Shown: positions 1 to 64,000 of the stretch, piece by piece
Numbering within the stretch: the stretch's first letter is position 1
How the letters are laid out: every line of letters starts with the position of its first letter
UHGV virus genome: UHGV-1375844
Direction: 5' to 3' (one strand)
Source of the DNA: a virus
DNA: 64,000 nucleotides
The notes under the pieces: generated by a model
What the model was told of the DNA's origin: nothing
Database searches by the model: none
What the model saw: the letters and a program-made list of their open reading frames with translations, nothing else
Program-made: the position numbers and the translations under genes

Positions 1-2225
1 TTGGTCAAAATGCCTATCGCCATGAGATCAATATCACTAAGGTGTTCAATCTCTTTGGCTACAGTGCGCAGGTGCTCGCTGAACCCATCTCCGGCAGCAC
101 ATGGCGCACCGTCACTCATGACCAGCATAATTTTTTTGTCTTCTGTTCGTCCCGAAAAGAGTGAGGCCAGTTGCGCGATACTCTCCCCATCAACGTTGTT
201 GAGTAACGGGAACGTTTCTCCGACGCAACCCATACGAGCGCGGATCTCTGGTGAGTTAGCTTTCTCGTTCCAGTTTTTGATGATAGGCAACATCAGGGCT
301 TCAAAACGCGAAAAACCACGTTTCGACATTGTTCCATGATCAGGGGCGCCGAATGTGGTAAAGCCGGTGATGATATTCGGTACGTTAATACGATCGAGTG
401 CATCAGCGATTGTGTAGGCACTGGCGAGTGCCAGATGAATCTTTCTGCCGCCCATTGAACCTGACAAATCGATTACCTGCTGCACACAGGCGTTAACTGC
501 CTTGTGATCTTCTTTCCGTCGAAATACGCGATCATCCTTCATTGCCAGACGATAAAGACTTGAGCCATGAACACGCCCTCGACGTTGGCCAGGGACAAAC
601 TGCACACGATTACGACTGGCGATCGCCCGTTCCAAATCTTTGGCCAGGGTTGAAGACACTCCGGCTGAAAGGTGTTCTTCAACCTGCAATTCAAACAGTT
701 TTCGTCCCTCTGGAACCATACGATAGCGATCAACAGGAGAGTGCATAGGGATTGCGCCAAAAACCTTTTTGGCCCGCTTGATATGCTCTTCCGCCTCGTC
801 AATTGGGCCGATGAAATCGTAAGAGCGGTCATACGGACGGTAATCAGAAAGAGAGCCGCTCATCAGCTCTTTGCTGATGGTTTCCGACAGCGCATCCTCA
901 GTCATTTCATCGGTACCGTCTTCTATTTCATCAAGCGCCTTCAGTGCATCTTCCAGCGTCATTCCGTCTGTTTCTGCAACGAAGCCTGTGTCACCATCAG
1001 GCGTCTCTTCTGTACCCTCGTCCTTTTCGCTCCCGTAGCTCTCTTCATCTTCTTCGCCGGGCACCCCATCGCCATCGCCAGCTCCACCATGTTCGGCAGT
1101 GTCATCTTCTCCTGACCCATAACCATCGGAATCATCGGCGTCATCTTGAATGCCGTCACCAGGGGCCGGAGACCCATCGCCCTCTGAGCCAGAACCTTCT
1201 TCATTTGCAGAATCCGGTGGTGTGGTGCTGCCGTCTTCGTCGGTATCTGGGTGTTCTCCGTGTTCTTCTTTACCTGTTTCTGAAGAATCATTACTTGTAT
1301 CACTTATGTCTTTATCGTCAGTAGGTAAGTCCTTATCTAATAAATCAGGCGAATCAGAATCACCAGAATCGCGATCTTTGGCTTCTTCTTCTTTGTCTCC
1401 GCCTTCTTCTTTCCGCCCTGGTGTGGCTTCTTCACGGCTGGGTTTTTCTGGCGCTTCAGGTTTATCTCCAGACTCATCATCGCGCTTGGAGGGCTTCTTT
1501 GCAGAAGATTTCATTTCAGGAAGTTTACCTTCTGGTTTTTCCTTCATGTCTTTCATGATCTGCGCAATAGCCGCGGCAACTTTGACGCAGTCTTCAGTAC
1601 TCGACATGTTGCGAACGGCAGCGTCGATACCGTGTTCTTTAAGCAGGGCGACGGGTTTTGAGATGTAATGCCAGTTATCTTCCATAAACTCGACGAAAGG
1701 GCTTTGGCCATCCCAGGCTCTGACTACAGGGCACAGGAAAAACTTCAGAAACAGATCTCGCTGATCCCCGCGACAGATAGATACTGCCTCGACTACTTTC
1801 GTCTTAAAGTATTTGTCGATAATGAGGTTTTGGGTTGCCAGAAGGTTACGACGAGTCCCATTAAAAACCTGCCCCATCCTGCGTTCGATAAAGACATCTT
1901 CCAGGGCATTCCAGAGACCTGTAGATGGCGCTTTTCCTTTCTCGCGCATCTTCATGGCGACCTTCGGATCAGTAAAAAGGATATGGGCTACCTCATGGTC
2001 TAGAAAGCCGCGTACCGCGTTCATCAGCGTAGGTGTTGCATCATCAGGTATGGATGGTATGTTGACCAACACCGGCTCTCCACGCTTGTTGTAGCGTACA
2101 AATGCTTCATTACCACGCTCCGCTACAGGGATGCTTTTTCCGGAAAGCATGGCGACTACTCGTTTAACGCAATCGCGAAAGTCCTGTACCTCTTTCAGTA
2201 CAGCTTTAGAAGATGCTTTAGACAT
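1..2225 (-). CDS. VWA-domain protein, CobT-like; C-terminal end lies beyond the window start
   Basis: Uninterrupted minus-strand frame from ATG at 2225 (MSKASSKAVLKEVQDF...) to the window edge, absent from the ORF track because it has no in-window stop; MIDAS-like DLSGSMGG motif; ~150-aa D/E/G/S-rich acidic linker; AAGGA 8 nt upstream of the ATG. Confidence 0.6.
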   Translation of the reverse strand, partial: MSKASSKAVLKEVQDFRDCVKRVVAMLSGKSIPVAERGNEAFVRYNKRGEPVLVNIPSIPDDATPTLMNAVRGFLDHEVAHILFTDPKVAMKMREKGKAPSTGLWNALEDVFIERRMGQVFNGTRRNLLATQNLIIDKYFKTKVVEAVSICRGDQRDLFLKFFLCPVVRAWDGQSPFVEFMEDNWHYISKPVALLKEHGIDAAVRNMSSTEDCVKVAAAIAQIMKDMKEKPEGKLPEMKSSAKKPSKRDDESGDKPEAPEKPSREEATPGRKEEGGDKEEEAKDRDSGDSDSPDLLDKDLPTDDKDISDTSNDSSETGKEEHGEHPDTDEDGSTTPPDSANEEGSGSEGDGSPAPGDGIQDDADDSDGYGSGEDDTAEHGGAGDGDGVPGEEDEESYGSEKDEGTEETPDGDTGFVAETDGMTLEDALKALDEIEDGTDEMTEDALSETISKELMSGSLSDYRPYDRSYDFIGPIDEAEEHIKRAKKVFGAIPMHSPVDRYRMVPEGRKLFELQVEEHLSAGVSSTLAKDLERAIASRNRVQFVPGQRRGRVHGSSLYRLAMKDDRVFRRKEDHKAVNACVQQVIDLSGSMGGRKIHLALASAYTIADALDRINVPNIITGFTTFGAPDHGTMSKRGFSRFEALMLPIIKNWNEKANSPEIRARMGCVGETFPLLNNVDGESIAQLASLFSGRTEDKKIMLVMSDGAPCAAGDGFSEHLRTVAKEIEHLSDIDLMAIGILT

Positions 2226-2243
2226 TAGAATTTCCTTGTTTTT

Positions 2244-2264
2244 AAAACAATTTGTTTTCTGATG
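2244..2264 (-). promoter_or_regulatory. Conserved promoter-proximal near-palindrome (AAACAATTTGTTTTCT family), copy 1, upstream of the VWA gene
   Basis: Plus-strand aaaacaatttgttttctgatg lies between a GATACA -10-like hexamer and the RBS of the gene starting at 2225; same motif at 8 other gene starts. Confidence 0.45.
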
Positions 2265-2339
2265 TGTGAAATGTATCACTGTACGAACAGGCCGCTAAAC
2301 TGTTCGTACAGGTCAACTTAGGGGATCAGGGAAGGACGT

Positions 2340-2561
2340 TTAGTTCGTTCTGACTGCTAAGGAGCCGCAGCCGGTATTGATGAGTGTGAAGCGCTTATCA
2401 CAAAGTTCGAAGGTAAAGGCGGTGGCGTCACCCATATCGAGGGAAATCTGTTTTGCTGGAAGGTCGGCTAGGATTGCCGCCACCTTTTCCTCGTGCAAAG
2501 AGAAAATATGGCCAACTTCAAGTTTGTTCAAATTACAGGCTATTTTTTCCATTTCATTCAT
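2340..2561 (-). CDS. Hypothetical small protein (73 aa)
   Basis: ORF track; divergent from the HTH gene across an AT-rich intergenic region (2562-2814); followed by a 10-bp-stem hairpin at 2281-2313. Confidence 0.35.
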   Translation of the reverse strand: MNEMEKIACNLNKLEVGHIFSLHEEKVAAILADLPAKQISLDMGDATAFTFELCDKRFTLINTGCGSLAVRTN

Positions 2562-2814
2562 CCAACTACAACGGTTTCTAAACGTTTCTGAATACTACTA
2601 CCTATTGTATCAATAAGGAATATTTTCATATCAGATGTTTCTGCTTGCGTGACAATGAAAATGCAAATCATTATTCGCTTAAGTCTTGCCCTGTCTGGGA
2701 TTTAAGAGCATAATGTGCCGCCAACAAATGATAGATAAGTCTTTACAACCCTGACCTTTGATGTAATATCAGTAAGCACTTACCAGAGACAAATAAAACA
2801 CGCAGGGTTTAATC

Positions 2815-3195
2815 ATGGCTACCAATGAAACAAAACAAGGTCGCTACGCCGCCTATATCGACTCTCTCATCACCATTTCTCCAAAAAGTCAGGCCACTAT
2901 TGCTAAGGAAATTGGGTACAAAAACCCCAATAATCTATCGCTTATCAAAAGTGGCAAAATTCCTCTGCCGGTGGACAAGGTTCGCCCGTTGGCCAACTCT
3001 TTGGATGCTGATCCAGTACGTCTCATGCTCATGGTTCTCGAAGAGCGTCACCCTGAGCTTCTTGAGTTCTTCCGTGATGAAGGCACAGCTCCGCTTTCCC
3101 AAGACGAAAAACAGGTATTGGATGCTTTTCGTAAGCGTTTCGATGGTCAACAAGGTGCTTCAGAACAGGTCGTCGAGGCCATCAAGTCAATGTGA
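2815..3195 (+). CDS. Putative HTH transcriptional regulator (candidate lysogeny-switch protein)
   Basis: N-terminal segment SQATIAKEIGYKNPNNLSLIKSGK resembles an XRE-type helix-turn-helix; divergent promoter region with 2340..2561; convergent with and adjacent to the integrase; variant of the intergenic palindrome (agtaagcacttac, 2771-2783) upstream. Confidence 0.5.
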   Translation: MATNETKQGRYAAYIDSLITISPKSQATIAKEIGYKNPNNLSLIKSGKIPLPVDKVRPLANSLDADPVRLMLMVLEERHPELLEFFRDEGTAPLSQDEKQVLDAFRKRFDGQQGASEQVVEAIKSM

Positions 3196-4293
3196 GAAAT
3201 TTATACGAATAAGCTCTGTCGCTAGACGATCTCCCTTGAAATTATGGTCTATCTCGTCTAAATCTGGTTGTTCTACGATGGATGCGATGTACGCCGAAAA
3301 TTTACATAAGGCGTCTCGCATTTCATCCATATAGTCGTGACGGTCGTAAACCCGATCTATACCTTCAAGGCTATGGTTCATGATTTTACGAGAGACTTCC
3401 TGATTAATACCCAGGGCAGGGAAATAGCTACGCGCAGTTCTTCGCAGATCGCGTGGGGTGAAAACCTCAACCTCCATCAACTCCGGACGTTCCAAAATCC
3501 TCCGGAGCGCCTGTGATATGGCTACTTTAGACATTGGCATGTCCTTATCGCGTTTCTTGTTTGAGGGCACCAGCCACTGGCTGTCTTTCCCATATTTAAA
3601 CAGTTCCTCGACGCACTTCCTCATCAGCGGGCTTAACGGTAGAGCATGTTGCCTGGCCGATTTATTACGTGTGCCTTGATTCCATACATCACGTTGAAGG
3701 TTGAACTCACTCTTCTTGGCCCGGAGCACTTCATCGGGTCGCCTGGCAGCCACGAGACATAATCTGGCCGCCCACTTTGTCCCTTCGCATACGTTGAAAT
3801 AATCCCAGACGTTCCAAAAAACCCAAACTTCGGCGTCCGTTAGCTTCCGTTCCCGGGGCGTAGGTTTGGCGCCACCAGCGACTTTGTTGAGCGACATATC
3901 GTTCAACGGCGACGTTTCGATGACCCCCTGGAAGGCGCACCAGCCCAAAAACTGCTTCATCAGGGAAAACACACGCCTGCCCATGACGATCTTCCCTTCC
4001 AGAATGAGCGGGTTCACCAGCTGGTTGACGAGAACCCTACTAATGTCACTTACTTTTACATCAGAGATAAAAGGTAAAACATGTATCAAAACACAATGGA
4101 CGGCGATCTCCGGTCGGCGTCTTGTTATGAGTAAAGATAAGCGAGTGAATAACAAGAAGGCATCTGAAAACTTCATGTCGCCACTTACCAGAGAGGCTGC
4201 CATCGCATTCATTTGCGAAGCCCGTTCCAGAAACTCAATCGCTTCTCGTGAGGTGTTTTCGGCTGCGCGTGCTCGATCAAACGAATTTTTCAT
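3187..4293 (-). CDS. int: Tyrosine recombinase / phage integrase (P4-like)
   Basis: C-terminal FTPRDLRRTARSY ... NHSLEGIDRVYDRHDY matches the box II / catalytic Tyr region of tyrosine integrases, but with Arg where the first box II His is usual; 368 aa. Confidence 0.75.
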   Translation of the reverse strand: MKNSFDRARAAENTSREAIEFLERASQMNAMAASLVSGDMKFSDAFLLFTRLSLLITRRRPEIAVHCVLIHVLPFISDVKVSDISRVLVNQLVNPLILEGKIVMGRRVFSLMKQFLGWCAFQGVIETSPLNDMSLNKVAGGAKPTPRERKLTDAEVWVFWNVWDYFNVCEGTKWAARLCLVAARRPDEVLRAKKSEFNLQRDVWNQGTRNKSARQHALPLSPLMRKCVEELFKYGKDSQWLVPSNKKRDKDMPMSKVAISQALRRILERPELMEVEVFTPRDLRRTARSYFPALGINQEVSRKIMNHSLEGIDRVYDRHDYMDEMRDALCKFSAYIASIVEQPDLDEIDHNFKGDRLATELIRINFSH

Positions 4294-4559
4294 AGTCCAA
4301 TCACTTAGTTAGCCGTAACACTGTATGTATAAACAGTATATTAGGCATTGTTTCTTATGGGATCAAGCCTAACGTTACAGTGATTTTACCAATGATTCCA
4401 TACTTAATAGGTATGGAATCATTAGAGGGCATTTTTTTGAATTTTTACCAGTATTTGGGGGGAGAGATTATGGAAACAGTGACCAGTTGCAGAAACGATT
4501 AAAAAAGAGTGGCTAAGCGCGGTAAGCCCAAACCGAATGAAGAGTTACCGCGCGAAATT

Positions 4560-5183
4560 TTAAAAATCTTCCGCTTGTTCGTACCAGTCGCGTTCGGTAT
4601 CCGATTCTATGCGAGTAATTTCAAAATCCTCATCAATAAAATTCCACTTTTCATCACGCCATGACAAACGAACTTTGGCCTCTACATCAAACTCTGTACC
4701 GGAATAAACATGGTCAGGCAGCTGATCGCCCAAATAGTTGAATGCCACCTGCATGTCAAGAATACCCTTTGTTTCATCGTAAGCAGTATCGAGTACCGTT
4801 AGATCATCAATGACGAAACCTTCGGCGTTCGTGGTTGCGATATCTGCTGCTAACTCGTCATCCACGGCCATTTCAAGAGAGAGAAAGGGGCCATTATGAT
4901 AGATAGCTTCTTCGAAATTATTGTCACCAAAAGCGGCCATTAACAAACGAGACTCAAGCGGCGTTTCTTTGGAAACCTTAGTAAGCTCATGATAATTAGA
5001 GAAGTTCGAGTTTTTGGCGATGATCTCTAATGCCTGAGAATGCGTGAGAGAAACATCTGAGCGAGCCAGTTTTTTGGCTTTGGTTTTGATGAGTTCAAGA
5101 CAAGAATATTGTGACATGGCCGTTCTCCAAATTTCTGACGCTTTTGGAAACCGATAGCCTGCTAACCGGACTCCGCGCGTCAC
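4560..5183 (-). CDS. Hypothetical acidic protein (likely start at internal Met, MSQYSCLELIKTK)
   Basis: ORF track; no recognisable motif. Confidence 0.45.
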   Translation of the reverse strand: MTRGVRLAGYRFPKASEIWRTAMSQYSCLELIKTKAKKLARSDVSLTHSQALEIIAKNSNFSNYHELTKVSKETPLESRLLMAAFGDNNFEEAIYHNGPFLSLEMAVDDELAADIATTNAEGFVIDDLTVLDTAYDETKGILDMQVAFNYLGDQLPDHVYSGTEFDVEAKVRLSWRDEKWNFIDEDFEITRIESDTERDWYEQAEDF

Positions 5184-5385
5184 AAATGTGGGCGAGCCAA
5201 GTATTTTAAGGGTAAATCATGATGGGCTATTGCTTCGCGAGACAGGCGCCAGGTGACCATCACCACCTGGCGTCATAATGGCAAATTCATCTAATTAAGT
5301 CAAACTGAGCATCTCTGGTGCGGGTTGATCCAAAAAGATTGCCGTATAAATTACTATTACTGAACGTGGCTAATGTGGGCCTTTT

Positions 5386-5634
5386 TCATAGCGTACTCAC
5401 CAGTGCCGCAAATTCTGTATAACCCCCGATAGGCTCACCATTTACGAACACCTGCGGTATGGTTTCCACCGGCTTGCCAACCAGGTCGCTCAACTTCTCT
5501 TTGTCGATCCCGGCCGCCATGATGTCAATGTATTCGTAATCACCAAAGCCGTGGCCCTGCAGCTGCTTCGCCAGCTCGACCGCACGTTTGCAGTATGAGC
5601 AATTATCGCGTCCGTAGATAACGACCTTCATCAC
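5386..5634 (-). CDS. Glutaredoxin (NrdH/Grx-like)
   Basis: 82 aa; VVIYGRDNCSYCKRA CxxC active site and TIPQVFVNGEPIGGYTEF glutaredoxin signature. Confidence 0.8.
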   Translation of the reverse strand: MMKVVIYGRDNCSYCKRAVELAKQLQGHGFGDYEYIDIMAAGIDKEKLSDLVGKPVETIPQVFVNGEPIGGYTEFAALVSTL

Positions 5635-5996
5635 TTCACCTCGTGCAGCTGCTGCTTGAGAAGATAGCCTTCCAGGGGCCAGATTTTGGCAATCGCGTTC
5701 TGGCGTGCAATTTTACGTCCGATCTCCGGATCAAAGTTCTCCGGGCTGGCGCACGCAGACTCGCCAGTTACCGTGTAGCCGTTCTCCAGCACAAGAACGC
5801 AGAAGGTCAGCAGTTCGAGTGATTGCGGGGCCGGCTCAGGCTCTTCCTGCTTCAGCCACAACGGTGAGCTGCGATATCCGTCCGCGCCGGTAAAGTAAAA
5901 CTCGCCTGAGATAACGGCTTCGATGCGTTCCGGGGTAACACGCGCGGCCGTTTTGCCTTTGGCCACGATCTCTTTCTCGATATCCATATCGGTCAT
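5631..5996 (-). CDS. Gp49-like phage protein (PF13876-like)
   Basis: 121 aa; segment VTGESACASPENFDPEIGRKIARQNAIAKIWPLEGY resembles the N4 gp49 / Sf6 gp66 family as I recall it; 4-nt overlap with the glutaredoxin gene. Confidence 0.45.
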   Translation of the reverse strand: MTDMDIEKEIVAKGKTAARVTPERIEAVISGEFYFTGADGYRSSPLWLKQEEPEPAPQSLELLTFCVLVLENGYTVTGESACASPENFDPEIGRKIARQNAIAKIWPLEGYLLKQQLHEVK

Positions 5997-6011
5997 TTTG
6001 GTTTCCTTACG

Positions 6012-6242
6012 TTAAAAACGAGCAATCCGGGTACGAAGAATCAGCTCATAGGCTTTCATCGCGTCCAGCTGCTTAATGAGCATGTTGCGGTCGACATCAG
6101 GGAGACGACTAAAAATCTCGGTGGCTGTGAAGCACTCCAGCTTGAAAATACGGCGCGACAGATCTTCCTGTTCCTCTATCACGCGCTGCTGGTGAGGCAG
6201 ATATTCTTTGGTCACGCTTATCTCCTTATTGGTAGGCTTCAA
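6012..6242 (-). CDS. Hypothetical small protein (76 aa)
   Basis: ORF track; overlaps the end of the PhoH gene by 17 nt. Confidence 0.4.
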   Translation of the reverse strand: MKPTNKEISVTKEYLPHQQRVIEEQEDLSRRIFKLECFTATEIFSRLPDVDRNMLIKQLDAMKAYELILRTRIARF

Positions 6243-6999
6243 GCGCTATTTTGCATAACTCAGACCGTACACAGTCCTCGCTCTCAAACTCAATCCGACC
6301 AACATATTCAGACGGCTTAAAGCGCTCCATAGCGTCTTCCAGCCCGGATTTGACGCTGCCAGGAAGATCGCATTGGGTGATGTCCCCGTTAACGATAACC
6401 GTGACGTTTTCTCCCATACGGGTCAGGAACATTTTCATTTGTGACGCTGTCACGTTTTGAGCTTCATCCAGAATCACCACAGCGTTTTCGAAAGTGCGCC
6501 CACGCATGTAAGCGAAGGGGGCAATCTCCACTTTGGCCACCTCTGGCTTTAAGTAGTATTCGAGAAACGAGCCACCCAGACGCTTCTGTAGCACGTCATA
6601 GACTGGCCGGAAGAACGGAGCGAACTTCTCGCTCATGTCGCCCGGAAGAAAGCCCAGATCTTCGTCTGCTTGCAATACCGGCCGAGTCACGATGATCTTG
6701 TCTACTTCCTTATTAAGTAGACGCTGCGCTGCAACGGCCGCGGCCAGGTACGTTTTACCGCAGCCAGCTTCGCCAGTGGCGAACGTTAGCGTTTTGGTAT
6801 CGAGGGAGATGAGATAGTGGGCCTGGGCCTCGTTTCGCGCTTCGAGAGGAGAGTTGTCGCGCTTCGGTTTCGGAGGCAGAGCAGGGGCGGCAGCCAGTTC
6901 GTCAACAATGATTGTGTCAATTTCATAGCCACGAATACGTGATTTTGACTTCAGCGCCTGGCGAGCTGCGCGACGCGCCTGTTTACGTTTGTTTCCCAT
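6226..6999 (-). CDS. phoH: PhoH-like ATPase
   Basis: Walker A GEAGCGKTYLAAAVAA and downstream PhoH-like motifs; start re-placed at the internal ATG at 6999 (MGNKRKQARR) which has AGGA 6 nt upstream. Confidence 0.85.
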   Translation of the reverse strand: MGNKRKQARRAARQALKSKSRIRGYEIDTIIVDELAAAPALPPKPKRDNSPLEARNEAQAHYLISLDTKTLTFATGEAGCGKTYLAAAVAAQRLLNKEVDKIIVTRPVLQADEDLGFLPGDMSEKFAPFFRPVYDVLQKRLGGSFLEYYLKPEVAKVEIAPFAYMRGRTFENAVVILDEAQNVTASQMKMFLTRMGENVTVIVNGDITQCDLPGSVKSGLEDAMERFKPSEYVGRIEFESEDCVRSELCKIALEAYQ

Positions 7000-7046
7000 G
7001 TTGAGTCCTTTCAAGTGAGTCACCGGCCTGACTATAGCTAAATATG

Positions 7047-7066
7047 ATAAGTAAGTCATTACTTAT
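7047..7066. repeat. Intergenic palindrome family (ATAAGTAAG-n-CTTACTTAT), copy
   Basis: ataagtaagtcattacttat between the PhoH start and the plus-strand moron. Confidence 0.6.
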
Positions 7067-7205
7067 TTATCGTGGCTTTGTGCTAGGTTAAAACAGCTTT
7101 GGGGAGCTGGTGCGCTTAAGGCCTTCCAGAAAACTCAAACTAGCTGAAATAGTAGGGTCAATTAGGTATCATTCCTTTTCAAATTTAACCAAAGACTCTT
7201 ATAAA

Positions 7206-8438
7206 ATGCCTGCTTTGTTAATTCTCATAATTGGGACATTGATGATTATTTTCTGGGATGTGATTAAGGAAAACGTAGAGGTTATAGGTACGCTTGCCAC
7301 TTCACTTGCCTTTTTTGCTACTGCCTGGGCTGCTTACGAGGCAAGGCATAGTGCAAAGGCGGCAATGAAGGCGACCCAGCTGACGGCTGATTCACTTCTT
7401 GAAATGAAAAAAGCCTCTTTTAAGGAGTGGTACGGCATTTTACTTGAACAGCATAATAAATTACTTGAGGATGTTAATAAGACCTTATTGGATGACAATG
7501 AACTTAATACCAGGTTGAATATTAATGTCATAAGAGGTATTTATTATCACGTAACCAAAAATCCTGCTTACATTAAGTATATTAATCACATAATTTTAAT
7601 CCTGAATTATGTAGATAAAGACTTTTATCTGCCGTCCTCGGCGGAAAATGAAAAGAGATCTTATATAGAACAGTTGCGCAACAGCATTAGCCCAAAAGTA
7701 AGCCTGCTGATTGCTATTTTTGGCCTTAATATCGACAATAATAAAACTTATGATGCAAAGAAACTTTACAACCTTCTAAGCAAATATAACTTTTTTGAAA
7801 ATGAGCTATTTTTTGAAGTTGCAATATCAAAAGTTCATTACTTAGACACTTATGTCGCCGAGATATTTGACAAAGAATACCGAAAAGACGTTGAATTTTA
7901 TGTTGATGAAACGGTTTGTGGTCGTGCGCTCTCTTTTATCAATACGACATGCCGACACCATAGGATTACTTTCGCAGTTCAGTGGTCTTACAACAACCCC
8001 TGCCAAAAGCATTTGCTGAAAAGATTCAATGACCTACCTATGCACATGAGAAACGTCATTGGGCTGAACATGGAAAAAGCAGCCGAGAAAGTGGCTACGT
8101 TTAATTCTGAGTTGCCTGGTTTTGTCGGCTGGGAAATTAAGATTGCTAATAATAAGGTGAGAGTAATTAAGGATGAAAAAGAACTGAAAAGGCTAATAAA
8201 GCTTTACTATAAATACCCCTTTGACCCTCGACAAACTGGTATCGTGTTAACCAATGGTTTCACCAATAGATTCGCCGATGAGATTAGGAATAGTATGTCT
8301 AGCTATGCTTTACATAAAGCCTATCTAGAACTCAGCTCTAATCCGAACAAAGATCAGGTAATTGATGAGATTGTGTCAGAGGTTGAAAAAATGGTCGATA
8401 AATTTAAAACAGAACTTAATTCTTTCTGCTTTAACTGA
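7206..8438 (+). CDS. Hypothetical membrane-anchored protein, AT-rich moron
   Basis: Only plus-strand gene in a minus-strand block; markedly AT-rich, K/N/I/Y-rich; N-terminal hydrophobic helix (PALLILIIGTLMIIFW); own terminator; ORF track begins at GTG 7110, first ATG at 7206, no clear SD. Confidence 0.55.
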   Translation: MPALLILIIGTLMIIFWDVIKENVEVIGTLATSLAFFATAWAAYEARHSAKAAMKATQLTADSLLEMKKASFKEWYGILLEQHNKLLEDVNKTLLDDNELNTRLNINVIRGIYYHVTKNPAYIKYINHIILILNYVDKDFYLPSSAENEKRSYIEQLRNSISPKVSLLIAIFGLNIDNNKTYDAKKLYNLLSKYNFFENELFFEVAISKVHYLDTYVAEIFDKEYRKDVEFYVDETVCGRALSFINTTCRHHRITFAVQWSYNNPCQKHLLKRFNDLPMHMRNVIGLNMEKAAEKVATFNSELPGFVGWEIKIANNKVRVIKDEKELKRLIKLYYKYPFDPRQTGIVLTNGFTNRFADEIRNSMSSYALHKAYLELSSNPNKDQVIDEIVSEVEKMVDKFKTELNSFCFN

Positions 8439-8446
8439 CTAAAAGA

Positions 8447-8474
8447 AAAGGGGCCGAAGCCCCTTTGGATTTTG
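8447..8474. terminator. Bidirectional rho-independent terminator
   Basis: ggggc-cgaa-gcccc hairpin flanked by an A-run (8441-8449) and a T-rich run (8464-8473); sits between convergent genes 7206..8438 (+) and 8639..9250 (-). Confidence 0.7.
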
Positions 8475-8638
8475 CGCTGAAAAAAGTCTAACTACGATGC
8501 TAAGAAGCACTATGGTTAAGAACGTCTGCCGTGTCTATCACAGCGTTGAACGGTCTGGGTGACGTTAGCGGAGTCATTTAGTGAATGGAATCCCAAACCG
8601 TTCAGCGATGTGCTGGCCTCCGCAGAGGCCAGTCGGTA

Positions 8639-9250
8639 TTACGATTTGCCGGCGTTAACTACCACGCCCTGGCGACGAGAGTCAGCTTCGGCAATCTTCA
8701 GTCGAGTTTCGCGTTCGGCCTTCAGCTCGCCCTGCAATTGGGCCACCTGCGACTCAAGGAACTCGATACGAGAGTCTTTCGCGGCGCTGGATGCGTTCAG
8801 TTCCGCCATTTCCACACGATGATCAGACTTCAGCTGGTTGACTTCCGCAGTAAATTTGCTGGCAGCTGCGCTATAGCCAGCTTCGCGAGCTGTGTTAACC
8901 GCCTCTTCGTTGTTGTCCAGCGCGTTTTCAAGATCGCGCTTAAGCTGAGTCAGCTCGACGTTGGAAATGCTGGCCAGACCGCGCTTCTTCATCAGATCCG
9001 CAAGTACGCCATCTTCGTTTTCGATTACCTTCAGACGCAGTTCCGCAGCCTTTTCTCGCTCTTTACTTGCGAACTGGCTATCCAGACCAGCCAGCTCAGC
9101 CTGGCGATATTCAATTTCTTCGGCCAACGTAACGCTGGTTTGTGAAAGGGTGTTCAGCTCGGTCGCAACCTTCGCCATATCACCGGCAGCTTTAACCATT
9201 GCTTTGGTGGAACGCTCAGTTAGGGAGATGACTTTCTTAACTTCGGACAT
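8639..9250 (-). CDS. Hypothetical coiled-coil protein
   Basis: 203 aa, heptad-rich (AELAGLDSQFASKEREKAAELRLK..., VAQLQGELKAERETRLK); immediately downstream of the tRNA cluster. Confidence 0.5.
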   Translation of the reverse strand: MSEVKKVISLTERSTKAMVKAAGDMAKVATELNTLSQTSVTLAEEIEYRQAELAGLDSQFASKEREKAAELRLKVIENEDGVLADLMKKRGLASISNVELTQLKRDLENALDNNEEAVNTAREAGYSAAASKFTAEVNQLKSDHRVEMAELNASSAAKDSRIEFLESQVAQLQGELKAERETRLKIAEADSRRQGVVVNAGKS

Positions 9251-9275
9251 GTGTTTTCCTTCGTCGCTTTTATAT

Positions 9276-9362
9276 TGGCGGAAGGTAATGGAATCGAACC
9301 ATCACCGCGCTCGCAGTGGGACGGTTTTCAAGACCGCTTGAGCACCATGCTCCCTACCTTCC
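9276..9362 (-). tRNA. tRNA-Ser: tRNA-Ser (anticodon UGA), class II with long variable arm
   Basis: Reverse complement gives GGAAGGT...GGTCTTGAAAACCG...GGTTCGATTCC...ACCTTCCGCCA; 7-bp acceptor stem, encoded CCA, anticodon loop CTTGAAA. Confidence 0.7.
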
Positions 9363-9604
9363 GTTATTTAGTGTGGTGGCCGGCGCTGATCTCCGGCATA
9401 ACAACCCGACTTAAATTCGCGACTTTAAATCGGTTCCTCCGTTTGTCCACTTTAGCCCGGAGTTAGCAACCTCAGTCACTCACCGATATGCCTATCGGTG
9501 GCGCGCATCAGCCTGCGCATTCACCACAACGGTGAGAGCACTCTTGGCGAACCTGTAGATTGGGCTATGATCCCGTTACAAGCGAATGCTCTTACCTGTT
9601 GTGT

Positions 9605-9737
9605 TGGTGCCGGTTAACGGACTCGAACCGTTGACCTCTGGCCTAACATCGGATCGTTGTCATTGACCAGCCATGCTGTCTACCGAAGTAGAAACGATGC
9701 TTTGGCTCTCGCGCTCTACCAACTGAGCTAAACCGGC
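9605..9737 (-). tRNA. tRNA-like element with a ~58-nt internal insertion (disrupted or intron-bearing tRNA)
   Basis: Reverse complement starts GCCGGTTTAGCTCAGTTGGTAGAGC (acceptor + D arm) and ends AACGGTTCGAGTCCGTTAACCGGCACCA (T arm + acceptor + CCA), but 79 nt separate the D arm from the T arm; the insert contains a UUCG-tetraloop hairpin (tctac-ttcg-gtaga). Confidence 0.35.
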
Positions 9738-9739
9738 AT

Positions 9740-9814
9740 TGGCGATGATGGGTGGATTCGAACCACCGACCAGTTGATTAACAGTCAACCGCTCTACCAC
9801 TGAGCTACACCATC
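9740..9814 (-). tRNA. tRNA-Asn: tRNA-Asn (anticodon GUU)
   Basis: Reverse complement GATGGTGTAGCTCAGTGGTAGAGCGGTTGACTGTTAATCAACTGGTCGGTGGTTCGAATCCACCCATCATCGCCA folds as a canonical cloverleaf; anticodon loop CTGTTAA. Confidence 0.8.
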
Positions 9815-9829
9815 AATTTCGCAGCGGTA

Positions 9830-10530
9830 CTGGCTTCAAAGATGAAGTTTTCCCGCAACTTGCACTTTGCGTTAGTGCCAGACGAGGCTTGCGGCTCGCT
9901 CAAATAGAGCGAAGATCTTAAACACTGCTCGGTGCTTCAGAGAGCGCCGGGGAGTCAGATCTTATTGGATGTATGGAATCATCCGTGTTGTGGCAGCTAC
10001 ATGCTAAAACCAGAGGGTATTACTATTGCCACAACGTTGAGGCCACTAAACCAGTAATGTTTGCCCAACATCTTTGTCAGTCGCTACAGCCTCTGTGGAT
10101 TCACCTGTATGATTGAAAGAAACAGTGGCCTCAACGTTGTGTGCTGGCTAACCAGGCCAGCCGGGTTACGTCGCCGATCTTCTTTAACCCAAGACAAAAC
10201 GACATAAGTAATGGAAATGACGTAACAGGATGAACGGTCGATAACTGAAACCGGGATAGGTGAATGGAATGAGGAAACCAACCGCCCATCCTGTTACTTC
10301 ATCGGAGAGGGCATGGGTGGTGCCGTATCATGCCCTCTCCTGCGTTCTGCAATCACACTCGCTCAGTGTGTCCCATTTCGGTGACGAGGCTGGAAACTGA
10401 CCTCGCTGGTGTTTGGCTTATTATGCTACTGCCAGATACTGATTGTCGTTTGCAGTTATCTTTAAACGTTCAAACAGTCGCGTACTAACGAAAACAAAGC
10501 AATCTTATACATATCATAAAAATAAGTAAA
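9830..10530. other. ORF-poor, highly structured non-coding region (candidate ncRNA or origin)
   Basis: Perfect 17-bp inverted repeat acaacgttgaggccact (10031-10047) / agtggcctcaacgttgt (10124-10140); perfect 12-bp-stem hairpin ggagagggcatg (10304-10315) / catgccctctcc (10329-10340); 11-bp inverted repeat gtaacaggatg / catcctgttac; no convincing ORF. Confidence 0.4.
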
Positions 10531-10537
10531 TACTTAT
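10521..10537. repeat. Intergenic palindrome family, copy
   Basis: aataagtaaatacttat. Confidence 0.5.
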
Positions 10538-10839
10538 CTATCGGTTATGCGTTCAGTTGATAACTTTTTGATCAGAGTCCCCTTCGAAGAGGGGGTTCGT
10601 GAGACAGTGGCGGTAAATCGCTTACCGTGGATAGTAATACTCTCGTGCTCCTTCAGTTCCCCATAGCGGATTTCCAATAGGGCGCCAAGACGCCATAGTC
10701 CATCATCGATACGCTTTTTACTGGCAAACTTTATCAGCAACCATTTCACAATAAATTGGCCTGCAGCGAATGCGCACGCAACGCCAGCTGCCGTAAAGTA
10801 GGCGACCAGCCACCAGTCGAGTGAGGTCAGTTCCGTCAT
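10534..10839 (-). CDS. Hypothetical membrane protein (101 aa)
   Basis: N-terminal hydrophobic helix (WWLVAYFTAAGVACAFAAGQFIV); start overlaps the stop of the upstream small ORF (ATGA). Confidence 0.5.
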   Translation of the reverse strand: MTELTSLDWWLVAYFTAAGVACAFAAGQFIVKWLLIKFASKKRIDDGLWRLGALLEIRYGELKEHESITIHGKRFTATVSRTPSSKGTLIKKLSTERITDR

Positions 10840-10988
10840 TTTGGCGCCCCTGTTTCATGAACTACACGATATACACGCTTGCCTATGCGCATAGATTTTG
10901 TTTTAAGCTGCTGCTTAACCAGATGTCGATGTGCGATGAAGCCGAGGCTCGCGCCAACAATCAAAGCTAATGTGATGTATGGAATCAT
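10836..10988 (-). CDS. Small membrane protein (50 aa), not in ORF track
   Basis: Own translation: MIPYITLALIVGASLGFIAHRHLVKQQLKTKSMRIGKRVYRVVHETGAPK; start/stop overlaps (ATGA) with both neighbours indicate translational coupling. Confidence 0.4.
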   Translation of the reverse strand: MIPYITLALIVGASLGFIAHRHLVKQQLKTKSMRIGKRVYRVVHETGAPK

Positions 10989-11194
10989 GAGTAAGCACCT
11001 GTTTCCGTCAGTTGTTTCAGTAATTCTCGGCCTTTTTTGGTCAACTGATAGTTCTCTGTTTTGCCCTCTGGCTCGACGTTGGCGACAAGGTTCATCCTCT
11101 CAAGTTTGGCACGCGTTTTTGGCTGCCAGTGTGCGTAGAAACACGACCATTTGCTGATTTCTCGAAGGGTGTCTCGTTCCCGCTTACTAAGCAT
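10985..11194 (-). CDS. Hypothetical small protein (start at internal Met, MLSKRERDTL)
   Basis: ORF track 10985..11233; C-terminal segment resembles a winged-helix DNA-binding protein. Confidence 0.4.
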   Translation of the reverse strand: MLSKRERDTLREISKWSCFYAHWQPKTRAKLERMNLVANVEPEGKTENYQLTKKGRELLKQLTETGAYS

Positions 11195-11352
11195 GATCAT
11201 CATTAACCCCCTGCAACTTATCAGTAATATCAATGATGCGATAAATGCGCCCTCTTCTCTGCATGATGCCCTCTTTCACGTAATCATTGAGACAACTACT
11301 CATCACCATGCTGCCGATAACAATCCCCAACCCCAAAAAAGCAATCATCCAG
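11187..11352 (-). CDS. Small membrane protein (~55 aa), not in ORF track
   Basis: Own translation: MMLGWMIAFLGLGIVIGSMVMSSCLNDYVKEGIMQRRGRIYRIIDITDKLQGVNDDHA; AGGAG RBS upstream; directly downstream of the ligase. Confidence 0.35.
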
Positions 11353-11359
11353 CCAAGCA

Positions 11360-12682
11360 TCATTCCTTGTCTCCTATGCGATCTTCCGTATCACGTAAGC
11401 AGCGCGGCCACTTCAATCGAGGGTGACGCAAACTACCGTCTGGCGTTTTCTCGTGACAGTGAACCTCTACAATGCGCCCGCGATACTTCTCCTGATTGTT
11501 CCAAATTTCATCCAGGTAACGGTGCTTTATGCCACTGGCTCGAACGACAACTCCATTCTCCAGCCGGATAACGATTTTCCCCAATGTATGTGCAAAACCA
11601 GAGTCCGGATCGCCTGGCTCGAAGTCGATAATTTCCCCGTCTTCAGAGTCTTCGTCTTTTAGCTTCCACCAGCTGCGGGAGCGCTTAAACTCATAAACAG
11701 AATCCGGATCTTTGCCCATCTCCCCTTCTTCATTGTCATCGAGGCGTTTCATAAAGCGCTCAATGAAGTCTTCATGGCTATGGATTATGTAGAACGGGTG
11801 CAAATGGATGTCCGGTGCATAGTCTTCACCGCGGGTGTTTCTGAACCATGCCACCAGCGAGGACAGGCGTTCTTTCAGCTTCATGCCCGTCTTCGCATAT
11901 TCTTTTGACTTAGCCAGAGAGCGCCATTCCGGCAAGAAGAAGTCAAAAATGTGATAGACCGCGCCGATCGCTTTTACGTTTTTCTTCCGCAGCGCGGAAA
12001 CAGACTGATTGAACGAACCTGCAGTTCCCTCTCCATCAAAGAAAATGTGTTTGTGGCCAGTGAGTCTCCCCAGCTCTAACATGGCCGGCTTTAAGTGATC
12101 GAGCGAAGTGATCGGGTTGCCTGTACGTGAAAGGAAATTAACCTCTTCCTCATCGACAATGACCTCACAAATGACGCGCAGCCCATCCAGCTTGAGGCTG
12201 CCGATCATTGGCCATTTTGCCTTCGGATTTGGCTTGAACGGATATTTGTCGCCTTTCTCCTTATATGCTGTTGCCAGCTGCACCTCGAACTTGGGAATTG
12301 GGGTTTCAAATACCTTGTTGCATAAACTTATGCCAACGCCGGCTTTCGGATCTTTGAGCAGAAAGCGGCGAAAAACATCCTGCCCATCAGCGCACATCGA
12401 GGCCACAATAGACTCAACGGCAGTGATGGCCGCATTACCGGTTAGTTCGCGTGCTGCGAGTTTCTCCAGTAACTCAACTGCCTTTTCATCGCTTGGAACC
12501 GACTGTTCCAGCGGCATGGCCACTTTATATTTCTTTACCCCGAATCGAATAAACGGGTTGAGCATCAGCGAAACCATGCTCTGTTCGAAAGCATCCATGC
12601 TGGCCAATGCCTCTTTTTTGGCATTGGTTCCCATCGTTTTAATGGCATCCAGCTTATGCTTCAAGGCGATCAATTTTTCCAT
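11360..12682 (-). CDS. ATP-dependent DNA ligase
   Basis: 440 aa; adenylation motif I K-x-D-G (SLKLDGLRVICEV). Confidence 0.8.
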   Translation of the reverse strand: MEKLIALKHKLDAIKTMGTNAKKEALASMDAFEQSMVSLMLNPFIRFGVKKYKVAMPLEQSVPSDEKAVELLEKLAARELTGNAAITAVESIVASMCADGQDVFRRFLLKDPKAGVGISLCNKVFETPIPKFEVQLATAYKEKGDKYPFKPNPKAKWPMIGSLKLDGLRVICEVIVDEEEVNFLSRTGNPITSLDHLKPAMLELGRLTGHKHIFFDGEGTAGSFNQSVSALRKKNVKAIGAVYHIFDFFLPEWRSLAKSKEYAKTGMKLKERLSSLVAWFRNTRGEDYAPDIHLHPFYIIHSHEDFIERFMKRLDDNEEGEMGKDPDSVYEFKRSRSWWKLKDEDSEDGEIIDFEPGDPDSGFAHTLGKIVIRLENGVVVRASGIKHRYLDEIWNNQEKYRGRIVEVHCHEKTPDGSLRHPRLKWPRCLRDTEDRIGDKE

Positions 12683-12716
12683 AGCTATTCAACCTCCATC
12701 GGTCGCTCGGGAGTTC

Positions 12717-13184
12717 TCATGTGTTTTCTTTTGTTGCTTCTTCAACAAGTGCCGCGTACACGTCAGTGACGGGCGCCAGTGATTCTTTAGATGTGGTATC
12801 TGGGTTCGCTTTCTTAGTACGCTTGACCAGACTGTTTATGTTTGTGGAATTGCGTTTGCGGTGGTTGGTTGTGGCGTTCCTGTTGCGCTCTTCAACTTCC
12901 TTAATGAGAGCTGCCATATCGACGAAGTAGATGGGTTCCCCTTTGCGGATCTCCTCAACCATCATCTTTACCGCTTTGCATTTGCCAGCGGCAATAGCCG
13001 TGGCGCAGGATGTAAAGGACGTTGCCGGCAAACGCTTCTCTTTGTAAGCGAGTATGGTGTGCTGGCAGACGGTGTAGCTGCAATGCGCATCATCACCGCC
13101 TATCTTCACTTCGGGACAGCGAAGCGAATAGCCGTTGTTTCCGGAGATGGACGGGATTTTAGAAAAATCTGTTCTTGTGGACAT
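12717..13184 (-). CDS. Hypothetical Cys-rich protein (possible zinc-binding)
   Basis: ORF track 12717..13232, start moved to ATG 13184 (MSTRTDFSK); CPEVKIGGDDAHCSYTVCQH ... SCATAIAAGKCK. Confidence 0.45.
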   Translation of the reverse strand: MSTRTDFSKIPSISGNNGYSLRCPEVKIGGDDAHCSYTVCQHTILAYKEKRLPATSFTSCATAIAAGKCKAVKMMVEEIRKGEPIYFVDMAALIKEVEERNRNATTNHRKRNSTNINSLVKRTKKANPDTTSKESLAPVTDVYAALVEEATKENT

Positions 13185-13202
13185 ATAACAAACCGTAGTC
13201 TT

Positions 13203-13220
13203 GTACTTACTTAATAAGTG
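13203..13220. repeat. Intergenic palindrome family, variant copy
   Basis: gtacttacttaataagtg. Confidence 0.35.
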
Positions 13221-13265
13221 GATTCTAAACAAGCCCCATCAGGGGGCTAAGTGTTTAAGTAAGGC

Positions 13266-14060
13266 TTACCAGGTCGCCCAGCCGGTCATCTTGCCTTGTG
13301 CGGCCTCGAATCTAAACGGCTCAAGTAGTTCATTGGCGTGGTGGACGGCATATGATTTGGCCTCCTGCTTAACCATTGGGAGATCATTAGCCAGACGGAC
13401 AACCTGCCCCGCAAAGCTCGCGAGGACGCCATCGCAAGCCTGTCCTGCATCGACAATGATGCGCACCAGGTCAAGGTCGCTATGACACATATCGCAGATG
13501 GTGCCGTATTCAACCTCACGAACACGCTCCACAGCCTTCTTGGTGTCAGCATTTACAACTAAATCCAGCAGACCAGGCGGGGTCTTCAGCTCAGAAGAAC
13601 GTTCCATTACTTCAGGCAATTCGATGATGCTTAAGAATGCGGCGCAGGCTGTGTCCTCTTCCGTTTCCGCTCTGTTTTTGATCGCTCTTAGGGTGATGTC
13701 TACGACACTAAGAAGATCTTCACCATGCAGGCATTGGGCGTAATTTGTGAAGACGATACGGCCGTCGTACCAGGCACCGGTACGTATCTCCATCGCTCCA
13801 TTCTCAGCCTTCTTCATGAAAGCCACCAACGCGGCACGCTTCGGTTTAATGCCCGGTAATTCAGGGGACTCTCCAAAGCGAACCCACACCCGCATGTAAG
13901 AAGAACCTTCAGCAAGCGATACGGTCTTTAGCACCTGTGCAATATGCTTCAACGCCGCATCGATGGCTTCACCAACAATTTTCTGGCGTTCGTCAGCGTC
14001 GATTTCCACGCCCGATTTATCAATCATCTCTGTCACGGATTTTTGAATGTCTTCTTTCAT
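13266..14060 (-). CDS. Hypothetical protein (264 aa)
   Basis: ORF track; between ligase and primase in the replication module; no motif recognised. Confidence 0.5.
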   Translation of the reverse strand: MKEDIQKSVTEMIDKSGVEIDADERQKIVGEAIDAALKHIAQVLKTVSLAEGSSYMRVWVRFGESPELPGIKPKRAALVAFMKKAENGAMEIRTGAWYDGRIVFTNYAQCLHGEDLLSVVDITLRAIKNRAETEEDTACAAFLSIIELPEVMERSSELKTPPGLLDLVVNADTKKAVERVREVEYGTICDMCHSDLDLVRIIVDAGQACDGVLASFAGQVVRLANDLPMVKQEAKSYAVHHANELLEPFRFEAAQGKMTGWATW

Positions 14061-14101
14061 CGGTATTCCTCACTCAACAATGCGCTTATTCTTACAGAAA
14101 T

Positions 14102-14121
14102 ATAAGTAAGCATCTACTTAT
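14102..14121. repeat. Intergenic palindrome family, copy
   Basis: ataagtaagcatctacttat between primase and the 264-aa gene. Confidence 0.6.
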
Positions 14122-14138
14122 CATAAAGGCTATAAAAC

Positions 14139-15254
14139 CTACACGAGAGCTTTGATGCCAAGCACCTTGCTTTGCAGTTCAAGCTGTCTTGTGTAGGGTT
14201 TCGCACGATAATAGGCTTTGAGGATTTGCTCTGGCGTCGCGTCGCCCGGGTCAAGTCCTTCCTCTCCTAAGCAGGCGACTTTAACGTTGATGCCCAGACT
14301 GGCGAGTCGTCTGGCCGCCGACATCGTGTTGCGGATCGCTTGCTTCTCGCTATCCCACATCATAATGACGTTTCGCAGACCACGGGCCTTCAGTGTCAGG
14401 AACGCGCCCAGCTGGTCTTCTGCATCTTCCGTTGTATTTCCGGATAAGTGCATCCCGAACGTACCTATTGGCTCGACGTACTCTCGCAACGTCTCTTCTT
14501 CGAATATGGCGCGCTTAACCCCCATGACATCAAACGCACCTTCACACACGACGACCGTCTGCTTTCCGACCGCGTTATGGCCGTTGTAGAGAAACTTTCC
14601 GGAGGCTGGCAGCTGCATGGGGAAAAGGTAGCGACGTTCTGCTGTGCCGGTGACATCACGCCCCTGGAATGTCTTCATGACACCATCCAGATCGTAAACC
14701 GGTATGAGAATGCGCATGTCAAACACCTGCCCCTTCACCTGGTCGGTGTAGGGATCGACATACGCGTGCTTGCCTTCCACGCAATAACGAAGGTCAAAGT
14801 ATCTGGCCATTTCCGGCGTTATGAGACGCTTAACGAGATAATCAGGAAGTCGCCCATCGATAGGCAGTTCATAGTGGCGCGGAAGAGCAACTGGCCCCTC
14901 AAGCTCAACACCACTGGATAACACCACTTCTTCTTTCTTCGGCGCCCACCCCTGCGAGATTAAGGCATTCTGAACGTATGCCTCGAAATCCCGGCGTGAT
15001 TTGCCACTGTAGTGCTTGAGAAAAACCAGCTTGTTAAACTGAATCTCTTCGGGGTGATCGCCCGCAAAACATTTACCTACGCCATGAGAGAGGTTGAAAT
15101 ACACTTTCCAGTTTGAGCTGCCGCATACCGGACACTCTTTGATGTTAATTTCTCGTCCGCGCGTACTCACTCCGCCGCGACGATAGATAACGCCTTCAGT
15201 ATCGAGCCATTGTTCAAAATCCAGCTCGGTCAGTAACTCTTTCAGGTCGCTCAC
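14139..15254 (-). CDS. DNA primase (zinc-ribbon + TOPRIM-like)
   Basis: CPVCGSSNWKVYF...GVGKCFAGDHP zinc ribbon; VVVCEGAFDVMG TOPRIM-like acidic motif; immediately downstream of the helicase. Confidence 0.75.
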   Translation of the reverse strand: MSDLKELLTELDFEQWLDTEGVIYRRGGVSTRGREINIKECPVCGSSNWKVYFNLSHGVGKCFAGDHPEEIQFNKLVFLKHYSGKSRRDFEAYVQNALISQGWAPKKEEVVLSSGVELEGPVALPRHYELPIDGRLPDYLVKRLITPEMARYFDLRYCVEGKHAYVDPYTDQVKGQVFDMRILIPVYDLDGVMKTFQGRDVTGTAERRYLFPMQLPASGKFLYNGHNAVGKQTVVVCEGAFDVMGVKRAIFEEETLREYVEPIGTFGMHLSGNTTEDAEDQLGAFLTLKARGLRNVIMMWDSEKQAIRNTMSAARRLASLGINVKVACLGEEGLDPGDATPEQILKAYYRAKPYTRQLELQSKVLGIKALV

Positions 15255-15404
15255 GTTTAAACCTACTTTTTTCAGGCAATATTTTGATTACTCTCGGTTT
15301 TTAGTTACCATAGAGGCTCATGTGTTTTTCTTTTGTGGTTTTGGCAAAAGAAAACTTAAATCTCTGATGGATTAAGGCGTGGAGAGACTTTCCACGCCTG
15401 TTTT

Positions 15405-16745
15405 TTATAAAACATCCATGATTCTTTCGATAAACCGCATTTGTTCCAGGTTCTGTTTGACACGGATGCTCACCCCGCCCTTCTGGTTACGTGAACCAGC
15501 AAAGTAGAGTCTTGCCTCGCCTTTTGCTTCTTCCTCTTCCGTTTTGTTGATAGTGATGACCAGGTCAGCGATACGCACCTTCTCGATGTTGTCTGCTGCG
15601 TGCATCATGGTCGCCACTTCCGATGCCCCACCTTCCCTGTTTGTTTGGGATGCGGTGATGCCGGCAACGTTGTGCTTGTCGTACAGCGCACGAAGATCGG
15701 TGTAAATGCTTCGTATGTTTGCCCGGTCATCACGGAGGTCGTAGCTCGGCCGCATCAGATCGGCATAATCGACAACCACCATATCCGGGATCATGCCATT
15801 TGCCTTCATGCCACCCAGCATACGGTCAAGATCTGCAGGCGATACGCTTCCGGATGGCCGCTCAACAATCCACAAGCTCCCAACCCCTTTCGTCGCCCCC
15901 AGCTCCGCCAGTTTGCGGTGGACGTCGTCGCGGCGCTCCACCAGCTTGGACATTTCCGTCTCGGACAGACGGGCGTCGAAACGGTCTGACAGAATAGAGG
16001 TGTGTACTTCCAGCGACAGATACAGGACGTTGTAACCGGCAAGCGTGGCGTTGACAGAGAACTCACCCATCGCCGTCGATTTACCAGACTTCGCGAAGCC
16101 CATGAACAGCACCATTTCACGCTTGGCCCAGCCTTTCTGGTAAAGCAGTTTATCGAGCAGGGGGAGACCCGTTGTGATGCTGTTTGGCACGTAATCGTCA
16201 GATGCCTCGTACTCACGCGTCTTGTAACGCTCTGCTGACTCAGAGAAGTAATCGTAGATGCCGGTCGCTTCGTTAGAGCCGATTTGCTGGACTTTGGCCA
16301 TGATTGCCATCGCGCCCTGGAAATCGCCCTTCTCCTTCATCTCAGCCGCTTTGATTAGCGCGTCGTCGAACGCCACGCTTTTGGCGAACGTCGCGACCTG
16401 GTCGACCATGTACGCCGTGTCTGACAGCTTCTCAGCGAGAATCCGCTTAAACGCCTCAACAACATCGGGGAACAGCTCTTCGCGGATCGTCTTATCGCGT
16501 TTGGCGCGTTTGAGCATGTCGAGGATGGCCGACGACGAAGGTGCGCTTTTGTACATTCTGTAATAGCCAGACACCATATTCACCAGCAGGGCATTGGCCG
16601 CGTTGGAGAACTGGTTAGGTGCAACCAAATCGCCTGCACGAGTCAGAAACTCATGGTCGCGACAGAAATAGGCTGCGAGCCGGTTCTGGAAGTCGTCATC
16701 GAACTCTTCTGACAACCCTCGTCCTGTGTGGCAAAGTTCGGTCAT
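15405..16745 (-). CDS. Replicative DNA helicase, DnaB-like
   Basis: 446 aa; Walker A GFAKSGKSTAMGEF; RecA-like C-terminal domain; adjacent primase. Confidence 0.8.
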   Translation of the reverse strand: MTELCHTGRGLSEEFDDDFQNRLAAYFCRDHEFLTRAGDLVAPNQFSNAANALLVNMVSGYYRMYKSAPSSSAILDMLKRAKRDKTIREELFPDVVEAFKRILAEKLSDTAYMVDQVATFAKSVAFDDALIKAAEMKEKGDFQGAMAIMAKVQQIGSNEATGIYDYFSESAERYKTREYEASDDYVPNSITTGLPLLDKLLYQKGWAKREMVLFMGFAKSGKSTAMGEFSVNATLAGYNVLYLSLEVHTSILSDRFDARLSETEMSKLVERRDDVHRKLAELGATKGVGSLWIVERPSGSVSPADLDRMLGGMKANGMIPDMVVVDYADLMRPSYDLRDDRANIRSIYTDLRALYDKHNVAGITASQTNREGGASEVATMMHAADNIEKVRIADLVITINKTEEEEAKGEARLYFAGSRNQKGGVSIRVKQNLEQMRFIERIMDVL

Positions 16746-16763
16746 GTGCTTTCCTTTAGTTCT

Positions 16764-16784
16764 TAAACAAATTGTTTTCTAATG
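16764..16784 (-). promoter_or_regulatory. Conserved promoter-proximal near-palindrome, copy 2, upstream of the helicase
   Basis: taaacaaattgttttctaatg, 19 nt upstream of the helicase start. Confidence 0.45.
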
Positions 16785-16805
16785 CTAAAAAAGCCAGATA
16801 GGGGA

Positions 16806-17531
16806 TCAACAGAAACGCCGCGCTTCTTCCAGCTCTTCCGGAAAGTGGGCGTAGATAACTCGCTCAGGCACAACTTCCATGAGCCAGATGGCAGAAAAAA
16901 TTATGCGTATGCGCTTATCCCGGGTGATGCCACGTAAACGCTCCAGAACCCACTCAAAATAGCTTTCCTGAATCGGGTCGTGCTGCATGTCTCCCATATG
17001 CTTAAAACTCACCAGAGAGTCATCCAGACGGGTTACAGCGCGTTTAGCTAACTTCTCTTCGAATATCTCGATTAGCTCTGGCTGCCAGAGATGTTGTGGG
17101 CGAGGTAATTTGTCCCACAACCGGCGTGCAGCTGCGGAGAGAACGGTGGAGATGAAGTAGTCATAAGAGCAGCAATAACGATCTGCGAACTGCCTGGCTT
17201 TCCAGAGAGAAGTCTTATTGGCTGTGGATAGCTCCTGATATGGCAAACGCTTCAGGCCAGTTGTAAACGGTGCTGTCTCGAAGTGTTCACGTCCATGCGA
17301 CAGCATGATGTAGGAGTACTGCCGCTTGTATGCTTCGGTGAACAGACATGTCGCCATTAGCGGGTGCATATCGCGGTAGTCGAACCACTTGGAGTCATAC
17401 AACTCGGCCTCATCCTTACAGCGCGAAAGACCGATGTTTTCGGCCACCCACTTGTCCATGACAGCGGTGTCCCACTCCTTCATGAAGGCGTACTGGTCGT
17501 TGTCGATAGTGTTGAAGAAAATCTGGCTCAT
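16806..17531 (-). CDS. Hypothetical protein (241 aa)
   Basis: ORF track; no motif recognised. Confidence 0.5.
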   Translation of the reverse strand: MSQIFFNTIDNDQYAFMKEWDTAVMDKWVAENIGLSRCKDEAELYDSKWFDYRDMHPLMATCLFTEAYKRQYSYIMLSHGREHFETAPFTTGLKRLPYQELSTANKTSLWKARQFADRYCCSYDYFISTVLSAAARRLWDKLPRPQHLWQPELIEIFEEKLAKRAVTRLDDSLVSFKHMGDMQHDPIQESYFEWVLERLRGITRDKRIRIIFSAIWLMEVVPERVIYAHFPEELEEARRFC

Positions 17532-17544
17532 GTGATCCGCTATG

Positions 17545-17563
17545 GTAGGTAGTTACTTACTTA
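17545..17563. repeat. Intergenic palindrome family, copy
   Basis: taggtagttacttacttat. Confidence 0.5.
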
Positions 17564-17649
17564 TCAAAGTGAGCGAATCATAACGACTGGAGACAGCTTT
17601 TGGAAGTGGCAACTGAAGGGAATGTGTCTGGGAAGCTCGTTGTGAAAAG

Positions 17650-17706
17650 ACCTGCTTCCGTATAAATAATAATAAGTAACTTAGTATTTATATACAGAAG
17701 CAGGTT
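17650..17706. repeat. Long palindrome A (CCTGCTTCCGTATA - AT-rich centre - TATACGGAAGCAGG family)
   Basis: acctgcttccgtata ... tatacagaagcaggt, 14 of 15 arm positions paired, ~27-nt AT-rich centre; second copy at 51708-51765. Confidence 0.6.
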
Positions 17707-17720
17707 ATAAAATCCTTTAT

Positions 17721-18131
17721 CTATTTTTCGATAACTCTTTGTTCAACTTCTTGCATCTGCTTTTCAGTGAGACTAGAAATGTGTTGATTCAGCAACAGAT
17801 TGCGGTAGAAACTTTTTTGAGCCTCCGATAAATCCTGTCGCTTATCAATGTTTCTCAAAGCATTGCCGTAACTCTCGCTGATCGCATCACCATTGAATGC
17901 CTCAATAATGGTTTTCACATTCATAGCCAAGACGCCAAAGATAAAACAACCAGTGTTGTATACCCAGTCTACAACAAACCCTTTGGCGTACAAGAAAGGG
18001 GTTAAAATGTGAAGAATAACCCAAAGCAAAGCGCCAATTATTATTCCAAAAGCAGTTCTAAGCGGATAGCCCAAAAACAGAATATCTATTGCCCGATTTA
18101 AATTCCGACTAAAGAAATCATGATCTGGCAT
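17721..18131 (-). CDS. Hypothetical membrane protein (136 aa), AT-rich
   Basis: Two predicted TM helices; last gene of the ParA operon; start overlaps upstream gene. Confidence 0.5.
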   Translation of the reverse strand: MPDHDFFSRNLNRAIDILFLGYPLRTAFGIIIGALLWVILHILTPFLYAKGFVVDWVYNTGCFIFGVLAMNVKTIIEAFNGDAISESYGNALRNIDKRQDLSEAQKSFYRNLLLNQHISSLTEKQMQEVEQRVIEK

Positions 18132-18762
18132 CTAAAACCCCCTTTCCCAATTCTTCCCCTGGAATTTCTTCCGAGGCAGGGGTATTAAATATTTTACGCC
18201 TTCTGCCGCTTCCACCATCATCGATCTTGTCGATATTATTTTCGATGAACTTTAAAAGCTGTATAGCCTCTGTACTATTGTTGCCGTAAAACCCTTTGGA
18301 AATACGATATGTCAGAACGCGCTCTTTCAGCTCAAGTAAAACAAAGACAACAATCCCGATAATAGTTACAATGGGGCTAAAGCCCCAAAAGTAACCCATT
18401 GAAGCACCAAGAAAAATCATCAGCACCGATAAAAACTTAACCTTAAGGAAGGTTTTTTTCTCATATAAAAGATAAAGCTCGGAAATAGTTTTCCTTTTCA
18501 AAAACTCTTGCTCTTTCTTTAAATTGTCCTCATGTTTTGCTTTTATCTCTTGTAATTTTATTCTGTACTCTTCTGATTTTATATAACTCAATGTATTACG
18601 ATACAAGAAACTACATACCATACCTATCATTGAGCCAATAACAGAAATGACACCTTGGTTTGAAATTCCCAACAACCCCATAACCTTTCCAAAGATCACG
18701 GCGGCTATAATGGCTAACATTAGACCTACGAACCATCCGAAATGTCTATTCAGGAATTTCAT
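18118..18762 (-). CDS. Hypothetical multi-pass membrane protein (214 aa), AT-rich
   Basis: Several hydrophobic helices; K/E-rich coiled segment; composition clearly more AT-rich than flanking genes. Confidence 0.5.
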   Translation of the reverse strand: MKFLNRHFGWFVGLMLAIIAAVIFGKVMGLLGISNQGVISVIGSMIGMVCSFLYRNTLSYIKSEEYRIKLQEIKAKHEDNLKKEQEFLKRKTISELYLLYEKKTFLKVKFLSVLMIFLGASMGYFWGFSPIVTIIGIVVFVLLELKERVLTYRISKGFYGNNSTEAIQLLKFIENNIDKIDDGGSGRRRKIFNTPASEEIPGEELGKGVLDARS

Positions 18763-18766
18763 TATA

Positions 18767-19126
18767 TTAGCCTTTCTTCATCAGCTCGCGCTTGATCTCG
18801 TCTGTGCGCATCGTGACGTCAGCAGCGGTGATCGCCTCGTTCAGTTTCACAATGTCCTCGATTTCCTGCGGCGACTTCTCTGCCAGATGGTAAATGGCTG
18901 CACGAATCACGTCAGAACGGGTGAACTTCTCAAAGCGAGGGATGAATTTCATCATCTCCAGCAGATCGAAGTATTCGTCCTCCAGCGACATGGTACGGCT
19001 CTTTATTTTCTCTTTCCCACGAGTCGGGCGGCCCTGTGGTCTGACTGGCTGGCGCAACGGCGTGCTGTTTTTGGCCGGAGCATCCGGTTCTTTGCGCTTG
19101 GCAAGGTCTCCCATCTTCATGGACAT
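18767..19126 (-). CDS. Small basic protein, candidate ParA partner (centromere-binding, ParG/ParB-like role)
   Basis: 119 aa, basic N-terminus; start/stop junction with parA. Confidence 0.4.
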   Translation of the reverse strand: MSMKMGDLAKRKEPDAPAKNSTPLRQPVRPQGRPTRGKEKIKSRTMSLEDEYFDLLEMMKFIPRFEKFTRSDVIRAAIYHLAEKSPQEIEDIVKLNEAITAADVTMRTDEIKRELMKKG

Positions 19127-19791
19127 TACTCTTCCTCCAGACTCAAGATATAATCAACAAACTGTTCAAACTCGGCTTCTGCCTTCTTGTCGCGTTCGGC
19201 GCCAGTCATTTCAAAGATAGAGCGACCAGCCTCTTCTGCATCATCGTAAACGTTACGGTTGTACAAATTGACCGGTGCAGCTTCGATACCAAACGTCTCA
19301 ACGATTTCTTTGGCGGCCAGAATACGCGACACCTGGGAAGGTAGTGACGGGCACTGGTTGATAACGGCACGTATTTTCACCTTCTCGTTCACATTGCGTA
19401 CATTGTCGATAATCGGGTCGATGTCGCGCAGCGATTTCAGGTCACGACGTTTAGGGCGCAGCGGTATGACGATAACATCAGCCATCAGCATAGCTTGTCG
19501 CTGGATTTCGGAGTCGAAGCCCCCTGCGTCTACAACCACGTAATCGAAGCGCCCCTGAAGCGATTTGAGATGCTTAACGACGTCTTCCTGAACGTAAGCG
19601 AAAGGAATGAGATCGAGATCTTCATTCTGTCGACGGTCTTCGCACCAGCTGGTAGTGGTGCGCTGGATGTCGATGTCGGTAACTTGGATTTTCTTTTTCT
19701 TTTTGACTTTCAGGCAAACCGCTATTTGCTGGGCAACGGTCGATTTACCCGGGCCACCCTTCGTGCCGCCAACCACAATGATCCTAGTCAT
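19126..19791 (-). CDS. parA: ParA/MinD-family partition ATPase
   Basis: Deviant Walker A GGTKGGPGKST at the N-terminus; 221 aa; unusual KKKKKI insertion encoded by an A-rich tract (19681-19700). Confidence 0.75.
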   Translation of the reverse strand: MTRIIVVGGTKGGPGKSTVAQQIAVCLKVKKKKKIQVTDIDIQRTTTSWCEDRRQNEDLDLIPFAYVQEDVVKHLKSLQGRFDYVVVDAGGFDSEIQRQAMLMADVIVIPLRPKRRDLKSLRDIDPIIDNVRNVNEKVKIRAVINQCPSLPSQVSRILAAKEIVETFGIEAAPVNLYNRNVYDDAEEAGRSIFEMTGAERDKKAEAEFEQFVDYILSLEEE

Positions 19792-19825
19792 TGAATAGTT
19801 CCCTTTGCGTGAATTATTGTCGTAT

Positions 19826-19845
19826 GAAACAACTTGTTTTCTTAT
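19826..19845 (-). promoter_or_regulatory. Conserved promoter-proximal near-palindrome, copy 3, upstream of parA
   Basis: gaaacaacttgttttcttat, 35 nt upstream of the parA start. Confidence 0.4.
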
Positions 19846-19986
19846 ATGCGATATAGCCTAAATGCCTACGGCTGCGGTGTAAAGGTGAAATGGTAGGTAT
19901 TATCGAGATAGAGAGGGTCTTGAGATTAAGAATGAGAAGAGGTAAACAACTTTTGGCGAGAAGGCGGCACATAGCCGCCAGACTGT

Positions 19987-20736
19987 TTATTTAGTGTATA
20001 GGCCGACAGGTGCTCTTGAGCAACGAGAGATGATTAGAACAATGAACTTCTGTACATTGACCTGAACTTTGTTAGGCAGCCATGAACTGAGTTCGGGATC
20101 GAGCAGTAACCCACGATTCCAAGGTAAAAAACCCGTGTTCTTGCCCATGCCGTATTCACCCAGCACGTCCTCGAACGTTTCTGTTTTGGCATTGTATATA
20201 CGCACATCGCCGGTACGCATGAGAGGGCCAGCCCAGATCTTAGCGCCAGGAATGGTTTGTTTATCGTCGCAGACTAAATGCTCGTACCAATGAAGAAGGA
20301 AAAGATAGGTACGGTGACACAATCCTCGCTGACGAAGCGCTCTGACGGTTTCGACCCCTGCTACCTGGTAACAGTCAATCTCGTTGCCGTCTTCAATAAA
20401 ACTATATCCACGCAGAGCTATCCTGCCGGCGATCGTGTTTTTGCTTTCGTCCAGCAGTCCGGACTGGAGCGCCTCTTTGATGATCTCTTCTTCAGGGGCA
20501 TCTTCATCAGCTCGATCTAAGATAAATTCACTCAGGTCGCCCTGGTCGTGCGCGCCGACTCGCTCCATAGAGACATACAGGCAAATGTCATCTTCTGGCT
20601 CGATGATTTCAATTTCTGAGATTTTATAGAGGGAGGCTTCGTTGATGAGAAAGCCAAAACGAGCAACACGAGTCTCCCCTTGATGAGGAAACTCGCTTAG
20701 ATCTTTTGAATATGCGGTATCTAGTGTAGGAGCCAT
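19987..20736 (-). CDS. Hypothetical protein (249 aa)
   Basis: ORF track; acidic; no motif recognised. Confidence 0.45.
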   Translation of the reverse strand: MAPTLDTAYSKDLSEFPHQGETRVARFGFLINEASLYKISEIEIIEPEDDICLYVSMERVGAHDQGDLSEFILDRADEDAPEEEIIKEALQSGLLDESKNTIAGRIALRGYSFIEDGNEIDCYQVAGVETVRALRQRGLCHRTYLFLLHWYEHLVCDDKQTIPGAKIWAGPLMRTGDVRIYNAKTETFEDVLGEYGMGKNTGFLPWNRGLLLDPELSSWLPNKVQVNVQKFIVLIISRCSRAPVGLYTK

Positions 20737-21104
20737 CTTGTAGCAGAGTCATCAGCCTTAACCGTACTGACAATGCTACCATGATTACGTAAGAAGCGGC
20801 GAATAGAATGTTCAATAACCTCCGAAAAAGCCTCGATAAAACGAGACAGCTCAGGGTACTGTTTGGCTGGCTTCACTACAAAACGAACACGACCATTCAG
20901 GTAAATTGCTTCAGCCAACGGTTTCACGCTTGCACCGGCGCGCTCGACATCGTCTTTAAAGGTAACGATGAAGCGTGAGTCTTCAGGTTCAATAGCGTCG
21001 TTATTGAGCTTACGTACTTCGAGCTTGTGCTGATGCAGCACATGAGTCTCGATAATACTCGTGCAATCGCGAATAGTTTGTATAGAACGTTTCTCGTTCA
21101 GCAT
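20721..21104 (-). CDS. Hypothetical protein (127 aa)
   Basis: ORF track. Confidence 0.45.
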   Translation of the reverse strand: MLNEKRSIQTIRDCTSIIETHVLHQHKLEVRKLNNDAIEPEDSRFIVTFKDDVERAGASVKPLAEAIYLNGRVRFVVKPAKQYPELSRFIEAFSEVIEHSIRRFLRNHGSIVSTVKADDSATRWLLH

Positions 21105-21346
21105 GTGTCCACCTTAGCCGTTAACACAAGTGTCATTGCGGCACCCCTTCCGGGGTTAAAGGCTACGAGTATGCGTAGCTTGTATGTGTCCCACTTACGT
21201 GGATGCCTAATAAATCTACATCAAATTGCTAAATGGTTCAACATGAGGTTGCGTGAACAGGCGTGTATACGGGTGAAGATGCCATCTTTAGGATAAAAGG
21301 TAAATTGGAGGCGCCACATAATTTCTGGCGCCCATAAATCACCAAC

Positions 21347-21574
21347 TCAGCTCCGGTGCTCCCACTTACACAACCTTTCACCTATCGTATTGTGGATAAG
21401 CAGCTGTCGCTCTGTTTCCTCGGTCATAAAATCCTCTCTACTCACATAGATAGGATTTGCGGCATCGCAGAATTGTACGCCCAAGGTCTGGGGTTTAATC
21501 ACGCATCCACTTATCGCGAAGCTCGCGATGAATGGCAGAAGCATCCTTAGCCCTGACTTCATTAATCGTTTCAT
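21347..21574 (-). CDS. Rz1-like o-spanin lipoprotein
   Basis: Signal peptide + lipobox (LLPFIASFAISGC); 75 aa; 80 nt of its 5' end overlap the 3' end of the Rz-like gene in another frame. Confidence 0.5.
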   Translation of the reverse strand: MKRLMKSGLRMLLPFIASFAISGCVIKPQTLGVQFCDAANPIYVSREDFMTEETERQLLIHNTIGERLCKWEHRS

Positions 21575-21746
21575 TTTTCACATCCACTGTGTTCTGAAGC
21601 CGTTTCCTGTCGTCTTGCCGCGCCTTTTCTTCCATTGCTTGCCGCGCCGCACGACCACCCATCGTATAGGCGCCTGCAAGCACTAAAAGAACGGCAGCCG
21701 CGGTAATCAGAGCAATCTTTAGCTTCGAAAATAGGCTGCCGAACAT
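21495..21746 (-). CDS. Rz-like i-spanin
   Basis: Internal ATG at 21746 with AAAGGA RBS (MFGSLFSKLKIALITAAAVLLVLAGA...); N-terminal TM helix then charged coiled-coil; the longer ORF-track frame (to 21944) overlaps the upstream gene and is taken as spurious. Confidence 0.5.
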   Translation of the reverse strand: MFGSLFSKLKIALITAAAVLLVLAGAYTMGGRAARQAMEEKARQDDRKRLQNTVDVKNETINEVRAKDASAIHRELRDKWMRD

Positions 21747-21747
21747 A

Positions 21748-22440
21748 TCAGACGATTCCTTTCTGATGCTTTCTGACCTGCGACCAGGCAATGAAGCCGG
21801 CCACGACGATAGTTGCGATCCCGAAGACGATGCGGATCGTGTCACCGCTGGTAATGTGGCCCTGTGCCTTGTCCATTGCCACCGATACCTGTGGCATGAC
21901 ATCGGCCAGCTGCGCCAGGCCAATACCTGCCGTAACGGTCGCACCGGCAGTCTCTTTGGTAACGGGAACAGCTTTTACAGTCTTTACCGGTTTGACAATG
22001 CCGGCACGTCGCAGACCTTCTTCGATAAGCTCGGATGCATACCAGGTATTTGGTGTTTTCAGCGGACCTCGACCATTTTCGTGTCTGATGATCGCCTCTA
22101 CCAGCGGTCTTAGGGTCTCGTAGTCATGTAAATCGATCACCATGTCCGGCGTGACACCAACAGCTTTGGCCACCTCATTCACGTAAGCCACAGTGTTGTT
22201 CTCATGTGGAGGCGCCCAGCGCTCAATAACTTCGCGGATCGTGTCGATGCTTGAGCCGTCTTTGGCTCGACGTTTGTCATGGTAGGTGATGAGCGTAACT
22301 GCCAATGCGCGAATCCCCCATACGGGATCTTTGAAAGTGCAGAAGCGCGGTTCTGAAGGGTTGTCGACTAAGCCCTGCCACGGCGAACCTTTATCAAGAT
22401 TGCCAGGGTTGTTGTTGCGAATACCTCTTGGAGTTTTCAT
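21748..22440 (-). CDS. Putative endolysin / peptidoglycan hydrolase-like protein with C-terminal TM helix
   Basis: Position between holin candidate and Rz/Rz1; N-terminal RGIRNNNPGNL motif that I associate with phage lysozyme-like proteins (recall only); C-terminal hydrophobic helix IVFGIATIVVAGFIAW. Confidence 0.4.
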   Translation of the reverse strand: MKTPRGIRNNNPGNLDKGSPWQGLVDNPSEPRFCTFKDPVWGIRALAVTLITYHDKRRAKDGSSIDTIREVIERWAPPHENNTVAYVNEVAKAVGVTPDMVIDLHDYETLRPLVEAIIRHENGRGPLKTPNTWYASELIEEGLRRAGIVKPVKTVKAVPVTKETAGATVTAGIGLAQLADVMPQVSVAMDKAQGHITSGDTIRIVFGIATIVVAGFIAWSQVRKHQKGIV

Positions 22441-22451
22441 CCTTGATCTCC

Positions 22452-22787
22452 TTATTGCAGTCCATTTTTAACGCCGTAAGCGGCCAGCCCCAACAGCAGT
22501 ACGGTAATCAGGAACGACGTAATCTTTGAGACAATGCCGCCAAAAAACCCGCTGGAGATGGAGTCGAGCCGATTAAGAAGTTTGTCCAGATTTGAATGCT
22601 GGATGCTGTGTTGTGCCGGGGTCATATCGCCAAAGTAGGTCTTGAGCTGATCGTTAACTTCCTGACCAATCTCCTCGCGCAGTTCTTTGCCCAATTTGCC
22701 GACTACCTCGCGGGCAACAATCGCGGCAATGCGCTCTACCTGCTCTGGCGTTACGCCTGCCATCTCGTTCGACATTATTTCCTCCAT
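22452..22787 (-). CDS. Putative holin (position-based), C-terminally anchored membrane protein
   Basis: 111 aa; single C-terminal TM (ITSFLITVLLLGLAAYGV); first gene of the lysis cassette. Confidence 0.35.
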   Translation of the reverse strand: MEEIMSNEMAGVTPEQVERIAAIVAREVVGKLGKELREEIGQEVNDQLKTYFGDMTPAQHSIQHSNLDKLLNRLDSISSGFFGGIVSKITSFLITVLLLGLAAYGVKNGLQ

Positions 22788-22838
22788 GAAAAGTCAAATC
22801 GGGATGGCAGGGTTATAACACATTAGCAAACAATTTTG

Positions 22839-22857
22839 TAGGTAAGCACTTACTTAT
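22839..22857. repeat. Intergenic palindrome family, copy
   Basis: taggtaagcacttacttat. Confidence 0.6.
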
Positions 22858-22865
22858 TAATGCAT

Positions 22866-23690
22866 TTAAACACGGGTGCCATGAATTGTGCCAACCGTCA
22901 CCCACGTTGGGGCATTACCATTAACAGCAGCGCCACCAGCCCCACCTGCATACGGGGTGATATTCTTCCCCCCTCCAGACTGCGAAGCAGCTGCACCAGC
23001 GGAACCCAAGTCACCACCTTTCCCGCCAACAGATGTTCCAAGGCTTGTGGAGGTATTCCCTGCACCTGGAGCCGTAAGCGAAGCATTGCTGCCGTTGCCA
23101 CCGCCGCCGCTGGGGTAGGTTTTTGTACCACCGACGCCAAATGGTCGCCCGCCGCCGCCGCCTGAATAAGTTGGTTTATTATTACCAGCCCCAACAGCGC
23201 CGCCGCCTCCACCACCGCCTCCAATAATGCCGTTATTTTGGATGCGCAGTTTGCTTCCGATGGCATTGGTGATCGCAGGACCGCCCGGCTTACCTTTGTT
23301 GGCATCGCCGTTTCCTCCACCGCCGCCATTTCCCCCACGGCCAAGCACCATTTGTCCCGAGTTAATCACAAGCAAGATATAAGCGCAGCTGGCAAGCTCG
23401 CTTGTAAAATTGAGACAGGGCGCACTGGCAGAACTCGACACAATGGTACCGGTGATGTTGACTCTGATGGCGTTGTCCTTCACGCCTAAAGACTTAATCT
23501 GATTGACTAGAGTAGACCAGGAATAGTTGTTGTTCGCTGAAACATTGATGACCTGCTCTCTGGACTTGCCTACCAGGGTTTTCATCCAGAAAGGGGCGCC
23601 AACCCGTACAGATCTGCCGGCAGCTGACATCCATCGTTGCCCAGTCTCACTTACTGCGGAGGAGCCAACCCATCCGGAGTTGATGGTCAT
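22866..23690 (-). CDS. Tail fibre / receptor-binding protein 2, glycine-rich C-terminal domain
   Basis: Start re-placed at ATG 23690 (MTINSGWVGSSAVSETGQRWMSAAG...); N-terminal ~40 aa paralogous to 25124..25681; long poly-Gly runs (GGGGGGGG). Confidence 0.6.
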   Translation of the reverse strand: MTINSGWVGSSAVSETGQRWMSAAGRSVRVGAPFWMKTLVGKSREQVINVSANNNYSWSTLVNQIKSLGVKDNAIRVNITGTIVSSSASAPCLNFTSELASCAYILLVINSGQMVLGRGGNGGGGGNGDANKGKPGGPAITNAIGSKLRIQNNGIIGGGGGGGGAVGAGNNKPTYSGGGGGRPFGVGGTKTYPSGGGGNGSNASLTAPGAGNTSTSLGTSVGGKGGDLGSAGAAASQSGGGKNITPYAGGAGGAAVNGNAPTWVTVGTIHGTRV

Positions 23691-23694
23691 TTTC

Positions 23695-23840
23695 TCATCT
23701 CCTTGAGTTCCATAACCTCTTTTTCGACGCTTTAACAGCTTCGACCATAATCCCAATGATACCGTTACATTTCAGACGAAGGCGTTCTTCTCCTGAATGG
23801 TCGTTTTTATCGGCTGTAACCAGCTCTGGTTGCAACTTTT
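23695..23840 (-). pseudogene. Remnant of a tail-fibre C-terminal intramolecular-chaperone domain
   Basis: Start-less frame KLQPELVTADKNDHSGEERLRLKCNGIIGIMVEAVKASKKRLWNSRR aligns with the C-terminus of the L-shaped fibre (KVQPELVTVDKNDQSGEERLRLNYNGVIGLLVEAVKELRDEI); DNA homology to 25681-25840. Confidence 0.6.
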
Positions 23841-23941
23841 ACATCTCGGGCGGTCAAGCTACCCGCCATCTTGCCCGACATCATTTCCTTAATGAAAGTC
23901 AGTTCAGATGGCAGGTAATACTATACTTTTTTTACCGGTCT

Positions 23942-23961
23942 ATAGGTAAGCACTTACCTAT
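23942..23961. repeat. Intergenic palindrome family, copy
   Basis: ataggtaagcacttacctat. Confidence 0.6.
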
Positions 23962-23975
23962 ATAACAAGCTAATT

Positions 23976-24221
23976 TTAGGATTTTGGGCAGTTGATGGAG
24001 GTGAACGCCCCTTGCCCCACCCAACGCCAGTTAAAAATACTCCCGGCCCGATAAAGCGTATACTTACCTTCTTTCTTGATCGCATAAATTGGCACACTCG
24101 TTGACGAACCGCCAACCATTGCCTTCCCATAGCAAACAGGCTCTGGTAATTTTTGACAGGCGCTCAATGTAAGTGTTACGCCTAGTAATAAAACTAATTT
24201 CTTCATTTTATATTCCATCAT
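23976..24221 (-). CDS. Small lipoprotein (candidate Cor/Llp-like superinfection-exclusion protein)
   Basis: Signal peptide with lipobox (MKKLVLLLGVTLTLSAC); ~60-aa mature part; sits inside the receptor-binding gene cluster. Confidence 0.5.
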   Translation of the reverse strand: MMEYKMKKLVLLLGVTLTLSACQKLPEPVCYGKAMVGGSSTSVPIYAIKKEGKYTLYRAGSIFNWRWVGQGAFTSINCPKS

Positions 24222-24826
24222 CCGTAGAGATTTCTGTTTAAGACTGGAACTCGGTTGTTGATAGCAAGGCTCGCCCCTCCATTAATTTCATTAACAAGGA
24301 TAGAACTCACGGTATTTCCGTAGCATGTGTAGCCGTAAACCAGCGTCTTAGCGCCACCCGGCATTGGAATAGCAAAGGCGTTAGCGTAAGTTGGCACAAC
24401 CGCTACCGGATAATTGAATACGTGCTTATCATTACTGTTCCAGCTATTATTATCAAGAAATGTGAAAGACAGTGGGATATTTGCCGTGTTATAGATCTCA
24501 ACCCCTGAAGAATTGAAAAAACTCATTCCCCATTTTTCTTTTCTGGTTATGCCCGTAGCGAAAACATACACAGTTACGTTTGAATCACTCCCACGTCCAC
24601 CGAAGCTGTAAATAACCTGGTTATTGCGAACTATACGATTCGCAAGCAGTGAAACAGCTTTTGTATACGCCACGAAGACCATAGGGGACCGATCAGGAGA
24701 TAGTCCCGTATTGAACTCGCTCCCCCCTTTCAGTGAGACAACATGTTTGCTCTGGAAAACCAGAGGCGTAAGGCTTGGAGACATCCAGACCTTTCCATCA
24801 GATCGAACGATTTTGCTTCCGTACAT
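24218..24826 (-). CDS. Hypothetical protein (202 aa), tail-fibre locus
   Basis: ORF track; start overlaps the upstream stop (TAATG). Confidence 0.45.
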   Translation of the reverse strand: MYGSKIVRSDGKVWMSPSLTPLVFQSKHVVSLKGGSEFNTGLSPDRSPMVFVAYTKAVSLLANRIVRNNQVIYSFGGRGSDSNVTVYVFATGITRKEKWGMSFFNSSGVEIYNTANIPLSFTFLDNNSWNSNDKHVFNYPVAVVPTYANAFAIPMPGGAKTLVYGYTCYGNTVSSILVNEINGGASLAINNRVPVLNRNLYG

Positions 24827-25080
24827 TATTTCTGAAACACCATTAGGTAGATGGTTCCGTATGCATTTGTCCAGTTAATCTGGTTTCCTGAAATGGTTAC
24901 ACTGCCAATGTTGCCATTCAGTGTTTCCATAATGTAGTAATCAAGAGACATCCCCGACTCGACAGCATACCTTCTGCTGCCGCTACCGGTTGGCTGAAAA
25001 TAATCCAGATAATAAATTGGCGCTAAGGCGTCGACCATTTCCTGTCTGCTCGGCGACCAAATTTTTGCTCCATAACTCAT
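24826..25080 (-). CDS. Hypothetical protein (84 aa), tail-fibre locus
   Basis: ORF track. Confidence 0.4.
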   Translation of the reverse strand: MSYGAKIWSPSRQEMVDALAPIYYLDYFQPTGSGSRRYAVESGMSLDYYIMETLNGNIGSVTISGNQINWTNAYGTIYLMVFQK

Positions 25081-25123
25081 ATATCATCCTTGATTATGTA
25101 AGGCGCTTGTGGGCGCCTTCTAA

Positions 25124-25681
25124 TTAAATTTTAGTTACGGCAATCGTTTTGCCATTTTGATTGTAAAGCCAGCCTCCTGCTGTACTCGCTCTATAATGCC
25201 TGGTGTTATATGCAAAGTGGCTCGGAGTGAAGGTAAAATTAGTTCCACCAAAAGAAAGCGTGAAATTTTGGTTCGGCCCATTAGTTAAACCTATATACAT
25301 GGTTGTCGCATTTTGAACCTGGGAAACATGCGTAATAGCACACCCCAATAATGTTCCACTAACAGAGCCTGTTGCGTTAATCGAGAGCGGTTGTTGCGCA
25401 CCGCTTACGACTGTTGCAGCAATGGCTCCTGTTTGAACGGAGTTATTTGAAAAACCACCATACGAGGATGTCCCTTGAATGAATTGACCGTTCGAAATCT
25501 GCGCTCTGAAAGCGTATGTGTTCCGGCCAACCACCACCGTGAAGTCCTGCATCGCTTTTCCAACCAGAGAACTCATCCAAAACGGAGTGCCAACCTTAAC
25601 TTTGGAGCCAGCGGCAGACATCCACCGCTGGCCAGTAGTTGATACGGCTGACGACCCGACCCATCCTGAGCCAATCGCCAT
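25124..25681 (-). CDS. Tail fibre / receptor-binding protein 1
   Basis: N-terminus MAIGSGWVGSSAVSTTGQRWMSAAG... paralogous to 22866..23690; start overlaps the stop of the L-shaped fibre (TAATG). Confidence 0.6.
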   Translation of the reverse strand: MAIGSGWVGSSAVSTTGQRWMSAAGSKVKVGTPFWMSSLVGKAMQDFTVVVGRNTYAFRAQISNGQFIQGTSSYGGFSNNSVQTGAIAATVVSGAQQPLSINATGSVSGTLLGCAITHVSQVQNATTMYIGLTNGPNQNFTLSFGGTNFTFTPSHFAYNTRHYRASTAGGWLYNQNGKTIAVTKI

Positions 25682-28600
25682 TATCTGTTCTCCTTGATTT
25701 CACGGATTTCGTCACGCAGCTCTTTCACCGCTTCGACCAGCAGTCCAATGACGCCGTTATAGTTCAGACGCAGACGCTCTTCCCCGGATTGGTCATTTTT
25801 ATCAACCGTTACCAGTTCTGGCTGTACCTTCTGAACATCCTGAGCGATCAGGCCACCAGACTGCTCGTATCGATCATGTACCTGAATCTCATACAGAACC
25901 CCTTCAATCTGCCCCAGCTTGTCGAGTGCGCTCTCGATTTTGCGGATATTCCGCTTACTTCTACGGTCAGAACGGATATATACGTCGTTGAAGCTACCAT
26001 TACCGCCACATACCCAAGTGCCATCGTTTTGCAGATATGCCTGGGCATCCGTACCGTTGGCCGTCCGTGAGTTGTTGATCATGTAAAAACCAAACTGGCT
26101 GTTACCCAGACCGCCGACGAAAAACTTACGATCGGCATGATCTTGTCTCAACAACGCTTGGGCCGAGCTGGTTGACACGGCATTCCGTCCAAAAATAACG
26201 TTCTGATCACGCATGTTAATCCACGAGCCAGAGCCGCTATTGATGGCGAAGCGACCTGCGTAGACCCACGCACTTGAAGTAATGTCTCCTGACACAGAAA
26301 GGGGCTTATTGCTTTGCAACGTCCCGTTGACGAATCGGAACACATGAGCGCTATTGGCGTAGACATCCAGTACGCCATCCCCATTTTGCTTAAACCCGGT
26401 ATCGTTATCTCCCAGAACAATAGAGTTCCCACCTAATCCATTCGTTACGCCTAAACCGAGGCTGCCGGCAATAGTTGCGCCACCAGCGATATCAAGGCCG
26501 TTAGCCATCGACGCACGACCAGAAGTGTTGTTAATGGTCAGCGGTCGAAGGCCGTTCCATCCACCAAACTTGTCGCCTGATGCCGTTAAAAGGAAATAGG
26601 TGCTGCTGCCATCGTTTCGGATGAAGAAGCCAAAGTTACCGTAAGCAGCTCGCAGAGCATTGGCGCTTAATGAGGTGATCTCATTTCTTGCACGAACACC
26701 ATATCCAGTGTTGATAATGAGTTCCTCTTGCGCGTCAGTATTCCCTGTCGCCCAACGGATAGTTCCACCCTGAACCGTCTCGTGCCAGATTGTGTCGCTA
26801 CTTCCCCCGCGGTATTTGCGGAGATATTTCTTACCCCCTGTCGTGCCTCCACATAAAGCGGTGGCCATGTACGTGCCCTGGGCGCCGCCATCCTGATTAA
26901 TGGTTCCGGTAACTGCTCCACCGCCTGTAGGGAGTGCCCCAACCTCAGCGGCGCTCGGTTTGTTAGCCGTGGTGTAGATCTGCGCCCAACCAGACCAATT
27001 GGCGTCAGTGGTATCACGACGAGAGCGGATGTAAGCTGGGGCATGGCCACCGCTGGTGCCACTCCAGCCGAGTAACAACTCGCCTTCGCCTGCAGCAGAC
27101 CCTCCTTTAAAATGAAGAACGTTGCCGTAAGTTGTTGGATAGCCGTTGTTGTAGGCTTCATACATCTGGATACCCGGCATGGCCCCCTGCGTACTTCCGG
27201 CCAGCGCGGTAACGCGACCGCGAGATACCAGAGTAGGGATGCTGATATTCGCGGTACCATCAAAAGCGACATTGTTGATCGATCTTGCCGTCTGCAATTT
27301 GCTCGCTGAGACCGCATTAGCACCTGAAGCAAGAGCGCCAATATCGGCAGGCGTTGGCTTATTACGGGTGTTATATAAGCGACGCCAGCCTGGTCCATAG
27401 CCGTCACCATTATTTACGTAAATAAACTCGGCGTTAGTTACCCCACCATGACCTGTCGTCGTTGGTGTGGTAATGCGGATCGTGTAGTTACCTGAGTTTC
27501 CATTGCTGAAAACTTCAATAACTGAACCAGAGAGATCAATCCTGCCGCATCCAGTGTCGTCAATGTAGTTATTGCTGGCGTAAGACCATGAGCAACGCGC
27601 GATCCAACATTTATACCCAAAAGCACCTTGTTCATTAAGCCAGGTAACAAACTGAGCTGTGGTAAAGGCCGCACCACTGCCACTATTCAGCCAACCACTA
27701 ACTGCTGCCGCAGCATTGATGTTTGCCGGGCTAATGTTAATGTCAGAAGAACCGTCGAAGTTTACACCTGCGATTTTACGTGCGGTTTGTAGCTTAGTTG
27801 CAGTCGCTGCGTTGCCTGTCGTGCTTTGATTTCCCTGGGTGTTAACACCAGGCAAGTTGATATCGGCGGAACCGTCAAAATTCACCCCACCAATTTTTCG
27901 GGGCGTCCTGAGCTTGCTGGCCGTACCCGCATTCCCTGATGTTGACTGGTTCCCCTCGGCATTCACACCCGGAAGATTGATGTCCTGGCTGCCATCGAAC
28001 AGCACCCCACCAATACGACGTCCCGTCTGGAGTACCGTCGCAGTACTCGCATTGCCCACCAGTGAGCCTGTAATAGCACCATTGATGTCTGAAAGTACTC
28101 GATGATATACCGTTCCCTCTACGGCGCCTTCAGGCAACGAGTCAACCGATTCGATCACTTCCAGCGATTCAACCGCGGCGCCGGAGAATTGCAGGTTCAC
28201 AATTAACTTTTGAGCGCCCGCGCCCACGCGAAGGTAGATGTCGTAATTTTCTTCGTCGGTATTAACGGTGGCCACGCTATTTACAGCGGAGTCCTGCGTT
28301 AAATAGGCAACAGCATTGAGACCTTTGGGATCGCCCCCCGCTGTGCGAAGAACAATGTCAGCCATCGCAGCCTGGCCTGGGCTATCGGTATCATAGCCAG
28401 CGCCACCGATCACTTCGATGTAGACAGTGCTGGTCGCTTGCGGCATACGCGCACGCGAGACTTTTACCCACTTGGGCGTATCAGAGGTCAAGTCCAGTTC
28501 GGCGGACGTACCTTTCCATTTCACGCTGGCGATACTGGACTGCGCATTCTGCGCATATTCGTATGCCTTGTCCTCAGACGCTTTCGCTTTCGTCTGGGAT

Positions 28601-29880
28601 GCTTTGGCCTCAGCTGCCGAAGTCGAGGCCTCGGACGCTTTTGCTGTCGCGAGTGTGGCCGACTCAGCGGCTTCTGTTGCCTTTGCTTCAATACCTGCCA
28701 GCGCGTCAGTTGCGGTGGTCGCAGATGCGGCTGCGCTTGCCTCAGACTTCTTCGCTTCGCCAGCACTTGATGCAGCTGCATCTTTGCTGGCCTCTGCCGC
28801 ATCAGCATATTCGCCAGCTGTAGTGGCGCTCCCCGCCGCCGCGTCAGCGCTTAAACCGGCAGCCACTTTACTCGCGGCGGCGGCTGTTTCCGAGGCGGCA
28901 GCGTTGGTTTCAGACACTTTAGCCGCGGCAGCGCTGGCGGCCGACCCGTCGGCGCTCTGCGCCGCGTTTGTTTCAGATGTTTTGGCTGCGTTCTGAGATG
29001 CAAGTGCGGCAGCTGCACTACCCGCTGCTGCGTTTTCCGATGCGGCGGCATTGCTCTCAGAAACTTCAGCAGCCGCAGCGGAATTAGATGCTGCGGTCGC
29101 AGAATCCGCAGCAGAGACAGCGCTGCCAGCAGCGTTAGTTTCTGAGGCTTTCGCGGCATTTTTGGACGCTGCGGCACTCGAAGCAGATGCCCCTGCTTCG
29201 GCGGCTTTCTCCGTTGCGGTGGCAGCTGAAGCTACAGCAGTCTCTTTATAGCTTTCTGCATTCGTTTCGGAGGTCTTTGCACCCTTAGCGGCTTCGCTGG
29301 CAACGCTTTCGGATGCAGCAGCTGCGGCAGCACTTTTACTGGCCTCAGTCGCCTTTGTTCCGGCAGTGCTTGCGCTATTGGCAGCTGCTGCTGCGCTGGC
29401 GGCTGCCTGTTTAGCTTTGTCACCCGCGGCATCGATTGCATCCGTATTGTCTCTGTACCATTGCTGGTTGGCATTGTGCTCATTGACGATTTGGGTGAGC
29501 GATTTGACTGTCACCTCAGTGCCGTCCTCGCGTTCGAGTGTCACTTCATCAATGGCAGTTAACCAGCTTCGCATTGTCTTCGAGTCGGCTGACATTCGAG
29601 TCATCAATGCCGTGAAGCGAGCACTGAACTGTGTCAGATCGCCTTCATAGGTAGTGATGATGCGGCATGGGACATCATTCTGGGTCTCACCCGAGTACTG
29701 CTCCATAAGTGTCAGGCGGGTGTCATTTAGCACACGCTTAATTTCGTACAGCTTGTTATCGGGGCCGATGACAATCATGCCCGGCAACACGCCATTGGCA
29801 GTGACGTTCCAAAACGTGCCAGTGCCCTCAAGCGTGTCACTTCCCTGTGTAAATGTGATAGTACCTTCCCTGTACCACAT
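25681..29880 (-). CDS. L-shaped tail fibre-like protein with C-terminal intramolecular chaperone (peptidase S74-like)
   Basis: 1399 aa; ~290-aa Ala/Ser-rich low-complexity repeat region; C-terminus ...IRSDRRSKRNIRKIESALDKLGQIEGVLYEI... resembles the self-cleaving chaperone domain of T5 pb1 and endosialidases. Confidence 0.75.
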   Translation of the reverse strand: MWYREGTITFTQGSDTLEGTGTFWNVTANGVLPGMIVIGPDNKLYEIKRVLNDTRLTLMEQYSGETQNDVPCRIITTYEGDLTQFSARFTALMTRMSADSKTMRSWLTAIDEVTLEREDGTEVTVKSLTQIVNEHNANQQWYRDNTDAIDAAGDKAKQAAASAAAAANSASTAGTKATEASKSAAAAAASESVASEAAKGAKTSETNAESYKETAVASAATATEKAAEAGASASSAAASKNAAKASETNAAGSAVSAADSATAASNSAAAAEVSESNAAASENAAAGSAAAALASQNAAKTSETNAAQSADGSAASAAAAKVSETNAAASETAAAASKVAAGLSADAAAGSATTAGEYADAAEASKDAAASSAGEAKKSEASAAASATTATDALAGIEAKATEAAESATLATAKASEASTSAAEAKASQTKAKASEDKAYEYAQNAQSSIASVKWKGTSAELDLTSDTPKWVKVSRARMPQATSTVYIEVIGGAGYDTDSPGQAAMADIVLRTAGGDPKGLNAVAYLTQDSAVNSVATVNTDEENYDIYLRVGAGAQKLIVNLQFSGAAVESLEVIESVDSLPEGAVEGTVYHRVLSDINGAITGSLVGNASTATVLQTGRRIGGVLFDGSQDINLPGVNAEGNQSTSGNAGTASKLRTPRKIGGVNFDGSADINLPGVNTQGNQSTTGNAATATKLQTARKIAGVNFDGSSDINISPANINAAAAVSGWLNSGSGAAFTTAQFVTWLNEQGAFGYKCWIARCSWSYASNNYIDDTGCGRIDLSGSVIEVFSNGNSGNYTIRITTPTTTGHGGVTNAEFIYVNNGDGYGPGWRRLYNTRNKPTPADIGALASGANAVSASKLQTARSINNVAFDGTANISIPTLVSRGRVTALAGSTQGAMPGIQMYEAYNNGYPTTYGNVLHFKGGSAAGEGELLLGWSGTSGGHAPAYIRSRRDTTDANWSGWAQIYTTANKPSAAEVGALPTGGGAVTGTINQDGGAQGTYMATALCGGTTGGKKYLRKYRGGSSDTIWHETVQGGTIRWATGNTDAQEELIINTGYGVRARNEITSLSANALRAAYGNFGFFIRNDGSSTYFLLTASGDKFGGWNGLRPLTINNTSGRASMANGLDIAGGATIAGSLGLGVTNGLGGNSIVLGDNDTGFKQNGDGVLDVYANSAHVFRFVNGTLQSNKPLSVSGDITSSAWVYAGRFAINSGSGSWINMRDQNVIFGRNAVSTSSAQALLRQDHADRKFFVGGLGNSQFGFYMINNSRTANGTDAQAYLQNDGTWVCGGNGSFNDVYIRSDRRSKRNIRKIESALDKLGQIEGVLYEIQVHDRYEQSGGLIAQDVQKVQPELVTVDKNDQSGEERLRLNYNGVIGLLVEAVKELRDEIREIKENR
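28560..29430. repeat. Low-complexity Ala-rich repeat-coding DNA within the L-shaped fibre gene
   Basis: Reiterated A-S-E-T-N-A-A-like units; produces spurious long ORFs on the opposite strand. Confidence 0.6.
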
Positions 29881-29917
29881 ATTCGCTCCTTGAAAGGACG
29901 GGCATCCTTGCCCGTCA

Positions 29918-29937
29918 TTAAGTAAGTACCTACTTAT
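29918..29937. repeat. Intergenic palindrome family, copy
   Basis: ttaagtaagtacctacttat; adjacent 7-bp-stem hairpin gacgggc-atcctt-gcccgtc (29896-29916). Confidence 0.6.
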
Positions 29938-29967
29938 TTTTACCGATATAAAGAAATATTTCTACTA

Positions 29968-32900
29968 TCAAAGCAAGCCAATGCGCACCCGGAGAACATT
30001 GTTGTCATCATAAACATCAATGCGCTGACCATTAATGACCAAACGACCGTTGCCACCGCTGTTGCCGTTAATCTCCAGAACTCCGTTTTTGCCAAACCGC
30101 CACCCAGAGCGCCCGGAAACAAAATTCGTAGACTGGAGATCGCCCACTTTGGCATTGGTAATCGTGCCATCCTTGATATAGGCGCCATTCATGTAAGCAA
30201 TGCTGTTTTCAACCACGAACGGCGTTGTAACCTTCCCGTTCACTGAGTTCACCAATCCAAAACGGTCGGCTTGAACAAGGAATTGAGACAGGCCAGTGCT
30301 GTCGATCCCCAGCGCGATGCCGGCAACATACTTCTGCCCGCCGCTGGTGGATGTCTCCATCTTAAGTGTCCAAGCTGTAGAGACCTTTTTATTGGTATCT
30401 GCAATAGCTGTCGCCTGTTGCCTAATCGTTGCAGAGTTACCGTCAACAGAGGCTTTTAGCGTGTCGATACGTGACCCCAACGCCCCATCAGCATTAGCCC
30501 TGGCGTTCGCCTCGGACGTAATCGCTGCATTAATGTCCTTGCCAGTCTGGGCTTTCAGGCTTGTGATCTGCCCGGCCAGCGCCGAATCGGCATCAGTACG
30601 AGCTTTAGTCTCAGTAGCAACCGCTGCTTTGATGTCCTGTGCAGTCTGGGCCTTTAACGTGCTGATCTGGGTTGCCAGTGCGCTATCCGCGTCAGTACGC
30701 GCTTTCGTTTCACTGGCAACTGCCGCCTTAATATCCTCCCCCGTCTGAGCCTTGAGGCTGGTAATTTGTTTGGATAATGCCTCATCCCCTGAAGCTCGTG
30801 CGGTCTGCTCTTCCGTAAGAGCCGCACTAATGTCACCTTCTACCTTCGCCTGCAGTGACGTAATCTGCCTGGAAAGCGATTCATCCGCAGTCGCTCGGGC
30901 CTCCTGCTCAGAAACAATGGCCGCAGAAATATCATCATTGATCTGGGCTTCCAGCTTGGTGATTTGTGTTGCGATCGCCTTATCAGCTTCAACACGAGCT
31001 GTCGTCTCTTCGGTAATAGATGCCCGGATGTCCTCACCAATCTCTGCGCGGATCTCTTCCACTTTGGAGGCCATCGCAGACATATCGTCAGCAAAGGTCT
31101 TTTGAGTGGTGGCGATCTTCGCATTATTGACCATCTGCTTATGCTGGTCTTCGTCCTGTCGCAGTGCGAGGTCGATGTTGGTTTTGGCCAATGCCTCGAT
31201 ATTAGTCGTCACTTCCGCGCTGGCACGTTCGACTTCGGCAACGGTCTTTTTCATCTCTTCGACAGCGGCTACGCTATCATCGACAGAAGACTTAATCGCC
31301 TCGATCTGTTTGGCGTTCGCCTTGTCACCCTCTACTCTGGCCTCTCGCTCTTCAGCAATTAAGGCAGATGAATTGTCCAGGGCCGCTTGAGCCGCTTCAA
31401 CCGCGCCGGCCACTGCTTTGCCCTGTTCAGACACAGTCTCCTGCAATTCAACCAGGGCGGCGTTTGAGTCTTCGACTTGACTCAGCGCCTCGTTAACCTT
31501 ATCGAGCGTGCCAGACACCTCTGTTTTCAGGTCATTCTGGGCCTGCTCAAGTCTGTCGCTGGTCTCTGACAGCTTCCCGTCCAGATCGGAAACAGACTGG
31601 TCGAGTTCTTTGAGGCTTTCCTCCATCTGCTTATTGATAGCGTCAACGGCTTCTTGAGAGGCTTTGGTGTCAATTTCCTCCAACAGTTCCTGCCCCAGCT
31701 CAGAAGACGTGATCTTACCTGTCAGGAAAGAAAGCACGTCTTTCGTCATAGCCTCTGTACCCAGATTAGAGTTAGGCGGACTTAACATGCCTCGTTTATT
31801 GGCTGCACGTACCCAATAGAACCAGGTCTCGCTATCCCCTAAACCCGCATGGGTAAAGGTCGTGCTGGCCGACTCAGCGATCAGCTTGGCTGTGTCCAGA
31901 TTGTTAGTCTGGGATGCATATACGTTGATATGGTCGAGGTCGATTGAGTCTGGGTTTACCCAATTCAAAATCACATTTCGGTAGTCGCCAACGGCCGTCA
32001 AAGCAGTCGGGGCGTCAGGCGGAGTCATCGTTCCCTGCACTTTGTATACGGTGCTGATAATCTCCGTCTTCTTACCGCTAAACGACACTGCGTACAGCTG
32101 GATGTCGTACTGCCCGTTTTCAGCAATATTGATGATCTCATATTGCTCTTCCGTTACGCGTGCCGACTGCCAGTTAGAAACGTTGTTAGCATCAGAACGT
32201 CGCCAGCTGATCCAGTATTCAGCAGATTTACCTTCCCACGTAGCAATGAGCTTGATTGAAAGGTTGCCCGGGCTGGAAATATACGTCCCTTCCGTAACCT
32301 GCAAATTTGTCGGCTTCGAGAAAGTCGGGTCAAGAACAGTATTGTTTTCCGGAATCAACGTCGCCCCGTTGTCGATGGCTTCGTATTTCGATGGGTTGTT
32401 CTGGACAACCGTAACATCGAAAGATCCCTGGGCATCACCTTGCGCAACGTTAATAACACGCACACGCATTGGCTCCAGATCTGGCTCGGTGATAGTCCAG
32501 ACGCCGTTCAACACAGGCATATCGCCTGACGACAGCGATTTTGAGAAGGTAACTTTGGTAAGGTTCTCACCGGTCTCAAGAATGTCTCTCTCGACGATTT
32601 TACCTTCCTGATTCATGACACGGATGTAGCTGCCGCCTTTCTTCAGCGTTACCGGCGCATCGAGCGTGATGCTGTTCTTGTTGAACGCCATAATGCGCCC
32701 GGAATTGCGTTTGCCGGCGCGATATTTGTTCTGAATCAGAACAGTCTCGCCAGGCATTAAGAAAGAGGCATCCAGACCTGCAGTAAAGGTGATTACGTCA
32801 GATTCCATGCGAGCGGTATACAGGAGCCACAGCCCGACTCGATGCGCCTGGCCACGACTGGTGCAGCCAAACGCCACGACTTCAGTTTTGCGCTCGCCAT

Positions 32901-34251
32901 AGCGACGCATCGCCTCCTGGTCTTCAACGTATTCGATGTTCTGCTTATAGCCATCTTCCTTGTTGTTGTAGGTTACAAGTGCAACGGAAGGACGGTCTTT
33001 GCGAGCAGATCCTTTGTAGCTGAATAAACCATCTTTGACGTTGGCATTAGTGAACATCATTACCGGATCAGATGGGCTATCCTGCATGACATTAACCATA
33101 CCACCAGCCCAGAAAACCATACCGCGGAACGCTCCAGCGATGTCCTGAATCAGTCGGTAAGCGTCCTGTCGGCTCGTGATCTGAGTGTTGATAGCGAAGC
33201 GTTTTTCTTTACCGCCGAAACCATCGTCGATCTCTTCATCGCAATAGCGGCCAATTTGGTAGAGCTGCCCCAGGTCGATCATGGATTCGGAAACGAACTG
33301 CCCGAGGCCGTAACGTGCGTTTGTCAGTACGTCGAAAAGAATCCACGCCGGGTTCGAAGATGACAACAGCTTAAAGGTGCCATCCCAGATGCCTTCATAG
33401 GTGTTAGTTTTTTCGTTGTAGTTTGACGGCACACGAATTTTTAAACCGCGAACCAGATACGAACGAGAAGGCATAGAACTACCAAACTGCTCGGAGTTAA
33501 CCTTAAGCCCCACCAGAGCGGAGTTCGGGTAGTTCATTGGCGTATCAACGATCTCACCGATCGAGTCAACCCAGGTGTCGTTATACAGATACTGAGTTTT
33601 ACTGTCGTCAGTAAGCCGGATGACGCGAACCTTATATGCCCGGCCAGGTTTCGGCAGCTTCAGCTCATAGCTGCGGTAGTAAACGCCTGTTTTCTTCGCT
33701 GTCAGCGCGATCTCAACGTTTTTCTCTCCTTCGGCAACCACGTCAGAGAATGTTCCGTCGCCGTTGGCGATCTGAAACTTGTACTGGACGGTCGTACCAT
33801 TGGTATCCCCGGATTTTTTATCCACGCTACGCAATGAAGGAAACTTGAGGATGACGCGAACGCGATCGGCTTCGTCGTTGTCGATGGAGACCGTAACGTC
33901 ATGCGTTTTTTTCAACTGAATGTTGATGGACTTCGGCGTCTCGACGAAATCAAAACCGGCCATAGGCGTCTGGTCTTGCGAGCCATCGCGAAAATCCCAT
34001 GTAATGCCGCTGTAGTTTGCAGAGCCGTCTTCGTTGAGGATCGGCAGATCGTCGATAAAAATCGACTTCGCGCCATCTACCAAGCCACCAATAACACCTT
34101 CCCCGAGCAGATCGAGGATGGATGCCATAGCACGCGAGTTAACGGTATCATCCGCTTCAACCGGTGTGCGGCTTGAGCCACTGCTTTTCTTACCGCCTGC
34201 ACCTGCGATCAGGAGAGGAAGTCTTTTCTTCTTGAACTGTTCCATGTTCAA
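29968..34251 (-). CDS. Central tail fibre / host-specificity protein, lambda J-like
   Basis: 1427 aa; follows the I-like gene in lambda order; C-terminal tandem ~32-aa coiled repeats. Confidence 0.75.
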   Translation of the reverse strand: MNMEQFKKKRLPLLIAGAGGKKSSGSSRTPVEADDTVNSRAMASILDLLGEGVIGGLVDGAKSIFIDDLPILNEDGSANYSGITWDFRDGSQDQTPMAGFDFVETPKSINIQLKKTHDVTVSIDNDEADRVRVILKFPSLRSVDKKSGDTNGTTVQYKFQIANGDGTFSDVVAEGEKNVEIALTAKKTGVYYRSYELKLPKPGRAYKVRVIRLTDDSKTQYLYNDTWVDSIGEIVDTPMNYPNSALVGLKVNSEQFGSSMPSRSYLVRGLKIRVPSNYNEKTNTYEGIWDGTFKLLSSSNPAWILFDVLTNARYGLGQFVSESMIDLGQLYQIGRYCDEEIDDGFGGKEKRFAINTQITSRQDAYRLIQDIAGAFRGMVFWAGGMVNVMQDSPSDPVMMFTNANVKDGLFSYKGSARKDRPSVALVTYNNKEDGYKQNIEYVEDQEAMRRYGERKTEVVAFGCTSRGQAHRVGLWLLYTARMESDVITFTAGLDASFLMPGETVLIQNKYRAGKRNSGRIMAFNKNSITLDAPVTLKKGGSYIRVMNQEGKIVERDILETGENLTKVTFSKSLSSGDMPVLNGVWTITEPDLEPMRVRVINVAQGDAQGSFDVTVVQNNPSKYEAIDNGATLIPENNTVLDPTFSKPTNLQVTEGTYISSPGNLSIKLIATWEGKSAEYWISWRRSDANNVSNWQSARVTEEQYEIINIAENGQYDIQLYAVSFSGKKTEIISTVYKVQGTMTPPDAPTALTAVGDYRNVILNWVNPDSIDLDHINVYASQTNNLDTAKLIAESASTTFTHAGLGDSETWFYWVRAANKRGMLSPPNSNLGTEAMTKDVLSFLTGKITSSELGQELLEEIDTKASQEAVDAINKQMEESLKELDQSVSDLDGKLSETSDRLEQAQNDLKTEVSGTLDKVNEALSQVEDSNAALVELQETVSEQGKAVAGAVEAAQAALDNSSALIAEEREARVEGDKANAKQIEAIKSSVDDSVAAVEEMKKTVAEVERASAEVTTNIEALAKTNIDLALRQDEDQHKQMVNNAKIATTQKTFADDMSAMASKVEEIRAEIGEDIRASITEETTARVEADKAIATQITKLEAQINDDISAAIVSEQEARATADESLSRQITSLQAKVEGDISAALTEEQTARASGDEALSKQITSLKAQTGEDIKAAVASETKARTDADSALATQISTLKAQTAQDIKAAVATETKARTDADSALAGQITSLKAQTGKDINAAITSEANARANADGALGSRIDTLKASVDGNSATIRQQATAIADTNKKVSTAWTLKMETSTSGGQKYVAGIALGIDSTGLSQFLVQADRFGLVNSVNGKVTTPFVVENSIAYMNGAYIKDGTITNAKVGDLQSTNFVSGRSGWRFGKNGVLEINGNSGGNGRLVINGQRIDVYDDNNVLRVRIGLL
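30260..31000. repeat. Tandem ~96-bp coding repeats in the J-like gene
   Basis: Protein units of type ITSLKAQTGEDIKAAVASETKARTDADSALATQ repeated at least 4 times. Confidence 0.6.
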
Positions 34252-34261
34252 AAATCCCTTA

Positions 34262-34852
34262 TTACATAAGCTGGTCGATAGTGATTGAAGAACTCACAAC
34301 CTGCGAACCAACCAAAATTTCTTCTCCGTAGATGAGCTGCACCGGATTGCCCTGATTGGTGGTGTTTTGCGGCCCATCGAAATAAAACGAGTTGGAATTG
34401 TCTGCCTGCCGAACGCTATCGTTCGTAGCCTGTGGGGAGATCAGCTGCGCCACCCCCCCCATCATCAGAGACAATCCCAACGGTGCTAGGGCGGGAACCC
34501 AGATTGAGGCAACTAGCAGGACTGCGCCGACAACGGTCTGAAACCACCCAAATGCAGAGCCGCCGCTACCGCGAGGAACTGGCGTGATGCGGATCTTCGC
34601 GATGTTTTCAGACTGCCCCATCATCTGGTACTCACCTTCGTCGACAGACCATTTGTGGCCTTGTTTGTTGGTGATCTGGATGTGGTAACTGTCATATCGT
34701 TTAATGTTGCGCTTCATCCAGGCTTTAAATCCCGGTCGGTTTGCGTCGATTAAATCCAGCGCCTGCTTGGTATTACGCACCTTCAAATGCCAGTGGCGGC
34801 CAAAGTGTTTGGCCATCGGGCCGCCAAGTTGAACATGAACTAACTCAGACAC
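34262..34852 (-). CDS. Tail assembly protein, lambda I-like
   Basis: C-terminal GGSAFGWFQTVVGAVLLVASIWVPALAPLGLSLMMGG hydrophobic segment; lambda gene order. Confidence 0.65.
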   Translation of the reverse strand: MSELVHVQLGGPMAKHFGRHWHLKVRNTKQALDLIDANRPGFKAWMKRNIKRYDSYHIQITNKQGHKWSVDEGEYQMMGQSENIAKIRITPVPRGSGGSAFGWFQTVVGAVLLVASIWVPALAPLGLSLMMGGVAQLISPQATNDSVRQADNSNSFYFDGPQNTTNQGNPVQLIYGEEILVGSQVVSSSITIDQLM

Positions 34853-35637
34853 GTCTCATCTCCCTTGAGTAAGTCTCTATGACGCAGGTGATGCGTCGTA
34901 TGTTTCTGGTACATTCCTCCGTAATAAGCCCGGCAGCTAAGACGGTCGATTTGGTGATGGAGAATCATTCCCTCTCCGATATAGACCGCGCAGTGATCAG
35001 GCATCTTCCCGTACTGGATGAAGAAGATGTCTCCTGGCTGTGGTTCCGTCCCTGGTGCCAGGCGCACTAACCCTTCTTTGCGATAGTTCTGATCAAGAAT
35101 GTCGTTGTCGCCCGTGTACCACGATGGAATGTGCAAATGAGCATTGGGGTTAAGGTCGACGCCGAACTCGCGCTTAAGGTAGTCGCGGCACAACATCCAG
35201 CAATCGAAAACGCCAAACACATACGGCCGGCCTACATAGGGCATTTCGAAGCCATCCGGGGTGATCACGTTCATCTCGCTAAAGTGGAAAGAAGCATCCC
35301 CCTCAACATTCTTGCGAACAGCCAGAATCATCCACGGTACCTCCGTGGCTTCGCAGCCTGCACGATCGGCATCTGACGCTTCCGCAGACTCATCAGTATG
35401 TGAATGCCAGATAGCAATCACCTCGCCTGCATCTTCTGCGGCCATGATGTCGTCGACGTGCATAACGAAAGTGTTTTGCGGGTTTTCCGACACGTTCCGA
35501 GCTTCCATAAAGCGATATTTATCGCCATGAGTACGCACCAGAAAGCCACACGCTTCGTTAGGGTAGCGATTGATGGCGCAGAGATAGATTTGCTGCATAA
35601 CGTCCGAACCAAGTTCAGGGAGCGCTTTATTACCCAT
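34840..35637 (-). CDS. Tail tip protein, lambda K-like (MPN/JAB + NlpC/P60-like)
   Basis: AIWHSHTDESAEASDAD JAB-type metal site; Cys-containing FDCWMLCRDY segment; lambda gene order. Confidence 0.7.
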   Translation of the reverse strand: MGNKALPELGSDVMQQIYLCAINRYPNEACGFLVRTHGDKYRFMEARNVSENPQNTFVMHVDDIMAAEDAGEVIAIWHSHTDESAEASDADRAGCEATEVPWMILAVRKNVEGDASFHFSEMNVITPDGFEMPYVGRPYVFGVFDCWMLCRDYLKREFGVDLNPNAHLHIPSWYTGDNDILDQNYRKEGLVRLAPGTEPQPGDIFFIQYGKMPDHCAVYIGEGMILHHQIDRLSCRAYYGGMYQKHTTHHLRHRDLLKGDETCLS

Positions 35638-36361
35638 AACGCGTTGCTCCTATAAACCCGCCAAAATGGATAACGCCATTGGCGAAGAAATTTCGACGAG
35701 CGTTGCATGAGTCGTAGCGTTTCGTGCAGTAATCCGCGCCTGACATCGTGGTTTGCTGGTTGTTCTTGTCGAAGTACGGACCGGTGTAGCCGCATTCGGG
35801 GCCACGGTACTTCCACGGACAGGTATTTTTGATAATCTGGCGATACGGCAGCTGCACGCCCATTAGATCGAACACACTGGACAACTCGAACTCGACAACC
35901 TCATGTGTTTCGAGAGTTTTTTGTTCGATAAACCACATTTCATCCGGGAAATGCTGGTTTGGATCGGCGGTGGGATTGCCGTCTTTGAAGTTGGCCGCAT
36001 CGAGGAAACGGGCCAGCGTCATCTTGCGAATTACACGACACCCAACCAGATCATCATTGGCCTGGACTTCAGCCGAGACGGTTCCTGCAAAGTTGGAAAC
36101 CTGAATTTTTGGACGCGGCAAAGTACCCTGACCAGTCTTATCAAAGCCTGATGCTTTGATTGGCCACGGTTCATAGGTCACCCCCTGCCAAACGACTGGC
36201 TCCATCAGTTCGTTCGTGCCGGCGTGAAAATACAGCTTGCCCCCAGAAGTGGTGTTCGACATATCCAGCTCGAACAGCTCAATGAGCGCGGAGGGTGACA
36301 AGCTTTGAATATCAGCTTTAATACCCATTGTTTCATCCTTGAAATTAACAGGCGCCAACAT
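35630..36361 (-). CDS. Minor tail protein, lambda L-like
   Basis: C-terminal Cys cluster (CPWKYRGPECGYTG...CTKRYDSCNARRNFFANGVIHFGGF); lambda gene order. Confidence 0.7.
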   Translation of the reverse strand: MLAPVNFKDETMGIKADIQSLSPSALIELFELDMSNTTSGGKLYFHAGTNELMEPVVWQGVTYEPWPIKASGFDKTGQGTLPRPKIQVSNFAGTVSAEVQANDDLVGCRVIRKMTLARFLDAANFKDGNPTADPNQHFPDEMWFIEQKTLETHEVVEFELSSVFDLMGVQLPYRQIIKNTCPWKYRGPECGYTGPYFDKNNQQTTMSGADYCTKRYDSCNARRNFFANGVIHFGGFIGATRYG

Positions 36362-36387
36362 CCTGTCAGCGCCTACAAATAATAGTA

Positions 36388-36403
36388 AATAAGCACTTAC
36401 TTA
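36388..36403. repeat. Intergenic palindrome family, copy
   Basis: aaataagcacttacttat between the M-like and L-like genes. Confidence 0.55.
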
Positions 36404-36417
36404 TCCAGTAGGATAAA

Positions 36418-36753
36418 TCAACCCTCAAACACTTGTCTGAACGTAGCTGTGAGTAAGAGATGCCCCTGATAGCGTTTCACCGTGTGGCTGTCGCACACCA
36501 CAATGATTTTCTTGCCTCTCGGGTTCGTCCAATAAAATGACTCGACCGCGGCCCGCTCTGTCAGGAAATCGTCAATGGCGTTAATCACATCATGTGTTCT
36601 TGTGAAGGTTAGAGACCACTCTTCTTTAATGCGATTAAGCCCTTTGCTCTGGCGCTGCTCATAATCGTCGCCAAAATTTAAAACTGTCACATTCGGTTTG
36701 ACGGTTTTTTCAGACTCGTAATCCGGGTACCAAGTGAAGGTTTTTCTTTCCAT
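36418..36753 (-). CDS. Minor tail protein, lambda M-like
   Basis: Start at internal ATG 36753 (MERKTFTWYPDY...); several segments align by eye with lambda gpM (KTF.W, FGDGY.QR, GLN, F.WT.P). Confidence 0.65.
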   Translation of the reverse strand: MERKTFTWYPDYESEKTVKPNVTVLNFGDDYEQRQSKGLNRIKEEWSLTFTRTHDVINAIDDFLTERAAVESFYWTNPRGKKIIVVCDSHTVKRYQGHLLLTATFRQVFEG

Positions 36754-36793
36754 TTCACGTCCTTGTGATGCTGCCCGCCAGGGCAGCAATTGG

Positions 36794-39700
36794 TTAGTTA
36801 CGTTTCGAGTTCGGGTTAAGTGATCCGCCAGGTCTCTTTTCCTGAGCGATGGTTTCGAGTGCGATCGCTTTCATTCGCTGTGCGGCATTGTTCCATGCAC
36901 TCTCTGTGTTAGCGCTCTCTGTTGTGCTTCCATCGCTGTTGACGTTGATCGCAATGGAAACCGGGGACACAACGCTTCCACCACCTTTAAACCCATCGGT
37001 GTTAAGCGTAACCGGAATGGTTCGTCCATCAGGCAGAGGTACGTATGCTTCGTTCATATCCCCTTCGCCAAACAGCGCAAGCTGCGGTGAATTGGCAATC
37101 CCGCCGTTCCGATATGCGCGAAGCGGAACAACGCCGTCCTTGCCGAAAATGCCACCGTTAGCGAACTTAGGAATATCAGGAATACCACTCGTTCCATCCG
37201 CGGCTGAACCGGTCAGGTTGTTAAAACCTGATGTTGAGCTGGATGAGCCAGAAGATGTGCTGTCAAACCCACCTCCTGCCCAGGCAGACGCCAGCCCAGA
37301 GGCGATGGTCATACCAAAGCCCAACCACTTGTTACCTGAACCCGATGCATTCGCGCCCAGCATGGCAAATGCGGCAGAAAGAGCGCCGGTTACAGAACTG
37401 AGGTTTTGCATAGAGAAGATGGAAGTCTTCACCGCTTTGGTTTCGGCATCTTTGGCCTCAGTACTGGTGAACAATCCATTTACCCAGCTGCCGATCGCGT
37501 TCGTTGCCGAGCCGATCGCATTTGCTGTCTCCTGGGTCGTCTGCCCCAGACCGGACACAGAGCTGGAGGTCTCCTTCGTTGCTTCACCTACAGATTTGTC
37601 ACCATTGACAGCGTTCATACGGACGCCCTGGTTCGCGACGGCTGAAGATACGCCTGTCAGCAGGTTTCCGCTTTGAGAGCTGCCGGGCGCCGTCGTCCCC
37701 ATGCCCAGCATGTTCATAAGCGGCAGAGTGATCTGCGTCTTAATAACCATGTTGGTGATGTCACGGAGAATGGATTCGGCCAGGCTGGAGAAATCCATTT
37801 TCCCCTTCATGACAAAGTCGGTGAGCGTGTCTGTCAGGCTACTGAAGAGATTGCTCCAGCTGCTTTCCAGCTGCTCGGCCAGGTTCTCATATTCAAGCGC
37901 CAGCTTTTGTGTAGCAGTCCCGGTCTCTTTAATGAGCGCGGTATTACCAGCGGCAACAAGCTGGTTGATCTGCTTCGTATACAGGGCCACGATTTTCGGG
38001 TCGGAAGCCTGTTCGCGCAGATCCATCAGAGCTTTCAGATTACGATTGTAGGTGTCGTTGAAATCAGCCACCTTCTCTTCACGAGACTTCGTATACCCTG
38101 CGCTAATGATGGAGTCGGACTCCGGCGCCCAGGTAGAGATCATCTGCTCGACGTTGCGGCGATTGAACATCTCACGATAGTCGTCGCTCGCATTCGCCAG
38201 ATCAGCCAGGCGAGATTTTGCCTTGTCGATCATCTCCTGAGTGATGAACTCGTTCGGAACAGCGTTAGCAAGGTCAGTCAGTGATTTTGTGGTATTTCGA
38301 AGAGACTGATCAAACGACACGGTCGCTTTAGAGCTTTCACCCATTTGCCCCATCAGCTGATCGGCTTTATCCAATGCTTTCTGGTAGCCGGCCGCCAGTT
38401 TACGCTGCGCACTCTCTTCTTTCTTCGCTGCACGCTGGGCAGCGTTTGCTGTACGCTGGCCCGCTTTTTCTGCTGCTGCTGCGTCCTGCTCACGCGCTTT
38501 GGTAAGAGCGGCAATAGCTGCGGTTCGCTCCTCATCGCTCATTTTCTCCAGAGAACTGGCACTTGAGGCTTTTTGCAGGTTCAGCTGAGTCTTGAGCTGC
38601 TTAGGCCCAATAATCGGCTTACCCTCAAAGTCCATCATCGGTGTGCCGTCTGGCAAGGTTCGCTGGTACGTTCCAGAATCCATCTGGTTGCGCATAAACT
38701 GAGCCACAGCTTTCTGAGCAGCTTTATCGGTCGTCCCCAGGCCCAGAACCGTCCCCTGGTTGGAAAGGACGCCCTTACCAGTTTTGGCCGCATTATCACG
38801 CTCAAACTCTGCCTGAGTCAGTTCCTGAGCAACCGCCTCCAGATGCTCCTGATAGCCGCGAATACTCCCTTGCAGCTTCTGTACCTGCTCGGTATTACCC
38901 TCCTTTTTGGCTTTCTCCAGCAGGTCGCTAAAATGTGCAATCTGCTTTTCGGTAGCAGTCTTACGTGATGACAAAGAGTCGACCAGCTTTTGTGCTGGTT
39001 CCAGATAGGACTTGTTTACCGTTTCGCGAAGCGGTTTGAGCAGGTTGTTCTTCTCTTCGTCAGAGAGAGATTTGTCGTCATTGATTTTCTGGATCTGTTC
39101 CAGTGCATCCTGACGCGCCTTCACGAATGTCGCGGAAAATACCTGGTTATCCGCACGGATTTTTTCAATCTGGGATTCGGCAGCCTCTTTTGCCAGACGC
39201 TTCGCTACAGCGCCATCCCCAAGCGCGATCGTGCCGGTGAGCGTTTTGTACTCTTCCTGATTCTTTTTCAGGCGAGCCTCAATATCAGCCTTCGACTCAG
39301 TAACGGTCACAGCACCGACAGTGCGAGAGACATAGTTCAGCCCTTGCCCTGTTTTCAGGGCTTGCTGGTCTGCCTGAATTTCTTTTTCAAGTTTGCCTGC
39401 ACGTTCTGCCATCTGCGCACGTTTGGCCGCCGTCATCGCTTCCGGGATCTTGCGAATCTCGTCCACAACTTTTGACGTTTCGCTGCGGAGCATGGTCATA
39501 TACGTGATCAGCCCGGCAACAGCTACGGTAGCAACGGTAAAAGCTGCACCAATGGGGTTGGCTGCGATGAACGCAGTCAGTCCGGCGAAAGCTCCCTGCA
39601 GACCCGTAATCGCACCACGAATGGCAAAAATGAGTGATGGGATCGGGGCCAGGCCCAACCGAGCTGCGCGGTTGAATCGGGTAATGGCCGTCGCGCCAAG

Positions 39701-41395
39701 ATTGAACGGCGCCTGGAGAACAGTCGACATCGTCGCGAACGTATTCACCATCTGTCCGGCTGTGCCGATCACGCCCATGATGCCGGCTCGCATCAGTTTG
39801 AAAGCCACCATCGCGGCCACAACCTTACCGAGATTGATGATCAGTTCCTGATTCTTCGCCAACCACTGAGCCAGCTCTCTCAGGGCGTCAATAGCAGTGG
39901 AAAGACCAGCTCCCAGAGAATTAGCAAAGGAAATGCCTTCTGCGCTGTTCATGATGGAAGCCAGCTCTTTCATCCCCTTGGAAAGAGAATCCAGATAGCC
40001 CGCCTGACCGATGCGATCAGCAAACAACGTGAAGGAGGTTTGCAGCTGCGCCAGCGCACCGGTGTAGGTTTGCATCATGTCTTTGGCCGCGTTTTCGTTT
40101 TCAGCACGCAGCCCAACAAACATCAGCGATAGCGCCTGTTTCGCTTCCACTGTACCGGTGGAAACTGCTTTGGTCAGTTCCCCCATAGTGATACCGGCAG
40201 CGTCTGCCATCGCTTTCATCGCGTTAGGAACGGCTTCACCCAATTGCTGACGCAGTTCTTCCATCGACACGACGCCCTTACCGGACATCTGCTGGACAGC
40301 TACGGCTGCACGTTTAAGTAGTTCACTGTCCCCGCCAAAACGTGCGACCGAGTCCACCAGCGCTTTCAAAGAGCCGTCAGTAGGATCAAGACCAGCCGAA
40401 CGGAATTTGACGAAGGAGTCGGTCAGCGCCTGCATAGCGAACGGGGCATTTTGTGCCATATTGACGATGTACTGCATATCGTCAGCGGCCGCCTGGCCAG
40501 GGTTGGCCTTGTCCTTATTCAGACCGCGCAGCATGACGCGCATACGCTCCATCTCGGCAGCGGCTTCAATAATCGGCTTCTGCCAACCGAAAAGAATGTC
40601 GGTTACTGTTCGGGCCGCATCACCGATCTCACCCAACAGAAAAATGTTACCGCGCAGCCCGGAGAACATGCCTCCTTCATAGCTTCTGCCGCCATGACCG
40701 GAAGACCAGCCGCGGCGACCATTTCCGCCATAACCAGAGCCATTCCCATCGCCCGTCGCCCGGACACGTACCGGTTTGCTAATGAGCTGCTGGCGACTGA
40801 TAACCGCATCCATCTGATCGCGGACCTTTTTAAGCCCTTCGGCAGCCTGGTTGGTCGTGACGCCCCAATTACTTAATCGCTTAGTTGTGGTGTTAAGGCG
40901 TGTATTCATGCCGCTGACGGATGCAGAGGCTTCCTTTACCTCCGTACCAAAGCGGCCAGCGCTTTTGCTCGCAAACGTTGCCCAATCTGAAAACTCATTG
41001 AGTTCAGACTGAACCTTTCGCAGCGAGGAAGTCAGTTTGTTGACGGATGAGATTGTGTGGTCGACTCTTTCAACCAGGGTTTTTAAGCCTGAGTTGAGAC
41101 TGGTGATGTTGCTACGCGTTTTACGAGAAGCATCAGAAACAAGCTCGAAGCCGGCAGCTACGTCCTGTAGTTTGTCTGCCGTGGCATCGAGCTTAGATTC
41201 AAGAACGCCGATGATGCGGGAGACCGAACCCAGCGAGCGTTCCAGACTATTAATTTTTTGAGCTGGCTTAGTGGCCTGCTCTCCGAATCTGGTAAGTAGC
41301 TTACCCGCCCGGTCAATTGACGCTGTAAACTGTTTGTCTTCCAGCGACAGGATAAACTCTACGTTTTGTGACATTCCCTTGTCATCCTCTGCCAA
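36794..41395 (-). CDS. Tail tape measure protein
   Basis: 1533 aa, largely helical, directly downstream of the G/GT chaperone genes. Confidence 0.85.
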   Translation of the reverse strand: MAEDDKGMSQNVEFILSLEDKQFTASIDRAGKLLTRFGEQATKPAQKINSLERSLGSVSRIIGVLESKLDATADKLQDVAAGFELVSDASRKTRSNITSLNSGLKTLVERVDHTISSVNKLTSSLRKVQSELNEFSDWATFASKSAGRFGTEVKEASASVSGMNTRLNTTTKRLSNWGVTTNQAAEGLKKVRDQMDAVISRQQLISKPVRVRATGDGNGSGYGGNGRRGWSSGHGGRSYEGGMFSGLRGNIFLLGEIGDAARTVTDILFGWQKPIIEAAAEMERMRVMLRGLNKDKANPGQAAADDMQYIVNMAQNAPFAMQALTDSFVKFRSAGLDPTDGSLKALVDSVARFGGDSELLKRAAVAVQQMSGKGVVSMEELRQQLGEAVPNAMKAMADAAGITMGELTKAVSTGTVEAKQALSLMFVGLRAENENAAKDMMQTYTGALAQLQTSFTLFADRIGQAGYLDSLSKGMKELASIMNSAEGISFANSLGAGLSTAIDALRELAQWLAKNQELIINLGKVVAAMVAFKLMRAGIMGVIGTAGQMVNTFATMSTVLQAPFNLGATAITRFNRAARLGLAPIPSLIFAIRGAITGLQGAFAGLTAFIAANPIGAAFTVATVAVAGLITYMTMLRSETSKVVDEIRKIPEAMTAAKRAQMAERAGKLEKEIQADQQALKTGQGLNYVSRTVGAVTVTESKADIEARLKKNQEEYKTLTGTIALGDGAVAKRLAKEAAESQIEKIRADNQVFSATFVKARQDALEQIQKINDDKSLSDEEKNNLLKPLRETVNKSYLEPAQKLVDSLSSRKTATEKQIAHFSDLLEKAKKEGNTEQVQKLQGSIRGYQEHLEAVAQELTQAEFERDNAAKTGKGVLSNQGTVLGLGTTDKAAQKAVAQFMRNQMDSGTYQRTLPDGTPMMDFEGKPIIGPKQLKTQLNLQKASSASSLEKMSDEERTAAIAALTKAREQDAAAAEKAGQRTANAAQRAAKKEESAQRKLAAGYQKALDKADQLMGQMGESSKATVSFDQSLRNTTKSLTDLANAVPNEFITQEMIDKAKSRLADLANASDDYREMFNRRNVEQMISTWAPESDSIISAGYTKSREEKVADFNDTYNRNLKALMDLREQASDPKIVALYTKQINQLVAAGNTALIKETGTATQKLALEYENLAEQLESSWSNLFSSLTDTLTDFVMKGKMDFSSLAESILRDITNMVIKTQITLPLMNMLGMGTTAPGSSQSGNLLTGVSSAVANQGVRMNAVNGDKSVGEATKETSSSVSGLGQTTQETANAIGSATNAIGSWVNGLFTSTEAKDAETKAVKTSIFSMQNLSSVTGALSAAFAMLGANASGSGNKWLGFGMTIASGLASAWAGGGFDSTSSGSSSSTSGFNNLTGSAADGTSGIPDIPKFANGGIFGKDGVVPLRAYRNGGIANSPQLALFGEGDMNEAYVPLPDGRTIPVTLNTDGFKGGGSVVSPVSIAINVNSDGSTTESANTESAWNNAAQRMKAIALETIAQEKRPGGSLNPNSKRN

Positions 41396-41744
41396 AAATT
41401 TGCATCAGTTGCTCTTTGGCGTCAGGGTCTGCCTTATCCTTACGTGGATCGTAGACTTTATCGGTAACGACTGGTCTTCCAATCCTGAGTTGCAAACCCT
41501 CCATGAACGCCTTCACGCCCTCGCCATCTGCCTGGGCAGCGCGAGCGACTTGTAGGTTGCGGACATCCTCTTCCGCACGTAGACGGTCGATGTTGCGACT
41601 GAGCATCCAGAACATCGTGAGAGGGACGCCCAGCAGCTCTATTGGCGACACGGCGTAGTGAGCAACTACACGACTGAAATAGAACCCGAGATCTATCGAG
41701 ACGGTCTTTATCCCGGATTCATCGCGGGAAACTACTTTGCCCCT
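41382..41744 (-). other. Candidate -1 frameshift extension of the tail assembly chaperone (GT fusion segment)
   Basis: Frame -1 relative to G is open from 41744 to the stop at 41382 and overlaps the G stop; proposed slip on A-AAG with TAG in the A site (caAAGTAG, 41732-41739). Confidence 0.4.
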
Positions 41745-42049
41745 TCACCAGCCGCTTTTTCGTTCTCTTCATCAATCACTTCCATAGCGAAGGTGAAGAT
41801 CTGCTGAAGCTGCGGAACAGTTAGTTTTTCCAGCACTGCATCAGGTACGGATGGGATGACCTTGCGCACAAGATCGGCATAGGCAGTAACCTGCTCTACC
41901 GGGGACATGTTCTGAAGGTCTTTCCCTTCCATTTGTTTGATGGAAACGAACAGGCCAACAGTCATTTCAACGATGGGGTATTCCTGACCGCCGAATTTGA
42001 TGCTTTTCTTCGGAGGCAGAATGGAGTCGAGATCGAGTAATTTGGTCAT
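41732..42049 (-). CDS. Tail assembly chaperone, lambda G-like
   Basis: 105 aa acidic protein between the major tail and tape measure genes. Confidence 0.6.
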   Translation of the reverse strand: MTKLLDLDSILPPKKSIKFGGQEYPIVEMTVGLFVSIKQMEGKDLQNMSPVEQVTAYADLVRKVIPSVPDAVLEKLTVPQLQQIFTFAMEVIDEENEKAAGEGAK

Positions 42050-42109
42050 TGGTTAAAATCCTTTTTGAAGAGAGGCTCTTCCTGAGCCTCTGCTTAATTA
42101 ACACCACGA

Positions 42110-42856
42110 TTAACTGGCAGCAGTCACCGTTACAGATTTGGTGGCCTTCTTGCCGCCGCTATTAGCAGTAAACGAAATGTTGACTGCGCCTTCTGCAACA
42201 CCGCGAACCAGTCCGGACTGGTCTACGGTTGCTTTTTGTGGATCTTCTGATGCCCAGACACCGGTTTTGTCTGCAACATCATCTGGTTGAACTTGCGCCG
42301 AAAGTTGAACCGTAGCCCCTACTTTGCAGGTCGGTGAACCCGGAGAGATGGTTACGGTTTTAACCGGCTTTGGGCCGCTCATTTTCCCCAGAACGCCGTT
42401 GTCATCCGGATATGCGGTGAACTGAACGGAGAAAACGCGAACATCATCAGACTGGTAGGTCATGGTGAAGTTGCCTGCGGTTGCGGCTTTCGGGATTGTC
42501 AGAACGTAGTCGGTCGTATCCTGCGGGGTCAGAATCAACTCTTTAGCAACGTCGATCAGGTTGACGCCCTGGGCAGAGGTAATGGTCACAGAATTGTCTT
42601 CTTCGCTCATGGTTGAACCAGGCATAAGATCGACCATGTTCTGCAACACGGACTCGGCCAGCGGCGCAGTGATGGTAATGTTACGACCCTGTACCAATTC
42701 TGAGATGGTGGTCTGCCCCAACTGGTCGACGGTCACTTTGAGGGTCTCTGTCGCAACTTCGACCTGAACGCCGCCTTTGGTGTAACCCAGATCCACGCCA
42801 CCAAACGACACTTTACAAGCGCCAAGTTTGATGTTTTTTACATGGGTATTGGACAT
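42110..42856 (-). CDS. Major tail protein with C-terminal Ig-like (Big_2-like) domain
   Basis: Start re-placed at ATG 42856 (MSNTHVKNIKL) with AAGGAG RBS; C-terminal TVTISPGSPTCKVGATVQLSAQV Ig-like segment. Confidence 0.7.
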   Translation of the reverse strand: MSNTHVKNIKLGACKVSFGGVDLGYTKGGVQVEVATETLKVTVDQLGQTTISELVQGRNITITAPLAESVLQNMVDLMPGSTMSEEDNSVTITSAQGVNLIDVAKELILTPQDTTDYVLTIPKAATAGNFTMTYQSDDVRVFSVQFTAYPDDNGVLGKMSGPKPVKTVTISPGSPTCKVGATVQLSAQVQPDDVADKTGVWASEDPQKATVDQSGLVRGVAEGAVNISFTANSGGKKATKSVTVTAAS

Positions 42857-42905
42857 TGTTGGAAAACTCCTTTTTCCGTTAATCGGCACCGTCATCGTGC
42901 CAATG

Positions 42906-42925
42906 ATAAGTATATACTTACTTAT
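42906..42925. repeat. Intergenic palindrome family, copy
   Basis: ataagtatatacttacttat. Confidence 0.6.
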
Positions 42926-42929
42926 TTTA

Positions 42930-43286
42930 TTAATTCAACAAATAGCCAGCAAATTCAACGGGGATGCCGGCTTCAATTAGCGCCCCATCGTTTTTGGGAT
43001 AGGTTATTGGCATCGTCATTGGGCGCACCAACCGAAAATGAACGCCTTCCGACTCAGTTTCCTCTACGGGCAGCATGGCCATAATTTTATTGGCCTTTTC
43101 CATAGTCTTTGTGATCGTCGCGTTTCTCACAATGATGGTAAAAGACTCATAGAAGAAACCCTGTAACTCGTGGTCAATACCAATGCCGCTGTTGGGGTTG
43201 ATCAGCAGAACGCCTGACTTCACATTGGCCGGCATAAAATGACAAAAAATGTCTGTTCCTACTTTCCCGATCTTCGCCTTTTGCAT
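42930..43286 (-). CDS. Putative tail terminator (lambda U position)
   Basis: Position only; start set at internal ATG 43286 to avoid a 65-nt overlap with the upstream gene. Confidence 0.35.
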   Translation of the reverse strand: MQKAKIGKVGTDIFCHFMPANVKSGVLLINPNSGIGIDHELQGFFYESFTIIVRNATITKTMEKANKIMAMLPVEETESEGVHFRLVRPMTMPITYPKNDGALIEAGIPVEFAGYLLN

Positions 43287-43314
43287 CAGGCTCGCAAATG
43301 CTTCAATAAACACA

Positions 43315-43788
43315 TTAACCTCTCGTAAAACCGGCTTTCCTTGCCGCGTCTGCAATTGTCTGCGAGAAACGCTTCTCACTAATCAACGCTGCCCTTTCGA
43401 GGAAGAAAGGCCCAACACGAGGCTGCACGCCAGCTACGGGCGGGTTGGTAACACTTTTCATGCGGGAAAGGTACCCGAGACGATATTTACCCAGCTCCAT
43501 ATATTCTGCGTAGTCGCCCACTTCCACGCCCGGGTGCCCCTCACGCGACTTTGCCCCTGAAACAGACAGCTCGATCCGCAACCCTGAATATCCCTCTTTA
43601 ACAACGCGAGCAAATATGGCGCTTTCCAACGAACCGGTCTCGATCGGTGCCATAGCACGCGCCAGACGCTCGACAAGCCTGGCCAGTTTCTCCATATCGC
43701 GGATCAAATAGCGTTTGAAGGCTTTTTGACTGTTGTTAAGTCGCTCACCAGCGCGTTTAAACTGGTGTGCGTCATAGCTTAAACCCAT
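43315..43788 (-). CDS. Putative tail completion / head-tail joining protein (lambda Z position)
   Basis: Position only. Confidence 0.35.
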   Translation of the reverse strand: MGLSYDAHQFKRAGERLNNSQKAFKRYLIRDMEKLARLVERLARAMAPIETGSLESAIFARVVKEGYSGLRIELSVSGAKSREGHPGVEVGDYAEYMELGKYRLGYLSRMKSVTNPPVAGVQPRVGPFFLERAALISEKRFSQTIADAARKAGFTRG

Positions 43789-44237
43789 ACGTTTGCCCCC
43801 ACTTCAAAATGCCCTGGGCGCTCACGGAGTCCCCAGCGGCGATGCACGCTTGATACTTTCAACTTTTGCCCTTCAAGTATCAGTACATCATCCAGCTGAA
43901 CAGTGGCTTCAAGAGGTAGTACCAAGACCGCATCGAACAATTCCAGATTCGCTTTGCCGCGGCTGCCTGAGCTATCGGCACGCACTGATGACTTCTCGTT
44001 GCTCTGCTCAAACTTAACAATACCGGCGCTCGTCTTTCTGACGAACTGCAACTGTGCCTCGCCGTAGACGTTTTTTGCACCGAAACGGTAGATTGCTAAT
44101 TCAGCTTGCCATGAAATATTCATCCACTCTCCCTCGTGATGATCGCCACACTCAAAACCAGGCGAAGGCGCGATTCCTCGTCTTAAGCCTTTCGACCAGA
44201 AGTAGATCATGCGGCGAGCGTTACGCACGGCGTACAA
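43779..44237 (-). CDS. Putative head-tail connector protein (lambda FII position); likely start at internal Met MNISWQAE
   Basis: Position only. Confidence 0.35.
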   Translation of the reverse strand: MYAVRNARRMIYFWSKGLRRGIAPSPGFECGDHHEGEWMNISWQAELAIYRFGAKNVYGEAQLQFVRKTSAGIVKFEQSNEKSSVRADSSGSRGKANLELFDAVLVLPLEATVQLDDVLILEGQKLKVSSVHRRWGLRERPGHFEVGANVWV

Positions 44238-45054
44238 TCATTCGATTGTTAATGTAACTGGTCAGCAGCCGCCAGGTACTGCGTGCCACTCGTACATTTG
44301 CCGCTTTACCGGTTCGATACATATTGGTGGTTTCACCAATAGACTCAGACAAGATGCCGTCCTCGCGGGCTGCCGCCACGTCATTACCGTTAGCGATCTC
44401 GCAGGCTTCATTTACCACGGCCAGCATCAGTGCCTCTTTGAAGTAGTCCGGTAACTCATCAAATTTTTCCTGTGTCATTCGCTCCCAATCGACAATATCG
44501 TGACGGTATACACCGTCAGCGCCCCACGGAATGTCATAGACGTTCAGCATATTCTGGGGTCGATCGTAACGGTCAAAGTCGATGCGCAGAATCTTGCGAA
44601 TGGAGAACGGGAGCGTTTTGACTCGCCTGGTGGCCTCGATGAGCCGTTTGCGCATTAGTCCTTCGCCATCGGCCAGCAAAGTGTCGCCATTCAGCATATC
44701 AATGGCTTGCATCTGAGCATCAGCCACTGTTGCGAATGACTGATCGGGAATAGCCAGCTCGAAACTGTTCAGGAGAACGTACATCTGTCGCTCTTCATGC
44801 GTCAGCCCTGCAGCAGTAGCTTTGACGATGACATAGCGCAAATCTCGCTCTTTATCGATCAGCTGGTTGTGCTCGGCCGACACGACAACCGGAATGGACA
44901 TCTGGCCTTCACTAATTTCGATTGGCTCGCCATCAACGAGGGTAGTCCCAGAGCTGTCTTTGACGGTGAAAGTGGCCGACTGAATATCGAGCACATTAAA
45001 CGCAAACGACAGTGAAACAGGTTCACCACTACGGTACGTGTCGATCTGAGCCAT
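44221..45054 (-). CDS. Hypothetical structural protein (277 aa)
   Basis: ORF track; within the head-tail joining block. Confidence 0.4.
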   Translation of the reverse strand: MAQIDTYRSGEPVSLSFAFNVLDIQSATFTVKDSSGTTLVDGEPIEISEGQMSIPVVVSAEHNQLIDKERDLRYVIVKATAAGLTHEERQMYVLLNSFELAIPDQSFATVADAQMQAIDMLNGDTLLADGEGLMRKRLIEATRRVKTLPFSIRKILRIDFDRYDRPQNMLNVYDIPWGADGVYRHDIVDWERMTQEKFDELPDYFKEALMLAVVNEACEIANGNDVAAAREDGILSESIGETTNMYRTGKAANVRVARSTWRLLTSYINNRMIVRRA

Positions 45055-45485
45055 TATTCACCGCCTTGCGCTTTAAGAATGCCTTCGATCATTTCGACAA
45101 TGCCTTTGGCTTTCACACCAATGGAGTTCCCAATCTGGCGAAGACCGGCGATACCTTCGCAGTCTGCAATGGACTCCAGCTCTTCCCGGGTAAACCGTTG
45201 CATTGGCTTGGCAACCTCTTCAGAGCCGCGTTTCAACGGGACAATATCAGGGGCAGTCTGCTCGACAATCTGATCGGCCACCAATTCATTACGGCGACTG
45301 TATGCGGCAGAGGGGGAAACGTTCGTCCCTTCTACGGTAGAGGCGCGCATAGACGCACAAATTCGTTGCTGATCTACGAATGGCAGTTCAGACACCGATA
45401 CGCCCTCCACGAACTGAACGCCGCATAAAATGCCCGTATAGCCTACGAATTGGGGTTCTAATAAACGAATTTTTGCTGGTTTCAT
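45054..45485 (-). CDS. Hypothetical structural protein (143 aa)
   Basis: ORF track. Confidence 0.4.
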   Translation of the reverse strand: MKPAKIRLLEPQFVGYTGILCGVQFVEGVSVSELPFVDQQRICASMRASTVEGTNVSPSAAYSRRNELVADQIVEQTAPDIVPLKRGSEEVAKPMQRFTREELESIADCEGIAGLRQIGNSIGVKAKGIVEMIEGILKAQGGE

Positions 45486-45524
45486 AATTTCTCACTTATG
45501 GGCGGCCTGGCCGCCCATGTGTTG

Positions 45525-46187
45525 TTACGCGTCTGGAGATTCGGTCACTTGCAAAGATGCAGTGGCCTTATGGCTTCCGTCTTCTGAGACGATTTCAATG
45601 GTTGCAACACCAGCTGCGACACCCGTTGCCAAGCCTGACTGATCGATGGTTGCGAACTCTGGATTCTTCGAAGCCCAGGTCACTTTTTTATTCGATGCAT
45701 TGGCTGGCAGGACATTAGCGGCCAGTCTTACGGTCGCGCCTTTCTCCACTGTGGCGGAATCCGGTTTAATGGATACCGACTCAACGGAAACAGGTTTCAC
45801 GGTTAACTCAACTGTCGCTGATAGATTCGTTTCCGAATCCGTCGCGGTGATCTGCACTTTCCCTGCCGCTACGCCTGTCACCAAGCCAGCGGTATTAACG
45901 GTAGCAATCGCGTTGTCGGCGCTTTTCCATGTAAATGAACCCGCACCTTCGCTCATAGTGATAGCTGCACGTAGCTGTACAGTTTTCCCTACCAAAACAG
46001 AGGGCGAAGCCGGTGTGATTGACACGGTCTGACTGAATGGAACGGCCTGGAGACAAGCGGCAAGATGGCCCTGCTGACGCTCACTTAAAGGCTCGTTGGA
46101 AATGGAGTTAGTGAATCCGGCTCGGCACATATGGCCAGTAAAATCCGAAAACGCCTCTTCCATAATTTTCATCTTTTGCTCTGGCAT
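45525..46187 (-). CDS. Ig-like (Big_2-like) domain protein, candidate capsid decoration protein
   Basis: Two tandem Ig-like segments (VSITPASPSVLVGKTVQLRA...; VSIKPDSATVEKGATVRLAA...); immediately downstream of the major capsid gene. Confidence 0.6.
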   Translation of the reverse strand: MPEQKMKIMEEAFSDFTGHMCRAGFTNSISNEPLSERQQGHLAACLQAVPFSQTVSITPASPSVLVGKTVQLRAAITMSEGAGSFTWKSADNAIATVNTAGLVTGVAAGKVQITATDSETNLSATVELTVKPVSVESVSIKPDSATVEKGATVRLAANVLPANASNKKVTWASKNPEFATIDQSGLATGVAAGVATIEIVSEDGSHKATASLQVTESPDA

Positions 46188-46204
46188 TCTTCTGCTCCTA
46201 CAAA

Positions 46205-46229
46205 AAGGGTGGGCGTATAGCCCACCCTT
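46205..46229 (-). terminator. Rho-independent terminator / attenuator after the major capsid gene
   Basis: aagggtgggc-tata-gcccaccctt hairpin followed by TTTTTG on the minus strand. Confidence 0.6.
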
Positions 46230-46233
46230 AACA

Positions 46234-46253
46234 GTAGATAACTACTTACCTAC
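46234..46253. repeat. Intergenic palindrome family, copy
   Basis: gtagataactacttacctac. Confidence 0.5.
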
Positions 46254-46261
46254 TACACTGA

Positions 46262-47143
46262 TCAAATTTTGACGTTTTTCAGTGCCGCGATAGCTTTATC
46301 GTGCTTATTCGCCAGCGAGCAGTACCATTTAACACGGGTACGAACTGCGTCTTTGTTCTGAACAGTGCCGATATTTTCCACAACGATACCGGCATTCTCG
46401 CCACCGTACAGGCCAGTCACACCGTTTTCTTCAGACAGATGCAGACAGTAAATGTCAGCCGCATCATTCTCTTCAGTTTTAGGAATGAAGTCGTTGATGA
46501 TGAACGGAATACCGTTGTGGCACAGCATCGGGCGACCGAAGTTTTCCAGCATAATTTCGGACGGACCGACATTTACGGTACGCAGCAGTGCTCGGTATGC
46601 ACGCAGGTGCTCAGAACGCATCATGATGCAGTCAGCGCCCAGATCCTTCACTGCGTCGACCAGCTCATCGAACATAGAGAAGGTCATGGAAGCCTTCGCA
46701 ATGTCAATTTTCTGATCGTCGTGCATCAGCTTAGGAATGCCGTCGAACGCTTTGGTGTTCTCGGTAGAGTTACCAAGAATCAGGTTACGACGGAAAGCAC
46801 GCGCCAGGCCTTTTACCTTCTGACGAACCTGAATTGCGAGCTGGCTGTTGGTGTCAGACATAGTGGTCGCCAGGAATTTGTCGACGTCTACGTCGCCTGC
46901 CAGAATACGCAGCTTCGCCACATGCTCGGTGAAGGTTGCCGCGCCTTCGGAGATGGTGTCGTTCACATCAATGAAGGTCGCTTCGCTCAGGGTAGCTTCA
47001 CGGTTGTAAAGGTACGCTTTGGAGTCGATCTTCATGAACGGCAGAATGGCGAACAGATCATCGCGGTCAATAATAGTTTCGATCACGCCCTGTTCGAGTT
47101 CGTTGTTAGACAGCTTTTCAGCTTCTTCACGCAGTAATGGCAT
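46262..47143 (-). CDS. Major capsid protein (lambda E-like by position and local similarity)
   Basis: 293 aa between scaffold and decoration genes; GLYGGENAGIVVENIGTVQNKD resembles lambda gpE GMYGDVAIVVYSGQYVENGVKK; followed by an attenuator. Confidence 0.65.
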   Translation of the reverse strand: MPLLREEAEKLSNNELEQGVIETIIDRDDLFAILPFMKIDSKAYLYNREATLSEATFIDVNDTISEGAATFTEHVAKLRILAGDVDVDKFLATTMSDTNSQLAIQVRQKVKGLARAFRRNLILGNSTENTKAFDGIPKLMHDDQKIDIAKASMTFSMFDELVDAVKDLGADCIMMRSEHLRAYRALLRTVNVGPSEIMLENFGRPMLCHNGIPFIINDFIPKTEENDAADIYCLHLSEENGVTGLYGGENAGIVVENIGTVQNKDAVRTRVKWYCSLANKHDKAIAALKNVKI

Positions 47144-47168
47144 CTTTCATTTCCCTATGATTAAGATG

Positions 47169-48065
47169 TTACTTGAGTCCGATTTTCCCCAGACCGGAAG
47201 TCAACTTATCCATTGTCGACCTGTTCTTCGGCTGGTTAACTTTATGGGTCGGTTTGCTGTTTGAACCGGCACCCTGCTTGGCTTCGCTGCGCATCAATGC
47301 GTCAGCCTCCGGATCAGCACGCAGAATGCGCTCAATCGCGGATTCGAACGGTAACGGCTTACCTTCGCCGTCAACCAGAACTGCACGTTCCTTCTGACCG
47401 GCCGGCTTGTCATAGCCAACAACGCTACCGTCTTCACCCACTTCAAAATGAGAGCCGTAGATAACGCGTGCTTTTGCCGGTGTCATCAGAACCTTTTCAC
47501 GCAGGAAGGTAGAGCCGCTGAATGACGCGCCGACAGTCATTTCGACCAGCTGGGCTTTTAAGGCGGCGTTTTCACTCTCCAAAGCGGAGAATCGTTCGTC
47601 ACGCTGTGCCAGCTCATGCTGATGCGCTTCGATCATCTGCTTTTTGACAGCGTCGAACTCGCCTCGGCGTTCCAGTTCAGCTTGCTCCGCCTCACGGCGT
47701 GCATTTTCTGCGGCTTGTTCAGCTTCCAGAAGCTGACGAGCACGCGCCGGGTCAATGTCACCGTACTGAGCAAGCTGATCGGATAAAGAGCGCTCTTTTT
47801 CCTTGCGCTTCATATTCTCTTTCAGCAGGTCAGCGCCAGCTTTCTTAGACTTACGCAGTTCGGCCAGCAACTCTTCAGGAGTCAAACCAGCTAAATCGTC
47901 GTCTTCACCCTTCGGCTGCTCTTTTTGCTCACCCTGTTTGCCTGGGTCTTGAGTACCCTGCTCGTTATCACCAGCAGGAGCACCAGCACCTGCGCCGCCA
48001 CGCTCATGCGATTCGGCTACATCCATCAGGCCACGACGGGCCATAAGCATTTGCCACAGATTCAT
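47169..48065 (-). CDS. Scaffolding protein (possibly with protease function)
   Basis: 298 aa; highly charged coiled-coil core (EQAAENARREAEQAELERRG...); between portal and capsid. Confidence 0.6.
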   Translation of the reverse strand: MNLWQMLMARRGLMDVAESHERGGAGAGAPAGDNEQGTQDPGKQGEQKEQPKGEDDDLAGLTPEELLAELRKSKKAGADLLKENMKRKEKERSLSDQLAQYGDIDPARARQLLEAEQAAENARREAEQAELERRGEFDAVKKQMIEAHQHELAQRDERFSALESENAALKAQLVEMTVGASFSGSTFLREKVLMTPAKARVIYGSHFEVGEDGSVVGYDKPAGQKERAVLVDGEGKPLPFESAIERILRADPEADALMRSEAKQGAGSNSKPTHKVNQPKNRSTMDKLTSGLGKIGLK

Positions 48066-48086
48066 AGAAATTCCTTTTGTTACTTA

Positions 48087-49661
48087 TCACTCGGTCTCTT
48101 GAGTAGATGAGTCCCCATTCCCTCGGGGTTGATCTTGCCCGCTCTCTTGGGCTGCATCTCGATCATAAGTAAGTACTGACTTATTTTCAAGGGTGTTTAG
48201 ATCATTTTTTAGAGGAAATTTCAAGAGGTCTTTATCAAATTCCTTTTTCATCGCTTCGGAAATGTTAGGGAAGACTTTCTCGATAAGCATTTCCATCTGG
48301 TGCCGACGAACAGAATCTGGCGCCTGCAGCAATGCGAGTTTCTCAGCAACAGCAAATTCGTCAGTCAGCCCGCGAATATCGAAACTCTCCGGGTAAGCAA
48401 TTAAAGAGTGGTCTTCGTCCAGTTCGACACCCATCCACTTCGCGGCCAGCATCATCATTTGGCGCTCGGCTCTTTCGAGACGTTCAGCCTTTGTCACCAG
48501 CAGACTGTTAACTCTCTGGAAGTCGTACATTTTGGCTGCGCCTGATGAGTTATCGATACCCTGCGCGTTATCCTGCTTGGTTCGCTCTCCTGCAACACCA
48601 ACGGAGTGGTAGATCTCATTAATCACGGTCTTAATCGTGGTAATGATCATCTGCGCTTGTTTTGGGTCAGGCGAAAGGTAAAACGGCTGGTTCCCGCCCT
48701 CGGAATCGTAGGTGAAAACACGCTTCGTCCCCATCTCCAGCACCTTGTCGTGATTTTCATCGCCCGGCAGTAGAGACTGAACAGGGATAGCAAGCTGGCT
48801 AAATGTCTGATCCTGAATGATGGCGTCCAGGTTCGAGAGATAGTTAGCGACGGCCCGATCGAGATAGGCAATATCATCAATGAGTGACGGGCTGAAATAA
48901 GGTGATTCACTTTCCCCGATGCAATCTACCGGGAATACCGGTACCGCGCCCAACTTGTGCTCACCGTAGTCCTCCAGCACGACTTTTGCCTGCCTGCGAC
49001 CTGCGCCACCGGAACTCTTTTTCACCTCTTCACGGAAGAGATACCATTCATTTTGTGTCCATAGACGATAACGCTGGTATTCCTGACCAGTTGAGGTGAA
49101 AGGGTCCGTATCGTCACGCGCAATTTCTACGATCAGCGCCCACAGCATATTGCCATCTTCGTCCCAGGCCACATCAAGCAGCTGCTGCGGCGAAATCCAG
49201 TAGGCATAGGCTCGCGCCCCCTTCTGTTTCTCGTCAGCAACGGACTCAACGTCACCGTTCATTGTGCTATCGACCACAACCCAGATGCGGCCGTAAATAG
49301 ACGACTGAAGATCGATTGCCGCCATGAACGCATCAATGGAAGCATTCTGCCGTGTGGCTCGTTTCCAGAAATTGCGGATCTGCTCGGGCGCCTCTTCGAT
49401 ATTGCGATGAATATCCTCTTTGAAGAGATATTTGTTGATCAGGTTTACCACTTCGCGAGTGTGGTTAAAGCGATACGCTCGCTCAAGGCGCTCCTTGAAC
49501 TCCTGATCACCCTCTTTGAAGTAACGAAAGATATTTTCGCTGAACCAGGCTCGCCCGCCAGCGTAAGTGCTGGCGAGAAAATCCCAATGTTCTTTTTTCT
49601 TCTCATATTCGGGGTGGCGCCGGGCCACCAGATCTTTGATTTGCTTATCAGTCAATTCCAT
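48087..49661 (-). CDS. Portal protein
   Basis: 524 aa directly downstream of the large terminase; AGGAG RBS; a palindrome copy (48165-48184) lies inside its 3' end. Confidence 0.7.
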   Translation of the reverse strand: MELTDKQIKDLVARRHPEYEKKKEHWDFLASTYAGGRAWFSENIFRYFKEGDQEFKERLERAYRFNHTREVVNLINKYLFKEDIHRNIEEAPEQIRNFWKRATRQNASIDAFMAAIDLQSSIYGRIWVVVDSTMNGDVESVADEKQKGARAYAYWISPQQLLDVAWDEDGNMLWALIVEIARDDTDPFTSTGQEYQRYRLWTQNEWYLFREEVKKSSGGAGRRQAKVVLEDYGEHKLGAVPVFPVDCIGESESPYFSPSLIDDIAYLDRAVANYLSNLDAIIQDQTFSQLAIPVQSLLPGDENHDKVLEMGTKRVFTYDSEGGNQPFYLSPDPKQAQMIITTIKTVINEIYHSVGVAGERTKQDNAQGIDNSSGAAKMYDFQRVNSLLVTKAERLERAERQMMMLAAKWMGVELDEDHSLIAYPESFDIRGLTDEFAVAEKLALLQAPDSVRRHQMEMLIEKVFPNISEAMKKEFDKDLLKFPLKNDLNTLENKSVLTYDRDAAQESGQDQPRGNGDSSTQETE

Positions 49662-49677
49662 TTGCTTTACTCTCCTG

Positions 49678-49697
49678 ATAGGTAAGCACTTACTTAT
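49678..49697. repeat. Intergenic palindrome family, copy
   Basis: ataggtaagcacttacttat between terL and portal. Confidence 0.6.
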
Positions 49698-50956
49698 CTT
49701 GATCCGCCAAGAATAACACGATTTTTAACCGGATACCTACGATGAACTGGATAACCTAATGCATCCGCGCTGTGCTCAATGCCACCACTCTTATCCATAT
49801 CCCGTGAGCCAGGTTTATAAATTACTTTTTCAAGCGAATCGATAAGGTGTTTGCATTTCGGGTCGATATAAAGCCGCGTTTCGCCAGATGCGCTTAACAG
49901 CATACGGTTTACGGCATTCACACGATCCGCTATTGGCGGGTGCTTCTTCGGAAAATCAACCCGTAGAAAACCCTTTTCCTTAAAAATGTCTACGTCTGAC
50001 TCACCACGAGCGTGCTGACGATACGCGCCGGCAGGGTCGGGGAAAATGGTCACATGTGATTTCCATCGCCAGTAACGGCGCTCCAGCTCATCACACACTT
50101 CTGCCGTGTTGGATGAGAAAAGCACCAACTCGTCAACCGCCCACAACTCGCCATTTGGCTGTGGCTGGAGAATGACAGAAGACATCGGATCGATGTTGAA
50201 GTCCTGACCAACCCAGATCGGCAGCTTTGGATTGAACTGCAACGGCTTCACATGCACGCTTCGGTCGAAAGGATAGTAAACACGACCGGACATGTTTTCG
50301 AAGCTGGCCAGGTACTCCTGAGCGAACGACTTAGGGTCCATATCATTCTTCGCGGCTTCGATTTCAGCGGTCGGAACAAACGGAGAGTCAGCAGTAACAA
50401 ACTGCCAGCTCTTCCACTGGCCTTTACGCTGTAGCTCTTTGTTCTGGCCGATCGTCCACAGCTTATGGAACTCAGAGAAGCCTTTCGGCGTACCGATGAT
50501 CAGCGCCCCGCCCCGGGTGGATGACAACGTCGGTCGAAGAACCTTATACCAGGTGTCCGGCTTCATATCCTGAAACTCGTCGAGTACCACGAAGTGAAGC
50601 GCAACACCACGGAGCGTATCGGGCTTATCGGCGCCTTTGAGCGCGATCTCAGAGCCGTTCTTCAGCACGATTGTCATCGTGGTATCGTTTTTCTTACGAA
50701 TCCATTTCCGGGGTAAAACTTCCTGCAGGTCATCCCACAAAATCTGGCGTGCCATCTGATAAGTCGGCGCGACATACCAGACACGTTGTTTTTTCTCTTT
50801 GGCCGCGGCTCGGATAATGGTGGAAATCGACAACCGGGATTTACCCCAGCGTCGACCCGCACATACCACCTTGAATCGATGTGGCGACTGGAAGACTTTC
50901 ATCTGTCCAGAATGCAGCTGTACGAGACTCAGAGACGACGGGATGCTCATAATCAA
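49694..50956 (-). CDS. terL: Terminase large subunit
   Basis: Walker A VVCAGRRWGKS, Walker B-like VVLDEFQDM; 420 aa; overlaps terS by 4 nt. Confidence 0.8.
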   Translation of the reverse strand: MIMSIPSSLSLVQLHSGQMKVFQSPHRFKVVCAGRRWGKSRLSISTIIRAAAKEKKQRVWYVAPTYQMARQILWDDLQEVLPRKWIRKKNDTTMTIVLKNGSEIALKGADKPDTLRGVALHFVVLDEFQDMKPDTWYKVLRPTLSSTRGGALIIGTPKGFSEFHKLWTIGQNKELQRKGQWKSWQFVTADSPFVPTAEIEAAKNDMDPKSFAQEYLASFENMSGRVYYPFDRSVHVKPLQFNPKLPIWVGQDFNIDPMSSVILQPQPNGELWAVDELVLFSSNTAEVCDELERRYWRWKSHVTIFPDPAGAYRQHARGESDVDIFKEKGFLRVDFPKKHPPIADRVNAVNRMLLSASGETRLYIDPKCKHLIDSLEKVIYKPGSRDMDKSGGIEHSADALGYPVHRRYPVKNRVILGGSR

Positions 50957-51594
50957 ACACTCCCATCACTTTCATCGTCCGACGCGTCAGAATCGATTTC
51001 AGCTTCGCTCAGCGCTTCCTCTTCCAGCGACTCAAGCAGTTCATCATCGATCAACTCAGGCTCATCGTCTTCCTTACGCAGCTGCGCAACCTGTGAAGGT
51101 GTAAGTTCGCCAAACACCAGGTTCGGAATTTCATCTTCCTCATTTTCGGCGCGATCCATGCCGAGCGCTTTCGAAGAGATTTCGAAGCACTTGGCCAGTG
51201 TGCCGCTGGCTCGCTGGAGACTTTTAAGGTCATCTTCTATAGCTGCGAGAGGTCTGCCATCCTTTTTGGCAGTGGCAACTTCGTGCATGACCATGCGCCC
51301 GAGTGCAAACGCCCAATCGTCGTAGCGAGTACGCCGCTCTTCAATTTTGTCTGCTCTCGCTTTGGCACGAAGCTCCGCATCGGATTTGAGCGATTCGCGA
51401 ACCATCTTTCCAACAGAGTCAGCGCCCTTCTCTAATCCACGCTTTTTGAAATGTCTGGAGAGCGTTTCACGACGAATGCCGTACTCTTCCTCCAGTTTTG
51501 AGAGCGTATACTCGCCTGAAGTCCACTTCGCTTCGGCTTCTGCCCACTCAGCTGGCGTCAGGCGAGTTTTGGTCTCGTCTTTTTCTACCGTCAT
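50953..51594 (-). CDS. terS: Terminase small subunit
   Basis: 213 aa; N-terminal HTH-like segment, acidic C-terminus; immediately upstream of terL. Confidence 0.6.
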   Translation of the reverse strand: MTVEKDETKTRLTPAEWAEAEAKWTSGEYTLSKLEEEYGIRRETLSRHFKKRGLEKGADSVGKMVRESLKSDAELRAKARADKIEERRTRYDDWAFALGRMVMHEVATAKKDGRPLAAIEDDLKSLQRASGTLAKCFEISSKALGMDRAENEEDEIPNLVFGELTPSQVAQLRKEDDEPELIDDELLESLEEEALSEAEIDSDASDDESDGSV

Positions 51595-51634
51595 AGATCC
51601 CTCTAAAACACGCAGAGCGCATCCTTGCGCCCTC

Positions 51635-51682
51635 TAAACAATTTGTTTAAATCTCTGTCTAACCAATTTGTTTTCTGGGTGG
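51635..51682 (-). promoter_or_regulatory. Conserved promoter-proximal near-palindrome, copies 4 and 5 (tandem), upstream of terS
   Basis: taaacaatttgtttaaatc (51635-51653) and accaatttgttttctgggtgg (51662-51682). Confidence 0.45.
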
Positions 51683-51707
51683 TTTATCAAAACTTGAGAG
51701 TTGCAGA

Positions 51708-51765
51708 ACCTGCTTCCGTATATAATTAATAAGTGACTTAATATTTATTTATACGGAAGCAGGCT
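51708..51765. repeat. Long palindrome B (same family as 17650-17706)
   Basis: cctgcttccgtatata - AT-rich centre - tatacggaagcagg, perfect arms. Confidence 0.65.
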
Positions 51766-51788
51766 CCACATCTGACTCCCAGACCTGC

Positions 51789-52055
51789 TTACATCACCAG
51801 TAACTTGGCCCTTGCTCGACCCAATGCAGTCAGCCCCAGCGTGCGGCGGTGATAGCCTGAATCCCCGCGCTGCCGACACATTCCCTTCTCCACCAGCCCC
51901 TTTTTCACCAGTGCGCGGATAGAGAACTGCATACTCTGCTTGGTCGTTTTGTACGGCAGGACTTCAAGCAGCTCGTCCAGATCAAGCAGATTCCCTCGCT
52001 CGTGCCCTAAATTGATGGTTTTAATGATGTCTTTCTGTTTGTCGGTCAAAGTCAT
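51789..52055 (-). CDS. Putative winged-helix DNA-binding protein (88 aa)
   Basis: Basic C-terminal half; last gene of the ParB-ATPase-GNAT operon. Confidence 0.4.
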   Translation of the reverse strand: MTLTDKQKDIIKTINLGHERGNLLDLDELLEVLPYKTTKQSMQFSIRALVKKGLVEKGMCRQRGDSGYHRRTLGLTALGRARAKLLVM

Positions 52056-52064
52056 GGCAAATCC

Positions 52065-52964
52065 TTATGCCGGTAAAGCAATTTCAAGTGGTTTATCCAA
52101 AGGCTGTTTGTCGAACGCCAGCAGCGGCAGAGTTTCTGGCAACGAGCGACCAAAATCCGGGTTGCGGTACACCCCATATAACGGTGAGGTGAAGCTCAGG
52201 TTATGAATATCTTTGAGTAGCTTCACGATGCTGGCTTCATCCACCAGGCTGTCGGCAATATCCTGAATGGTAGTGCCTCGGTTACGCCCGGCTTTGGCCA
52301 GTGAACTGTTCTTGTGGTAGTCGGCAACCAGATCACGCAGCGCACGACGACGGCGAGATTCGCTCATGGCGAACAGCTCTTTGACGATCGCTTCGTTGTC
52401 GCCAGGGTCGGAACGAAAATGACGCTGGAAGACGCGCAGCGCACTCTCATAGCTCTTCGGACGCTCCGGACGGATGAACTGGAACCCTGCTTTCATGGCG
52501 AACGGGTTGTATTTGCTCATCGATGACTGGATCTCGATGATTGGCCGGTCATGCATCCTGCTAACCAGGTTAATCATTCGATAGGAGACGCCGACACCGC
52601 GATACTGCGTATCCACTACAGAACGGCTGATCACTGCAAAGTTATTGTTCACGTACCGGCCCCAATACTGGTTGGCCACAGTGGTATTGGTCGTTGGCTT
52701 CAGCTTAGGAAACATGCGATGGCGAGGTGCCAGTAGAAGTTTCGGATAGGCCATGACCACGACGCCCACCAGCCGGCCGTCCAGCTCGCAGCGATAATAC
52801 GTGGGCGCGAACGGTTTACCGTCCGTCTTGTAGTGCAGCGACTTCAGCGCGTGCCAGTCTTCAACAGTGCCTTTGGATACGGTCATTCGTTCCAGAAAGT
52901 CCAGATGCCGCGGGAACTCTTCCGGACGGTAGCGTTTGATGATGATGTCTGCCATGTCGATCAC
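52065..52964 (-). CDS. GNAT-fold acyltransferase-like protein (299 aa)
   Basis: VVDTQYRGVGVSYRMINLV matches GNAT motif A (R-x-x-G-x-G/S); SKYNPFAMKAGFQF matches motif B. Confidence 0.5.
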   Translation of the reverse strand: MIDMADIIIKRYRPEEFPRHLDFLERMTVSKGTVEDWHALKSLHYKTDGKPFAPTYYRCELDGRLVGVVVMAYPKLLLAPRHRMFPKLKPTTNTTVANQYWGRYVNNNFAVISRSVVDTQYRGVGVSYRMINLVSRMHDRPIIEIQSSMSKYNPFAMKAGFQFIRPERPKSYESALRVFQRHFRSDPGDNEAIVKELFAMSESRRRRALRDLVADYHKNSSLAKAGRNRGTTIQDIADSLVDEASIVKLLKDIHNLSFTSPLYGVYRNPDFGRSLPETLPLLAFDKQPLDKPLEIALPA

Positions 52965-53215
52965 CTGCGCTCGATATTGGCATTAATGAAATCCAGGCGA
53001 AGAGATTCCATCGCTCCCACCATGACATACGGGCGCCCGCCGTTATGCCAGCAATCAAGAACACTGCCGTCATTGTTGATCATCAGCAGCGCCAGGCTCT
53101 GGCTTTTGCCTTCTCTGGCGTACTGAAGTGCTTCTTCCAGCAGGCGGATGACTTCAACGTTATTGTTGTCAGCCTCTTTCGATGGCTTCAGCTCTACGAT
53201 CTTCAAATCAGGCAT
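52961..53215 (-). CDS. Hypothetical protein (84 aa)
   Basis: ORF track; start/stop overlaps with both neighbours. Confidence 0.4.
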   Translation of the reverse strand: MPDLKIVELKPSKEADNNNVEVIRLLEEALQYAREGKSQSLALLMINNDGSVLDCWHNGGRPYVMVGAMESLRLDFINANIERR

Positions 53216-53846
53216 ATTCCACCTTCACGCGTTCTTTGTAGTGCTTGGTGATCTGCATATCCGGCCGCAGGGCGTTCTTCAGATCTTCGTGTGTCGTCGC
53301 CACCATTACCGTCGCGCCAACCTTACGAGCGGCACGCTGGAGGTTCGACGCAACAACCTGAGCGGTTACACGGTCGAGTACGGCACCAAATTCGTCGGCC
53401 GCCCACACTTTCGCGCCGGACTCGATTAGCTTGGCGATTTTGAGACGGTATTTCTGGCCGTCAGACATTTCGGATGGCTTGCGCACAAAGAGATAGGCGT
53501 CATTCAATCCGGCCATAGACAACAGCCCCAGCGCTTCGCTGGTGGTTTTGCCCAGCTGGTCGATGACGTTAACCTCATTGTCGAAAGCAAAATCATCGAT
53601 TGAGGCCACAGAAAGACCTTCATCCTTCATCTGGCGTTGCAGCTCGCGCAGCACAACGGATTTGCCTGAACCGGATTGTCCGGTGATGTACACAACATCA
53701 CCCTGCTTCACTTCCAGCTCCAGATTGTCGTAAAGCGTCCACTCTTTTTCGTCCAGACCAAGACCGAACGATTCGGCAATTTCCAGCGTTCGCGTGGTTT
53801 TGTTCACGCGGGTCTGGAACGACACGTTGATGGTGTACTTACTCAT
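53208..53846 (-). CDS. ABC-type ATPase (stand-alone nucleotide-binding domain, 212 aa)
   Basis: Walker A GQSGSGKS, signature-like MSDGQKYR, Walker B VWAADEFGA, H-loop-like VATTHEDL. Confidence 0.65.
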   Translation of the reverse strand: MSKYTINVSFQTRVNKTTRTLEIAESFGLGLDEKEWTLYDNLELEVKQGDVVYITGQSGSGKSVVLRELQRQMKDEGLSVASIDDFAFDNEVNVIDQLGKTTSEALGLLSMAGLNDAYLFVRKPSEMSDGQKYRLKIAKLIESGAKVWAADEFGAVLDRVTAQVVASNLQRAARKVGATVMVATTHEDLKNALRPDMQITKHYKERVKVEYA

Positions 53847-54511
53847 GCAGCCAGCTCCCCGGAGGACACTTTCTCCGCATACGCCACGAAAGCGTTCACC
53901 CCGCGCTCTCCCGTGATTTCTTCCATGTGGGCGAGCAAATCCCCAACCACAATGGCAGAGCCAGCAGGAAGCGTTTTAAAGCCCAATACGTCGATGACAC
54001 GGACTTCTTCAGCGGCCACTTCGCGACTGATCTCGGTGTGCTCTTCTTTCTGGCGTTCCGTCTCTTCGCCCAGATCGAGCACCAGAGAGCCGGTTTCCAT
54101 CTCTTCGGTCATGCTGCCGACAAGCACATTCAGTTCACGCTCTTCAAAACCGAAGACCTCGACGTCGCCCAGCACCAGGGATTCCAGTTCCTGCTGCAAT
54201 TTGATGGCGTCGTAATCGATACTGGCAAGGCGGTTGTCTTCCAGACGCTTCGCCTTCACCTCTTCTTCATTCAGATCGTCGCGAACAATGACCGGCACAC
54301 GCTCCAGACCAGCCAGAAGCGCCGCCTCGCGACGACCATGACCAGTAATGATGACGCCGTTCTTGTCGATCGTGATCGGCTGGTCAAAACCGCGCTTTTT
54401 GATGGCGGCAGCCAGATCGCGGATCTGCTGTTCATCATGTTTTTTGGCGTTCATCTCATACGGGATGAGTTCAGCCGGGTTTCGATAGACGATTTCAAAG
54501 TTCTTGGTCAT
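53843..54511 (-). CDS. ParB/Srx-like N-terminal domain protein 2
   Basis: Start at ATG 54511 overlapping the upstream stop (TAATG); GVIITGHGRREAALLAG resembles the ParB arginine-patch motif; acidic C-terminus. Confidence 0.6.
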   Translation of the reverse strand: MTKNFEIVYRNPAELIPYEMNAKKHDEQQIRDLAAAIKKRGFDQPITIDKNGVIITGHGRREAALLAGLERVPVIVRDDLNEEEVKAKRLEDNRLASIDYDAIKLQQELESLVLGDVEVFGFEERELNVLVGSMTEEMETGSLVLDLGEETERQKEEHTEISREVAAEEVRVIDVLGFKTLPAGSAIVVGDLLAHMEEITGERGVNAFVAYAEKVSSGELAA

Positions 54512-55209
54512 TACATACGCTCCTTGTAGTAGTCGACCAGCCACACCAGGGCTTCCCCGGCGTTCTCCATTTCGTTACCGGTGTTGATCCCCTGCTCTTT
54601 GATGATGGTTTTGATGGTGTCGGCGACGCGATCTGACGCATCAAACGTCACTTTGAAGCGCATCGTCTGGTGTTCTGCGCCAACACGCTCCGTTTTCTCG
54701 CGGCGATCGTCGTCAGCTGGCTCATCATCGCCGCGGGAAAGCGCTTCCAGCGCTTCGAGATCAATGGCAGAGGCTTTGGCAAGGGTGGCCGCCATTTCAT
54801 CGTCATAGGGGGCAATATCGGAAAGCCGGTAGTCGATTTCAGACTGGATTTCTTCGATCAGTCGCTGCAAAGCGATCTGATCGTCTTCGCCGTAACGTTC
54901 GTTATCGACAAGTGACATCTGCTTGGCCACCAGGTCGTTGATTTTGCCAACCGAGATGACAGGAACAGTCGAAATTCCCTGCTCTATCGCAGCCCGCCAG
55001 CGATGTTCGCCGCCGAGGATCTGGAAAGTGCCACCGTCCAGCTCACGGGCCAAAATTGGCTTAAAAAAGCCCAGCTTCTCGATAGAACCTTTCAGTTTTT
55101 CGAAGTTTTGCGCCCCCACCGAGTTGGTGTTCCAGGGATTCGGACACAGTTTCGCAACTTCAACCTGCAAAATCGTAATTTTCACATCCATTTTCTTGAT
55201 ACAATCCAT
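54511..55209 (-). CDS. ParB/Srx-like N-terminal domain protein 1
   Basis: FQILGGEHRWRAAIEQG ParB-box-like motif; acidic C-terminus; palindrome copy immediately upstream of the ATG in place of a classical SD. Confidence 0.6.
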   Translation of the reverse strand: MDCIKKMDVKITILQVEVAKLCPNPWNTNSVGAQNFEKLKGSIEKLGFFKPILARELDGGTFQILGGEHRWRAAIEQGISTVPVISVGKINDLVAKQMSLVDNERYGEDDQIALQRLIEEIQSEIDYRLSDIAPYDDEMAATLAKASAIDLEALEALSRGDDEPADDDRREKTERVGAEHQTMRFKVTFDASDRVADTIKTIIKEQGINTGNEMENAGEALVWLVDYYKERM

Positions 55210-55212
55210 TGT

Positions 55213-55229
55213 ATAAGTACTTACTTATT
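55213..55229. repeat. Intergenic palindrome family, copy, in the divergent region between the ParB operon and the helicase
   Basis: tataagtacttacttat. Confidence 0.6.
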
Positions 55230-55273
55230 ATAATAGCCAATTAACACACAAAAGGCACGAAGGAAAGAGGTTT

Positions 55274-56833
55274 ATGACAGTTCGTATTGTATCGAATGCC
55301 GTCAATGCACTTATTTCGGGTGCAGATGACAATGTAAAAAGGCTCGTTCAGGAAATGTTGAGCTACGAAGTAGAGGCTGGTGACTGGAAAGGCACCAGCA
55401 CGATGTTCAACTGGAGCAAAAATGCGTTCCCGGCCGGCTTCGCCAAGCCAGTGGCAGCCAACCTTCTCAAAGCGGGCATCAAATGCGTCCACGTTCGTAA
55501 GGATAAAGCGACGCCGCTTGGCAAGCCTAATCCAGTCGTTAATCCGTTTCCGTACAACCCAGACTATGCCTATCAAGATCAGACTGTCGAAACGCTCGTT
55601 CGCGAGGGGATGATGATCGCGCAAATTGCGACAGGGGGCGGGAAGTCTAACGTAGCGTGTAAAGCAGCAGCACGTATTGGGCGAATGACGTTGTTTTTAA
55701 CCACGCGTTCTGTTTTGATGTTCCAGATGGCTGAAAATTTCCAAAAATCTATCGATTATCGAGCTGAAAACGGAGAACCGTGGCTTAAAGGCCAGAAGGT
55801 GGGCGTAATAGGATCTGGTCAGTGTCAGGTTTCACGCCATATCAACGTCGCAACGGTGCAAACCCTGGCCAGCTTCCTTGAAGAACCGCCACGCGATGCT
55901 TCACCGGAAAAGAGGAATCACCACCTTAGACGTCAGGGGCTTGTTAAGCGGTTCCTTTCCAGCGTTTCCCTCCTGATTCTGGAAGAAGCCCACGAATCAT
56001 CAGGCTCCAATTTCTACGATATAGCGCGGTTATGCATTAATGCTGATTATCGACTGGCTCTGACAGCTACACCGTTCATGAAGGATTCGACGGAAGCGAA
56101 CATGCGTCTCATGGCAGTGGCCGGGCGAATTGAGATCAAAGTCACCGAAAAATACTTGATCGACCGAGGTATTTTAGCAAAGCCCTACTTTCTTTATCAT
56201 AAGATCTCGTACACTCCGGATGAGGTACGAATCCGGGCCGAACTAGCTTCAAAACATCTCAATTTCAGGGTCGGAATGAGCACTGCGTATCAGAAAGCCT
56301 ATCAATTAGGTATTGTCTACAATCTGGCTCGCAACGAAGCCATTGTGCGTGAGGCGCTCATGTACAAAAGCCACGGCCTGAACTGTATGACACTGGTGCG
56401 TCTGAAAAGGCATGGACAGATCCTGATGGAAATGATGAGAGAGAGCGGCCTTAACGTCGACTTTATCTATGGGGAGTCAAATCAGTCTACCCGGCAAGCC
56501 AAACTGAGCAGCTTAGCGGCAGGCAAGATAGACGTTTTGATTGGCTCAACCATACTGGATGTAGGCGTCGACGTTCCTAGCGTCGGGGCGGTAATTCTGG
56601 GTGGTGGAGGAAAGGCCGAAGTTGAAATGCGTCAGCGCGTAGGACGTGGCCTTCGAGCCAAAAAAAATCAGGCGAATGTGTGTTTTGTTACCGACTTCAT
56701 CGATGTGAGCAACAAATATCTCATGTCGCACTCATATGAACGGAAAAACATCATCGACACTACGCCTGGGTTTGCCGAGGGCGTATTGCCAGTGGGTAGC
56801 ACCTTCGATTTTACTGTTTTAAATAGAGAGTAA
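55274..56833 (+). CDS. Superfamily 2 helicase (DEAH-like)
   Basis: Motif I ATGGGKSN, motif II LILEEAHES, motif VI QRVGRGLR; AAGGAAAGAGG RBS; 519 aa. Confidence 0.75.
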   Translation: MTVRIVSNAVNALISGADDNVKRLVQEMLSYEVEAGDWKGTSTMFNWSKNAFPAGFAKPVAANLLKAGIKCVHVRKDKATPLGKPNPVVNPFPYNPDYAYQDQTVETLVREGMMIAQIATGGGKSNVACKAAARIGRMTLFLTTRSVLMFQMAENFQKSIDYRAENGEPWLKGQKVGVIGSGQCQVSRHINVATVQTLASFLEEPPRDASPEKRNHHLRRQGLVKRFLSSVSLLILEEAHESSGSNFYDIARLCINADYRLALTATPFMKDSTEANMRLMAVAGRIEIKVTEKYLIDRGILAKPYFLYHKISYTPDEVRIRAELASKHLNFRVGMSTAYQKAYQLGIVYNLARNEAIVREALMYKSHGLNCMTLVRLKRHGQILMEMMRESGLNVDFIYGESNQSTRQAKLSSLAAGKIDVLIGSTILDVGVDVPSVGAVILGGGGKAEVEMRQRVGRGLRAKKNQANVCFVTDFIDVSNKYLMSHSYERKNIIDTTPGFAEGVLPVGSTFDFTVLNRE

Positions 56834-56835
56834 TA

Positions 56836-57114
56836 ATGAGCGATAAACGCGCTATACATTGCCAGGTGCAACTGACCGAGAAGGCCAACGACAAGCTGGA
56901 AAACTTTCAAAATCGTCTTCGTGAACGCAACATTAAGTTGTCAAAGGCAGACATCATCAATCTGGTGCTGGCCAACATGACAGTTGCCGATTTTGATAAG
57001 GCAGCGACATCTCTGGAGGCGTCAGCGAAAGCTCGTGAAAAAGTCATGAAAATTTACGAGAACTCGGGGATGACCAAAGAAGATTTGGCCGATATTCTAA
57101 AACGTCTCGACTGA
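56836..57114 (+). CDS. Hypothetical small protein (92 aa)
   Basis: ORF track; followed by terminator hairpin atggcgcc-ttta-ggcgccat + GTTTT (57121-57145). Confidence 0.45.
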   Translation: MSDKRAIHCQVQLTEKANDKLENFQNRLRERNIKLSKADIINLVLANMTVADFDKAATSLEASAKAREKVMKIYENSGMTKEDLADILKRLD

Positions 57115-57120
57115 ATCAAG

Positions 57121-57145
57121 ATGGCGCCTTTAGGCGCCATGTTTT
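57121..57145 (+). terminator. Rho-independent terminator
   Basis: Perfect 8-bp stem, 4-nt loop, T-rich tail. Confidence 0.6.
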
Positions 57146-57176
57146 AATGAACTGATAAGGACTTTGTTCAGGTACG

Positions 57177-57599
57177 ATGAAATACGTAATAATTCCACTA
57201 ATCACCACCTCTGCTTTACTTCTTTCCGCATGTCAGTCCCGTCCTGTTTCTGTTTCTGATGCAAAACCCGCGCCGCAGGCCAGAGTATTCAAATATCAGA
57301 CTCCAGAAGCCTCCACCCTGGTGGTCTTACGTGATAAAGGCATGGTCGGCTCTGGATGTGACGCTTCCATCTTCATCAATGGGGAAACCGTCGCAAAACT
57401 GGAGACAGGTGAAAAAGCCACTTTCCATCTTGCAGCTGGAGAATGGATCGTCGGAGCCTCGCTTGAAGGTTCCGGACTGTGCGCACTTAACCCGGCACGA
57501 CAGGAGCGTGAAACAATTACCAAAGCCGGTGACACGAAAGTGTTCAGGGTGTTTACCAGCAATGCTGGTGACATAGATATTCTTCCAACGACGCTGTAA
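57177..57599 (+). CDS. Lipoprotein (140 aa)
   Basis: Signal peptide and lipobox (IIPLITTSALLLSAC). Confidence 0.55.
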   Translation: MKYVIIPLITTSALLLSACQSRPVSVSDAKPAPQARVFKYQTPEASTLVVLRDKGMVGSGCDASIFINGETVAKLETGEKATFHLAAGEWIVGASLEGSGLCALNPARQERETITKAGDTKVFRVFTSNAGDIDILPTTL

Positions 57600-57603
57600 T
57601 GAC

Positions 57604-58131
57604 ATGACGAACATAACTGACATCACCTACGGTATACCTGCAGAAGTCTGGCCGCGGGATTATTCTAACGTCGAGAAGGCACTCATGTTCTGGCGTAAAT
57701 CCCTCATTCCTGTAAGGGTCACGATGGAGGATGGTCAGGTGTTCTGCATGTATGTGCAGGGTCTCATGTCATCCCGCAATAAGGTTGATCTTTGCTCTGC
57801 CCCGTTCGACAAAGAAAATCGTATAAGGCTCCCACTTGAGCGGATCAGCACGATTGAGTCGGGTGTGACAGAAAGTATTGGACACGACTTCAAGGGGCGA
57901 ATCACGATTAACCCCGAATATGTTGATAATCGGCCATCTCGCCGGGACTTCTTCAAAATCTGTCGGCAGGCTCATGCGTCTCAGAAGTCTATAAGGGTGT
58001 ACATGGCGGATGGCCGTGAAATTGAAGGTGTGTCATTAGGCGTTGACGCTTGCCAGGTCACGATCGGCATTGGTGAAGGTCGCAAGATGGTGGTCTTGTT
58101 CGATTGGGTCGAAAGGATTATACCGTTTTAA
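57604..58131 (+). CDS. Hypothetical protein (175 aa)
   Basis: ORF track; 4 nt after the lipoprotein gene. Confidence 0.45.
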   Translation: MTNITDITYGIPAEVWPRDYSNVEKALMFWRKSLIPVRVTMEDGQVFCMYVQGLMSSRNKVDLCSAPFDKENRIRLPLERISTIESGVTESIGHDFKGRITINPEYVDNRPSRRDFFKICRQAHASQKSIRVYMADGREIEGVSLGVDACQVTIGIGEGRKMVVLFDWVERIIPF

Positions 58132-58452
58132 ATCTATAAGGGTAATAACCGGCTAAGTCCGGTTATTATTTTATGGGTCACTTCTTCACTATATATTCCT
58201 TACAGCCAATTCCCGCCAATAATATATAAGGGCAATCTCACAATTGCGTTATTTATTTAGGGAACACCTTCAAGAAAAACGGATTTATTTCTAAGACTTT
58301 GATTTTTATTGAATAAAATTTTTTCCTGCTACCTTACAAAAAATACTTGCTTTTAAAATTCATATAGCGATAATTACACACATCGAAAGCGAACACGCTA
58401 ACGATAAATAAAAAACAAATTAATTTTCAATATTACATAAGGATTAAATATT

Positions 58453-59100
58453 ATGTCTAACGTTATCTCTAAAAAAGCTATCATCGACGCTGCTGTAGTT
58501 ATCACTGAAGAGCTTCAGATCAAAGCAAATGAAGCAAGCCAGACACGCGAACAACGCGCTAAAAATGGAACTGCTACCAAAGCAGATAAAGCTAACGAGC
58601 TTGCAGCCACTACTAAACTTGCATACTTCACTAACAACGTATTAAACGCGCTTAAAGATGAAAAATTAGCTGGTGTCTTTTACTACGCGATTAAAGCCAG
58701 CAAGCAAGATCCAGAAGTATTTTTCCGTGAAGCGATGACTAATAGCTACTCTCTCGAAAAGCTGGTTTATCTGGTGAAGTCTATTAAGTCTGGCAAATGT
58801 GTTTATTCAGTCGCTGATATGTCAGGATCTCGCGTATTCGCATTAATCGAAATGATTAATGATGAAATGGAAACTTTTACTAATGGCGCTGTATTCGATT
58901 TAATGAATGAAGCTAAAAAAGCATGTGAGATTAAATTAGACGCTGGCTACACTCAAGCCAATCAGCTTATCAATTTGTGTGAACGTCTGGGACTGGTCGA
59001 GAAGATCAAAGGAATGGGCGCTGCTAAAAACGGATCTCAGCAATATCGCTTTATCAAGAATGATTTTTATAACTATCTGGCTGAAGCGTTCAAAGCGTAA
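58453..59100 (+). CDS. Hypothetical protein (215 aa), AT-rich moron-like gene
   Basis: Preceded by a ~300-bp very AT-rich promoter-like region (58140-58450); followed by a strong terminator. Confidence 0.5.
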   Translation: MSNVISKKAIIDAAVVITEELQIKANEASQTREQRAKNGTATKADKANELAATTKLAYFTNNVLNALKDEKLAGVFYYAIKASKQDPEVFFREAMTNSYSLEKLVYLVKSIKSGKCVYSVADMSGSRVFALIEMINDEMETFTNGAVFDLMNEAKKACEIKLDAGYTQANQLINLCERLGLVEKIKGMGAAKNGSQQYRFIKNDFYNYLAEAFKA

Positions 59101-59112
59101 TTAGATGGATAT

Positions 59113-59138
59113 AGCGCCCACTATGGGCGCTAGTTTTA
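59113..59138 (+). terminator. Rho-independent terminator (agcgccca-ctat-gggcgct + T-run)
   Basis: Hairpin followed by agtttt. Confidence 0.6.
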
Positions 59139-59150
59139 AGGATAAAAATC

Positions 59151-59354
59151 ATGACAAGCTATGACCAGATCCTCGCGGAGTATCGCGCAAAATATCGCGC
59201 TTATAAACTTGAATTAATCGACGATCTAAAAGCGCAACGCGATAAACTAAATTTTACTTTTGCTGATTTGCTTAACAGTAAAAGAGACTGTAAACGCAAG
59301 CGTGAATATTTGCGCTTGTCTGAAATGATCGGAAAACTGCAAAACAGCATTTAA
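59151..59354 (+). CDS. Hypothetical small basic protein (67 aa)
   Basis: ORF track; AGGA RBS; flanked by two near-identical terminator hairpins. Confidence 0.45.
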   Translation: MTSYDQILAEYRAKYRAYKLELIDDLKAQRDKLNFTFADLLNSKRDCKRKREYLRLSEMIGKLQNSI

Positions 59355-59356
59355 AC

Positions 59357-59430
59357 AAAAGCGCCCACTATGGGCGCTTTTTTCGTTTCAGGATCTCCAC
59401 CATAACGCGCCAACAATGGCGCGTTTTCTT
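59357..59430 (+). terminator. Tandem rho-independent terminators
   Basis: aaagcgccca-ctat-gggcgcttttttcg (59357-59382) and aacgcgcc-aacaat-ggcgcgttttctttt (59404-59430). Confidence 0.65.
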
Positions 59431-59859
59431 TTGTCTGGCGTTCACTCATTCACAACAAAAATAAGCTCCATAAAAACGCCACTGCGACGCGTTTTAACGT
59501 GTGGCAATACGTACCCATAGCTAAAACAAAAAAGCGCTCAGAATGCGAGGTGTGGCGTTTTAGTGTATGGCTTATTTTATGCTGTCGTGGGCGTGATCGT
59601 CTGGCGTTATCTGGCGACGTGATCCGCGCCATCCTTCGGGACGTGTCGGCAATAATGGCGTGATCCGTGGGCGCTCGCGTATAGTCTCCACGTTGGCGCA
59701 ACGTGTACGCGCTTACAGTCTCGTTTATTCAGTGATTCATAATCACATAGCGAAAGCTATCCGGATGGCTCAGGGGCTGAAAAGCCCACCAGCACCACCC
59801 CAGCGCCTCTGTGCATTTTCTGGTGTGATTCTGAGCGTCTCCCGCTCGGTTTCTACATA

Positions 59860-59990
59860 GAGGCAAACCCAGCCGTTTCCCGAAAATTCCCTGGCCGTTT
59901 CCCTACGGCTGCCCGAATCGCTCTCTGGCCGTTCCTGAAGTTTTCCCCTGCGGCAGCGGGCGTCCAAAAAGAAAGGGCCGTTTCCAGCCC
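59860..59990. repeat. Iteron-like array 1 (GCCGTTTCC motif, 4 copies)
   Basis: cagccgtttccc, ggccgtttccct, ggccgttcctg (variant), gggccgtttccag at irregular 25-40-bp spacing. Confidence 0.55.
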
Positions 59991-59998
59991 CTCCCCTC

Positions 59999-60481
59999 TC
60001 ACACGCCAGGCAGGATATGAATGCGGTTGCTGACATACATCTCTTTCACGAAGTCCCCGCATGTGACTTTCCATTCACTGACACCGGCTTCATAAACCAC
60101 GTTTTTGCATTTAAGTGCATTGTCAGCGATACGCACACCCTGCGCTGTTGCTTCCTGGTCGGTGAAGTCGAACCCGGATTCAGTTTTGACCCACACGGCA
60201 ATTTGTGTTGCCAGCTCGATGAGTTTTGACTGGCAGAAGCGACCGCGTCGTACCGGGAAGATAAATACCCCGAACCCCGCGGTGGTAACGTAGGCTTTTT
60301 CGAATACGCGTTTATGTCGACGGTTACAGATAATGTTGCTGGCGATCTGCTGCTTCTCTTTCCCTGACAACTCAATGGTCTCATTGCCACGCCAGGCGCC
60401 CAGCACGCTTTTTTCAATGTCAGAGTAAGTCACGGAGATCGTGCCATGCTCGGGAGTGTTCACAGTAGCGATATAGTTCAT
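59999..60481 (-). CDS. Hypothetical early protein (160 aa)
   Basis: ORF track; own promoter-proximal motif upstream. Confidence 0.5.
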   Translation of the reverse strand: MNYIATVNTPEHGTISVTYSDIEKSVLGAWRGNETIELSGKEKQQIASNIICNRRHKRVFEKAYVTTAGFGVFIFPVRRGRFCQSKLIELATQIAVWVKTESGFDFTDQEATAQGVRIADNALKCKNVVYEAGVSEWKVTCGDFVKEMYVSNRIHILPGV

Positions 60482-60493
60482 CGAGATAATCCT

Positions 60494-60517
60494 TTAAACA
60501 ATTTGTTTTCTTGATGG
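60494..60517 (-). promoter_or_regulatory. Conserved promoter-proximal near-palindrome, copy 6
   Basis: ttaaacaatttgttttcttgatgg; on the minus strand follows GATAAT (-10-like) with a TTGGAC -35-like box 16 nt upstream. Confidence 0.5.
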
Positions 60518-60704
60518 TTTAATTATCGCTACGCGTATCAGGCGTCCAAGCGCTCTATTCCGGCATCTGTTTGCCTGAAGGGAGTCAGAGGGTCGTTCGG
60601 TAGCCTGGCGGTAAGAGGTGGGTGTTTTGCCTGATGTGATGAGGTTGGTATATCTGGCGGGCAAGCGGTGCTATCTTGGCCGCAGGTAACTCAGGAGACT
60701 CAAG

Positions 60705-60893
60705 ATGTTAGATAAACTGGATAATCTGCAATTAAGCGAAGAAGAGGCAACGGCTCTGGCCCAGCTCGTCAAACGACTCACCTGGACTGATATGCGAGGC
60801 TGTGCCGTTGACGATGATGAGGCGTATACCATCAGTGATGCGGTCGCCAAATTGCAGAAGAGTCTCGCTGAAGCAGGCTTCGCTCCGCGATAG
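60705..60893 (+). CDS. Hypothetical small protein (62 aa)
   Basis: ORF track; AGGAG RBS. Confidence 0.35.
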   Translation: MLDKLDNLQLSEEEATALAQLVKRLTWTDMRGCAVDDDEAYTISDAVAKLQKSLAEAGFAPR

Positions 60894-60920
60894 GCCACCA
60901 GCAAGGGTGGCCCCGTTCTC

Positions 60921-61202
60921 TTAGTGGAGCAGACCGACGTCGATGGTGTCGCCGGAGTCTGTGATGCGGATCATCAGCATGGCGAAGGCATTTAACGGAT
61001 AGCCTGCGTGCCACTCCGGGAAACGATCGTCTCGCATGAAATCGGCAATGTCATACACGCTGTCCTGAAAACGGAAGAAGCGGGTGGCGCTCTGCTCGTC
61101 GTATTCAACATGATCCATCTCCTGCTGTTCTGCCGGCGACAGGTCCAGCCAGGACTCCAGGTAAACATTTTCAGCTTTAGGGGTAATTGTAAAATCGGTC
61201 AT
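60921..61202 (-). CDS. Hypothetical early acidic protein (93 aa)
   Basis: ORF track; own promoter-proximal motif. Confidence 0.45.
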   Translation of the reverse strand: MTDFTITPKAENVYLESWLDLSPAEQQEMDHVEYDEQSATRFFRFQDSVYDIADFMRDDRFPEWHAGYPLNAFAMLMIRITDSGDTIDVGLLH

Positions 61203-61220
61203 GTGCTTAATCCTCAGTGC

Positions 61221-61244
61221 GTAAACAATTTGTTTTCTTGTTGG
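61221..61244 (-). promoter_or_regulatory. Conserved promoter-proximal near-palindrome, copy 7
   Basis: gtaaacaatttgttttcttgttgg followed by taattatcgc (GATAAT on the minus strand). Confidence 0.5.
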
Positions 61245-61329
61245 TGTAATTATCGCAGTGTGAATAAGGCAGAAAACATTTTGTTATCGGGGGCAAGTAA
61301 GTGGCGCGGGATTCGCGCCACTGGCGGGA

Positions 61330-61722
61330 TTAGGCGAACACGCTTTCAGGGATGTAATCATCAATGAGTGCGCCGGAGTTAATGCGCAAACCGTACTGAC
61401 CCATCCAGGTGCTGTTAGGGTTAAGATCTGAGGTGAACAGCGCGTTCACTTTCGTCATAAGCGATTCGAACATCGTACTATCGACGGTGCGGAAGTAGGC
61501 TTCCAGTTTGAGCAGTAGCGGATCTGATGCGTCGCTAATGTTCTGGTAGCCAATGGCGTATGTGCTCTTATCAGTACCCTTACGCACTAAGGTGCTGGTA
61601 TGTACCTCAGTTCCGGTGGTGTTATCACGCACAACAACGGTCAGTTTGGCAGTGGCTTCGCCGGAGGTGGTCTCAGATGCATAATGCAGATCGAGTACCA
61701 GATTTTCACGTAAAACAGTCAT
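61330..61722 (-). CDS. Hypothetical early protein (130 aa)
   Basis: ORF track. Confidence 0.45.
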   Translation of the reverse strand: MTVLRENLVLDLHYASETTSGEATAKLTVVVRDNTTGTEVHTSTLVRKGTDKSTYAIGYQNISDASDPLLLKLEAYFRTVDSTMFESLMTKVNALFTSDLNPNSTWMGQYGLRINSGALIDDYIPESVFA

Positions 61723-61762
61723 TATCTTCTCCCTGTGTTAGACCCCTTTTATATTATTGTCA

Positions 61763-61778
61763 TAAGTAACTACTTACA
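61763..61778. repeat. Intergenic palindrome family, copy
   Basis: ataagtaactacttac. Confidence 0.45.
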
Positions 61779-61852
61779 ATACAGAGTAGCCAAAAAAGCC
61801 CCGAAGGATGGACGGGGCTGTCGTAAATTCGACTAAACGCTTTTGCACATGG

Positions 61853-62164
61853 TCAGGCTGTGGCTTGAAGAGAGACGCGCTGTATTTCCTGCTGGGCTGC
61901 TTTATTGGCTTCAAGTAATGCCAGCTCAAGCTCCCCTTCTGGCCATATCATTTGTTTGGACACCCATCCTGTTTTCCCCTGGCGTCTGACACTCATCACA
62001 TAGCGCGAGCGGGCGCCATTTTCGAACGTGACAAGTGTCTCCTTGAAGAGCCTGATGGATGTACCGTTTGCGATAACATCAAGGAGAGTCAGTTGCTTCA
62101 GTATTGTTGGCTTGGCCTTTTTTGGCTGCCCAACACTCAGTCTGGAAATCATCCCGATATTCAT
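61853..62164 (-). CDS. Hypothetical early protein (start at internal Met, MNIGMISRLSVGQ)
   Basis: ORF-track frame extends through the promoter motif; ATG at 62164 lies just downstream of motif copy 8. Confidence 0.45.
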   Translation of the reverse strand: MNIGMISRLSVGQPKKAKPTILKQLTLLDVIANGTSIRLFKETLVTFENGARSRYVMSVRRQGKTGWVSKQMIWPEGELELALLEANKAAQQEIQRVSLQATA

Positions 62165-62175
62165 ACACAACTCCG

Positions 62176-62199
62176 TAAACAATTTGTTTTCTTGATGGC
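62176..62199 (-). promoter_or_regulatory. Conserved promoter-proximal near-palindrome, copy 8
   Basis: gtaaacaatttgttttcttgatgg; TATTAT -10-like hexamer on the minus strand. Confidence 0.5.
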
Positions 62200-62304
62200 G
62201 TAAATAATACCAGTGTGAAAACGGTGACAAAGCGTGTCGTTACGGCGCTGCGCTGCCCCGGAGGTGGCAAACAACAAAAAGCCACCGTGCTGGTGGCCTC
62301 ACTC

Positions 62305-62523
62305 TTAATCTTCTTCGTCCGGGAACTCGCTGTGTACCGCGTCCACCAGCTGCCGCTTTTCATCTTCACTCAGCAGGTGCCAGATATCCTTCCCTTTGGG
62401 CGATTCCCCTTCTGCCGGGACGAACGACCATAGCTTGCGGTGCAGTTCCGGCCCTACAGCATCCAGACATTCGGCCAGCGAATCCACACTCCACACCTCA
62501 ACCAGCACAGGCATCTTAATCAT
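62305..62523 (-). CDS. Hypothetical early acidic protein (start at internal Met, MIKMPVLVEVW)
   Basis: ORF track 62305..62601; internal ATG 62523 has a GAGGG RBS. Confidence 0.4.
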   Translation of the reverse strand: MIKMPVLVEVWSVDSLAECLDAVGPELHRKLWSFVPAEGESPKGKDIWHLLSEDEKRQLVDAVHSEFPDEED

Positions 62524-62533
62524 CTCTTCGCCC

Positions 62534-62752
62534 TCACTTCGTTTCTGACGTTGTGCAGTTCCACGCGACGGACATTGGGCTGTCCTCGATATGGAAATCA
62601 AACGTCCCTTCTCTGTACCCTTCAGAGATAAGCGTCGCTACGCGAGTAGTGACATCCTGGGAACGGATAACGTCATCGAGGGAGATCTGGAGTTCGTCAG
62701 TGCATGTCTCTTCTCCGCAAAGGGTGATGCTGATATTAAGATGCTTGTACAT
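62534..62752 (-). CDS. Hypothetical early protein (72 aa)
   Basis: ORF track; promoter-proximal motif upstream. Confidence 0.45.
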   Translation of the reverse strand: MYKHLNISITLCGEETCTDELQISLDDVIRSQDVTTRVATLISEGYREGTFDFHIEDSPMSVAWNCTTSETK

Positions 62753-62767
62753 GTGTTTCTCCTTTGT

Positions 62768-62790
62768 CTAAACACGTTGTTTTCTTATTG
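62768..62790 (-). promoter_or_regulatory. Conserved promoter-proximal near-palindrome, copy 9 (variant AAACACGTTGTTTTCT)
   Basis: ctaaacacgttgttttcttattgg followed by ttattatcgc. Confidence 0.45.
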
Positions 62791-62897
62791 GTGTTATTAT
62801 CGCAATAAGAAAACGGGGAAAAAGCATTCATTAAAGGCTGATGTGTTTGTGTCGATTTATTGCTATGTATGTATCTGGCTAACTCAGAGGGAATGTG

Positions 62898-63140
62898 ATG
62901 AGCACTAACAACTACACAGACGGCTACTTCAGCATCGATGTCGAGAGAGGCGAACTGCTACATGGCGGCGCCTCTGTTGGACGCATTATTCTGGTCAACG
63001 GCCAGATTTACACAGAGCTGGACGATAGCAGTGCAGACACACCTGTCGTCTCCGGTCCCTTCGGGACAAGAGAGGAGGCGTTAGATGATTTGTGGGACAA
63101 CAGGGATGATGCAAATCAGGGCAGCGAGATTTTCGAATAA
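62898..63140 (+). CDS. Hypothetical acidic protein (80 aa)
   Basis: ORF track starts at GTG 62895; ATG at 62898 with GAGGGA RBS. Confidence 0.4.
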   Translation: MSTNNYTDGYFSIDVERGELLHGGASVGRIILVNGQIYTELDDSSADTPVVSGPFGTREEALDDLWDNRDDANQGSEIFE

Positions 63141-63289
63141 ACGTCCTCGGCAATTTCGCCACCAAAACCCTTAACCCTTTACACTAGCTCTGGCTTCCCG
63201 ACATGAGCGTGCGAAGCTAGTCTGGTCTCAACACTCAATTGCGGGACTCACAAGTTCCCGCAATATTCAGGTTAACGAGAAGCAAGACA

Positions 63290-63450
63290 CACTCCCGCAG
63301 CGCTCCCTCGCTCTTTACCGGGATGCATCCGTTTCCTGACCTGAAGCCAGCCTTTTCCCGGTTCGCATGACGGGATTCTCCCCGTTTCCCTGAAAAACCC
63401 AGCCGTTTCCCTGCGGCGATGCTCCCGTTTTCCAGTAGGGATGCAGCCTT
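63290..63450. repeat. Iteron-like array 2 (CCGTTTCC motif, 5-6 copies)
   Basis: atccgtttcctg, agccttttcccgg, ccccgtttccctg, agccgtttccctg, cccgttttccag, agccttttctctg. Confidence 0.55.
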
Positions 63451-63499
63451 TTCTCTGGATGGCCCGCAGGTTGACCGTAGGGGTGGGGAGGGACGTTAC

Positions 63500-64000
63500 G
63501 GGAGATAAAATCATGGCTTGAATAAATACGGGAAAAGTAGCGATCCCCCTCTTCCCCTTCCCACTTATACCTCCAGTTAAATCTCTGCGTTCCTCTCTCC
63601 TTTAATCGAATCTGTCTTCCCTCCGATAAGGCTCAATACGATGACTACCTCTGTACGTGAAATGGGTGGTTCGTACTCTCTGCCGGCATATGTCTTTTTG
63701 CGCTTCTTGAGGCTGTTCTTCTATGCGTTTTCTTCTGGGTTGTTTTCGTCTCTTTGGGTGTTCTTCTTCTCTGGGTATTGAGTAATGGCAGGTGTGCTTT
63801 CCTCTTCGTTTACTTGCTGAGAAGGAAGTGTGGGGAATGGCAGTAGGGCGCTTTAGTTGTTCTCTGCATATCAAGTAATAGCGTTCCCTGCTTTTCAGGA
63901 CTTTGCGCTCTCTTCAGGGGTAATGGTGGGTAAGTAAGATTGCAACGGCTCCTGTTCTGGTCTGGGTTTGCCCGGGGTTGCATTCTGAGCGCTGTTCTCT
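63500..64000. other. ORF-free pyrimidine-rich (T/C-skewed) region at the window end
   Basis: Strong T+C excess on the plus strand; no RBS-supported ORF; follows iteron array 2. Confidence 0.4.

What the first reader, a model, noticed from the sequence alone, without database searches (positions are those of the whole stretch)
21347..22787. Lysis cassette with unusual topology: C-terminally anchored candidate holin and lysozyme-like protein, and an embedded Rz1
The order holin candidate, endolysin-like, Rz-like, Rz1-like fits a canonical cassette, and the Rz1 lipoprotein gene overlaps the 3' end of the Rz gene in another frame (21495-21574). Both the candidate holin and the lysozyme-like protein have a single C-terminal hydrophobic helix rather than the N-terminal TM or SAR arrangement that is usual, so the mechanism of endolysin release may be atypical. 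The endolysin call rests on position and on one motif I recall, not on a search.
Basis: partly seen in the sequence, partly recalled or inferred. Interest (0 to 1): 0.4.

Follow-up and report, generated by a model that had tools for sequence, protein, structure and literature searches.

The report
Phage-plasmid lysis cassette, membrane-anchored endolysin
This is the four-gene cell-bursting cassette of an SSU5-type phage-plasmid; its wall-degrading enzyme belongs to an already described unusual class that carries its membrane anchor at the tail end, and only the small first gene, a tail-anchored membrane protein, remains uncharacterised.

Summary
The four minus-strand genes exist where stated and are under strong purifying selection. 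The window is an SSU5-like phage-plasmid: about 82% nucleotide identity to Salmonella phage SSU5, and 99.4% to a Salmonella enterica plasmid.

**Endolysin (22440-21748).** It is a clear full-length member of the Enc34/M4Lys/Chi family. It matches PDB 7Q47 at E=1e-56, and the catalytic Glu, Trp and Tyr are conserved. The C-terminal membrane domain is also homologous. This class, and its unexplained export, have been published since 2019-2022.

**Spanins.** Rz and Rz1 are Chi-family spanins. Their architecture is overlapped, not embedded.

**Holin candidate (best start 22775, 107 aa).** It is unrelated to the Chi-type holin and to any named holin family. It belongs to phrog_5093 (function unknown), a family of roughly 100-140 aa proteins with a C-terminal transmembrane helix and an invariant H-x3-H motif. 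Distant relatives sit directly upstream of endolysins from five different families. Where the endolysin is of another type, a second small membrane protein lies alongside. A lysis role is therefore well supported, but holin versus holin regulator stays open.

**Verdict.** The finding is largely known biology, with modest interest.

The parts
22452..22775 (-). Holin candidate, 107 aa. An alternative in-frame ATG at 22787 would give 111 aa. It is a tail-anchored small membrane protein of family phrog_5093.
   Evidence: phrog_5093 at E=1.8e-68; no Pfam or NCBIfam hit. GGAGG lies 6 nt before ATG 22775. 97% amino-acid identity to the SSU5 'putative holin' at 87% nucleotide identity, pN/pS 0.024.
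22467..22535 (-). C-terminal transmembrane helix of the holin candidate (residues 81-103). Only 4 residues follow it.
   Evidence: KD19 maximum 2.11. Strongly conserved, including Ser, Thr and Gly positions (A4, A6). The low-confidence AF2 model gives helix 79-103.
22596..22610 (-). H-x3-H motif (His56...His60) inside the conserved core YFGDMTPxQHxIQHxxLDKLL.
   Evidence: G49, H56 and H60 are the only invariant columns across 31 family members at 23-56% identity.
21748..22440 (-). Endolysin, 230 aa, of the Enc34/M4Lys/Chi type: an N-terminal PHA02564 glycosidase domain plus a C-terminal membrane domain.
   Evidence: PDB 7Q47 E=1e-56. phrog_873 'endolysin' E=4.5e-87. 55-58% identity over 99% of its length to Chi-like endolysins. 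Foldseek 7q47 E=4e-16, TM 0.81.
21991..22440 (-). Enzymatically active domain (residues 1 to about 150). Catalytic Glu121 is the codon at 22078-22080; Trp75 and Tyr86 also belong to it.
   Evidence: W75, Y86 and E121 align with Enc34 Trp79, Tyr95 and Glu131 (alignment; PMC8943055). All three are invariant in A1 and A5. pLDDT is 86-96 over residues 41-150.
21883..21951 (-). Marginal hydrophobic segment of the endolysin (residues 164-186). It is rich in Gly, Ala and Thr and is preceded by the conserved PVTKET motif.
   Evidence: KD17 1.18 and 52% G/A/S/T; family mean 1.2 and 54%. P159, T161, E163, A167, G174 and P183 are invariant in A5.
21778..21837 (-). Strong transmembrane helix of the endolysin (residues 202-221), followed by the basic tail VRKHQKGIV.
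   Evidence: KD19 2.06. The tail carries net +3, family mean +2.4. The AF2 model gives helix 199-226.
21495..21746 (-). Rz i-spanin, 83 aa. It has an N-terminal TMD (about residues 8-29) and a charged helical periplasmic part.
   Evidence: phrog_1026 'Rz-like spanin' E=1.6e-24. KD19 2.22. 33% identity to Chi gp4. The start lies 1 nt after the endolysin stop.
21347..21574 (-). Rz1 o-spanin, 75 aa, in the +1 frame. The lipobox is ISG-C, with Cys24 at 21503-21505. It overlaps Rz by 80 nt and extends 148 nt beyond it.
   Evidence: phrog_1275 'Rz-like spanin' E=1.4e-24. SGC, C36 and C69 are conserved with SSU5 and Chi. Kongari 2018 places the SSU5 o-spanin in the Chi family and lists SSU5 among the overlapped type.

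Best explanation
This is the late lysis cassette of an SSU5-type phage-plasmid.

**Shown by homology to characterised proteins.** The 230-aa protein is an Enc34/M4Lys-type peptidoglycan glycosidase, most probably an N-acetylglucosaminidase. Its C-terminal membrane domain is homologous to that of the Chi-like phage enzymes. Rz and Rz1 form a Chi-family two-component spanin with overlapped genes, which completes lysis by disrupting the outer membrane.

**Inferred.** The enzyme is made without a signal sequence. It is held at the inner membrane by a C-terminal hairpin made of one marginal SAR-like segment and one strong TMD. The charge pattern predicts N-in/C-in, which would leave the catalytic domain on the cytoplasmic face. 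Access to the wall depends on this membrane domain itself, as in M4Lys, and not on passive diffusion through a canonical holin hole. The membrane domain would act by perturbing or perforating the membrane once enough protein has accumulated.

**The first gene.** It encodes a tail-anchored protein: about 75 cytoplasmic helical residues, an H-x3-H motif, one C-terminal TMD, and almost no periplasmic part. It sets or triggers the timing of lysis, either as a holin of a new topological type or as a regulator of the hole-forming element.
For: **Identity of the element.**
- 82% nucleotide identity to SSU5 across the genes annotated holin, endolysin, Rz and Rz1.
- 99.4% identity to S. enterica plasmid pSA20094620.2.
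- parA lies nearby.

**Endolysin.**
- 7Q47 at E=1e-56, with the catalytic W, Y and E invariant.
- Fold match with TM 0.81.
- Full-length homology to Chi-type enzymes, TMD included.
- Published experiments on homologues: the Enc34 EAD is muralytic and the full-length protein is toxic (PMC8943055). M4Lys alone lyses E. coli, azide does not block it, the TMD is required, and the EAD plus the Chi-type holin does not lyse (PMC7143992).

**Topology.** Over 26 family members, the stretch before the first segment averages net +2.2, the loop -1.5 and the tail +2.4. This agrees with the N-in/C-in prediction for Siskin (PMC6498227).

**First gene.**
- Extreme purifying selection, pN/pS 0.024.
- 57 family representatives, about 100-140 aa; every member inspected has a C-terminal TMD, and G49, H56 and H60 are invariant.
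- Relatives sit immediately upstream of endolysins from five PHROG families: 873, 894, 822, 2649 and 669.

**Spanins.** PHROG hits, N-terminal TMD, lipobox, and homology to Chi.
Against: - No experiment exists on any SSU5-type protein. Every functional statement is transferred from homologues at 55-61% identity (endolysin), or rests on gene neighbourhood alone (first gene).
- The first gene has no detectable similarity to any named holin family. It also lacks the charged C-terminal tail typical of holins.
- The M4Lys authors predicted the opposite topology, N-out/C-in. The marginal first segment scores below usual TMD thresholds here (KD19 about 1.0), and its AF2 confidence is below 50.
- Holin-independent lysis by M4Lys may be an artefact of over-expression, as the Enc34 authors themselves note.
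- In cassettes with other endolysin types, a second holin-like protein accompanies the phrog_5093 member. Its role is therefore ambiguous.
Confidence: 0.8

Rival explanations
1. Self-exporting endolysin plus regulator. The C-terminal two-segment domain of the endolysin is itself the hole-forming (holin-like) element. The phrog_5093 protein is not a holin but an antiholin or timing regulator acting on it.
For: - M4Lys alone lyses cells. Its TMD alone is bacteriostatic, and truncating its tail abolishes lysis.
- The C-terminal domain is highly conserved, with invariant Gly, Pro, Ser and Gln positions, which is more than a passive anchor would need.
- One homologue (L013) has lost the catalytic Trp and Glu but keeps the membrane domain.
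- In all six cassettes examined with other endolysin types or on short contigs, the phrog_5093 member is accompanied by a separate small protein with hydrophobic segments. One of these matches phrog_8226 'holin' at E=4e-10. SSU5-like cassettes have no such separate gene.
Against: - The C-terminal domain has no sequence similarity to any holin family. Scanned alone, it matches only phrog_873.
- The first position in the cassette is the usual holin position.
- The regulator idea has no direct support for this family.
Confidence: 0.35
2. Canonical holin. The phrog_5093 protein forms large holes that let endolysins through. The endolysin TMD only concentrates the enzyme at the membrane.
For: - It is the first gene of the cassette and is tightly linked to the endolysin by an 11-nt gap.
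- Relatives precede endolysins with no N-terminal hydrophobic segment, namely Peptidase_M15_3, Amidase_2 and M15_4, which need a hole to escape.
- The TMD is highly conserved with small and polar residues, consistent with helix packing.
Against: - Those same cassettes hold another holin-like membrane protein.
- There is only one TMD, with almost no extramembrane C-terminus, and no similarity to known holins.
- In the Chi system the TMD-less enzyme is not released by that phage's holin, although that holin is unrelated to this one.
Confidence: 0.25
3. SAR-like mechanism in mirror image. The catalytic domain is exported to the periplasm and tethered by the C-terminal TMD (N-out/C-in). It is released or activated when a pinholin, the first gene's product, depolarises the membrane.
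For: - The M4Lys authors predicted N-out/C-in with Phobius and Phyre2.
- The Enc34 authors speculate about SAR-like tethering and a pinholin.
- The first hydrophobic segment has SAR-like composition, 52% G/A/S/T.
Against: - There is no N-terminal signal. No known pathway moves a folded hydrophilic N-terminal domain of about 160 residues (about 200 counting everything before the strong helix) across the membrane from a C-terminal signal.
- Positive charges flank both ends of the hairpin and the loop is acidic. That pattern favours N-in/C-in.
Confidence: 0.2
4. The 230-aa protein is a virion-associated wall hydrolase used at infection, not the endolysin used at lysis.
For: The same catalytic domain occurs at the N-terminus of tape-measure, internal-virion and core proteins: phrog_7182, phrog_2276 and phrog_992, PDB 9vvp Gp29, and many T7-like 'internal virion protein' hits. 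The CDD name for PHA02564 is 'virion protein'.
Against: - It is a stand-alone 230-aa protein with a membrane domain, sitting between a holin-like gene and spanins.
- It is a full-length homologue of M4Lys, which lyses cells from within.
Confidence: 0.03

Closest known systems
Salmonella phage SSU5 lysis genes SSU5_026-030 (NC_018843)
   Same: Orthologous cassette in the same order. Amino-acid identity is 97% for the holin candidate, 93% for the endolysin and 82% for Rz. Rz1 is about 70% (68% in the MAFFT alignment; 71% over the first 66 codons).
   Different: About 18% nucleotide divergence. The gene upstream differs: a Gly-rich 296-aa protein here, against a Cor-like gene directly upstream in SSU5. 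The C-terminus of Rz1 also differs. None of the SSU5 proteins has been tested experimentally.
M4Lys of Salmonella phage BSPM4 and the endolysins of Chi and Siskin (Chivirus)
   Same: Full-length homologues at 55-58% identity over 99% of the length. They share the same catalytic domain, the same C-terminal two-segment membrane domain and basic tail, the same position before overlapped Chi-family spanins, and the same absence of an N-terminal signal.
   Different: The partner gene upstream is unrelated. The Chi type has an N-terminal TMD followed by a C-terminal coiled coil (predicted N-out/C-in, proposed 'class IV'). Here the N-terminal helical domain is followed by a C-terminal TMD. The host element here is a phage-plasmid, not a virulent flagellotropic siphovirus.
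Enc34 ORF39 endolysin catalytic domain (PDB 7Q47)
   Same: 61% identity with E=1e-56. The all-helical fold is shared (TM 0.81). Glu131, Trp79 and Tyr95 are conserved as E121, W75 and Y86.
   Different: Enc34 has two small insertions, of 5 and 6 residues. The crystal structure lacks the membrane domain.
SAR endolysin with pinholin (phage 21 R21/S21; P1 Lyz)
   Same: A membrane-tethered endolysin whose weakly hydrophobic Gly/Ala-rich segment may leave the bilayer. Lysis may be triggered by membrane depolarisation.
   Different: The SAR domain is N-terminal and is exported by Sec. Here the hydrophobic segments are C-terminal, there is no N-terminal signal, and the homologue M4Lys is insensitive to azide.
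Phage P2 LysB/LysC and other overlapped two-component spanins
   Same: The o-spanin gene starts inside the 3' end of the i-spanin gene in the +1 frame and runs beyond it.
   Different: No sequence relation was tested. The i-spanin here is very short (83 aa) and has no Cys. The o-spanin has three Cys.

Membership tests
Enc34/M4Lys-type endolysin (PHA02564 catalytic domain plus C-terminal TMD) | Sequence homology of the N-terminal domain to the crystallised Enc34 catalytic domain | tested here: met
   phmmer against PDB 7q47_A gives E=1e-56 over residues 3-151. Foldseek of the AF2 model gives E=4e-16, 61% identity, TM 0.81.
Enc34/M4Lys-type endolysin (PHA02564 catalytic domain plus C-terminal TMD) | Catalytic Glu plus conserved Trp and Tyr (Enc34 Glu131, Trp79, Tyr95) | tested here: met
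   E121, W75 and Y86 align to these positions. They are invariant in 4-sequence and 26-sequence alignments.
Enc34/M4Lys-type endolysin (PHA02564 catalytic domain plus C-terminal TMD) | C-terminal membrane domain (marginal helix plus strong helix plus basic tail) homologous to that of Chi-type enzymes | tested here: met
   tblastn covers residues 2-228 at about 55% identity in Chi-like phages. Conserved columns run through residues 159-228.
Enc34/M4Lys-type endolysin (PHA02564 catalytic domain plus C-terminal TMD) | Muralytic activity, and TMD-dependent, holin- and Sec-independent lysis on expression | not testable with these tools
   Shown only for Enc34 ORF39 and M4Lys (PMC8943055, PMC7143992).
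Two-component spanin, overlapped architecture | i-spanin with an N-terminal TMD and a helical, charged periplasmic domain | tested here: met
   KD19 2.22 over residues 11-29. phrog_1026 E=1.6e-24. 33% identity to the Chi i-spanin.
Two-component spanin, overlapped architecture | o-spanin: a small lipoprotein with a lipobox Cys | tested here: met
   ISG-C24, with Val at +2. phrog_1275 E=1.4e-24. SGC is conserved with SSU5 and Chi.
Two-component spanin, overlapped architecture | The o-spanin gene starts within the i-spanin gene in another frame and extends past its stop | tested here: met
   Start 21574 lies inside Rz (21746-21495), in the +1 frame. 148 of 228 nt lie beyond the Rz stop.
Two-component spanin, embedded architecture (lambda Rz/Rz1 type) | The o-spanin gene lies wholly inside the i-spanin gene | tested here: not met
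   Rz1 ends at 21347, 148 nt past the Rz stop at 21495.
Holin (functional class) | Small membrane protein with at least one TMD, encoded next to the endolysin | tested here: met
   107 aa with one TMD, 11 nt upstream of the endolysin. Relatives lie upstream of endolysins from five PHROG families.
Holin (functional class) | Hydrophilic, highly charged C-terminal domain after the last TMD | tested here: not met
   Only about 4-7 residues follow the TMD (VKNGLQ), with one Lys.
Holin (functional class) | Membership of a described holin family | tested here: not met
   No Pfam or NCBIfam hit. Only phrog_5093 'unknown function' matches, for all 31 members. No relation to the Chi-type holin.
Holin (functional class) | Lethal, timed hole formation in the inner membrane that can be triggered by energy poisons | not testable with these tools
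   No experiment on this family was found in the literature searches.
SAR endolysin | N-terminal weakly hydrophobic signal-arrest-release TMD | tested here: not met
   No hydrophobic segment occurs in the first 160 residues; the only KD19 window of at least 1.0 there starts at residue 33. The hydrophobic segments are C-terminal.

The most novel reading that the evidence does not exclude
The phrog_5093 proteins are a new, widespread class of tail-anchored lysis proteins with a cytoplasmic H-x3-H motif. They act as a holin with an unprecedented topology or as a dedicated antiholin. In SSU5-like elements this protein controls an endolysin whose own C-terminal hairpin is a built-in hole-former. 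The cassette would then be a 'self-exporting endolysin plus regulator' system, not a holin-endolysin pair.
Probability: 0.25. Interest if true: 0.6.

Novelty: new member of a known kind. Interest (0 to 1): 0.3.

Why it matters
How endolysins with a C-terminal membrane domain reach the cell wall is an open question raised by the Siskin, BSPM4 and Enc34 studies. Those papers treat the architecture as confined to Chi-like phages.

This window shows the same enzyme and spanins in SSU5-type phage-plasmids. These elements are very common in Enterobacterales: 642 plasmid records hold the cassette. Here the enzyme is paired with an unrelated first gene of mirrored architecture.

That gives a natural swap experiment for asking which partner does what. 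It also flags an uncharacterised family of lysis proteins found next to five endolysin types.

On the practical side, RefSeq annotates all of these genes as 'hypothetical' in the near-identical plasmid and omits Rz1. The annotation can therefore be improved.

Tried and rejected
1. **Homology between the holin candidate and the Chi-type holin.** BLASTP gives E=0.61 and hhalign gives probability 0.5%. Rejected; the two are only analogous.
2. **Homology between phrog_5093 and the tail-anchored small proteins upstream of C-TMD endolysins in an Alcaligenaceae prophage (L007) and an Orrella prophage (L008).** A tempting F-x-D-x2-P-x2-H-x3-H match appears in L007. However, hmmsearch gives E about 0.1 and hhalign gives probability 1-6%. 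Not demonstrable.
3. **AlphaFold model of the holin candidate.** pLDDT is 45, so I did not use it for fold search.
4. **Scanning the endolysin C-terminal 81 residues alone for holin families.** Only phrog_873 matches. The full-length Pfam hits (DUF6187, DUF3851, SLATT_1) are far below their cut-offs.
5. **The search for related loci with the family alignment or with one remote member in viral contigs.** No usable pattern and no confirmed locus. I sampled contexts by exact-protein look-ups instead.
6. **Dual-start motif in the holin.** Met5 of the 107-aa form is not conserved in the family. Rejected.
7. **Promoter and terminator scan of 21000-24300.** No minus-strand sites were found. The cassette looks like part of the late operon that follows the tail-fibre genes.
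Full report
**Observation.** Four consecutive, tightly packed ORFs lie on the minus strand of window 21347-22787.
- A small protein, 111 aa from ATG 22787 or 107 aa from ATG 22775, ending at 22452.
- A 230-aa protein (22440-21748), 11 nt downstream behind an AGGAG site.
- An 83-aa protein (21746-21495) that starts 1 nt after the preceding stop.
- A 75-aa protein (21574-21347) that starts inside the previous gene in the +1 frame.

The last two genes overlap by 80 nt, and 148 nt of the last gene extend beyond the overlap. I prefer the 22775 start for three reasons: GGAGG lies 6 nt upstream, homologues begin MSNE..., and both SSU5 and PGAP annotate 324 nt.

**Origin.** The segment is 82% identical to Salmonella phage SSU5, where the corresponding genes are annotated putative holin, endolysin and Rz-like spanins. 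It is 99.4% identical to S. enterica plasmid pSA20094620.2 (IncFIB, 106.6 kb). In all, 642 plasmid records from Klebsiella, Escherichia, Enterobacter, Citrobacter, Salmonella and others hold the cassette. A ParA-like gene lies 1.5 kb downstream of the cassette. The window therefore comes from an SSU5-type phage-plasmid. In the near-identical RefSeq plasmid the first three genes are annotated 'hypothetical protein' and Rz1 is not annotated at all. NCBIfam and Pfam have no model for any of the four.

**These are real genes.**
- PHROG profiles match all four: phrog_5093 at 1.8e-68, phrog_873 'endolysin' at 4.5e-87, phrog_1026 at 1.6e-24 and phrog_1275 at 1.4e-24, the last two named 'Rz-like spanin'.
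- Against SSU5, synonymous sites are heavily diverged (pS 0.49-0.68), yet pN/pS is 0.024 for the holin candidate, 0.062 for the endolysin and 0.18 for Rz.

**The endolysin.**
- The protein matches PDB 7Q47, the catalytic domain of the phage Enc34 endolysin, at E=1e-56 over residues 3-151.
- An AlphaFold model built on 26 homologues has pLDDT 86-96 over residues 41-150. It superposes on 7Q47 with target-normalised TM 0.81 and 61% identity.
- Cernooka et al. identified Glu131, Trp79 and Tyr95 as catalytically important (PMC8943055). These correspond to E121, W75 and Y86, which are invariant in my alignments.
- That paper shows the domain is muralytic and is a remote, helix-permuted relative of the lysozyme alpha-lobe (GH73/GH23-like).
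- Bai et al. found N-acetylglucosaminidase activity for the homologue M4Lys (PMC7143992).
- Homology is not confined to the catalytic domain. Chi-like phage endolysins align over residues 2-228 at about 55% identity. The C-terminal 70 residues contain many invariant positions: P159, T161, E163, A167, G174, P183, A188, S198, G207, A218 and Q221.

The protein is therefore a full member of the Enc34/M4Lys/Chi class, membrane domain included. In the phage collection, 789 records have the catalytic domain but only 182 cover at least 80% of the protein. In the other records the domain is part of tape-measure, internal-virion or core proteins (PDB 9vvp Gp29).

**Membrane domain and topology.** Hydropathy gives one strong helix, residues about 202-221 (KD19 2.06), followed by VRKHQKGIV. 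It also gives a marginal segment at about 164-186 (KD17 1.18, 52% Gly/Ala/Ser/Thr, with an internal Asp and Pro). Across 26 family members, the stretch before the first segment averages net +2.2, the loop between segments -1.5 and the tail +2.4.

By the positive-inside rule this is a helical hairpin with both ends in the cytoplasm. That is the topology the Siskin genome paper predicted, 'two C-terminal TMDs, N-in, C-in' (PMC6498227). The M4Lys authors predicted N-out/C-in instead. There is no N-terminal signal or SAR segment.

**What is already known about the mechanism.**
- M4Lys alone lyses E. coli within 20-60 min.
- Azide does not block it.
- Removing the TMD, or only the last 13 residues, abolishes lysis.
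- The TMD alone is bacteriostatic.
- The TMD-less enzyme co-expressed with the Chi-type holin does not lyse.
- Full-length Enc34 ORF39 is toxic, whereas its catalytic domain alone is not.
- The Enc34 authors state that no known pathway moves an N-terminal hydrophilic domain across the membrane from a C-terminal signal. They leave the mechanism open.
- A 2024 study of BSPM4 treats ORF37 as the holin and ORF52 as an antiholin (PMC11657625).

It was published for homologues between 2019 and 2024.

**Spanins.** The 83-aa protein has an N-terminal TMD (KD19 2.22) and a charged helical remainder. The 75-aa protein has the lipobox ISG-C24 and three Cys. They are 33% and 43% identical to the Chi pair. 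Kongari et al. list SSU5 among the overlapped spanins and put its o-spanin in the Chi family (PMC6139136). 'Embedded' in the finding's title is therefore the wrong class; 'overlapped' is correct.

**The first gene.** This is the least-known part.
- It is unrelated to the Chi-type holin (BLASTP E=0.61, hhalign probability 0.5%). The Chi-type protein has an N-terminal TMD and a C-terminal coiled coil.
- Here, about 75 helical and acidic residues precede one C-terminal TMD (residues 81-103, KD19 2.11), with four residues after it.
- A TMD at the extreme C-terminus can only insert after translation ends. That follows from general knowledge of tail-anchored proteins. The predicted orientation is therefore N-in/C-out, with almost nothing in the periplasm.
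- Close homologues (at least 64% identity) occur only in SSU5-like elements.
- A profile search of 1.84 billion representatives found 57 proteins with E<1e-3, mostly about 100-140 aa. Every member inspected has a C-terminal TMD. The core is YFGDMTPxQHxIQHxRxDxLL...D..S.NFWG, in which G49, H56 and H60 are the only invariant residues.
- All 31 aligned members match phrog_5093 (function unknown) and none matches a Pfam family.

**Neighbourhood test.** I looked up eight distant family members on their contigs.

| Locus | Gene directly downstream of the phrog_5093 member |
|---|---|
| L013 | C-TMD endolysin (phrog_873) |
| L010 | Peptidase_M15_3 endolysin (phrog_894) |
| L012 | Amidase_2 endolysin (phrog_822) |
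| L015 | VanY/M15_4 endolysin (phrog_2649), after a 38-aa ORF |
| L014 | 3-TMD protein matching phrog_8226 'holin' (4e-10), then a phrog_669 endolysin with an N-terminal hydrophobic segment |
| L005 | the SSU5-type C-TMD endolysin (Providencia SSU5-like element) |

The remaining two contigs (L009, L011) are only about 1 kb and show small membrane proteins downstream.

Association with five unrelated endolysin families makes a lysis role very likely. However, every cassette with a non-C-TMD endolysin also has a second small protein with hydrophobic segments. These are the 85-91 aa two-TMD proteins in L010 and L012, the phrog_8226 holin in L014, and a 100-aa protein in L015. SSU5-like cassettes have none, but there the endolysin itself carries two hydrophobic segments. 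This pattern fits either of two readings. In the first, phrog_5093 is the holin and the other protein its regulator, in the order seen in P2. In the second, phrog_5093 is the regulator and the multi-TMD element is the hole-former. In SSU5-like elements that element would be fused to the endolysin. I cannot separate these readings in silico.

**Most likely mechanism.**
- Shown by homology: a glycosidase endolysin with a homologous C-terminal membrane domain, and an overlapped Chi-family spanin.
- Inferred: the enzyme accumulates on the cytoplasmic face, tethered by the hairpin. Its access to the wall depends on that membrane domain. The tail-anchored first-gene product sets or triggers the timing. 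The spanin then removes the outer membrane.

I put 0.8 on this overall description. Within it, I put about 0.35 on the self-exporting endolysin plus regulator version. I put about 0.25 on a canonical holin and about 0.2 on a mirror-image SAR mechanism.

**Novelty and interest.** The cassette is orthologous to one annotated in SSU5 since 2012. The unusual endolysin class, its structure and its puzzling export are all published.

Three things are not in the papers I read:
- The class is present, with its membrane domain, in the very abundant SSU5-type phage-plasmids. The Enc34 paper says the architecture appears limited to Chivirus and some related viruses, and its text does not mention SSU5.
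- Its partner gene has been swapped for an unrelated protein of mirrored architecture.
- That partner belongs to a wider uncharacterised family with an invariant H-x3-H motif, found beside five endolysin types.

I rate it a new member of a known kind, with interest 0.3.

Noticed in passing
L013:2868-3563 (metagenomic contig, Logan SRR30563942): A 231-aa homologue of the endolysin sits behind a phrog_5093 gene and before an Rz-like gene. It lacks the catalytic Glu (RHENG becomes VMYNG) and the conserved Trp (ERWAPP becomes a different sequence). It keeps the C-terminal membrane domain and the PLTKES motif well conserved. This hints that the membrane domain has a function of its own.
   Followed up: partly
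L016 = NZ_CP030187.1 35784-37064 (99.4% identical to window 21200-22900): In this near-identical RefSeq plasmid, the holin candidate, endolysin and Rz are annotated 'hypothetical protein'. The table used here lists no CDS for the Rz1 o-spanin. The PLSDB gene table is stated to be incomplete.
   Followed up: partly
window ~21486-21495 (Rz stop / middle of Rz1): Enterobacter plasmids (H86-H88) are 97% identical to the window from query position 287-293 onward. That stretch covers Rz, the endolysin, the holin candidate and beyond. The match stops right at the Rz stop codon, so the distal two-thirds of Rz1 and the downstream DNA differ. This looks like a recombination boundary inside the o-spanin gene.
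   Followed up: no
L005:3231-4225 (Providencia SSU5-like element): Two extra genes (103 aa and 227 aa, no TMD, no Pfam hit) are inserted between the endolysin and the Rz gene. The cassette is split in this lineage.
   Followed up: no
L010:3291-3566 and L012:3300-3557: A conserved 85-91 aa protein with hydrophobic stretches (core ARPY.T..V.TVFN..C.WGV..GK.S..D....IGP.N..I.GFWFGER; my KD19 scan at the 1.5 cut-off resolves only one segment) follows the endolysin where a phrog_5093 gene precedes it. It matches phrog_6637 only weakly. It is a possible holin or antiholin partner.
   Followed up: partly
window 22866-23756 (-) and 23976-24221 (-): Directly upstream of the cassette lies a 296-aa protein very rich in Gly (GGGGGNG runs). 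The matching region in Enterobacter plasmids is annotated 'receptor-recognizing protein'. Further upstream lies an 81-aa lipoprotein (MKKLVLLLGVTLTLSAC...) in the position of the SSU5 Cor superinfection-exclusion gene.
   Followed up: no
window 19126-19791 (-): A ParA-like partition ATPase lies 1.5 kb downstream of the lysis cassette. This matches SSU5_033 and the plasmid lifestyle of the element.
   Followed up: no
phage record PQ800163.1 (Klebsiella phage Kpn_R1, 2959 bp): A GenBank record of only 2.96 kb consists essentially of this cassette, at 80% nucleotide identity and 94% amino-acid identity for the holin candidate. It may be a cloned lysis module that someone is studying.
   Followed up: no
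L007:2205-2504 and L008:2242-2499: In two betaproteobacterial prophages the gene directly upstream of a C-TMD endolysin is also a small protein with an N-terminal coiled coil and a C-terminal hydrophobic helix. The L007 protein carries FPDGDPESHRRYHES, which resembles the FGDMTPAQHSIQHS core. Homology is not statistically supported.
   Followed up: yes

What the first reader, a model, noticed from the sequence alone, without database searches (positions are those of the whole stretch)
22866..25840. Mosaic receptor-binding locus: two paralogous fibre genes with swapped C-termini and a decayed copy of a fibre chaperone domain
Proteins at 25124..25681 and 22866..23690 share an almost identical N-terminal ~40 aa (GSGWVGSSAVS.TGQRWMSAAG..V.VG.PFW) but have unrelated C-terminal domains; the second is extremely glycine-rich. 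Directly upstream of the second gene, a start-less frame (23695-23840) aligns at protein and DNA level with the C-terminal intramolecular-chaperone region of the large L-shaped fibre (25681-25840). This is the scar of a duplicated and replaced fibre cassette, direct evidence of host-range module exchange.
Basis: seen in the sequence. Interest (0 to 1): 0.6.

Follow-up and report, generated by a model that had tools for sequence, protein, structure and literature searches.

The report
Two stacked fibre-tip adhesin genes
A plasmid-like Salmonella/Enterobacter phage carries two intact genes for alternative receptor-binding caps of its single long tail fibre, joined by a decaying recombination scar, so it probably recognises two different receptors; this is an interesting variant of a well-known system, not a new kind of one.

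Summary
The window is an SSU5-like phage-plasmid, 99.4-99.6% identical to Salmonella plasmid pSA20094620.2.

The two "fibre genes" are small gp38-type tip adhesins. Both carry the 40-aa Gp38_N docking domain (33/42 identical, all three docking tryptophans kept).
- adhB (22866..23690) is a full-length homologue of phage S16 gp38, the polyglycine-sandwich adhesin.
- adhA (25124..25681) has an unrelated beta-sandwich C-terminal domain with no solved relative.

Between them lie three accessory genes and a 285-nt scar made of two relics:
- a decayed copy of the intergenic region and first ~6 codons of the holin gene;
- fused to it, the last ~173 nt of a fibre gene (71% identical to the intact fibre 3' end, with frameshifts, and lacking the catalytic half of the S74 chaperone).

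Relatives carry either cassette alone, so the cassettes were stacked by one illegitimate recombination, not swapped. The same junction occurs in at least 22 further contigs.

adhB is under strong purifying selection (dN/dS 0.05-0.12) while the relic beside it decays at about the synonymous rate. The fibre tip is conserved whichever adhesin accompanies it. Most likely both adhesins cap the same fibre, but this is inferred. Similar adhesin pairs occur in two unrelated phage backgrounds. Moderate interest.

The parts
25681..29880 (-). Long tail fibre gene (1399 aa). It contains a T4 gp34-like trimerisation domain, a tip domain about 70% identical to Mu fibre S residues 341-445, and a C-terminal self-cleaving intramolecular chaperone (Peptidase_S74). 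The SDRRSK motif starts at residue 1304 (nt ~25971), and the chaperone region spans 25684..25971.
   Evidence: Pfam Gp34_trimer 2e-22 and Peptidase_S74 1.5e-12. PDB 5YVQ and 6F45_A alignments. Cleavage-site alignment.
25124..25681 (-). adhA: short tip adhesin (185 aa). Gp38_N docking domain at residues 1-40 (nt 25562..25681), followed by a beta-sandwich C-terminal domain with no solved relative. Its start codon overlaps the fibre stop codon (TAATG).
24826..25080 (-). orf84: accessory gene of the A cassette, function unknown.
   Evidence: phrog_557. Present in A-only relatives and absent from B-only relatives.
24218..24826 (-). orf202: accessory gene of the A cassette, function unknown.
   Evidence: phrog_425 2e-48. 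Same distribution among relatives as orf84.
23976..24221 (-). Cor-type superinfection-exclusion lipoprotein, the last gene of the A cassette.
   Evidence: NCBIfam NF047972 7e-24 and phrog_1119 7e-30.
23864..23975 (-). Relic 1: decayed copy of the cor-holin intergenic region (palindromic hairpin at 23942..23961) plus the Shine-Dalgarno sequence, start codon and first ~6 codons of a holin gene (ATG at 23881).
   Evidence: 23915..23865 vs 22811..22759, 79% over 53 nt, E 2e-4. Alignments with the holin upstream regions of SSU5, L022 and L003: 55-63% identity, against 79-99% among the functional copies.
23693..23863 (-). Relic 2: the last ~173 nt of a fibre gene, i.e. only the C-terminal ~58 aa of the ~96-aa S74 chaperone. 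It carries a 2-nt and a 1-nt deletion and lacks the SDRRSK catalytic motif. Its last ~20 nt keep adhB's native Shine-Dalgarno sequence (TCAAGGAGA).
   Evidence: blastn 70.7% over 174 nt, E 1e-23. Repeat family D1. Protein 27/35 identical, E 4e-17. Multiple alignment. Collinear with the fibre-adhB junction of B-only element L003.
22866..23690 (-). adhB: S16/T2-type gp38 adhesin (274 aa). Gp38_N at residues 1-39 (nt 23574..23690), then beta-helix and polyglycine-sandwich domain at residues 45-274.
   Evidence: Pfam PF21721 1.3e-19 and PF05268 1.1e-49, profile positions 1-218 of 218. PDB 6F45_D E 1.7e-36 over residues 1-272. dN/dS 0.05-0.12.
22788..22865 (-). Functional copy of the intergenic region upstream of the holin gene, carrying the GTAAGTGCTTAC hairpin. 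It is the downstream boundary of the variable adhesin region.
   Evidence: 92.7% identical to the equivalent region of B-only L003 over the aligned 22730..22880 stretch, which also includes the first holin codons.
22452..22787 (-). Holin (SSU5 gp26 homologue). It is followed by the endolysin gene at 21748..22440.
   Evidence: SSU5 annotation and phrog_5093.

Best explanation
The locus encodes one long tail fibre and two alternative caps for its tip.

How the fibre and adhesins work (inferred from homologous systems):
- The fibre trimerises with help from its C-terminal S74 chaperone, which then cuts itself off at the SDRRSK site.
- A monomeric gp38-type adhesin docks on the exposed tip through its N-terminal three-helix domain, using three conserved tryptophans. 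This is how phage S16 gp38 docks on gp37.
- adhA (SSU5-type, beta-sandwich head) and adhB (S16/T2-type, polyglycine-sandwich head) share that docking domain but have unrelated receptor-binding heads.
- I therefore propose that both are made late in infection and compete for the same fibre tips. Virions would carry a mixture of fibre caps and could adsorb to two kinds of receptor.

How the arrangement arose (shown by sequence comparison):
- One illegitimate recombination joined an A-type cassette (fibre-adhA-orf84-orf202-cor-holin) to a B-type cassette (fibre-adhB-holin).
- Codon ~6 of the A-side holin was joined to a point ~173 nt before the end of the B-side fibre gene.
- The two truncated gene ends are non-functional relics and are decaying. 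The exception is the last ~20 nt, which supply adhB's ribosome-binding site.

Shown versus inferred:
- Shown: gene identities, junction anatomy, single origin, spread of the arrangement, selection on adhB, decay of the relics.
- Inferred: expression of both adhesins, docking of both on this fibre, and a widened host range.
For: Identity of the parts
- Both proteins have Gp38_N, and adhB also has the full GP38 domain.
- adhB aligns end to end with the S16 gp38 crystal-structure chain 6F45_D (E 1.7e-36). adhA aligns with it only over the docking domain.
- W7, W20 and W35 are kept in both. These correspond to the three tryptophans that insert into gp37 pockets (PMC6851490).
- The fibre ends in Peptidase_S74 with the SDRRSK motif, shared with S16 gp37.

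Interchangeability of the adhesins
- A-only elements (SSU5, L004, L022) and B-only elements (L003, L005, L016-L021) both exist, so either adhesin type suffices alone.
- The ~80 fibre residues before the cleavage site are nearly invariant across them. The few variants do not sort by adhesin type.

Junction anatomy
- Window 22000..23845 is collinear with B-only L003 at 91-92%, including ~150 nt of its fibre 3' end.
- Window 23943..25084 is collinear with SSU5 cor-orf188-orf84 at 79%.
- The holin start relic abuts the fibre relic.

Single origin and persistence
- The same junction is present in pSA20094620.2 and in all 7 fetched flanked loci L006-L012. A further 15 contigs are reported with the same neighbouring genes.
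- These come from independent NCBI, ENA and Logan samples.
- Source names include Salmonella Mbandaka, Concord and Kentucky, and Enterobacter kobei and hormaechei.

Selection
- Window vs pSA20094620.2 adhB: 13 synonymous and 2 non-synonymous changes. Window vs L006: 4 and 0. dN/dS is 0.05 within the lineage and 0.11 against B-only relatives.
- The chance of so few non-synonymous changes under neutrality is 1e-8.
- The adjoining fibre relic is 29% diverged (JC 0.37, close to adhB dS 0.42), whereas intact fibre 3' ends differ by 7%.
- At the relic's frameshift density, about 9.5 frameshifts would be expected in adhB. None is seen (P 7e-5).

Translation signal
- The AAGGAG Shine-Dalgarno sequence, 8 nt from the ATG, is kept for adhB exactly as for adhA.

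Recurrence elsewhere
- A polyglycine gp38 followed directly by an adhA-family short adhesin occurs in Hafnia Ounavirinae phages.
- The same pair follows one S74 fibre on a 222-kb Enterobacter ludwigii plasmid.
Against: - There is no expression, virion-protein or adsorption data for either adhesin in this element. SSU5 gp22 itself is called an adhesin only by homology.
- adhB has lost the stop/start overlap with a translated fibre gene. In this window the small upstream ORF stops 116 nt before adhB.
- No promoter or terminator stands out above chance in the junction, so transcription of adhB by read-through is assumed.
- The relic copy of the holin upstream region is itself decayed, so it probably does not drive adhB.
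- A few cluster members have shortened or frameshifted adhB N-termini (P0064 and P0069 at 239 aa, P0070 frameshifted). These may be real losses, sequencing errors or gene-calling artefacts.
- The pre-cleavage tip resembles Mu fibre S rather than S16 gp37, so the docking geometry is extrapolated.
- Part of the window-versus-pSA20094620.2 divergence in adhB may have been imported as a recombination patch rather than accumulated in place.
Confidence: 0.6

Rival explanations
1. Passenger gene. The stacking is a neutral by-product of recombination. Only adhA, translationally coupled to the fibre, caps the fibre. adhB is poorly expressed or not expressed and has simply not decayed yet.
For: - adhB has lost its coupling to an intact fibre gene, and no promoter is detectable in the junction.
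- Some cluster members have damaged N-termini.
- In PLSDB only 2 records with a Gp38_N match (both 106,569 bp, probably one strain) carry this SSU5-type arrangement; a third two-copy record, a 222-kb E. ludwigii plasmid, belongs to a different element.
Against: - Purifying selection is strong within the dual lineage: 17 synonymous against 2 non-synonymous changes, P 1e-8.
- The ORF is intact although the neighbouring relic has gathered frameshifts and ~29% substitutions.
- The Shine-Dalgarno sequence is conserved.
- The arrangement is kept in all 22 flanked contigs, across diverged backbones.
Confidence: 0.2
2. Replacement caught in progress. One cassette has functionally replaced the other, and the superseded cassette is on its way out.
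For: The fibre 3' end and holin 5' end at the junction are clearly decaying. Direct repeats flank each cassette and could mediate loss of either one.
Against: - Both adhesin ORFs are full length and their domains score like those of single-copy relatives.
- The flanking repeats are only 71-79% identical and short, so deletion should be rare.
- No single-cassette derivative with these exact alleles was found. adhA with this exact sequence is on 96 contigs. adhB is on 23 contigs as the window allele, and the cluster listing counts 61 contigs for the pSA20094620.2 allele and 5 for a shortened 239-aa form.
Confidence: 0.1
3. Division of labour rather than alternatives. The short adhA-family protein is a tip cap, assembly factor or primary-contact module, and the polyglycine adhesin is the true receptor binder (or they act in sequence). 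The pair would then work together.
For: The same pairing (polyglycine gp38 plus adhA-family protein) recurs in three unrelated backgrounds. adhA's head domain has no characterised relative.
Against: - Each type occurs alone in otherwise similar, apparently complete elements.
- In S16 one gp38 monomer occupies all three docking pockets of a fibre trimer (PMC6851490), which leaves no room for a second Gp38_N domain on the same tip.
Confidence: 0.1

Closest known systems
T2/T6/S16-type gp37-gp38 long-tail-fibre tip (Straboviridae): fibre with a self-cleaving C-terminal chaperone, capped by a monomeric gp38 adhesin (PDB 6F45)
   Same: - adhB is a full-length homologue of S16 gp38.
- Both adhesins have the Gp38_N docking domain with the three tryptophans.
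- The fibre ends in an S74 chaperone with the same SDRRxK motif as S16 gp37.
- The B-only gene order fibre-adhesin-holin mirrors g37-g38-t of T-even phages.
   Different: - The host element is a temperate siphovirus-type phage-plasmid, not a virulent myovirus.
- The pre-cleavage tip is Mu-S-like rather than gp37-like.
- Two adhesin genes with different heads follow one fibre gene.
Modular gp38 adhesins of T6 versus RB43 (Trojet et al. 2011, PMC3157838)
   Same: A conserved N-terminal module is combined with unrelated C-terminal adhesin modules. adhA, adhB and RB43 gp38 share only the N-terminal ~50 aa.
   Different: In that work the alternative modules sit in different phages. Here two module types coexist in one genome, with the recombination junction still visible.
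Salmonella phage SSU5 tail locus (gp21 fibre, gp22 'tail fiber adhesin', gp23, gp24, Cor, holin)
   Same: Same gene order for the A cassette. adhA is 50% identical to gp22. The backbone is an SSU5-like phage-plasmid.
   Different: SSU5 has a single adhesin and no relics. Here the B cassette is inserted between cor and holin.
Tandem duplications in T4-superfamily tail-fibre loci (g37 duplications in RB43 and Aeh1; PMC3157838)
   Same: Tandem stacking of host-range genes whose function is undetermined. A metagenomic T4-like contig with two S74 fibres before one g38 was seen here (L025).
   Different: In those cases the fibre gene is duplicated. Here the fibre is single and the adhesin is doubled, and the second fibre copy survives only as a 173-nt relic.
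Phages that carry two receptor-binding proteins at once (T5-like DT57C LtfA/LtfB branched fibres, PMC4728585) or that switch fibre tips by inversion (Mu Gin, P1 Cin; from my own knowledge)
   Same: They reach the same end: more than one receptor specificity from one genome.
   Different: No branching adaptor is present, and no invertase or inverted repeats flank the adhesins. The proposed mechanism is competition of two monomeric caps for one docking site.

Membership tests
gp38-type tail-fibre tip adhesin (Pfam Gp38_N PF21721 with or without GP38 PF05268) | N-terminal attachment domain (Gp38_N) | tested here: met
   adhA 1.4e-20 and adhB 1.3e-19, both above the gathering score and covering profile positions 1-40 and 1-39 of 40.
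gp38-type tail-fibre tip adhesin (Pfam Gp38_N PF21721 with or without GP38 PF05268) | Three conserved tryptophans at the helix apices that dock into the fibre trimer | tested here: met
   W7, W20 and W35 are present in both and align with W7, W20 and W36 of S16 gp38. Their role is described in PMC6851490.
gp38-type tail-fibre tip adhesin (Pfam Gp38_N PF21721 with or without GP38 PF05268) | C-terminal beta-helix plus polyglycine sandwich with glycine-rich motifs and variable loops | tested here: met
   This holds for adhB only (PF05268 1.1e-49; 6F45_D E 1.7e-36). adhA lacks it: there is no PF05268 hit and its model is a beta-sandwich. adhA therefore belongs only to the wider Gp38_N-bearing group.
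gp38-type tail-fibre tip adhesin (Pfam Gp38_N PF21721 with or without GP38 PF05268) | Gene lies directly downstream of a fibre gene whose product ends in a self-cleaving chaperone | tested here: met
   adhA overlaps the fibre stop codon. adhB follows only a relic of such a gene, but its closest relatives directly follow an intact fibre gene.
gp38-type tail-fibre tip adhesin (Pfam Gp38_N PF21721 with or without GP38 PF05268) | Physical presence on the fibre tip and binding to a host receptor | not testable with these tools
   This needs virion proteomics and adsorption assays.
Peptidase_S74 intramolecular chaperone (auto-cleaving C-terminal domain of fibres and spikes) | Complete S74 domain with the Ser/Lys cleavage motif at its start | tested here: met
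   The intact fibre meets this: PF13884 1.5e-12, with SDRRSK at residue 1304 conserved in all relatives and in S16 gp37.
Peptidase_S74 intramolecular chaperone (auto-cleaving C-terminal domain of fibres and spikes) | The same feature, applied to the remnant at 23693..23863 | tested here: not met
   The remnant covers only the last ~58 of ~96 residues, lacks the SDRRSK motif, carries a 2-nt and a 1-nt deletion, and has no start codon in that frame. It is a relic, not a chaperone.
SSU5-like phage-plasmid | Collinear SSU5-type tail, lysis, partition and replication genes on a ~105-110 kb non-mobilisable plasmid | tested here: met
   16 kb of the window is 99.6% identical to pSA20094620.2 (106.6 kb, circular, IncFIB, non-mobilisable). 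The gene order matches SSU5.
Invertible-segment host-range switch (Mu Gin / P1 Cin type), considered | Inverted repeats flanking alternative fibre-tip genes, plus a site-specific invertase | tested here: not met
   Both adhesin genes face the same way. No inverted repeats flank them, and no recombinase gene lies in 19000-33000.

The most novel reading that the evidence does not exclude
One fibre, two competing caps. The phage-plasmid would routinely produce phenotypically mixed virions whose fibres carry either a polyglycine-sandwich adhesin or a short beta-sandwich adhesin, hedging between two receptor classes or host genera.

The pairing 'polyglycine gp38 plus short Gp38_N adhesin behind a single S74 fibre' recurs in three backgrounds: SSU5-like plasmids, Felix-O1-like Hafnia phages and a 222-kb Enterobacter plasmid. 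It may therefore be a general, so far undescribed dual-receptor strategy of enterobacterial phages.

One loose correlation fits this. B-only elements were seen only in Enterobacter, while the dual lineage is found in both Salmonella and Enterobacter.
Probability: 0.4. Interest if true: 0.6.

Novelty: new variant of a known kind. Interest (0 to 1): 0.42.

Why it matters
SSU5-like phage-plasmids are common in clinical and food-chain Enterobacteriaceae and can carry resistance genes. Their host-range determinants are described as poorly understood (PMC9600943).

A natural element that keeps two interchangeable fibre caps under selection offers three things:
- a testable explanation of how such elements reach more than one receptor or genus;
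- a natural template for engineering dual-specificity phages by adding a second Gp38_N-tagged adhesin rather than swapping the existing one;
- an unusually clean fossil of how a host-range cassette is gained, with both broken gene ends still readable.

The underlying parts are already well established: gp38 adhesins, S74 chaperones and modular exchange of adhesin heads.

Tried and rejected
- Species-representative genomes gave nothing. The adhB protein patterns produced no confirmed relative, and an exact 25-mer from the relic gave no match.
- IMG/VR gave only one locus, a B-only element, and no match to the relic 25-mer.
- The promoter/terminator scan of 22400-25800 found counts at chance level and nothing on the coding strand in the junction.
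- The hairpins after cor and after adhA are modest and lack U-tracts, so I make no claim of a terminator or promoter.
- The Rfam E-value scan of 22000-26200 found nothing.
- Tandem Repeats Finder found only a glycine-codon repeat inside adhB.
- adhA is not an RB43-type adhesin. Only the N-terminal 51 aa match.
- An invertible-switch reading was rejected, because there are no inverted repeats and no invertase.
- I could not find a donor whose fibre 3' end matches the relic closely. The best match was 75% over 136 nt in Enterobacter B-only elements. It therefore stays open whether the A block entered a B-type genome or the reverse.
- The SSU5 receptor paper (PMC3911222) is not held. Only its title, seen in a reference list, supports the statement that SSU5 is core-LPS specific.
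- Literature searches found no description of two gp38-type adhesins serving one fibre. The searchable library is incomplete.

Full report
**What the window is**

The region belongs to an SSU5-like phage-plasmid. The 4-kb stretch around the finding is 99.4% identical to Salmonella enterica plasmid pSA20094620.2 (NZ_CP030187.1; 106.6 kb, circular, IncFIB, non-mobilisable). About 350 other enterobacterial plasmids match parts of it at about 80-88%. Phage SSU5 itself matches at 81%. Sixteen kb of the window align collinearly with pSA20094620.2 at 99.6%. All genes of the locus lie on the minus strand.

**Checking the observation**

- BLASTP gives E 3e-22, and 33 of the first 42 residues are identical.
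- Nothing else aligns between them.

The start-less frame upstream of the second gene is a true copy of the 3' end of the long fibre gene:
- blastn finds 77% identity over 109 nt, E 9e-13.
- It is the only long direct repeat in 21700-30000.
- With gentler scoring the match covers 174 nt (23693..23863) at 70.7% identity with two gaps, E 1e-23.
- At protein level 27 of 35 residues are identical, E 4e-17.

**What the genes are**

Neither gene encodes a fibre. Both proteins begin with the Pfam domain Gp38_N (PF21721, E about 1e-20), the attachment domain of T-even-type tail-fibre tip adhesins.

adhB (22866..23690):
- It also matches the whole GP38 polyglycine domain (PF05268, 1e-49, profile positions 1-218 of 218).
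- It aligns from residue 1 to 272 with the crystal-structure chain of Salmonella phage S16 gp38 (6F45_D, E 1.7e-36).

adhA (25124..25681):
- It matches S16 gp38 only over residues 1-54.
- It belongs to PHROG 1121, 'tail fiber adhesin', and is 50% identical to SSU5 gp22.
- An AlphaFold model built on 20 homologues gives a confident beta-sandwich for residues 45-185 (pLDDT above 90).

The authors of the S16 structure describe how gp38 docks (PMC6851490). It is a monomer that caps the trimeric gp37 fibre through an N-terminal three-helix bundle. Three tryptophans at the helix apices insert into three equivalent pockets on the fibre. Those tryptophans (W7, W20, W35) are present in both adhA and adhB.

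The long fibre (25681..29880, 1399 aa):
- It ends in a Peptidase_S74 intramolecular chaperone.
- The motif SDRRSK sits at residue 1304, conserved in all relatives and in S16 gp37.
- In T2/T6-type phages the fibre C-terminus is cleaved and then capped by gp38 (PMC3157838).

**The surroundings and the junction**

Reading in the direction of transcription, the order is:
1. fibre
2. adhA, whose start overlaps the fibre stop
3. orf84
4. orf202
5. a Cor-type exclusion lipoprotein (NF047972, 7e-24)
6. a 285-nt non-coding stretch
7. adhB
8. holin
9. endolysin

Relatives show two simpler layouts:
- **A-only:** SSU5, an Enterobacter hormaechei plasmid and another assembly have fibre-adhA-type-orf84-orf188/202-cor-holin.
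- **B-only:** Enterobacter ludwigii and asburiae plasmids, an IMG/VR contig and several assemblies have fibre-adhB-type-holin.

The window matches both layouts piecewise:
- 22000..23845 is collinear with the B-only E. ludwigii element at 91-92%. This includes about 150 nt of that element's fibre 3' end.
- 23943..25084 is collinear with SSU5 cor-orf188-orf84 at 79%.

The roughly 100 nt in between is a decayed copy of the cor-holin intergenic region. It includes its palindromic hairpin, the holin Shine-Dalgarno sequence, the start codon and about six codons. It runs straight into the fibre relic.

The scar therefore has two parts, a holin 5' end fused to a fibre 3' end. A single illegitimate crossover between an A-type and a B-type genome explains it. 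I saw no more than 2-4 nt of possible microhomology at the join.

The flanks (fibre 5' part, holin, endolysin) are closer to the Enterobacter B-only lineage than to SSU5. No close donor for either relic was found. Which genome was the recipient therefore remains open.

**Are the relics dead and the genes alive?**

The fibre relic is dead:
- It lacks the catalytic half of the S74 domain.
- It has a 2-nt and a 1-nt deletion relative to intact fibres, and no start codon in that frame.
- It is 29% diverged from intact fibre 3' ends, which differ from one another by only about 7% in the same segment.
- Its Jukes-Cantor distance (0.37) is close to the synonymous divergence of the adjacent adhB gene from its B-only relatives (dS 0.42). 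That is what neutral decay predicts.

adhB is under selection:
- It is 89-90% identical in DNA to those relatives and has no frameshift.
- dN/dS is 0.11 against B-only relatives. Within the dual lineage there are 13 synonymous and 2 non-synonymous changes against pSA20094620.2, and 4 and 0 against L006.
- The excess of synonymous change has P about 1e-8.
- At the relic's frameshift density, about 9.5 frameshifts would be expected in adhB (P of none 7e-5).
- The last nine bases of adhB's native ribosome-binding region (TCAAGGAGA) are unchanged inside the relic.

**Spread of the arrangement**

- The exact adhB protein is encoded on 23 contigs from independent NCBI, ENA and Logan samples. All 22 with enough flank show the same order fibre-adhA-orf84-orf202-cor-gap-adhB-holin.
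- The junction sequence is the same, apart from a few substitutions and indels, in all 7 fetched flanked loci and in pSA20094620.2.
- Backbones downstream differ between these contigs.
- Source names include Salmonella serovars Mbandaka, Concord and Kentucky, and Enterobacter kobei and hormaechei.
- The exact adhA protein is on 96 contigs, and the pSA20094620.2 allele of adhB is on 61.

The arrangement therefore arose once and has persisted and spread.

Differences between the window and pSA20094620.2 are concentrated in 22834..23985: 22 of 57 differences in 16 kb, P 2e-11. This is the B cassette bounded by the two copies of the intergenic region, which points to patch-wise recombination among elements that already carry both cassettes.

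**Can both adhesins use this fibre?**

- The roughly 80 residues before the cleavage site are nearly invariant in A-only, B-only and dual elements.
- The few variants (for example AYLQNDGTWVC versus AFLQ.DGVWYC) occur with either adhesin type.
- Either adhesin type is sufficient alone in otherwise similar elements.

This supports two alternative caps competing for one docking site, but it is inference. No expression or virion data exist. No promoter or terminator stands out in the junction, and the relic copy of the holin upstream region is decayed. A few database entries have shortened or frameshifted adhB N-termini, and I could not determine whether those are real.

**Comparison with what is known**

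- Trojet et al. described the modular design (PMC3157838). T6 and RB43 gp38 share their N-termini and have unrelated C-termini. They also noted tandem g37 duplications of unknown function.
- adhA, adhB and RB43 gp38 share only the docking module.
- The nearest non-plasmid relatives of adhB (52-62% identity) sit in T4-like contigs in the order g37-g38-holin t.
- Searching the phage collection with the docking domain gave 959 records and 980 places, so about 2% of carriers have two copies.
- In Hafnia phage SarahDanielle (Ounavirinae), a 255-aa polyglycine gp38 is followed 23 nt later by a 160-aa adhA-family protein.
- On a 222-kb Enterobacter ludwigii plasmid, one S74 fibre is followed by a 261-aa polyglycine gp38 and then a 170-aa Gp38_N protein that BLASTP aligns with adhA (34% identity, E 7e-19).
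- I found no paper discussing such pairs.

**Verdict**

But this is stacking, not replacement, and the genes are tip adhesins rather than fibres. The parts and the principle of modular exchange are well known. What is new here:
- two differently headed Gp38_N adhesins behind a single fibre in a temperate phage-plasmid;
- a fully readable junction;
- clear selection on the second gene;
- recurrence of the same pairing elsewhere.

This is a new variant of a known kind, of moderate interest. The functional claim (mixed capping, wider receptor range) is plausible and directly testable, but unproven.

Noticed in passing
L002 7296..7484 (minus strand) versus window 23807..23884 and 23695..23835: In pSA20094620.2 the holin start relic is in frame with the fibre relic. 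This gives a 62-aa chimeric ORF (MMSGKMAGSLTAREIKLQPELVTADKND...) that ends 4 nt before the adhB start codon. In this window one extra base splits it into a 25-aa ORF and a start-less frame. Translation of the chimera could affect adhB initiation in the commoner allele.
   Followed up: partly
window 23942..23961 and about 22839..22853; SSU5 locus L001 about 9441..9460: A near-perfect 20-bp palindrome (GTAGGTAAG-NN-CTTACCTAC in SSU5 and L022) sits just upstream of the holin gene in all SSU5-like elements examined. It marks the downstream boundary of the variable adhesin region, and both copies survive here. It might be a regulatory site, a weak terminator or a recombination anchor.
   Followed up: no
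window 22834..23985 versus L002: 22 of the 57 differences between this window and pSA20094620.2 over 16 kb fall in this 1.15-kb segment (P 2e-11). The segment is bounded by the two copies of the intergenic region, which looks like a recombination patch that exchanged the B cassette between dual-cassette elements.
   Followed up: partly
L023 (Hafnia phage vB_HpaM_SarahDanielle MW749010.1) 3..1276; L015 (E. ludwigii plasmid NZ_CP134650.1) 4547..10338: Two further, unrelated backgrounds carry a polyglycine gp38 adhesin followed directly by a short protein with a Gp38_N domain that BLASTP aligns with adhA beyond that domain (34-36% identity). About 21 of 959 phage records with Gp38_N have two or more copies.
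   Followed up: partly
window 23976..25080: The A cassette always carries orf84 (phrog_557), orf202 (phrog_425) and a Cor exclusion lipoprotein along with adhA. B-only elements lack all three. What orf84 and orf202 do is unknown, as is whether Cor's target relates to adhA's receptor.
   Followed up: no
window 25972..26280 (fibre residues about 1200-1303): The fibre tip just before the S74 cleavage site is about 70% identical to residues 341-445 of phage Mu tail fibre S (PDB 5YVQ). Similarity to S16 gp37 is mostly confined to the chaperone. The fibre is thus a mosaic of T4 gp34-like, Mu S-like and gp37-chaperone-like parts.
   Followed up: partly
L010 (GCA_033408575.1 contig DARBSK010000023.1) 1..3010: One dual-cassette contig has a 636-aa fibre directly after a Big_2-domain tail gene. 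The tape-measure and J-like genes expected between them are missing, so this is probably a deletion derivative.
   Followed up: no
L025 (Logan SRR22402288 contig) 473..5813: A T4-like contig carries two tandem S74-terminated g37 paralogues (747 and 731 aa) ahead of a single g38 adhesin and holin t. This is the converse arrangement: two fibres and one adhesin.
   Followed up: no
proteins P0064, P0069 (239 aa) and P0070 (255 aa), members of the adhB cluster: Some database copies of adhB start at Met36. One carries a frameshift in an A-run at codon ~37. These could be real losses of the docking domain, homopolymer sequencing errors or gene-calling choices. P0069 comes from the same IMG contig as a similarly shortened adhA model.
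   Followed up: partly

What the first reader, a model, noticed from the sequence alone, without database searches (positions are those of the whole stretch)
23976..25080. Lipoprotein and two unknown genes embedded between receptor-binding genes (Cor/Llp-type exclusion candidate)
A small lipoprotein with a clear lipobox lies between the two receptor-binding genes, together with two coupled unknown genes (202 and 84 aa). In T5 (llp) and T1/phi80-like phages (cor), a lipoprotein encoded next to the receptor-binding gene inactivates the phage receptor to prevent superinfection and progeny loss. By that paradigm this lipoprotein is a candidate receptor-masking protein; the other two genes are unassigned.
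Basis: partly seen in the sequence, partly recalled or inferred. Interest (0 to 1): 0.55.

Follow-up and report, generated by a model that had tools for sequence, protein, structure and literature searches.

The report
Cor exclusion lipoprotein with receptor-binding genes
The small lipoprotein belongs to the known Cor family, which phages use to switch off their own outer-membrane receptor, and the two "unknown" genes beside it are its usual partners, probably the receptor-binding tip of the central tail fibre, so this is an ordinary instance of a known three-gene cassette.

Summary
The window is an SSU5-like phage-plasmid of Salmonella enterica. The three minus-strand ORFs are real, translationally coupled and under strong purifying selection.

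The 81-aa lipoprotein is a Cor protein:
- It scores 83.6 bits against the NCBIfam equivalog "phage exclusion lipoprotein Cor" (cut-off 31).
- It is 41-45% identical over its full length to N15, phi80 and ES18 Cor.
- Its confident AF2 model has T5 Llp, bound to FhuA, as its best PDB match.

The 84- and 202-aa genes are homologues of N15/phi80/T1 gp22 and gp23, which precede cor in those phages.
- Neither has a signal peptide or membrane helix, so their database labels ("outer membrane", "membrane associated") are unsupported.
- In 52 related elements the pair occurs only where the J-like tail-tip protein has the short T1/N15-type end.

Best reading: a tip receptor-binding module plus its cognate Cor. 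The target is probably FhuA or another TonB-dependent transporter; this is inferred, not shown. The cassette is already described and SSU5's own copy is annotated Cor-like, so novelty is low.

The parts
23976..24221 (-). cor: phage exclusion lipoprotein Cor. It is 81 aa from the coupled ATG, or 76 aa from the ATG at 24206. The lipobox is LSAC with Cys22, and the mature protein is 60 aa with conserved Cys30 and Cys78.
24218..24826 (-). p202: an N15 gp23-like protein (PHROG 425). It is a candidate receptor-binding protein of the central tail tip and has no signal peptide or membrane helix.
24826..25080 (-). p84: an N15 gp22-like small protein (PHROG 557). It is a candidate adaptor between the J tip and p202 and has no signal peptide.
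   Evidence: PHROG 557 gives E 4e-23. Hydropathy is. dN/dS is 0.10. An Ig-like fold is reported for relatives in PMC12309495 but was not tested here.
25100..25119 (-). Intergenic stem-loop (AAGGCGC-CCACAA-GCGCCTT) between the 185-aa adhesin gene and p84. It has no U-run, and an AAGGA ribosome-binding site for p84 follows it.
   Evidence: Read directly from the sequence. The terminator scan did not call it.
29968..30216 (-). Short C-terminal tip (last 82 aa, ending ...VLRVRIGLL) of the 1427-aa J-like central tail-fibre protein (29968-34251). This is the inferred docking site for p84 and p202.
   Evidence: It is homologous to the very end of N15 gp21 and T1 gp33. In related elements the gp22/gp23-like pair occurs only with this short tip and never with extended tips. 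J of the Enterobacter plasmid L006 is 96% identical up to about residue 1390, where the alignment ends and the two C-termini diverge. It is 135 aa longer, and the cassette is absent there.
25124..25681 (-). Context: a 185-aa lateral-fibre adhesin with a Gp38_N attachment domain. It is the homologue of SSU5 gp22, reported to bind the LPS core.
   Evidence: PF21721 gives E 1.4e-20 and PHROG 1121 gives E 1.3e-49. The LPS-core statement is taken from PMC12312913, which cites Kim et al. 2014.
22866..23690 (-). Context: a second, full-length T2-type Gp38 adhesin (274 aa from the ATG at 23690). It is absent from SSU5.
   Evidence: PF05268 gives E 1.5e-49. Window 21362-23856 is 91% identical in DNA to the Enterobacter plasmid L006. 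RefSeq calls the gene at the same start.
23695..23900 (-). Context: a frameshifted remnant of the 3' end of a lateral-fibre gene (the end of the S74 chaperone domain). It marks the recombination junction between the SSU5-like and L006-like segments.
   Evidence: Three-frame translation compared with the end of the 1399-aa fibre. The homology breakpoint lies at 23856/23862.

Best explanation
The three genes are the conserved gp22-gp23-cor cassette of FhuA-dependent siphophages (N15, phi80, HK022, T1, ES18), here carried by an SSU5-like phage-plasmid.

**Shown**
- The lipoprotein is a Cor-family protein with a lipoprotein signal peptide and an outer-membrane sorting signal, and its predicted fold matches T5 Llp.
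- p84 and p202 are soluble proteins with no signal peptide or membrane helix (p202 is modelled as β-rich), homologous to gp22 and gp23.
- All three genes are coupled and lie in the late tail-to-lysis gene block.

**Inferred**
- p84 and p202 are virion proteins that dock on the short C-terminal tip of the J-like central fibre.
- p202 is the protein that binds the terminal outer-membrane receptor, and p84 is an adaptor.
[quoted passage not shown] There it binds the periplasmic face of the same receptor and changes its surface loops so that p202 can no longer bind. Llp does this to FhuA and Rtp45 does it to LptD.
- This blocks superinfection and stops progeny being wasted on infected cells and debris.
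- The receptor is most probably FhuA, because all characterised carriers of close Cor homologues use FhuA. Another TonB-dependent transporter is not excluded.

The flanking Gp38-type adhesins belong to a different device, the lateral fibre.
For: **Cor membership**
- The NCBIfam equivalog NF047972 scores 83.6 bits against a cut-off of 31. PHROG 1119 gives E 7e-30.
- Full-length global identity is 45% to N15 Cor, 42% to phi80, 41% to ES18 and 32% to T1. Local tblastn gives 45.5% to HK022 Cor.
- The lipobox Cys, Cys30, Cys78, Gly37, Gly60 and Phe73 are invariant.

**Cassette identity**
- J is followed by a ~100-aa gene, a ~225-aa gene and then cor in N15, phi80, T1 and ES18.
- PMC13164509 describes the same locus in T1, HK022, N15, ES18 and phi80, all FhuA-dependent.

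**p84/p202 as tail-tip receptor-binding proteins rather than membrane proteins**
- They have no signal peptide or membrane helix.
- In T1 and ES18, cor lies on the opposite strand to J-gp22-gp23. The pair therefore belongs to the J transcription unit and cor does not.
- 933W has the pair next to its tail-tip fibre without any cor.
- Among 52 SSU5-like loci with a complete J-to-holin interval, the pair occurs in 18 of 30 with the short T1/N15-like J tip and in 0 of 22 with extended J tips (Fisher p = 3e-6, loci not independent).
- The Enterobacter plasmid L006 has a J that is 96% identical up to about residue 1390, where the alignment ends and the two C-termini diverge. Its end is 135 aa longer, and it has no cassette.
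- In the 18 loci with a complete J-to-holin interval the pair always comes with a Cor-family lipoprotein. There are two divergent alleles with different gene orders and positions.
- Allele variants track host genus.
- The literature treats the locus downstream of gpJ as the RBP locus with a cognate exclusion protein (PMC8594841; bioRxiv 10.64898/2026.04.02.716166; PMC12309495).

**Mechanism paradigms are solved structures**
- FhuA-Llp and LptDE-Rtp45 (PMC12685063).
Against: - No experiment shows that gp22- or gp23-type proteins are in virions or bind FhuA. The only virion evidence is a tentative SDS-PAGE band for a distant relative.
- Twelve of the 30 short-tip loci have no cassette within 10 kb, so the short J tip does not require it.
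- In this element the cassette lies about 5 kb from J, behind the lateral-fibre and adhesin genes.
- In Stx2 phage 86 the closest Cor (59%) directly follows a homologue of the 185-aa adhesin, without p84/p202 between them.
- p202 is only 21-23% identical to the gp23 proteins of FhuA-dependent phages and is slightly closer to those of 933W and a Warwickvirus, whose receptors are not FhuA. The receptor therefore cannot be read from p202.
- The sources I could read cite Kim et al. 2014 only for the LPS core as SSU5's receptor; that paper itself was not held.
- No promoter-like site above chance was found for lysogenic expression of cor.
Confidence: 0.62

Rival explanations
1. The mechanism is the same, but the receptor masked by Cor and bound by p202 is not FhuA. 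It could be BtuB, another TonB-dependent transporter, or BamA as for 933W-type phages.
For: - p202 is closer to the gp23-like proteins of 933W and Warwickvirus JLBYU10 (27%) than to those of N15, phi80 or T1 (21-23%).
- PMC13164509 notes Cor-like proteins in BtuB-dependent phages.
- No outer-membrane protein receptor is reported for SSU5 in the papers I could read.
Against: - Cor itself passes the lambdoid Cor equivalog with a wide margin.
- It is 41-45% identical over its full length to the Cor proteins of N15, phi80 and ES18, which are FhuA-dependent. It is only 22-25% identical to the lipoproteins of allele B and JLBYU10.
Confidence: 0.22
2. p84 and p202 are not virion receptor-binding proteins. 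They are accessory proteins of the exclusion system, acting with Cor at the envelope, as assumed in PMC13164509 from their database labels.
For: - Tight coupling of p202 to cor in this window.
- Constant co-occurrence of the three genes in SSU5-like loci.
- The authors' assumption.
Against: - Neither protein has a signal peptide, lipobox or membrane helix, so there is no evident route to the envelope.
- In T1 and ES18 the pair is co-oriented with J and convergent with cor.
- 933W has the pair without cor, and Stx2 phage 86 has cor apart from the pair.
- The best fold match of p202 is a solved phage RBP.
- The pair is absent whenever J carries its own extended C-terminal domain.
Confidence: 0.08
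3. p84 and p202 serve the lateral fibre rather than J, as assembly chaperones or adaptors for the fibre or its Gp38-type adhesin. Cor travels with that adhesin module.
For: - In this element and in SSU5 the cassette follows the lateral fibre and adhesin genes, not J.
- In Stx2 phage 86 a fibre end (62% identical), an adhesin (58%) and cor (59%) form one block.
Against: - In N15, phi80, T1, ES18 and SSU5-like allele B the pair sits directly after J and before, or without, the lateral-fibre gene.
- Many loci have the same class of lateral fibre and Gp38-type adhesin without the pair (L008, L019, L057, L068).
- A periplasm-facing lipoprotein could not mask the LPS core, which is the reported ligand of the SSU5 adhesin.
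Confidence: 0.08

Closest known systems
Cor (phage exclusion lipoprotein) of N15, phi80, HK022, mEp167, ES18 and T1
   Same: - Same family by curated model.
- 32-45% full-length identity.
- Same size.
- Same lipobox and two conserved cysteines.
- Same position after the gp22- and gp23-like genes in the tail module.
   Different: - Here cor overlaps the upstream gene (ATGA). N15 and phi80 have a ~110-nt gap, and T1 and ES18 have cor on the opposite strand.
- The cassette lies ~5 kb from J, behind the lateral-fibre genes.
- The host is Salmonella or Enterobacter and the element is a phage-plasmid.
- Exclusion and the FhuA target are untested.
Llp of phage T5 (PDB 8A60, FhuA-Llp complex)
   Same: - Small outer-membrane lipoprotein of about 60 mature residues.
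- Encoded beside the receptor-binding gene.
- The proposed action, binding the periplasmic face of the receptor and allosterically closing the phage-binding site, is taken from this system.
   Different: - No significant sequence similarity (E 0.67, mostly signal peptide).
- The partner RBP in T5 is pb5, which is unrelated to p202.
- llp has its own promoter in T5 (from my own knowledge).
N15 gp22/gp23, phi80 gp22/gp23, T1 and ES18 homologues (PHROG 557 and 425)
   Same: - Full-length homology.
- Conserved N-terminal motif M-x-YG-x-x-I...G...P and C-terminal ...IN...YD.
- Same gene order and coupling.
   Different: - Only 21-31% identity.
- p84 and p202 are shorter: 84 against ~100 aa, and 202 against ~225 aa.
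- They are not adjacent to J here.
RBP-plus-exclusion-lipoprotein loci of small siphophages (Oekolampad RBP and Rtp44/Rtp45, receptor LptD; PDB 9RPT, 9RPS)
   Same: - Locus logic is the same: a small lipoprotein next to a receptor-binding protein that works with a J-like fibre lacking its own binding domain.
   Different: - No detectable sequence relationship.
- Foldseek does not find the match.
- A single ~310-aa RBP replaces the gp22/gp23 pair.
- The receptor and the lipoprotein family differ.

Membership tests
Cor (phage exclusion lipoprotein; NCBIfam NF047972, PHROG 1119) | Sequence match above the curated family cut-off | tested here: met
   83.6 bits against a cut-off of 31, model positions 1-77 of 78. 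PHROG 1119 gives E 7e-30.
Cor (phage exclusion lipoprotein; NCBIfam NF047972, PHROG 1119) | Lipoprotein signal peptide with a lipobox cysteine and no inner-membrane retention signal | tested here: met
   MKK n-region, hydrophobic core, LSAC with Cys22, Gln at +2. Pfam LPAM_1 scores 19.7 bits, just under its cut-off of 20.
Cor (phage exclusion lipoprotein; NCBIfam NF047972, PHROG 1119) | Two conserved cysteines and the conserved glycine/aromatic core in the ~60-aa mature part | tested here: met
   Cys30, Cys78, Gly37, Gly60 and Phe73 are invariant across the window, SSU5, two other SSU5-like alleles, N15, phi80, T1 and ES18.
Cor (phage exclusion lipoprotein; NCBIfam NF047972, PHROG 1119) | Encoded in the tail module directly after gp22- and gp23-like genes | tested here: met
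   the locus is described in PMC13164509.
Cor (phage exclusion lipoprotein; NCBIfam NF047972, PHROG 1119) | Excludes FhuA-dependent phages and inactivates FhuA functions | not testable with these tools
   Needs expression in a host followed by adsorption, plating and ferrichrome or albomycin assays.
Llp (T5 lytic conversion lipoprotein) | Sequence similarity to Llp | tested here: not met
   A Cor-family profile against PDB sequences gives 8a60_B at E 0.67, aligned mainly over the signal peptide.
Llp (T5 lytic conversion lipoprotein) | Llp fold | tested here: met
Llp (T5 lytic conversion lipoprotein) | Binds the periplasmic face of the phage's own receptor and prevents RBP binding | not testable with these tools
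   No complex prediction or binding assay is available here.
N15 gp23-like (PHROG 425, labelled 'membrane associated protein') | Full-length sequence homology | tested here: met
   E 2e-48 over residues 1-202. Alignments with N15, phi80, T1, ES18, 933W, JLBYU10 and Zar3M.
N15 gp23-like (PHROG 425, labelled 'membrane associated protein') | Membrane association, as the label implies | tested here: not met
   No signal peptide. The maximum 19-residue Kyte-Doolittle mean is 1.19. The AF2 model is an all-beta soluble fold. The label, not the family membership, is what fails.
N15 gp22-like (PHROG 557, labelled 'outer membrane protein') | Sequence homology, and an outer-membrane location as the label implies | tested here: inconclusive
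   Homology is met (E 4e-23; alignment). There is no signal peptide and the maximum hydropathy is 0.36, so an outer-membrane location is unsupported. The Ig-like fold claimed in PMC12309495 was not modelled here.
Tail-tip receptor-binding proteins of small siphophages (Oekolampad RBP / Rtp44 class) | Sequence relationship to a proven RBP | tested here: not met
   hhalign of the gp23 family against Rtp44 gives a probability of 0.4%. The profile against PDB sequences finds nothing.
Tail-tip receptor-binding proteins of small siphophages (Oekolampad RBP / Rtp44 class) | Shared fold with a proven RBP | tested here: inconclusive
Tail-tip receptor-binding proteins of small siphophages (Oekolampad RBP / Rtp44 class) | Encoded with a cognate exclusion lipoprotein and used with a J-like fibre that lacks its own receptor-binding domain | tested here: met
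   Adjacent cor. The short J tip is homologous to those of N15 and T1. The pair is never found with extended J tips: 0 of 22 against 18 of 30.
Tail-tip receptor-binding proteins of small siphophages (Oekolampad RBP / Rtp44 class) | Present in virions and binds the terminal receptor | not testable with these tools
   Needs virion proteomics, pull-down or cryo-EM.

The most novel reading that the evidence does not exclude
The element carries three separate host-recognition devices and protects only one of them.
- A central-fibre tip made of p84 and p202 binds an outer-membrane transporter and is masked by Cor.
- One lateral fibre can be capped by either of two adhesins that share the same Gp38_N attachment domain: a 185-aa LPS-core binder, and a 274-aa T2-type Gp38 acquired by recombination.

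A single lysate would then contain virions of two lateral-fibre specificities.

Separately, the gp23-like proteins and the LptD-binding RBPs of Dhillonvirus and Rtp-like phages, so far called unrelated, would share one ancestral fold that docks on the T1/N15-type J tip.
Probability: 0.2. Interest if true: 0.5.

Novelty: new member of a known kind. Interest (0 to 1): 0.3.

Why it matters
SSU5-like phage-plasmids are common in clinical Enterobacteriaceae. About 800 PLSDB plasmids match this region, and 254 carry a p202 homologue.

If their Cor is active it could make carriers resistant to FhuA-dependent therapeutic phages (T1-, T5- and phi80-like). It could also alter uptake of ferrichrome, albomycin, colicin M and microcin J25.

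Correcting the labels matters for host-range and receptor prediction from genomes. [quoted passage not shown]

None of this is a new principle. The cassette, its link to FhuA and the RBP-locus idea are already in the literature.

Tried and rejected
- **Cassette switching between the two Gp38_N adhesin genes or fibre ends.** blastn of 22800-24000 against 25100-26400 found no DNA repeat. Rejected. The arrangement is a recombination scar: 91% identity to an Enterobacter plasmid up to 23856, and SSU5-like from 23862.
- **An own promoter for cor, for lysogenic expression.** The scan found 5 promoter-like sites against 4.1 expected by chance. No minus-strand terminator-like site lies between the fibre gene and the holin. 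No conclusion is possible.
- **Solved structures by sequence.** There are no PDB hits for any of the three proteins or for the family profiles.
- **Foldseek of the p202 model against PDB.** Nothing significant.
- **Profile comparisons.** The gp23 and gp22 families against Rtp44, and the Cor family against Rtp45, gave nothing beyond the signal peptide.
- **Are gp22 and gp23 paralogues?** hhalign found only a 13-residue motif at 17% probability.
- **Single-sequence homologue search for p202.** It found only 5 close relatives. A family alignment was needed.
- **Strict J-tip/cassette co-variation.** Rejected as a rule, because 12 short-tip loci lack the cassette.
- **Kim et al. 2014 on the SSU5 receptor.** The paper is not held.
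Full report
**What the window is.** The region is 99.6% identical to plasmid pSA20094620.2 of Salmonella enterica. It is collinear with the phage-plasmid SSU5. All relevant genes are on the minus strand. In transcription order they are:

| Coordinates | Product |
|---|---|
| 29968-34251 | J-like central tail-fibre protein, 1427 aa |
| 25681-29880 | Lateral fibre, 1399 aa (Gp34_trimer and Peptidase_S74 domains) |
| 25124-25681 | 185-aa adhesin with a Gp38_N domain |
| 24826-25080 | p84 |
| 24218-24826 | p202 |
| 23976-24221 | The lipoprotein |
| about 23695-23900 | Frameshifted remnant of a fibre-gene 3' end |
| 22866-23690 | Complete Gp38 adhesin |
| downstream | Holin, endolysin, spanins |

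**Observation.**
- The three ORFs exist at the stated coordinates.
- They are coupled: TAATG between p84 and p202, and ATGA between p202 and the lipoprotein.
- They are real genes. Each matches a PHROG family. Against SSU5, at about 78% DNA identity, dN/dS is 0.10, 0.03 and 0.06.
- The lipoprotein has a textbook signal peptide: MKK, a hydrophobic core, and LSAC with Cys22. Gln at +2 predicts outer-membrane sorting.
- RefSeq and the SSU5 record start p202 at an internal Met, giving 188 aa. The 202-aa form is right. Its first 14 residues carry the family's conserved N-terminal motif, and they differ from SSU5 only at synonymous sites.

**The lipoprotein is Cor.**
- It scores 83.6 bits against NCBI's equivalog model for "phage exclusion lipoprotein Cor", whose cut-off is 31.
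- Full-length global identity is 45% to N15 Cor, 42% to phi80, 41% to ES18 and 32% to T1. Local tblastn gives 45.5% to HK022 Cor.
- The lipobox Cys and two further cysteines are invariant.
- An AF2 model of the mature 60 residues is confident (pLDDT 87).
- This agrees with two recent papers that place Cor and Llp in one structural family.
- SSU5's own GenBank record already calls its homologue "Cor-like".

**The two "unknown" genes are gp22 and gp23 homologues.**
- p84 belongs to PHROG 557 and p202 to PHROG 425.
- They align over their full length with gp22 and gp23 of N15 and phi80 and with their T1 and ES18 counterparts. Those genes sit between J and cor in the same order.
- PMC13164509 describes this three-gene locus in T1, HK022, N15, ES18 and phi80, all FhuA-dependent.
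[quoted passage not shown] Neither protein has a signal peptide or a hydrophobic helix.

**What p84 and p202 most likely do.** Two views exist in the literature.
- They are the receptor-binding proteins encoded downstream of gpJ (PMC8594841; bioRxiv 10.64898/2026.04.02.716166; PMC12309495).
- They help Cor in exclusion (PMC13164509).

My evidence favours the first view:
1. In T1 and ES18 the pair is co-oriented with J, while cor is on the opposite strand.
2. 933W has the pair next to its tail-tip fibre with Lom and no cor.
4. I fetched 80 SSU5-like loci from IMG/VR and classified the C-terminus of J.
   - It is either "short": 82 residues past the query, ending VLRVR[IL]G[LRQ]L. This type is found in the window and is homologous to the very ends of N15 gp21 and T1 gp33.
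   - Or it is "extended" by one of at least six unrelated 194-238-residue domains.
   - Among the 52 loci with a complete J-to-holin interval, the pair is present in 18 of 30 short-tip loci and 0 of 22 extended-tip loci. Fisher p is 3e-6. The loci are not phylogenetically independent.
5. The Enterobacter plasmid L006 is a natural swap. Its J is 96% identical to the window's up to about residue 1390, where the alignment ends and the two C-termini diverge. Its end is 135 aa longer, and the cassette is missing.
6. In the 18 loci with a complete J-to-holin interval the pair always comes with a Cor-family lipoprotein, in two divergent alleles:
   - fibre, ..., p84, p202, cor, as in the window;
   - J, 95-aa lipoprotein, 96 aa, 215 aa, fibre.

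   The second allele's lipoprotein matches PHROG 1119 at E 3e-7.
7. Warwickvirus JLBYU10, Dhillonvirus Zar3M and Rtp have the same logic: an exclusion lipoprotein followed by the RBP gene or genes, convergent to J.
8. In plasmids, the p202 variants track host genus. The variants with at least 90% identity are in Enterobacter and Salmonella, those near 75% are in E. coli, and there are almost none in Klebsiella.

**Cautions.**
- Twelve short-tip loci have no cassette within 10 kb.
- In this element the cassette is about 5 kb from J.
- In Stx2 phage 86 the closest Cor (59%) follows a fibre end (62% identical) and a homologue of the 185-aa adhesin (58%). Its gp22/gp23-like pair lies 3.5 kb away. 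Cor can therefore travel with the adhesin module.
- p202 is only 21-23% identical to the gp23 proteins of FhuA-dependent phages, and is slightly closer to those of 933W and JLBYU10.
- The FhuA assignment therefore rests on Cor alone.
- For SSU5 itself, the papers I could read cite Kim et al. 2014 only for the LPS core as receptor, bound by the homologue of the 185-aa adhesin. The original paper is not held.

**Mechanism I commit to.**
- p84 and p202 are late virion proteins at the tip of J. p202 binds a TonB-dependent outer-membrane transporter, most probably FhuA.
- Cor is made from the same late transcript. No minus-strand terminator-like site lies between the fibre gene and the holin.
- Cor is lipidated and placed in the inner leaflet of the outer membrane. 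It binds the periplasmic face of that transporter and makes it unrecognisable. Llp does this to FhuA and Rtp45 does it to LptD.
- *Shown:* family membership, targeting signals, fold similarity, synteny, co-occurrence and purifying selection.
- *Inferred:* virion location, docking on J, receptor identity, and exclusion itself.

**Origin of the "between two receptor-binding genes" layout.** Window 21362-23856 is 91% identical to the Enterobacter plasmid L006. That stretch covers the lysis genes, the Gp38 gene and the last ~170 nt of that plasmid's fibre gene. Window 23862-25080 is SSU5-like at 78%. An SSU5-type block of fibre end, 185-aa adhesin, p84, p202 and cor was therefore recombined in upstream of an L006-type Gp38 gene. 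This left a frameshifted fibre remnant. The two adhesin regions share no DNA repeat, so this is not a switch.

**Verdict.** The unassigned genes are identified as the known gp22/gp23-type partners. The finding is a new member of a known, already described cassette, and its interest is modest.

Noticed in passing
window 22866-23900 (-): A second, intact T2-type Gp38 adhesin (274 aa, PF05268 E 1.5e-49) lies after cor. A frameshifted remnant of a fibre-gene 3' end precedes it. Its first ~45 residues are about 75% identical by eye to those of the 185-aa adhesin (Gp38_N domain). Both adhesins could therefore cap the same lateral fibre and give two specificities. SSU5 lacks this gene.
   Followed up: partly
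window 25681-29880 and 25124-25681 (-): The lateral fibre ends in a Peptidase_S74 self-cleaving chaperone domain, yet a Gp38_N-type adhesin gene follows it directly (TAATG overlap). I have not seen an intramolecular chaperone combined with a separate tip adhesin discussed. Stx2 phage 86 has the same pairing (L091 2810-5452).
   Followed up: partly
L008-L087, C-terminus of the J homologue (about 10319 to 10567-11035 in most loci): SSU5-like elements carry either a short T1/N15-type J end or one of at least six unrelated 194-238-aa C-terminal domains. The Klebsiella-type loci L075-L087 have only ~1.6 kb between J and the holin. That gap holds one ~480-500-aa gene and no long lateral fibre.
   Followed up: partly
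L009, L012, L013, L015, L020, L022, L026, L027, L067 (about 10590-12000): A second allele of the cassette has a different order and position: J, then a 95-aa Cor-family lipoprotein, then a 96-aa and a 215-aa protein, then the fibre. The J tip in these nine loci always ends RLGQL. Among the loci with a complete J-to-holin interval, this ending is not seen without that allele.
   Followed up: partly
L012 14497-15690, also L027 and L067: A 397-aa multi-pass membrane protein gene sits between the lateral fibre and the holin in some allele-B loci. By eye it resembles the SbmA/BacA peptide-uptake family. It may be a cargo gene.
   Followed up: no
window 24784-24826 and 25036-25080 (-); alignments A1, A2, A4: p84 and p202 begin with the same motif (MSYGAKIW... 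and MYGSKIV...). A similar motif recurs inside p202 (KWGMSFFNSSG) and, weakly, in Rtp44 (GPGINIFNSNN). It could be a shared docking strand or a trace of duplication. The hhalign probabilities are low.
   Followed up: partly
window 24218-24826 (-); SSU5_024; CHE19_RS27095: Public annotations start this gene 14 codons too late, giving 188 aa instead of 202. This removes the family's conserved N-terminus.
   Followed up: yes
L006 1933-3132 (+): The Enterobacter relative carries a HEPN-domain gene between parA and the lysis genes. The window instead has unrelated ORFs in that interval (about 19987-21104). It may be a variable defence or cargo slot.
   Followed up: no
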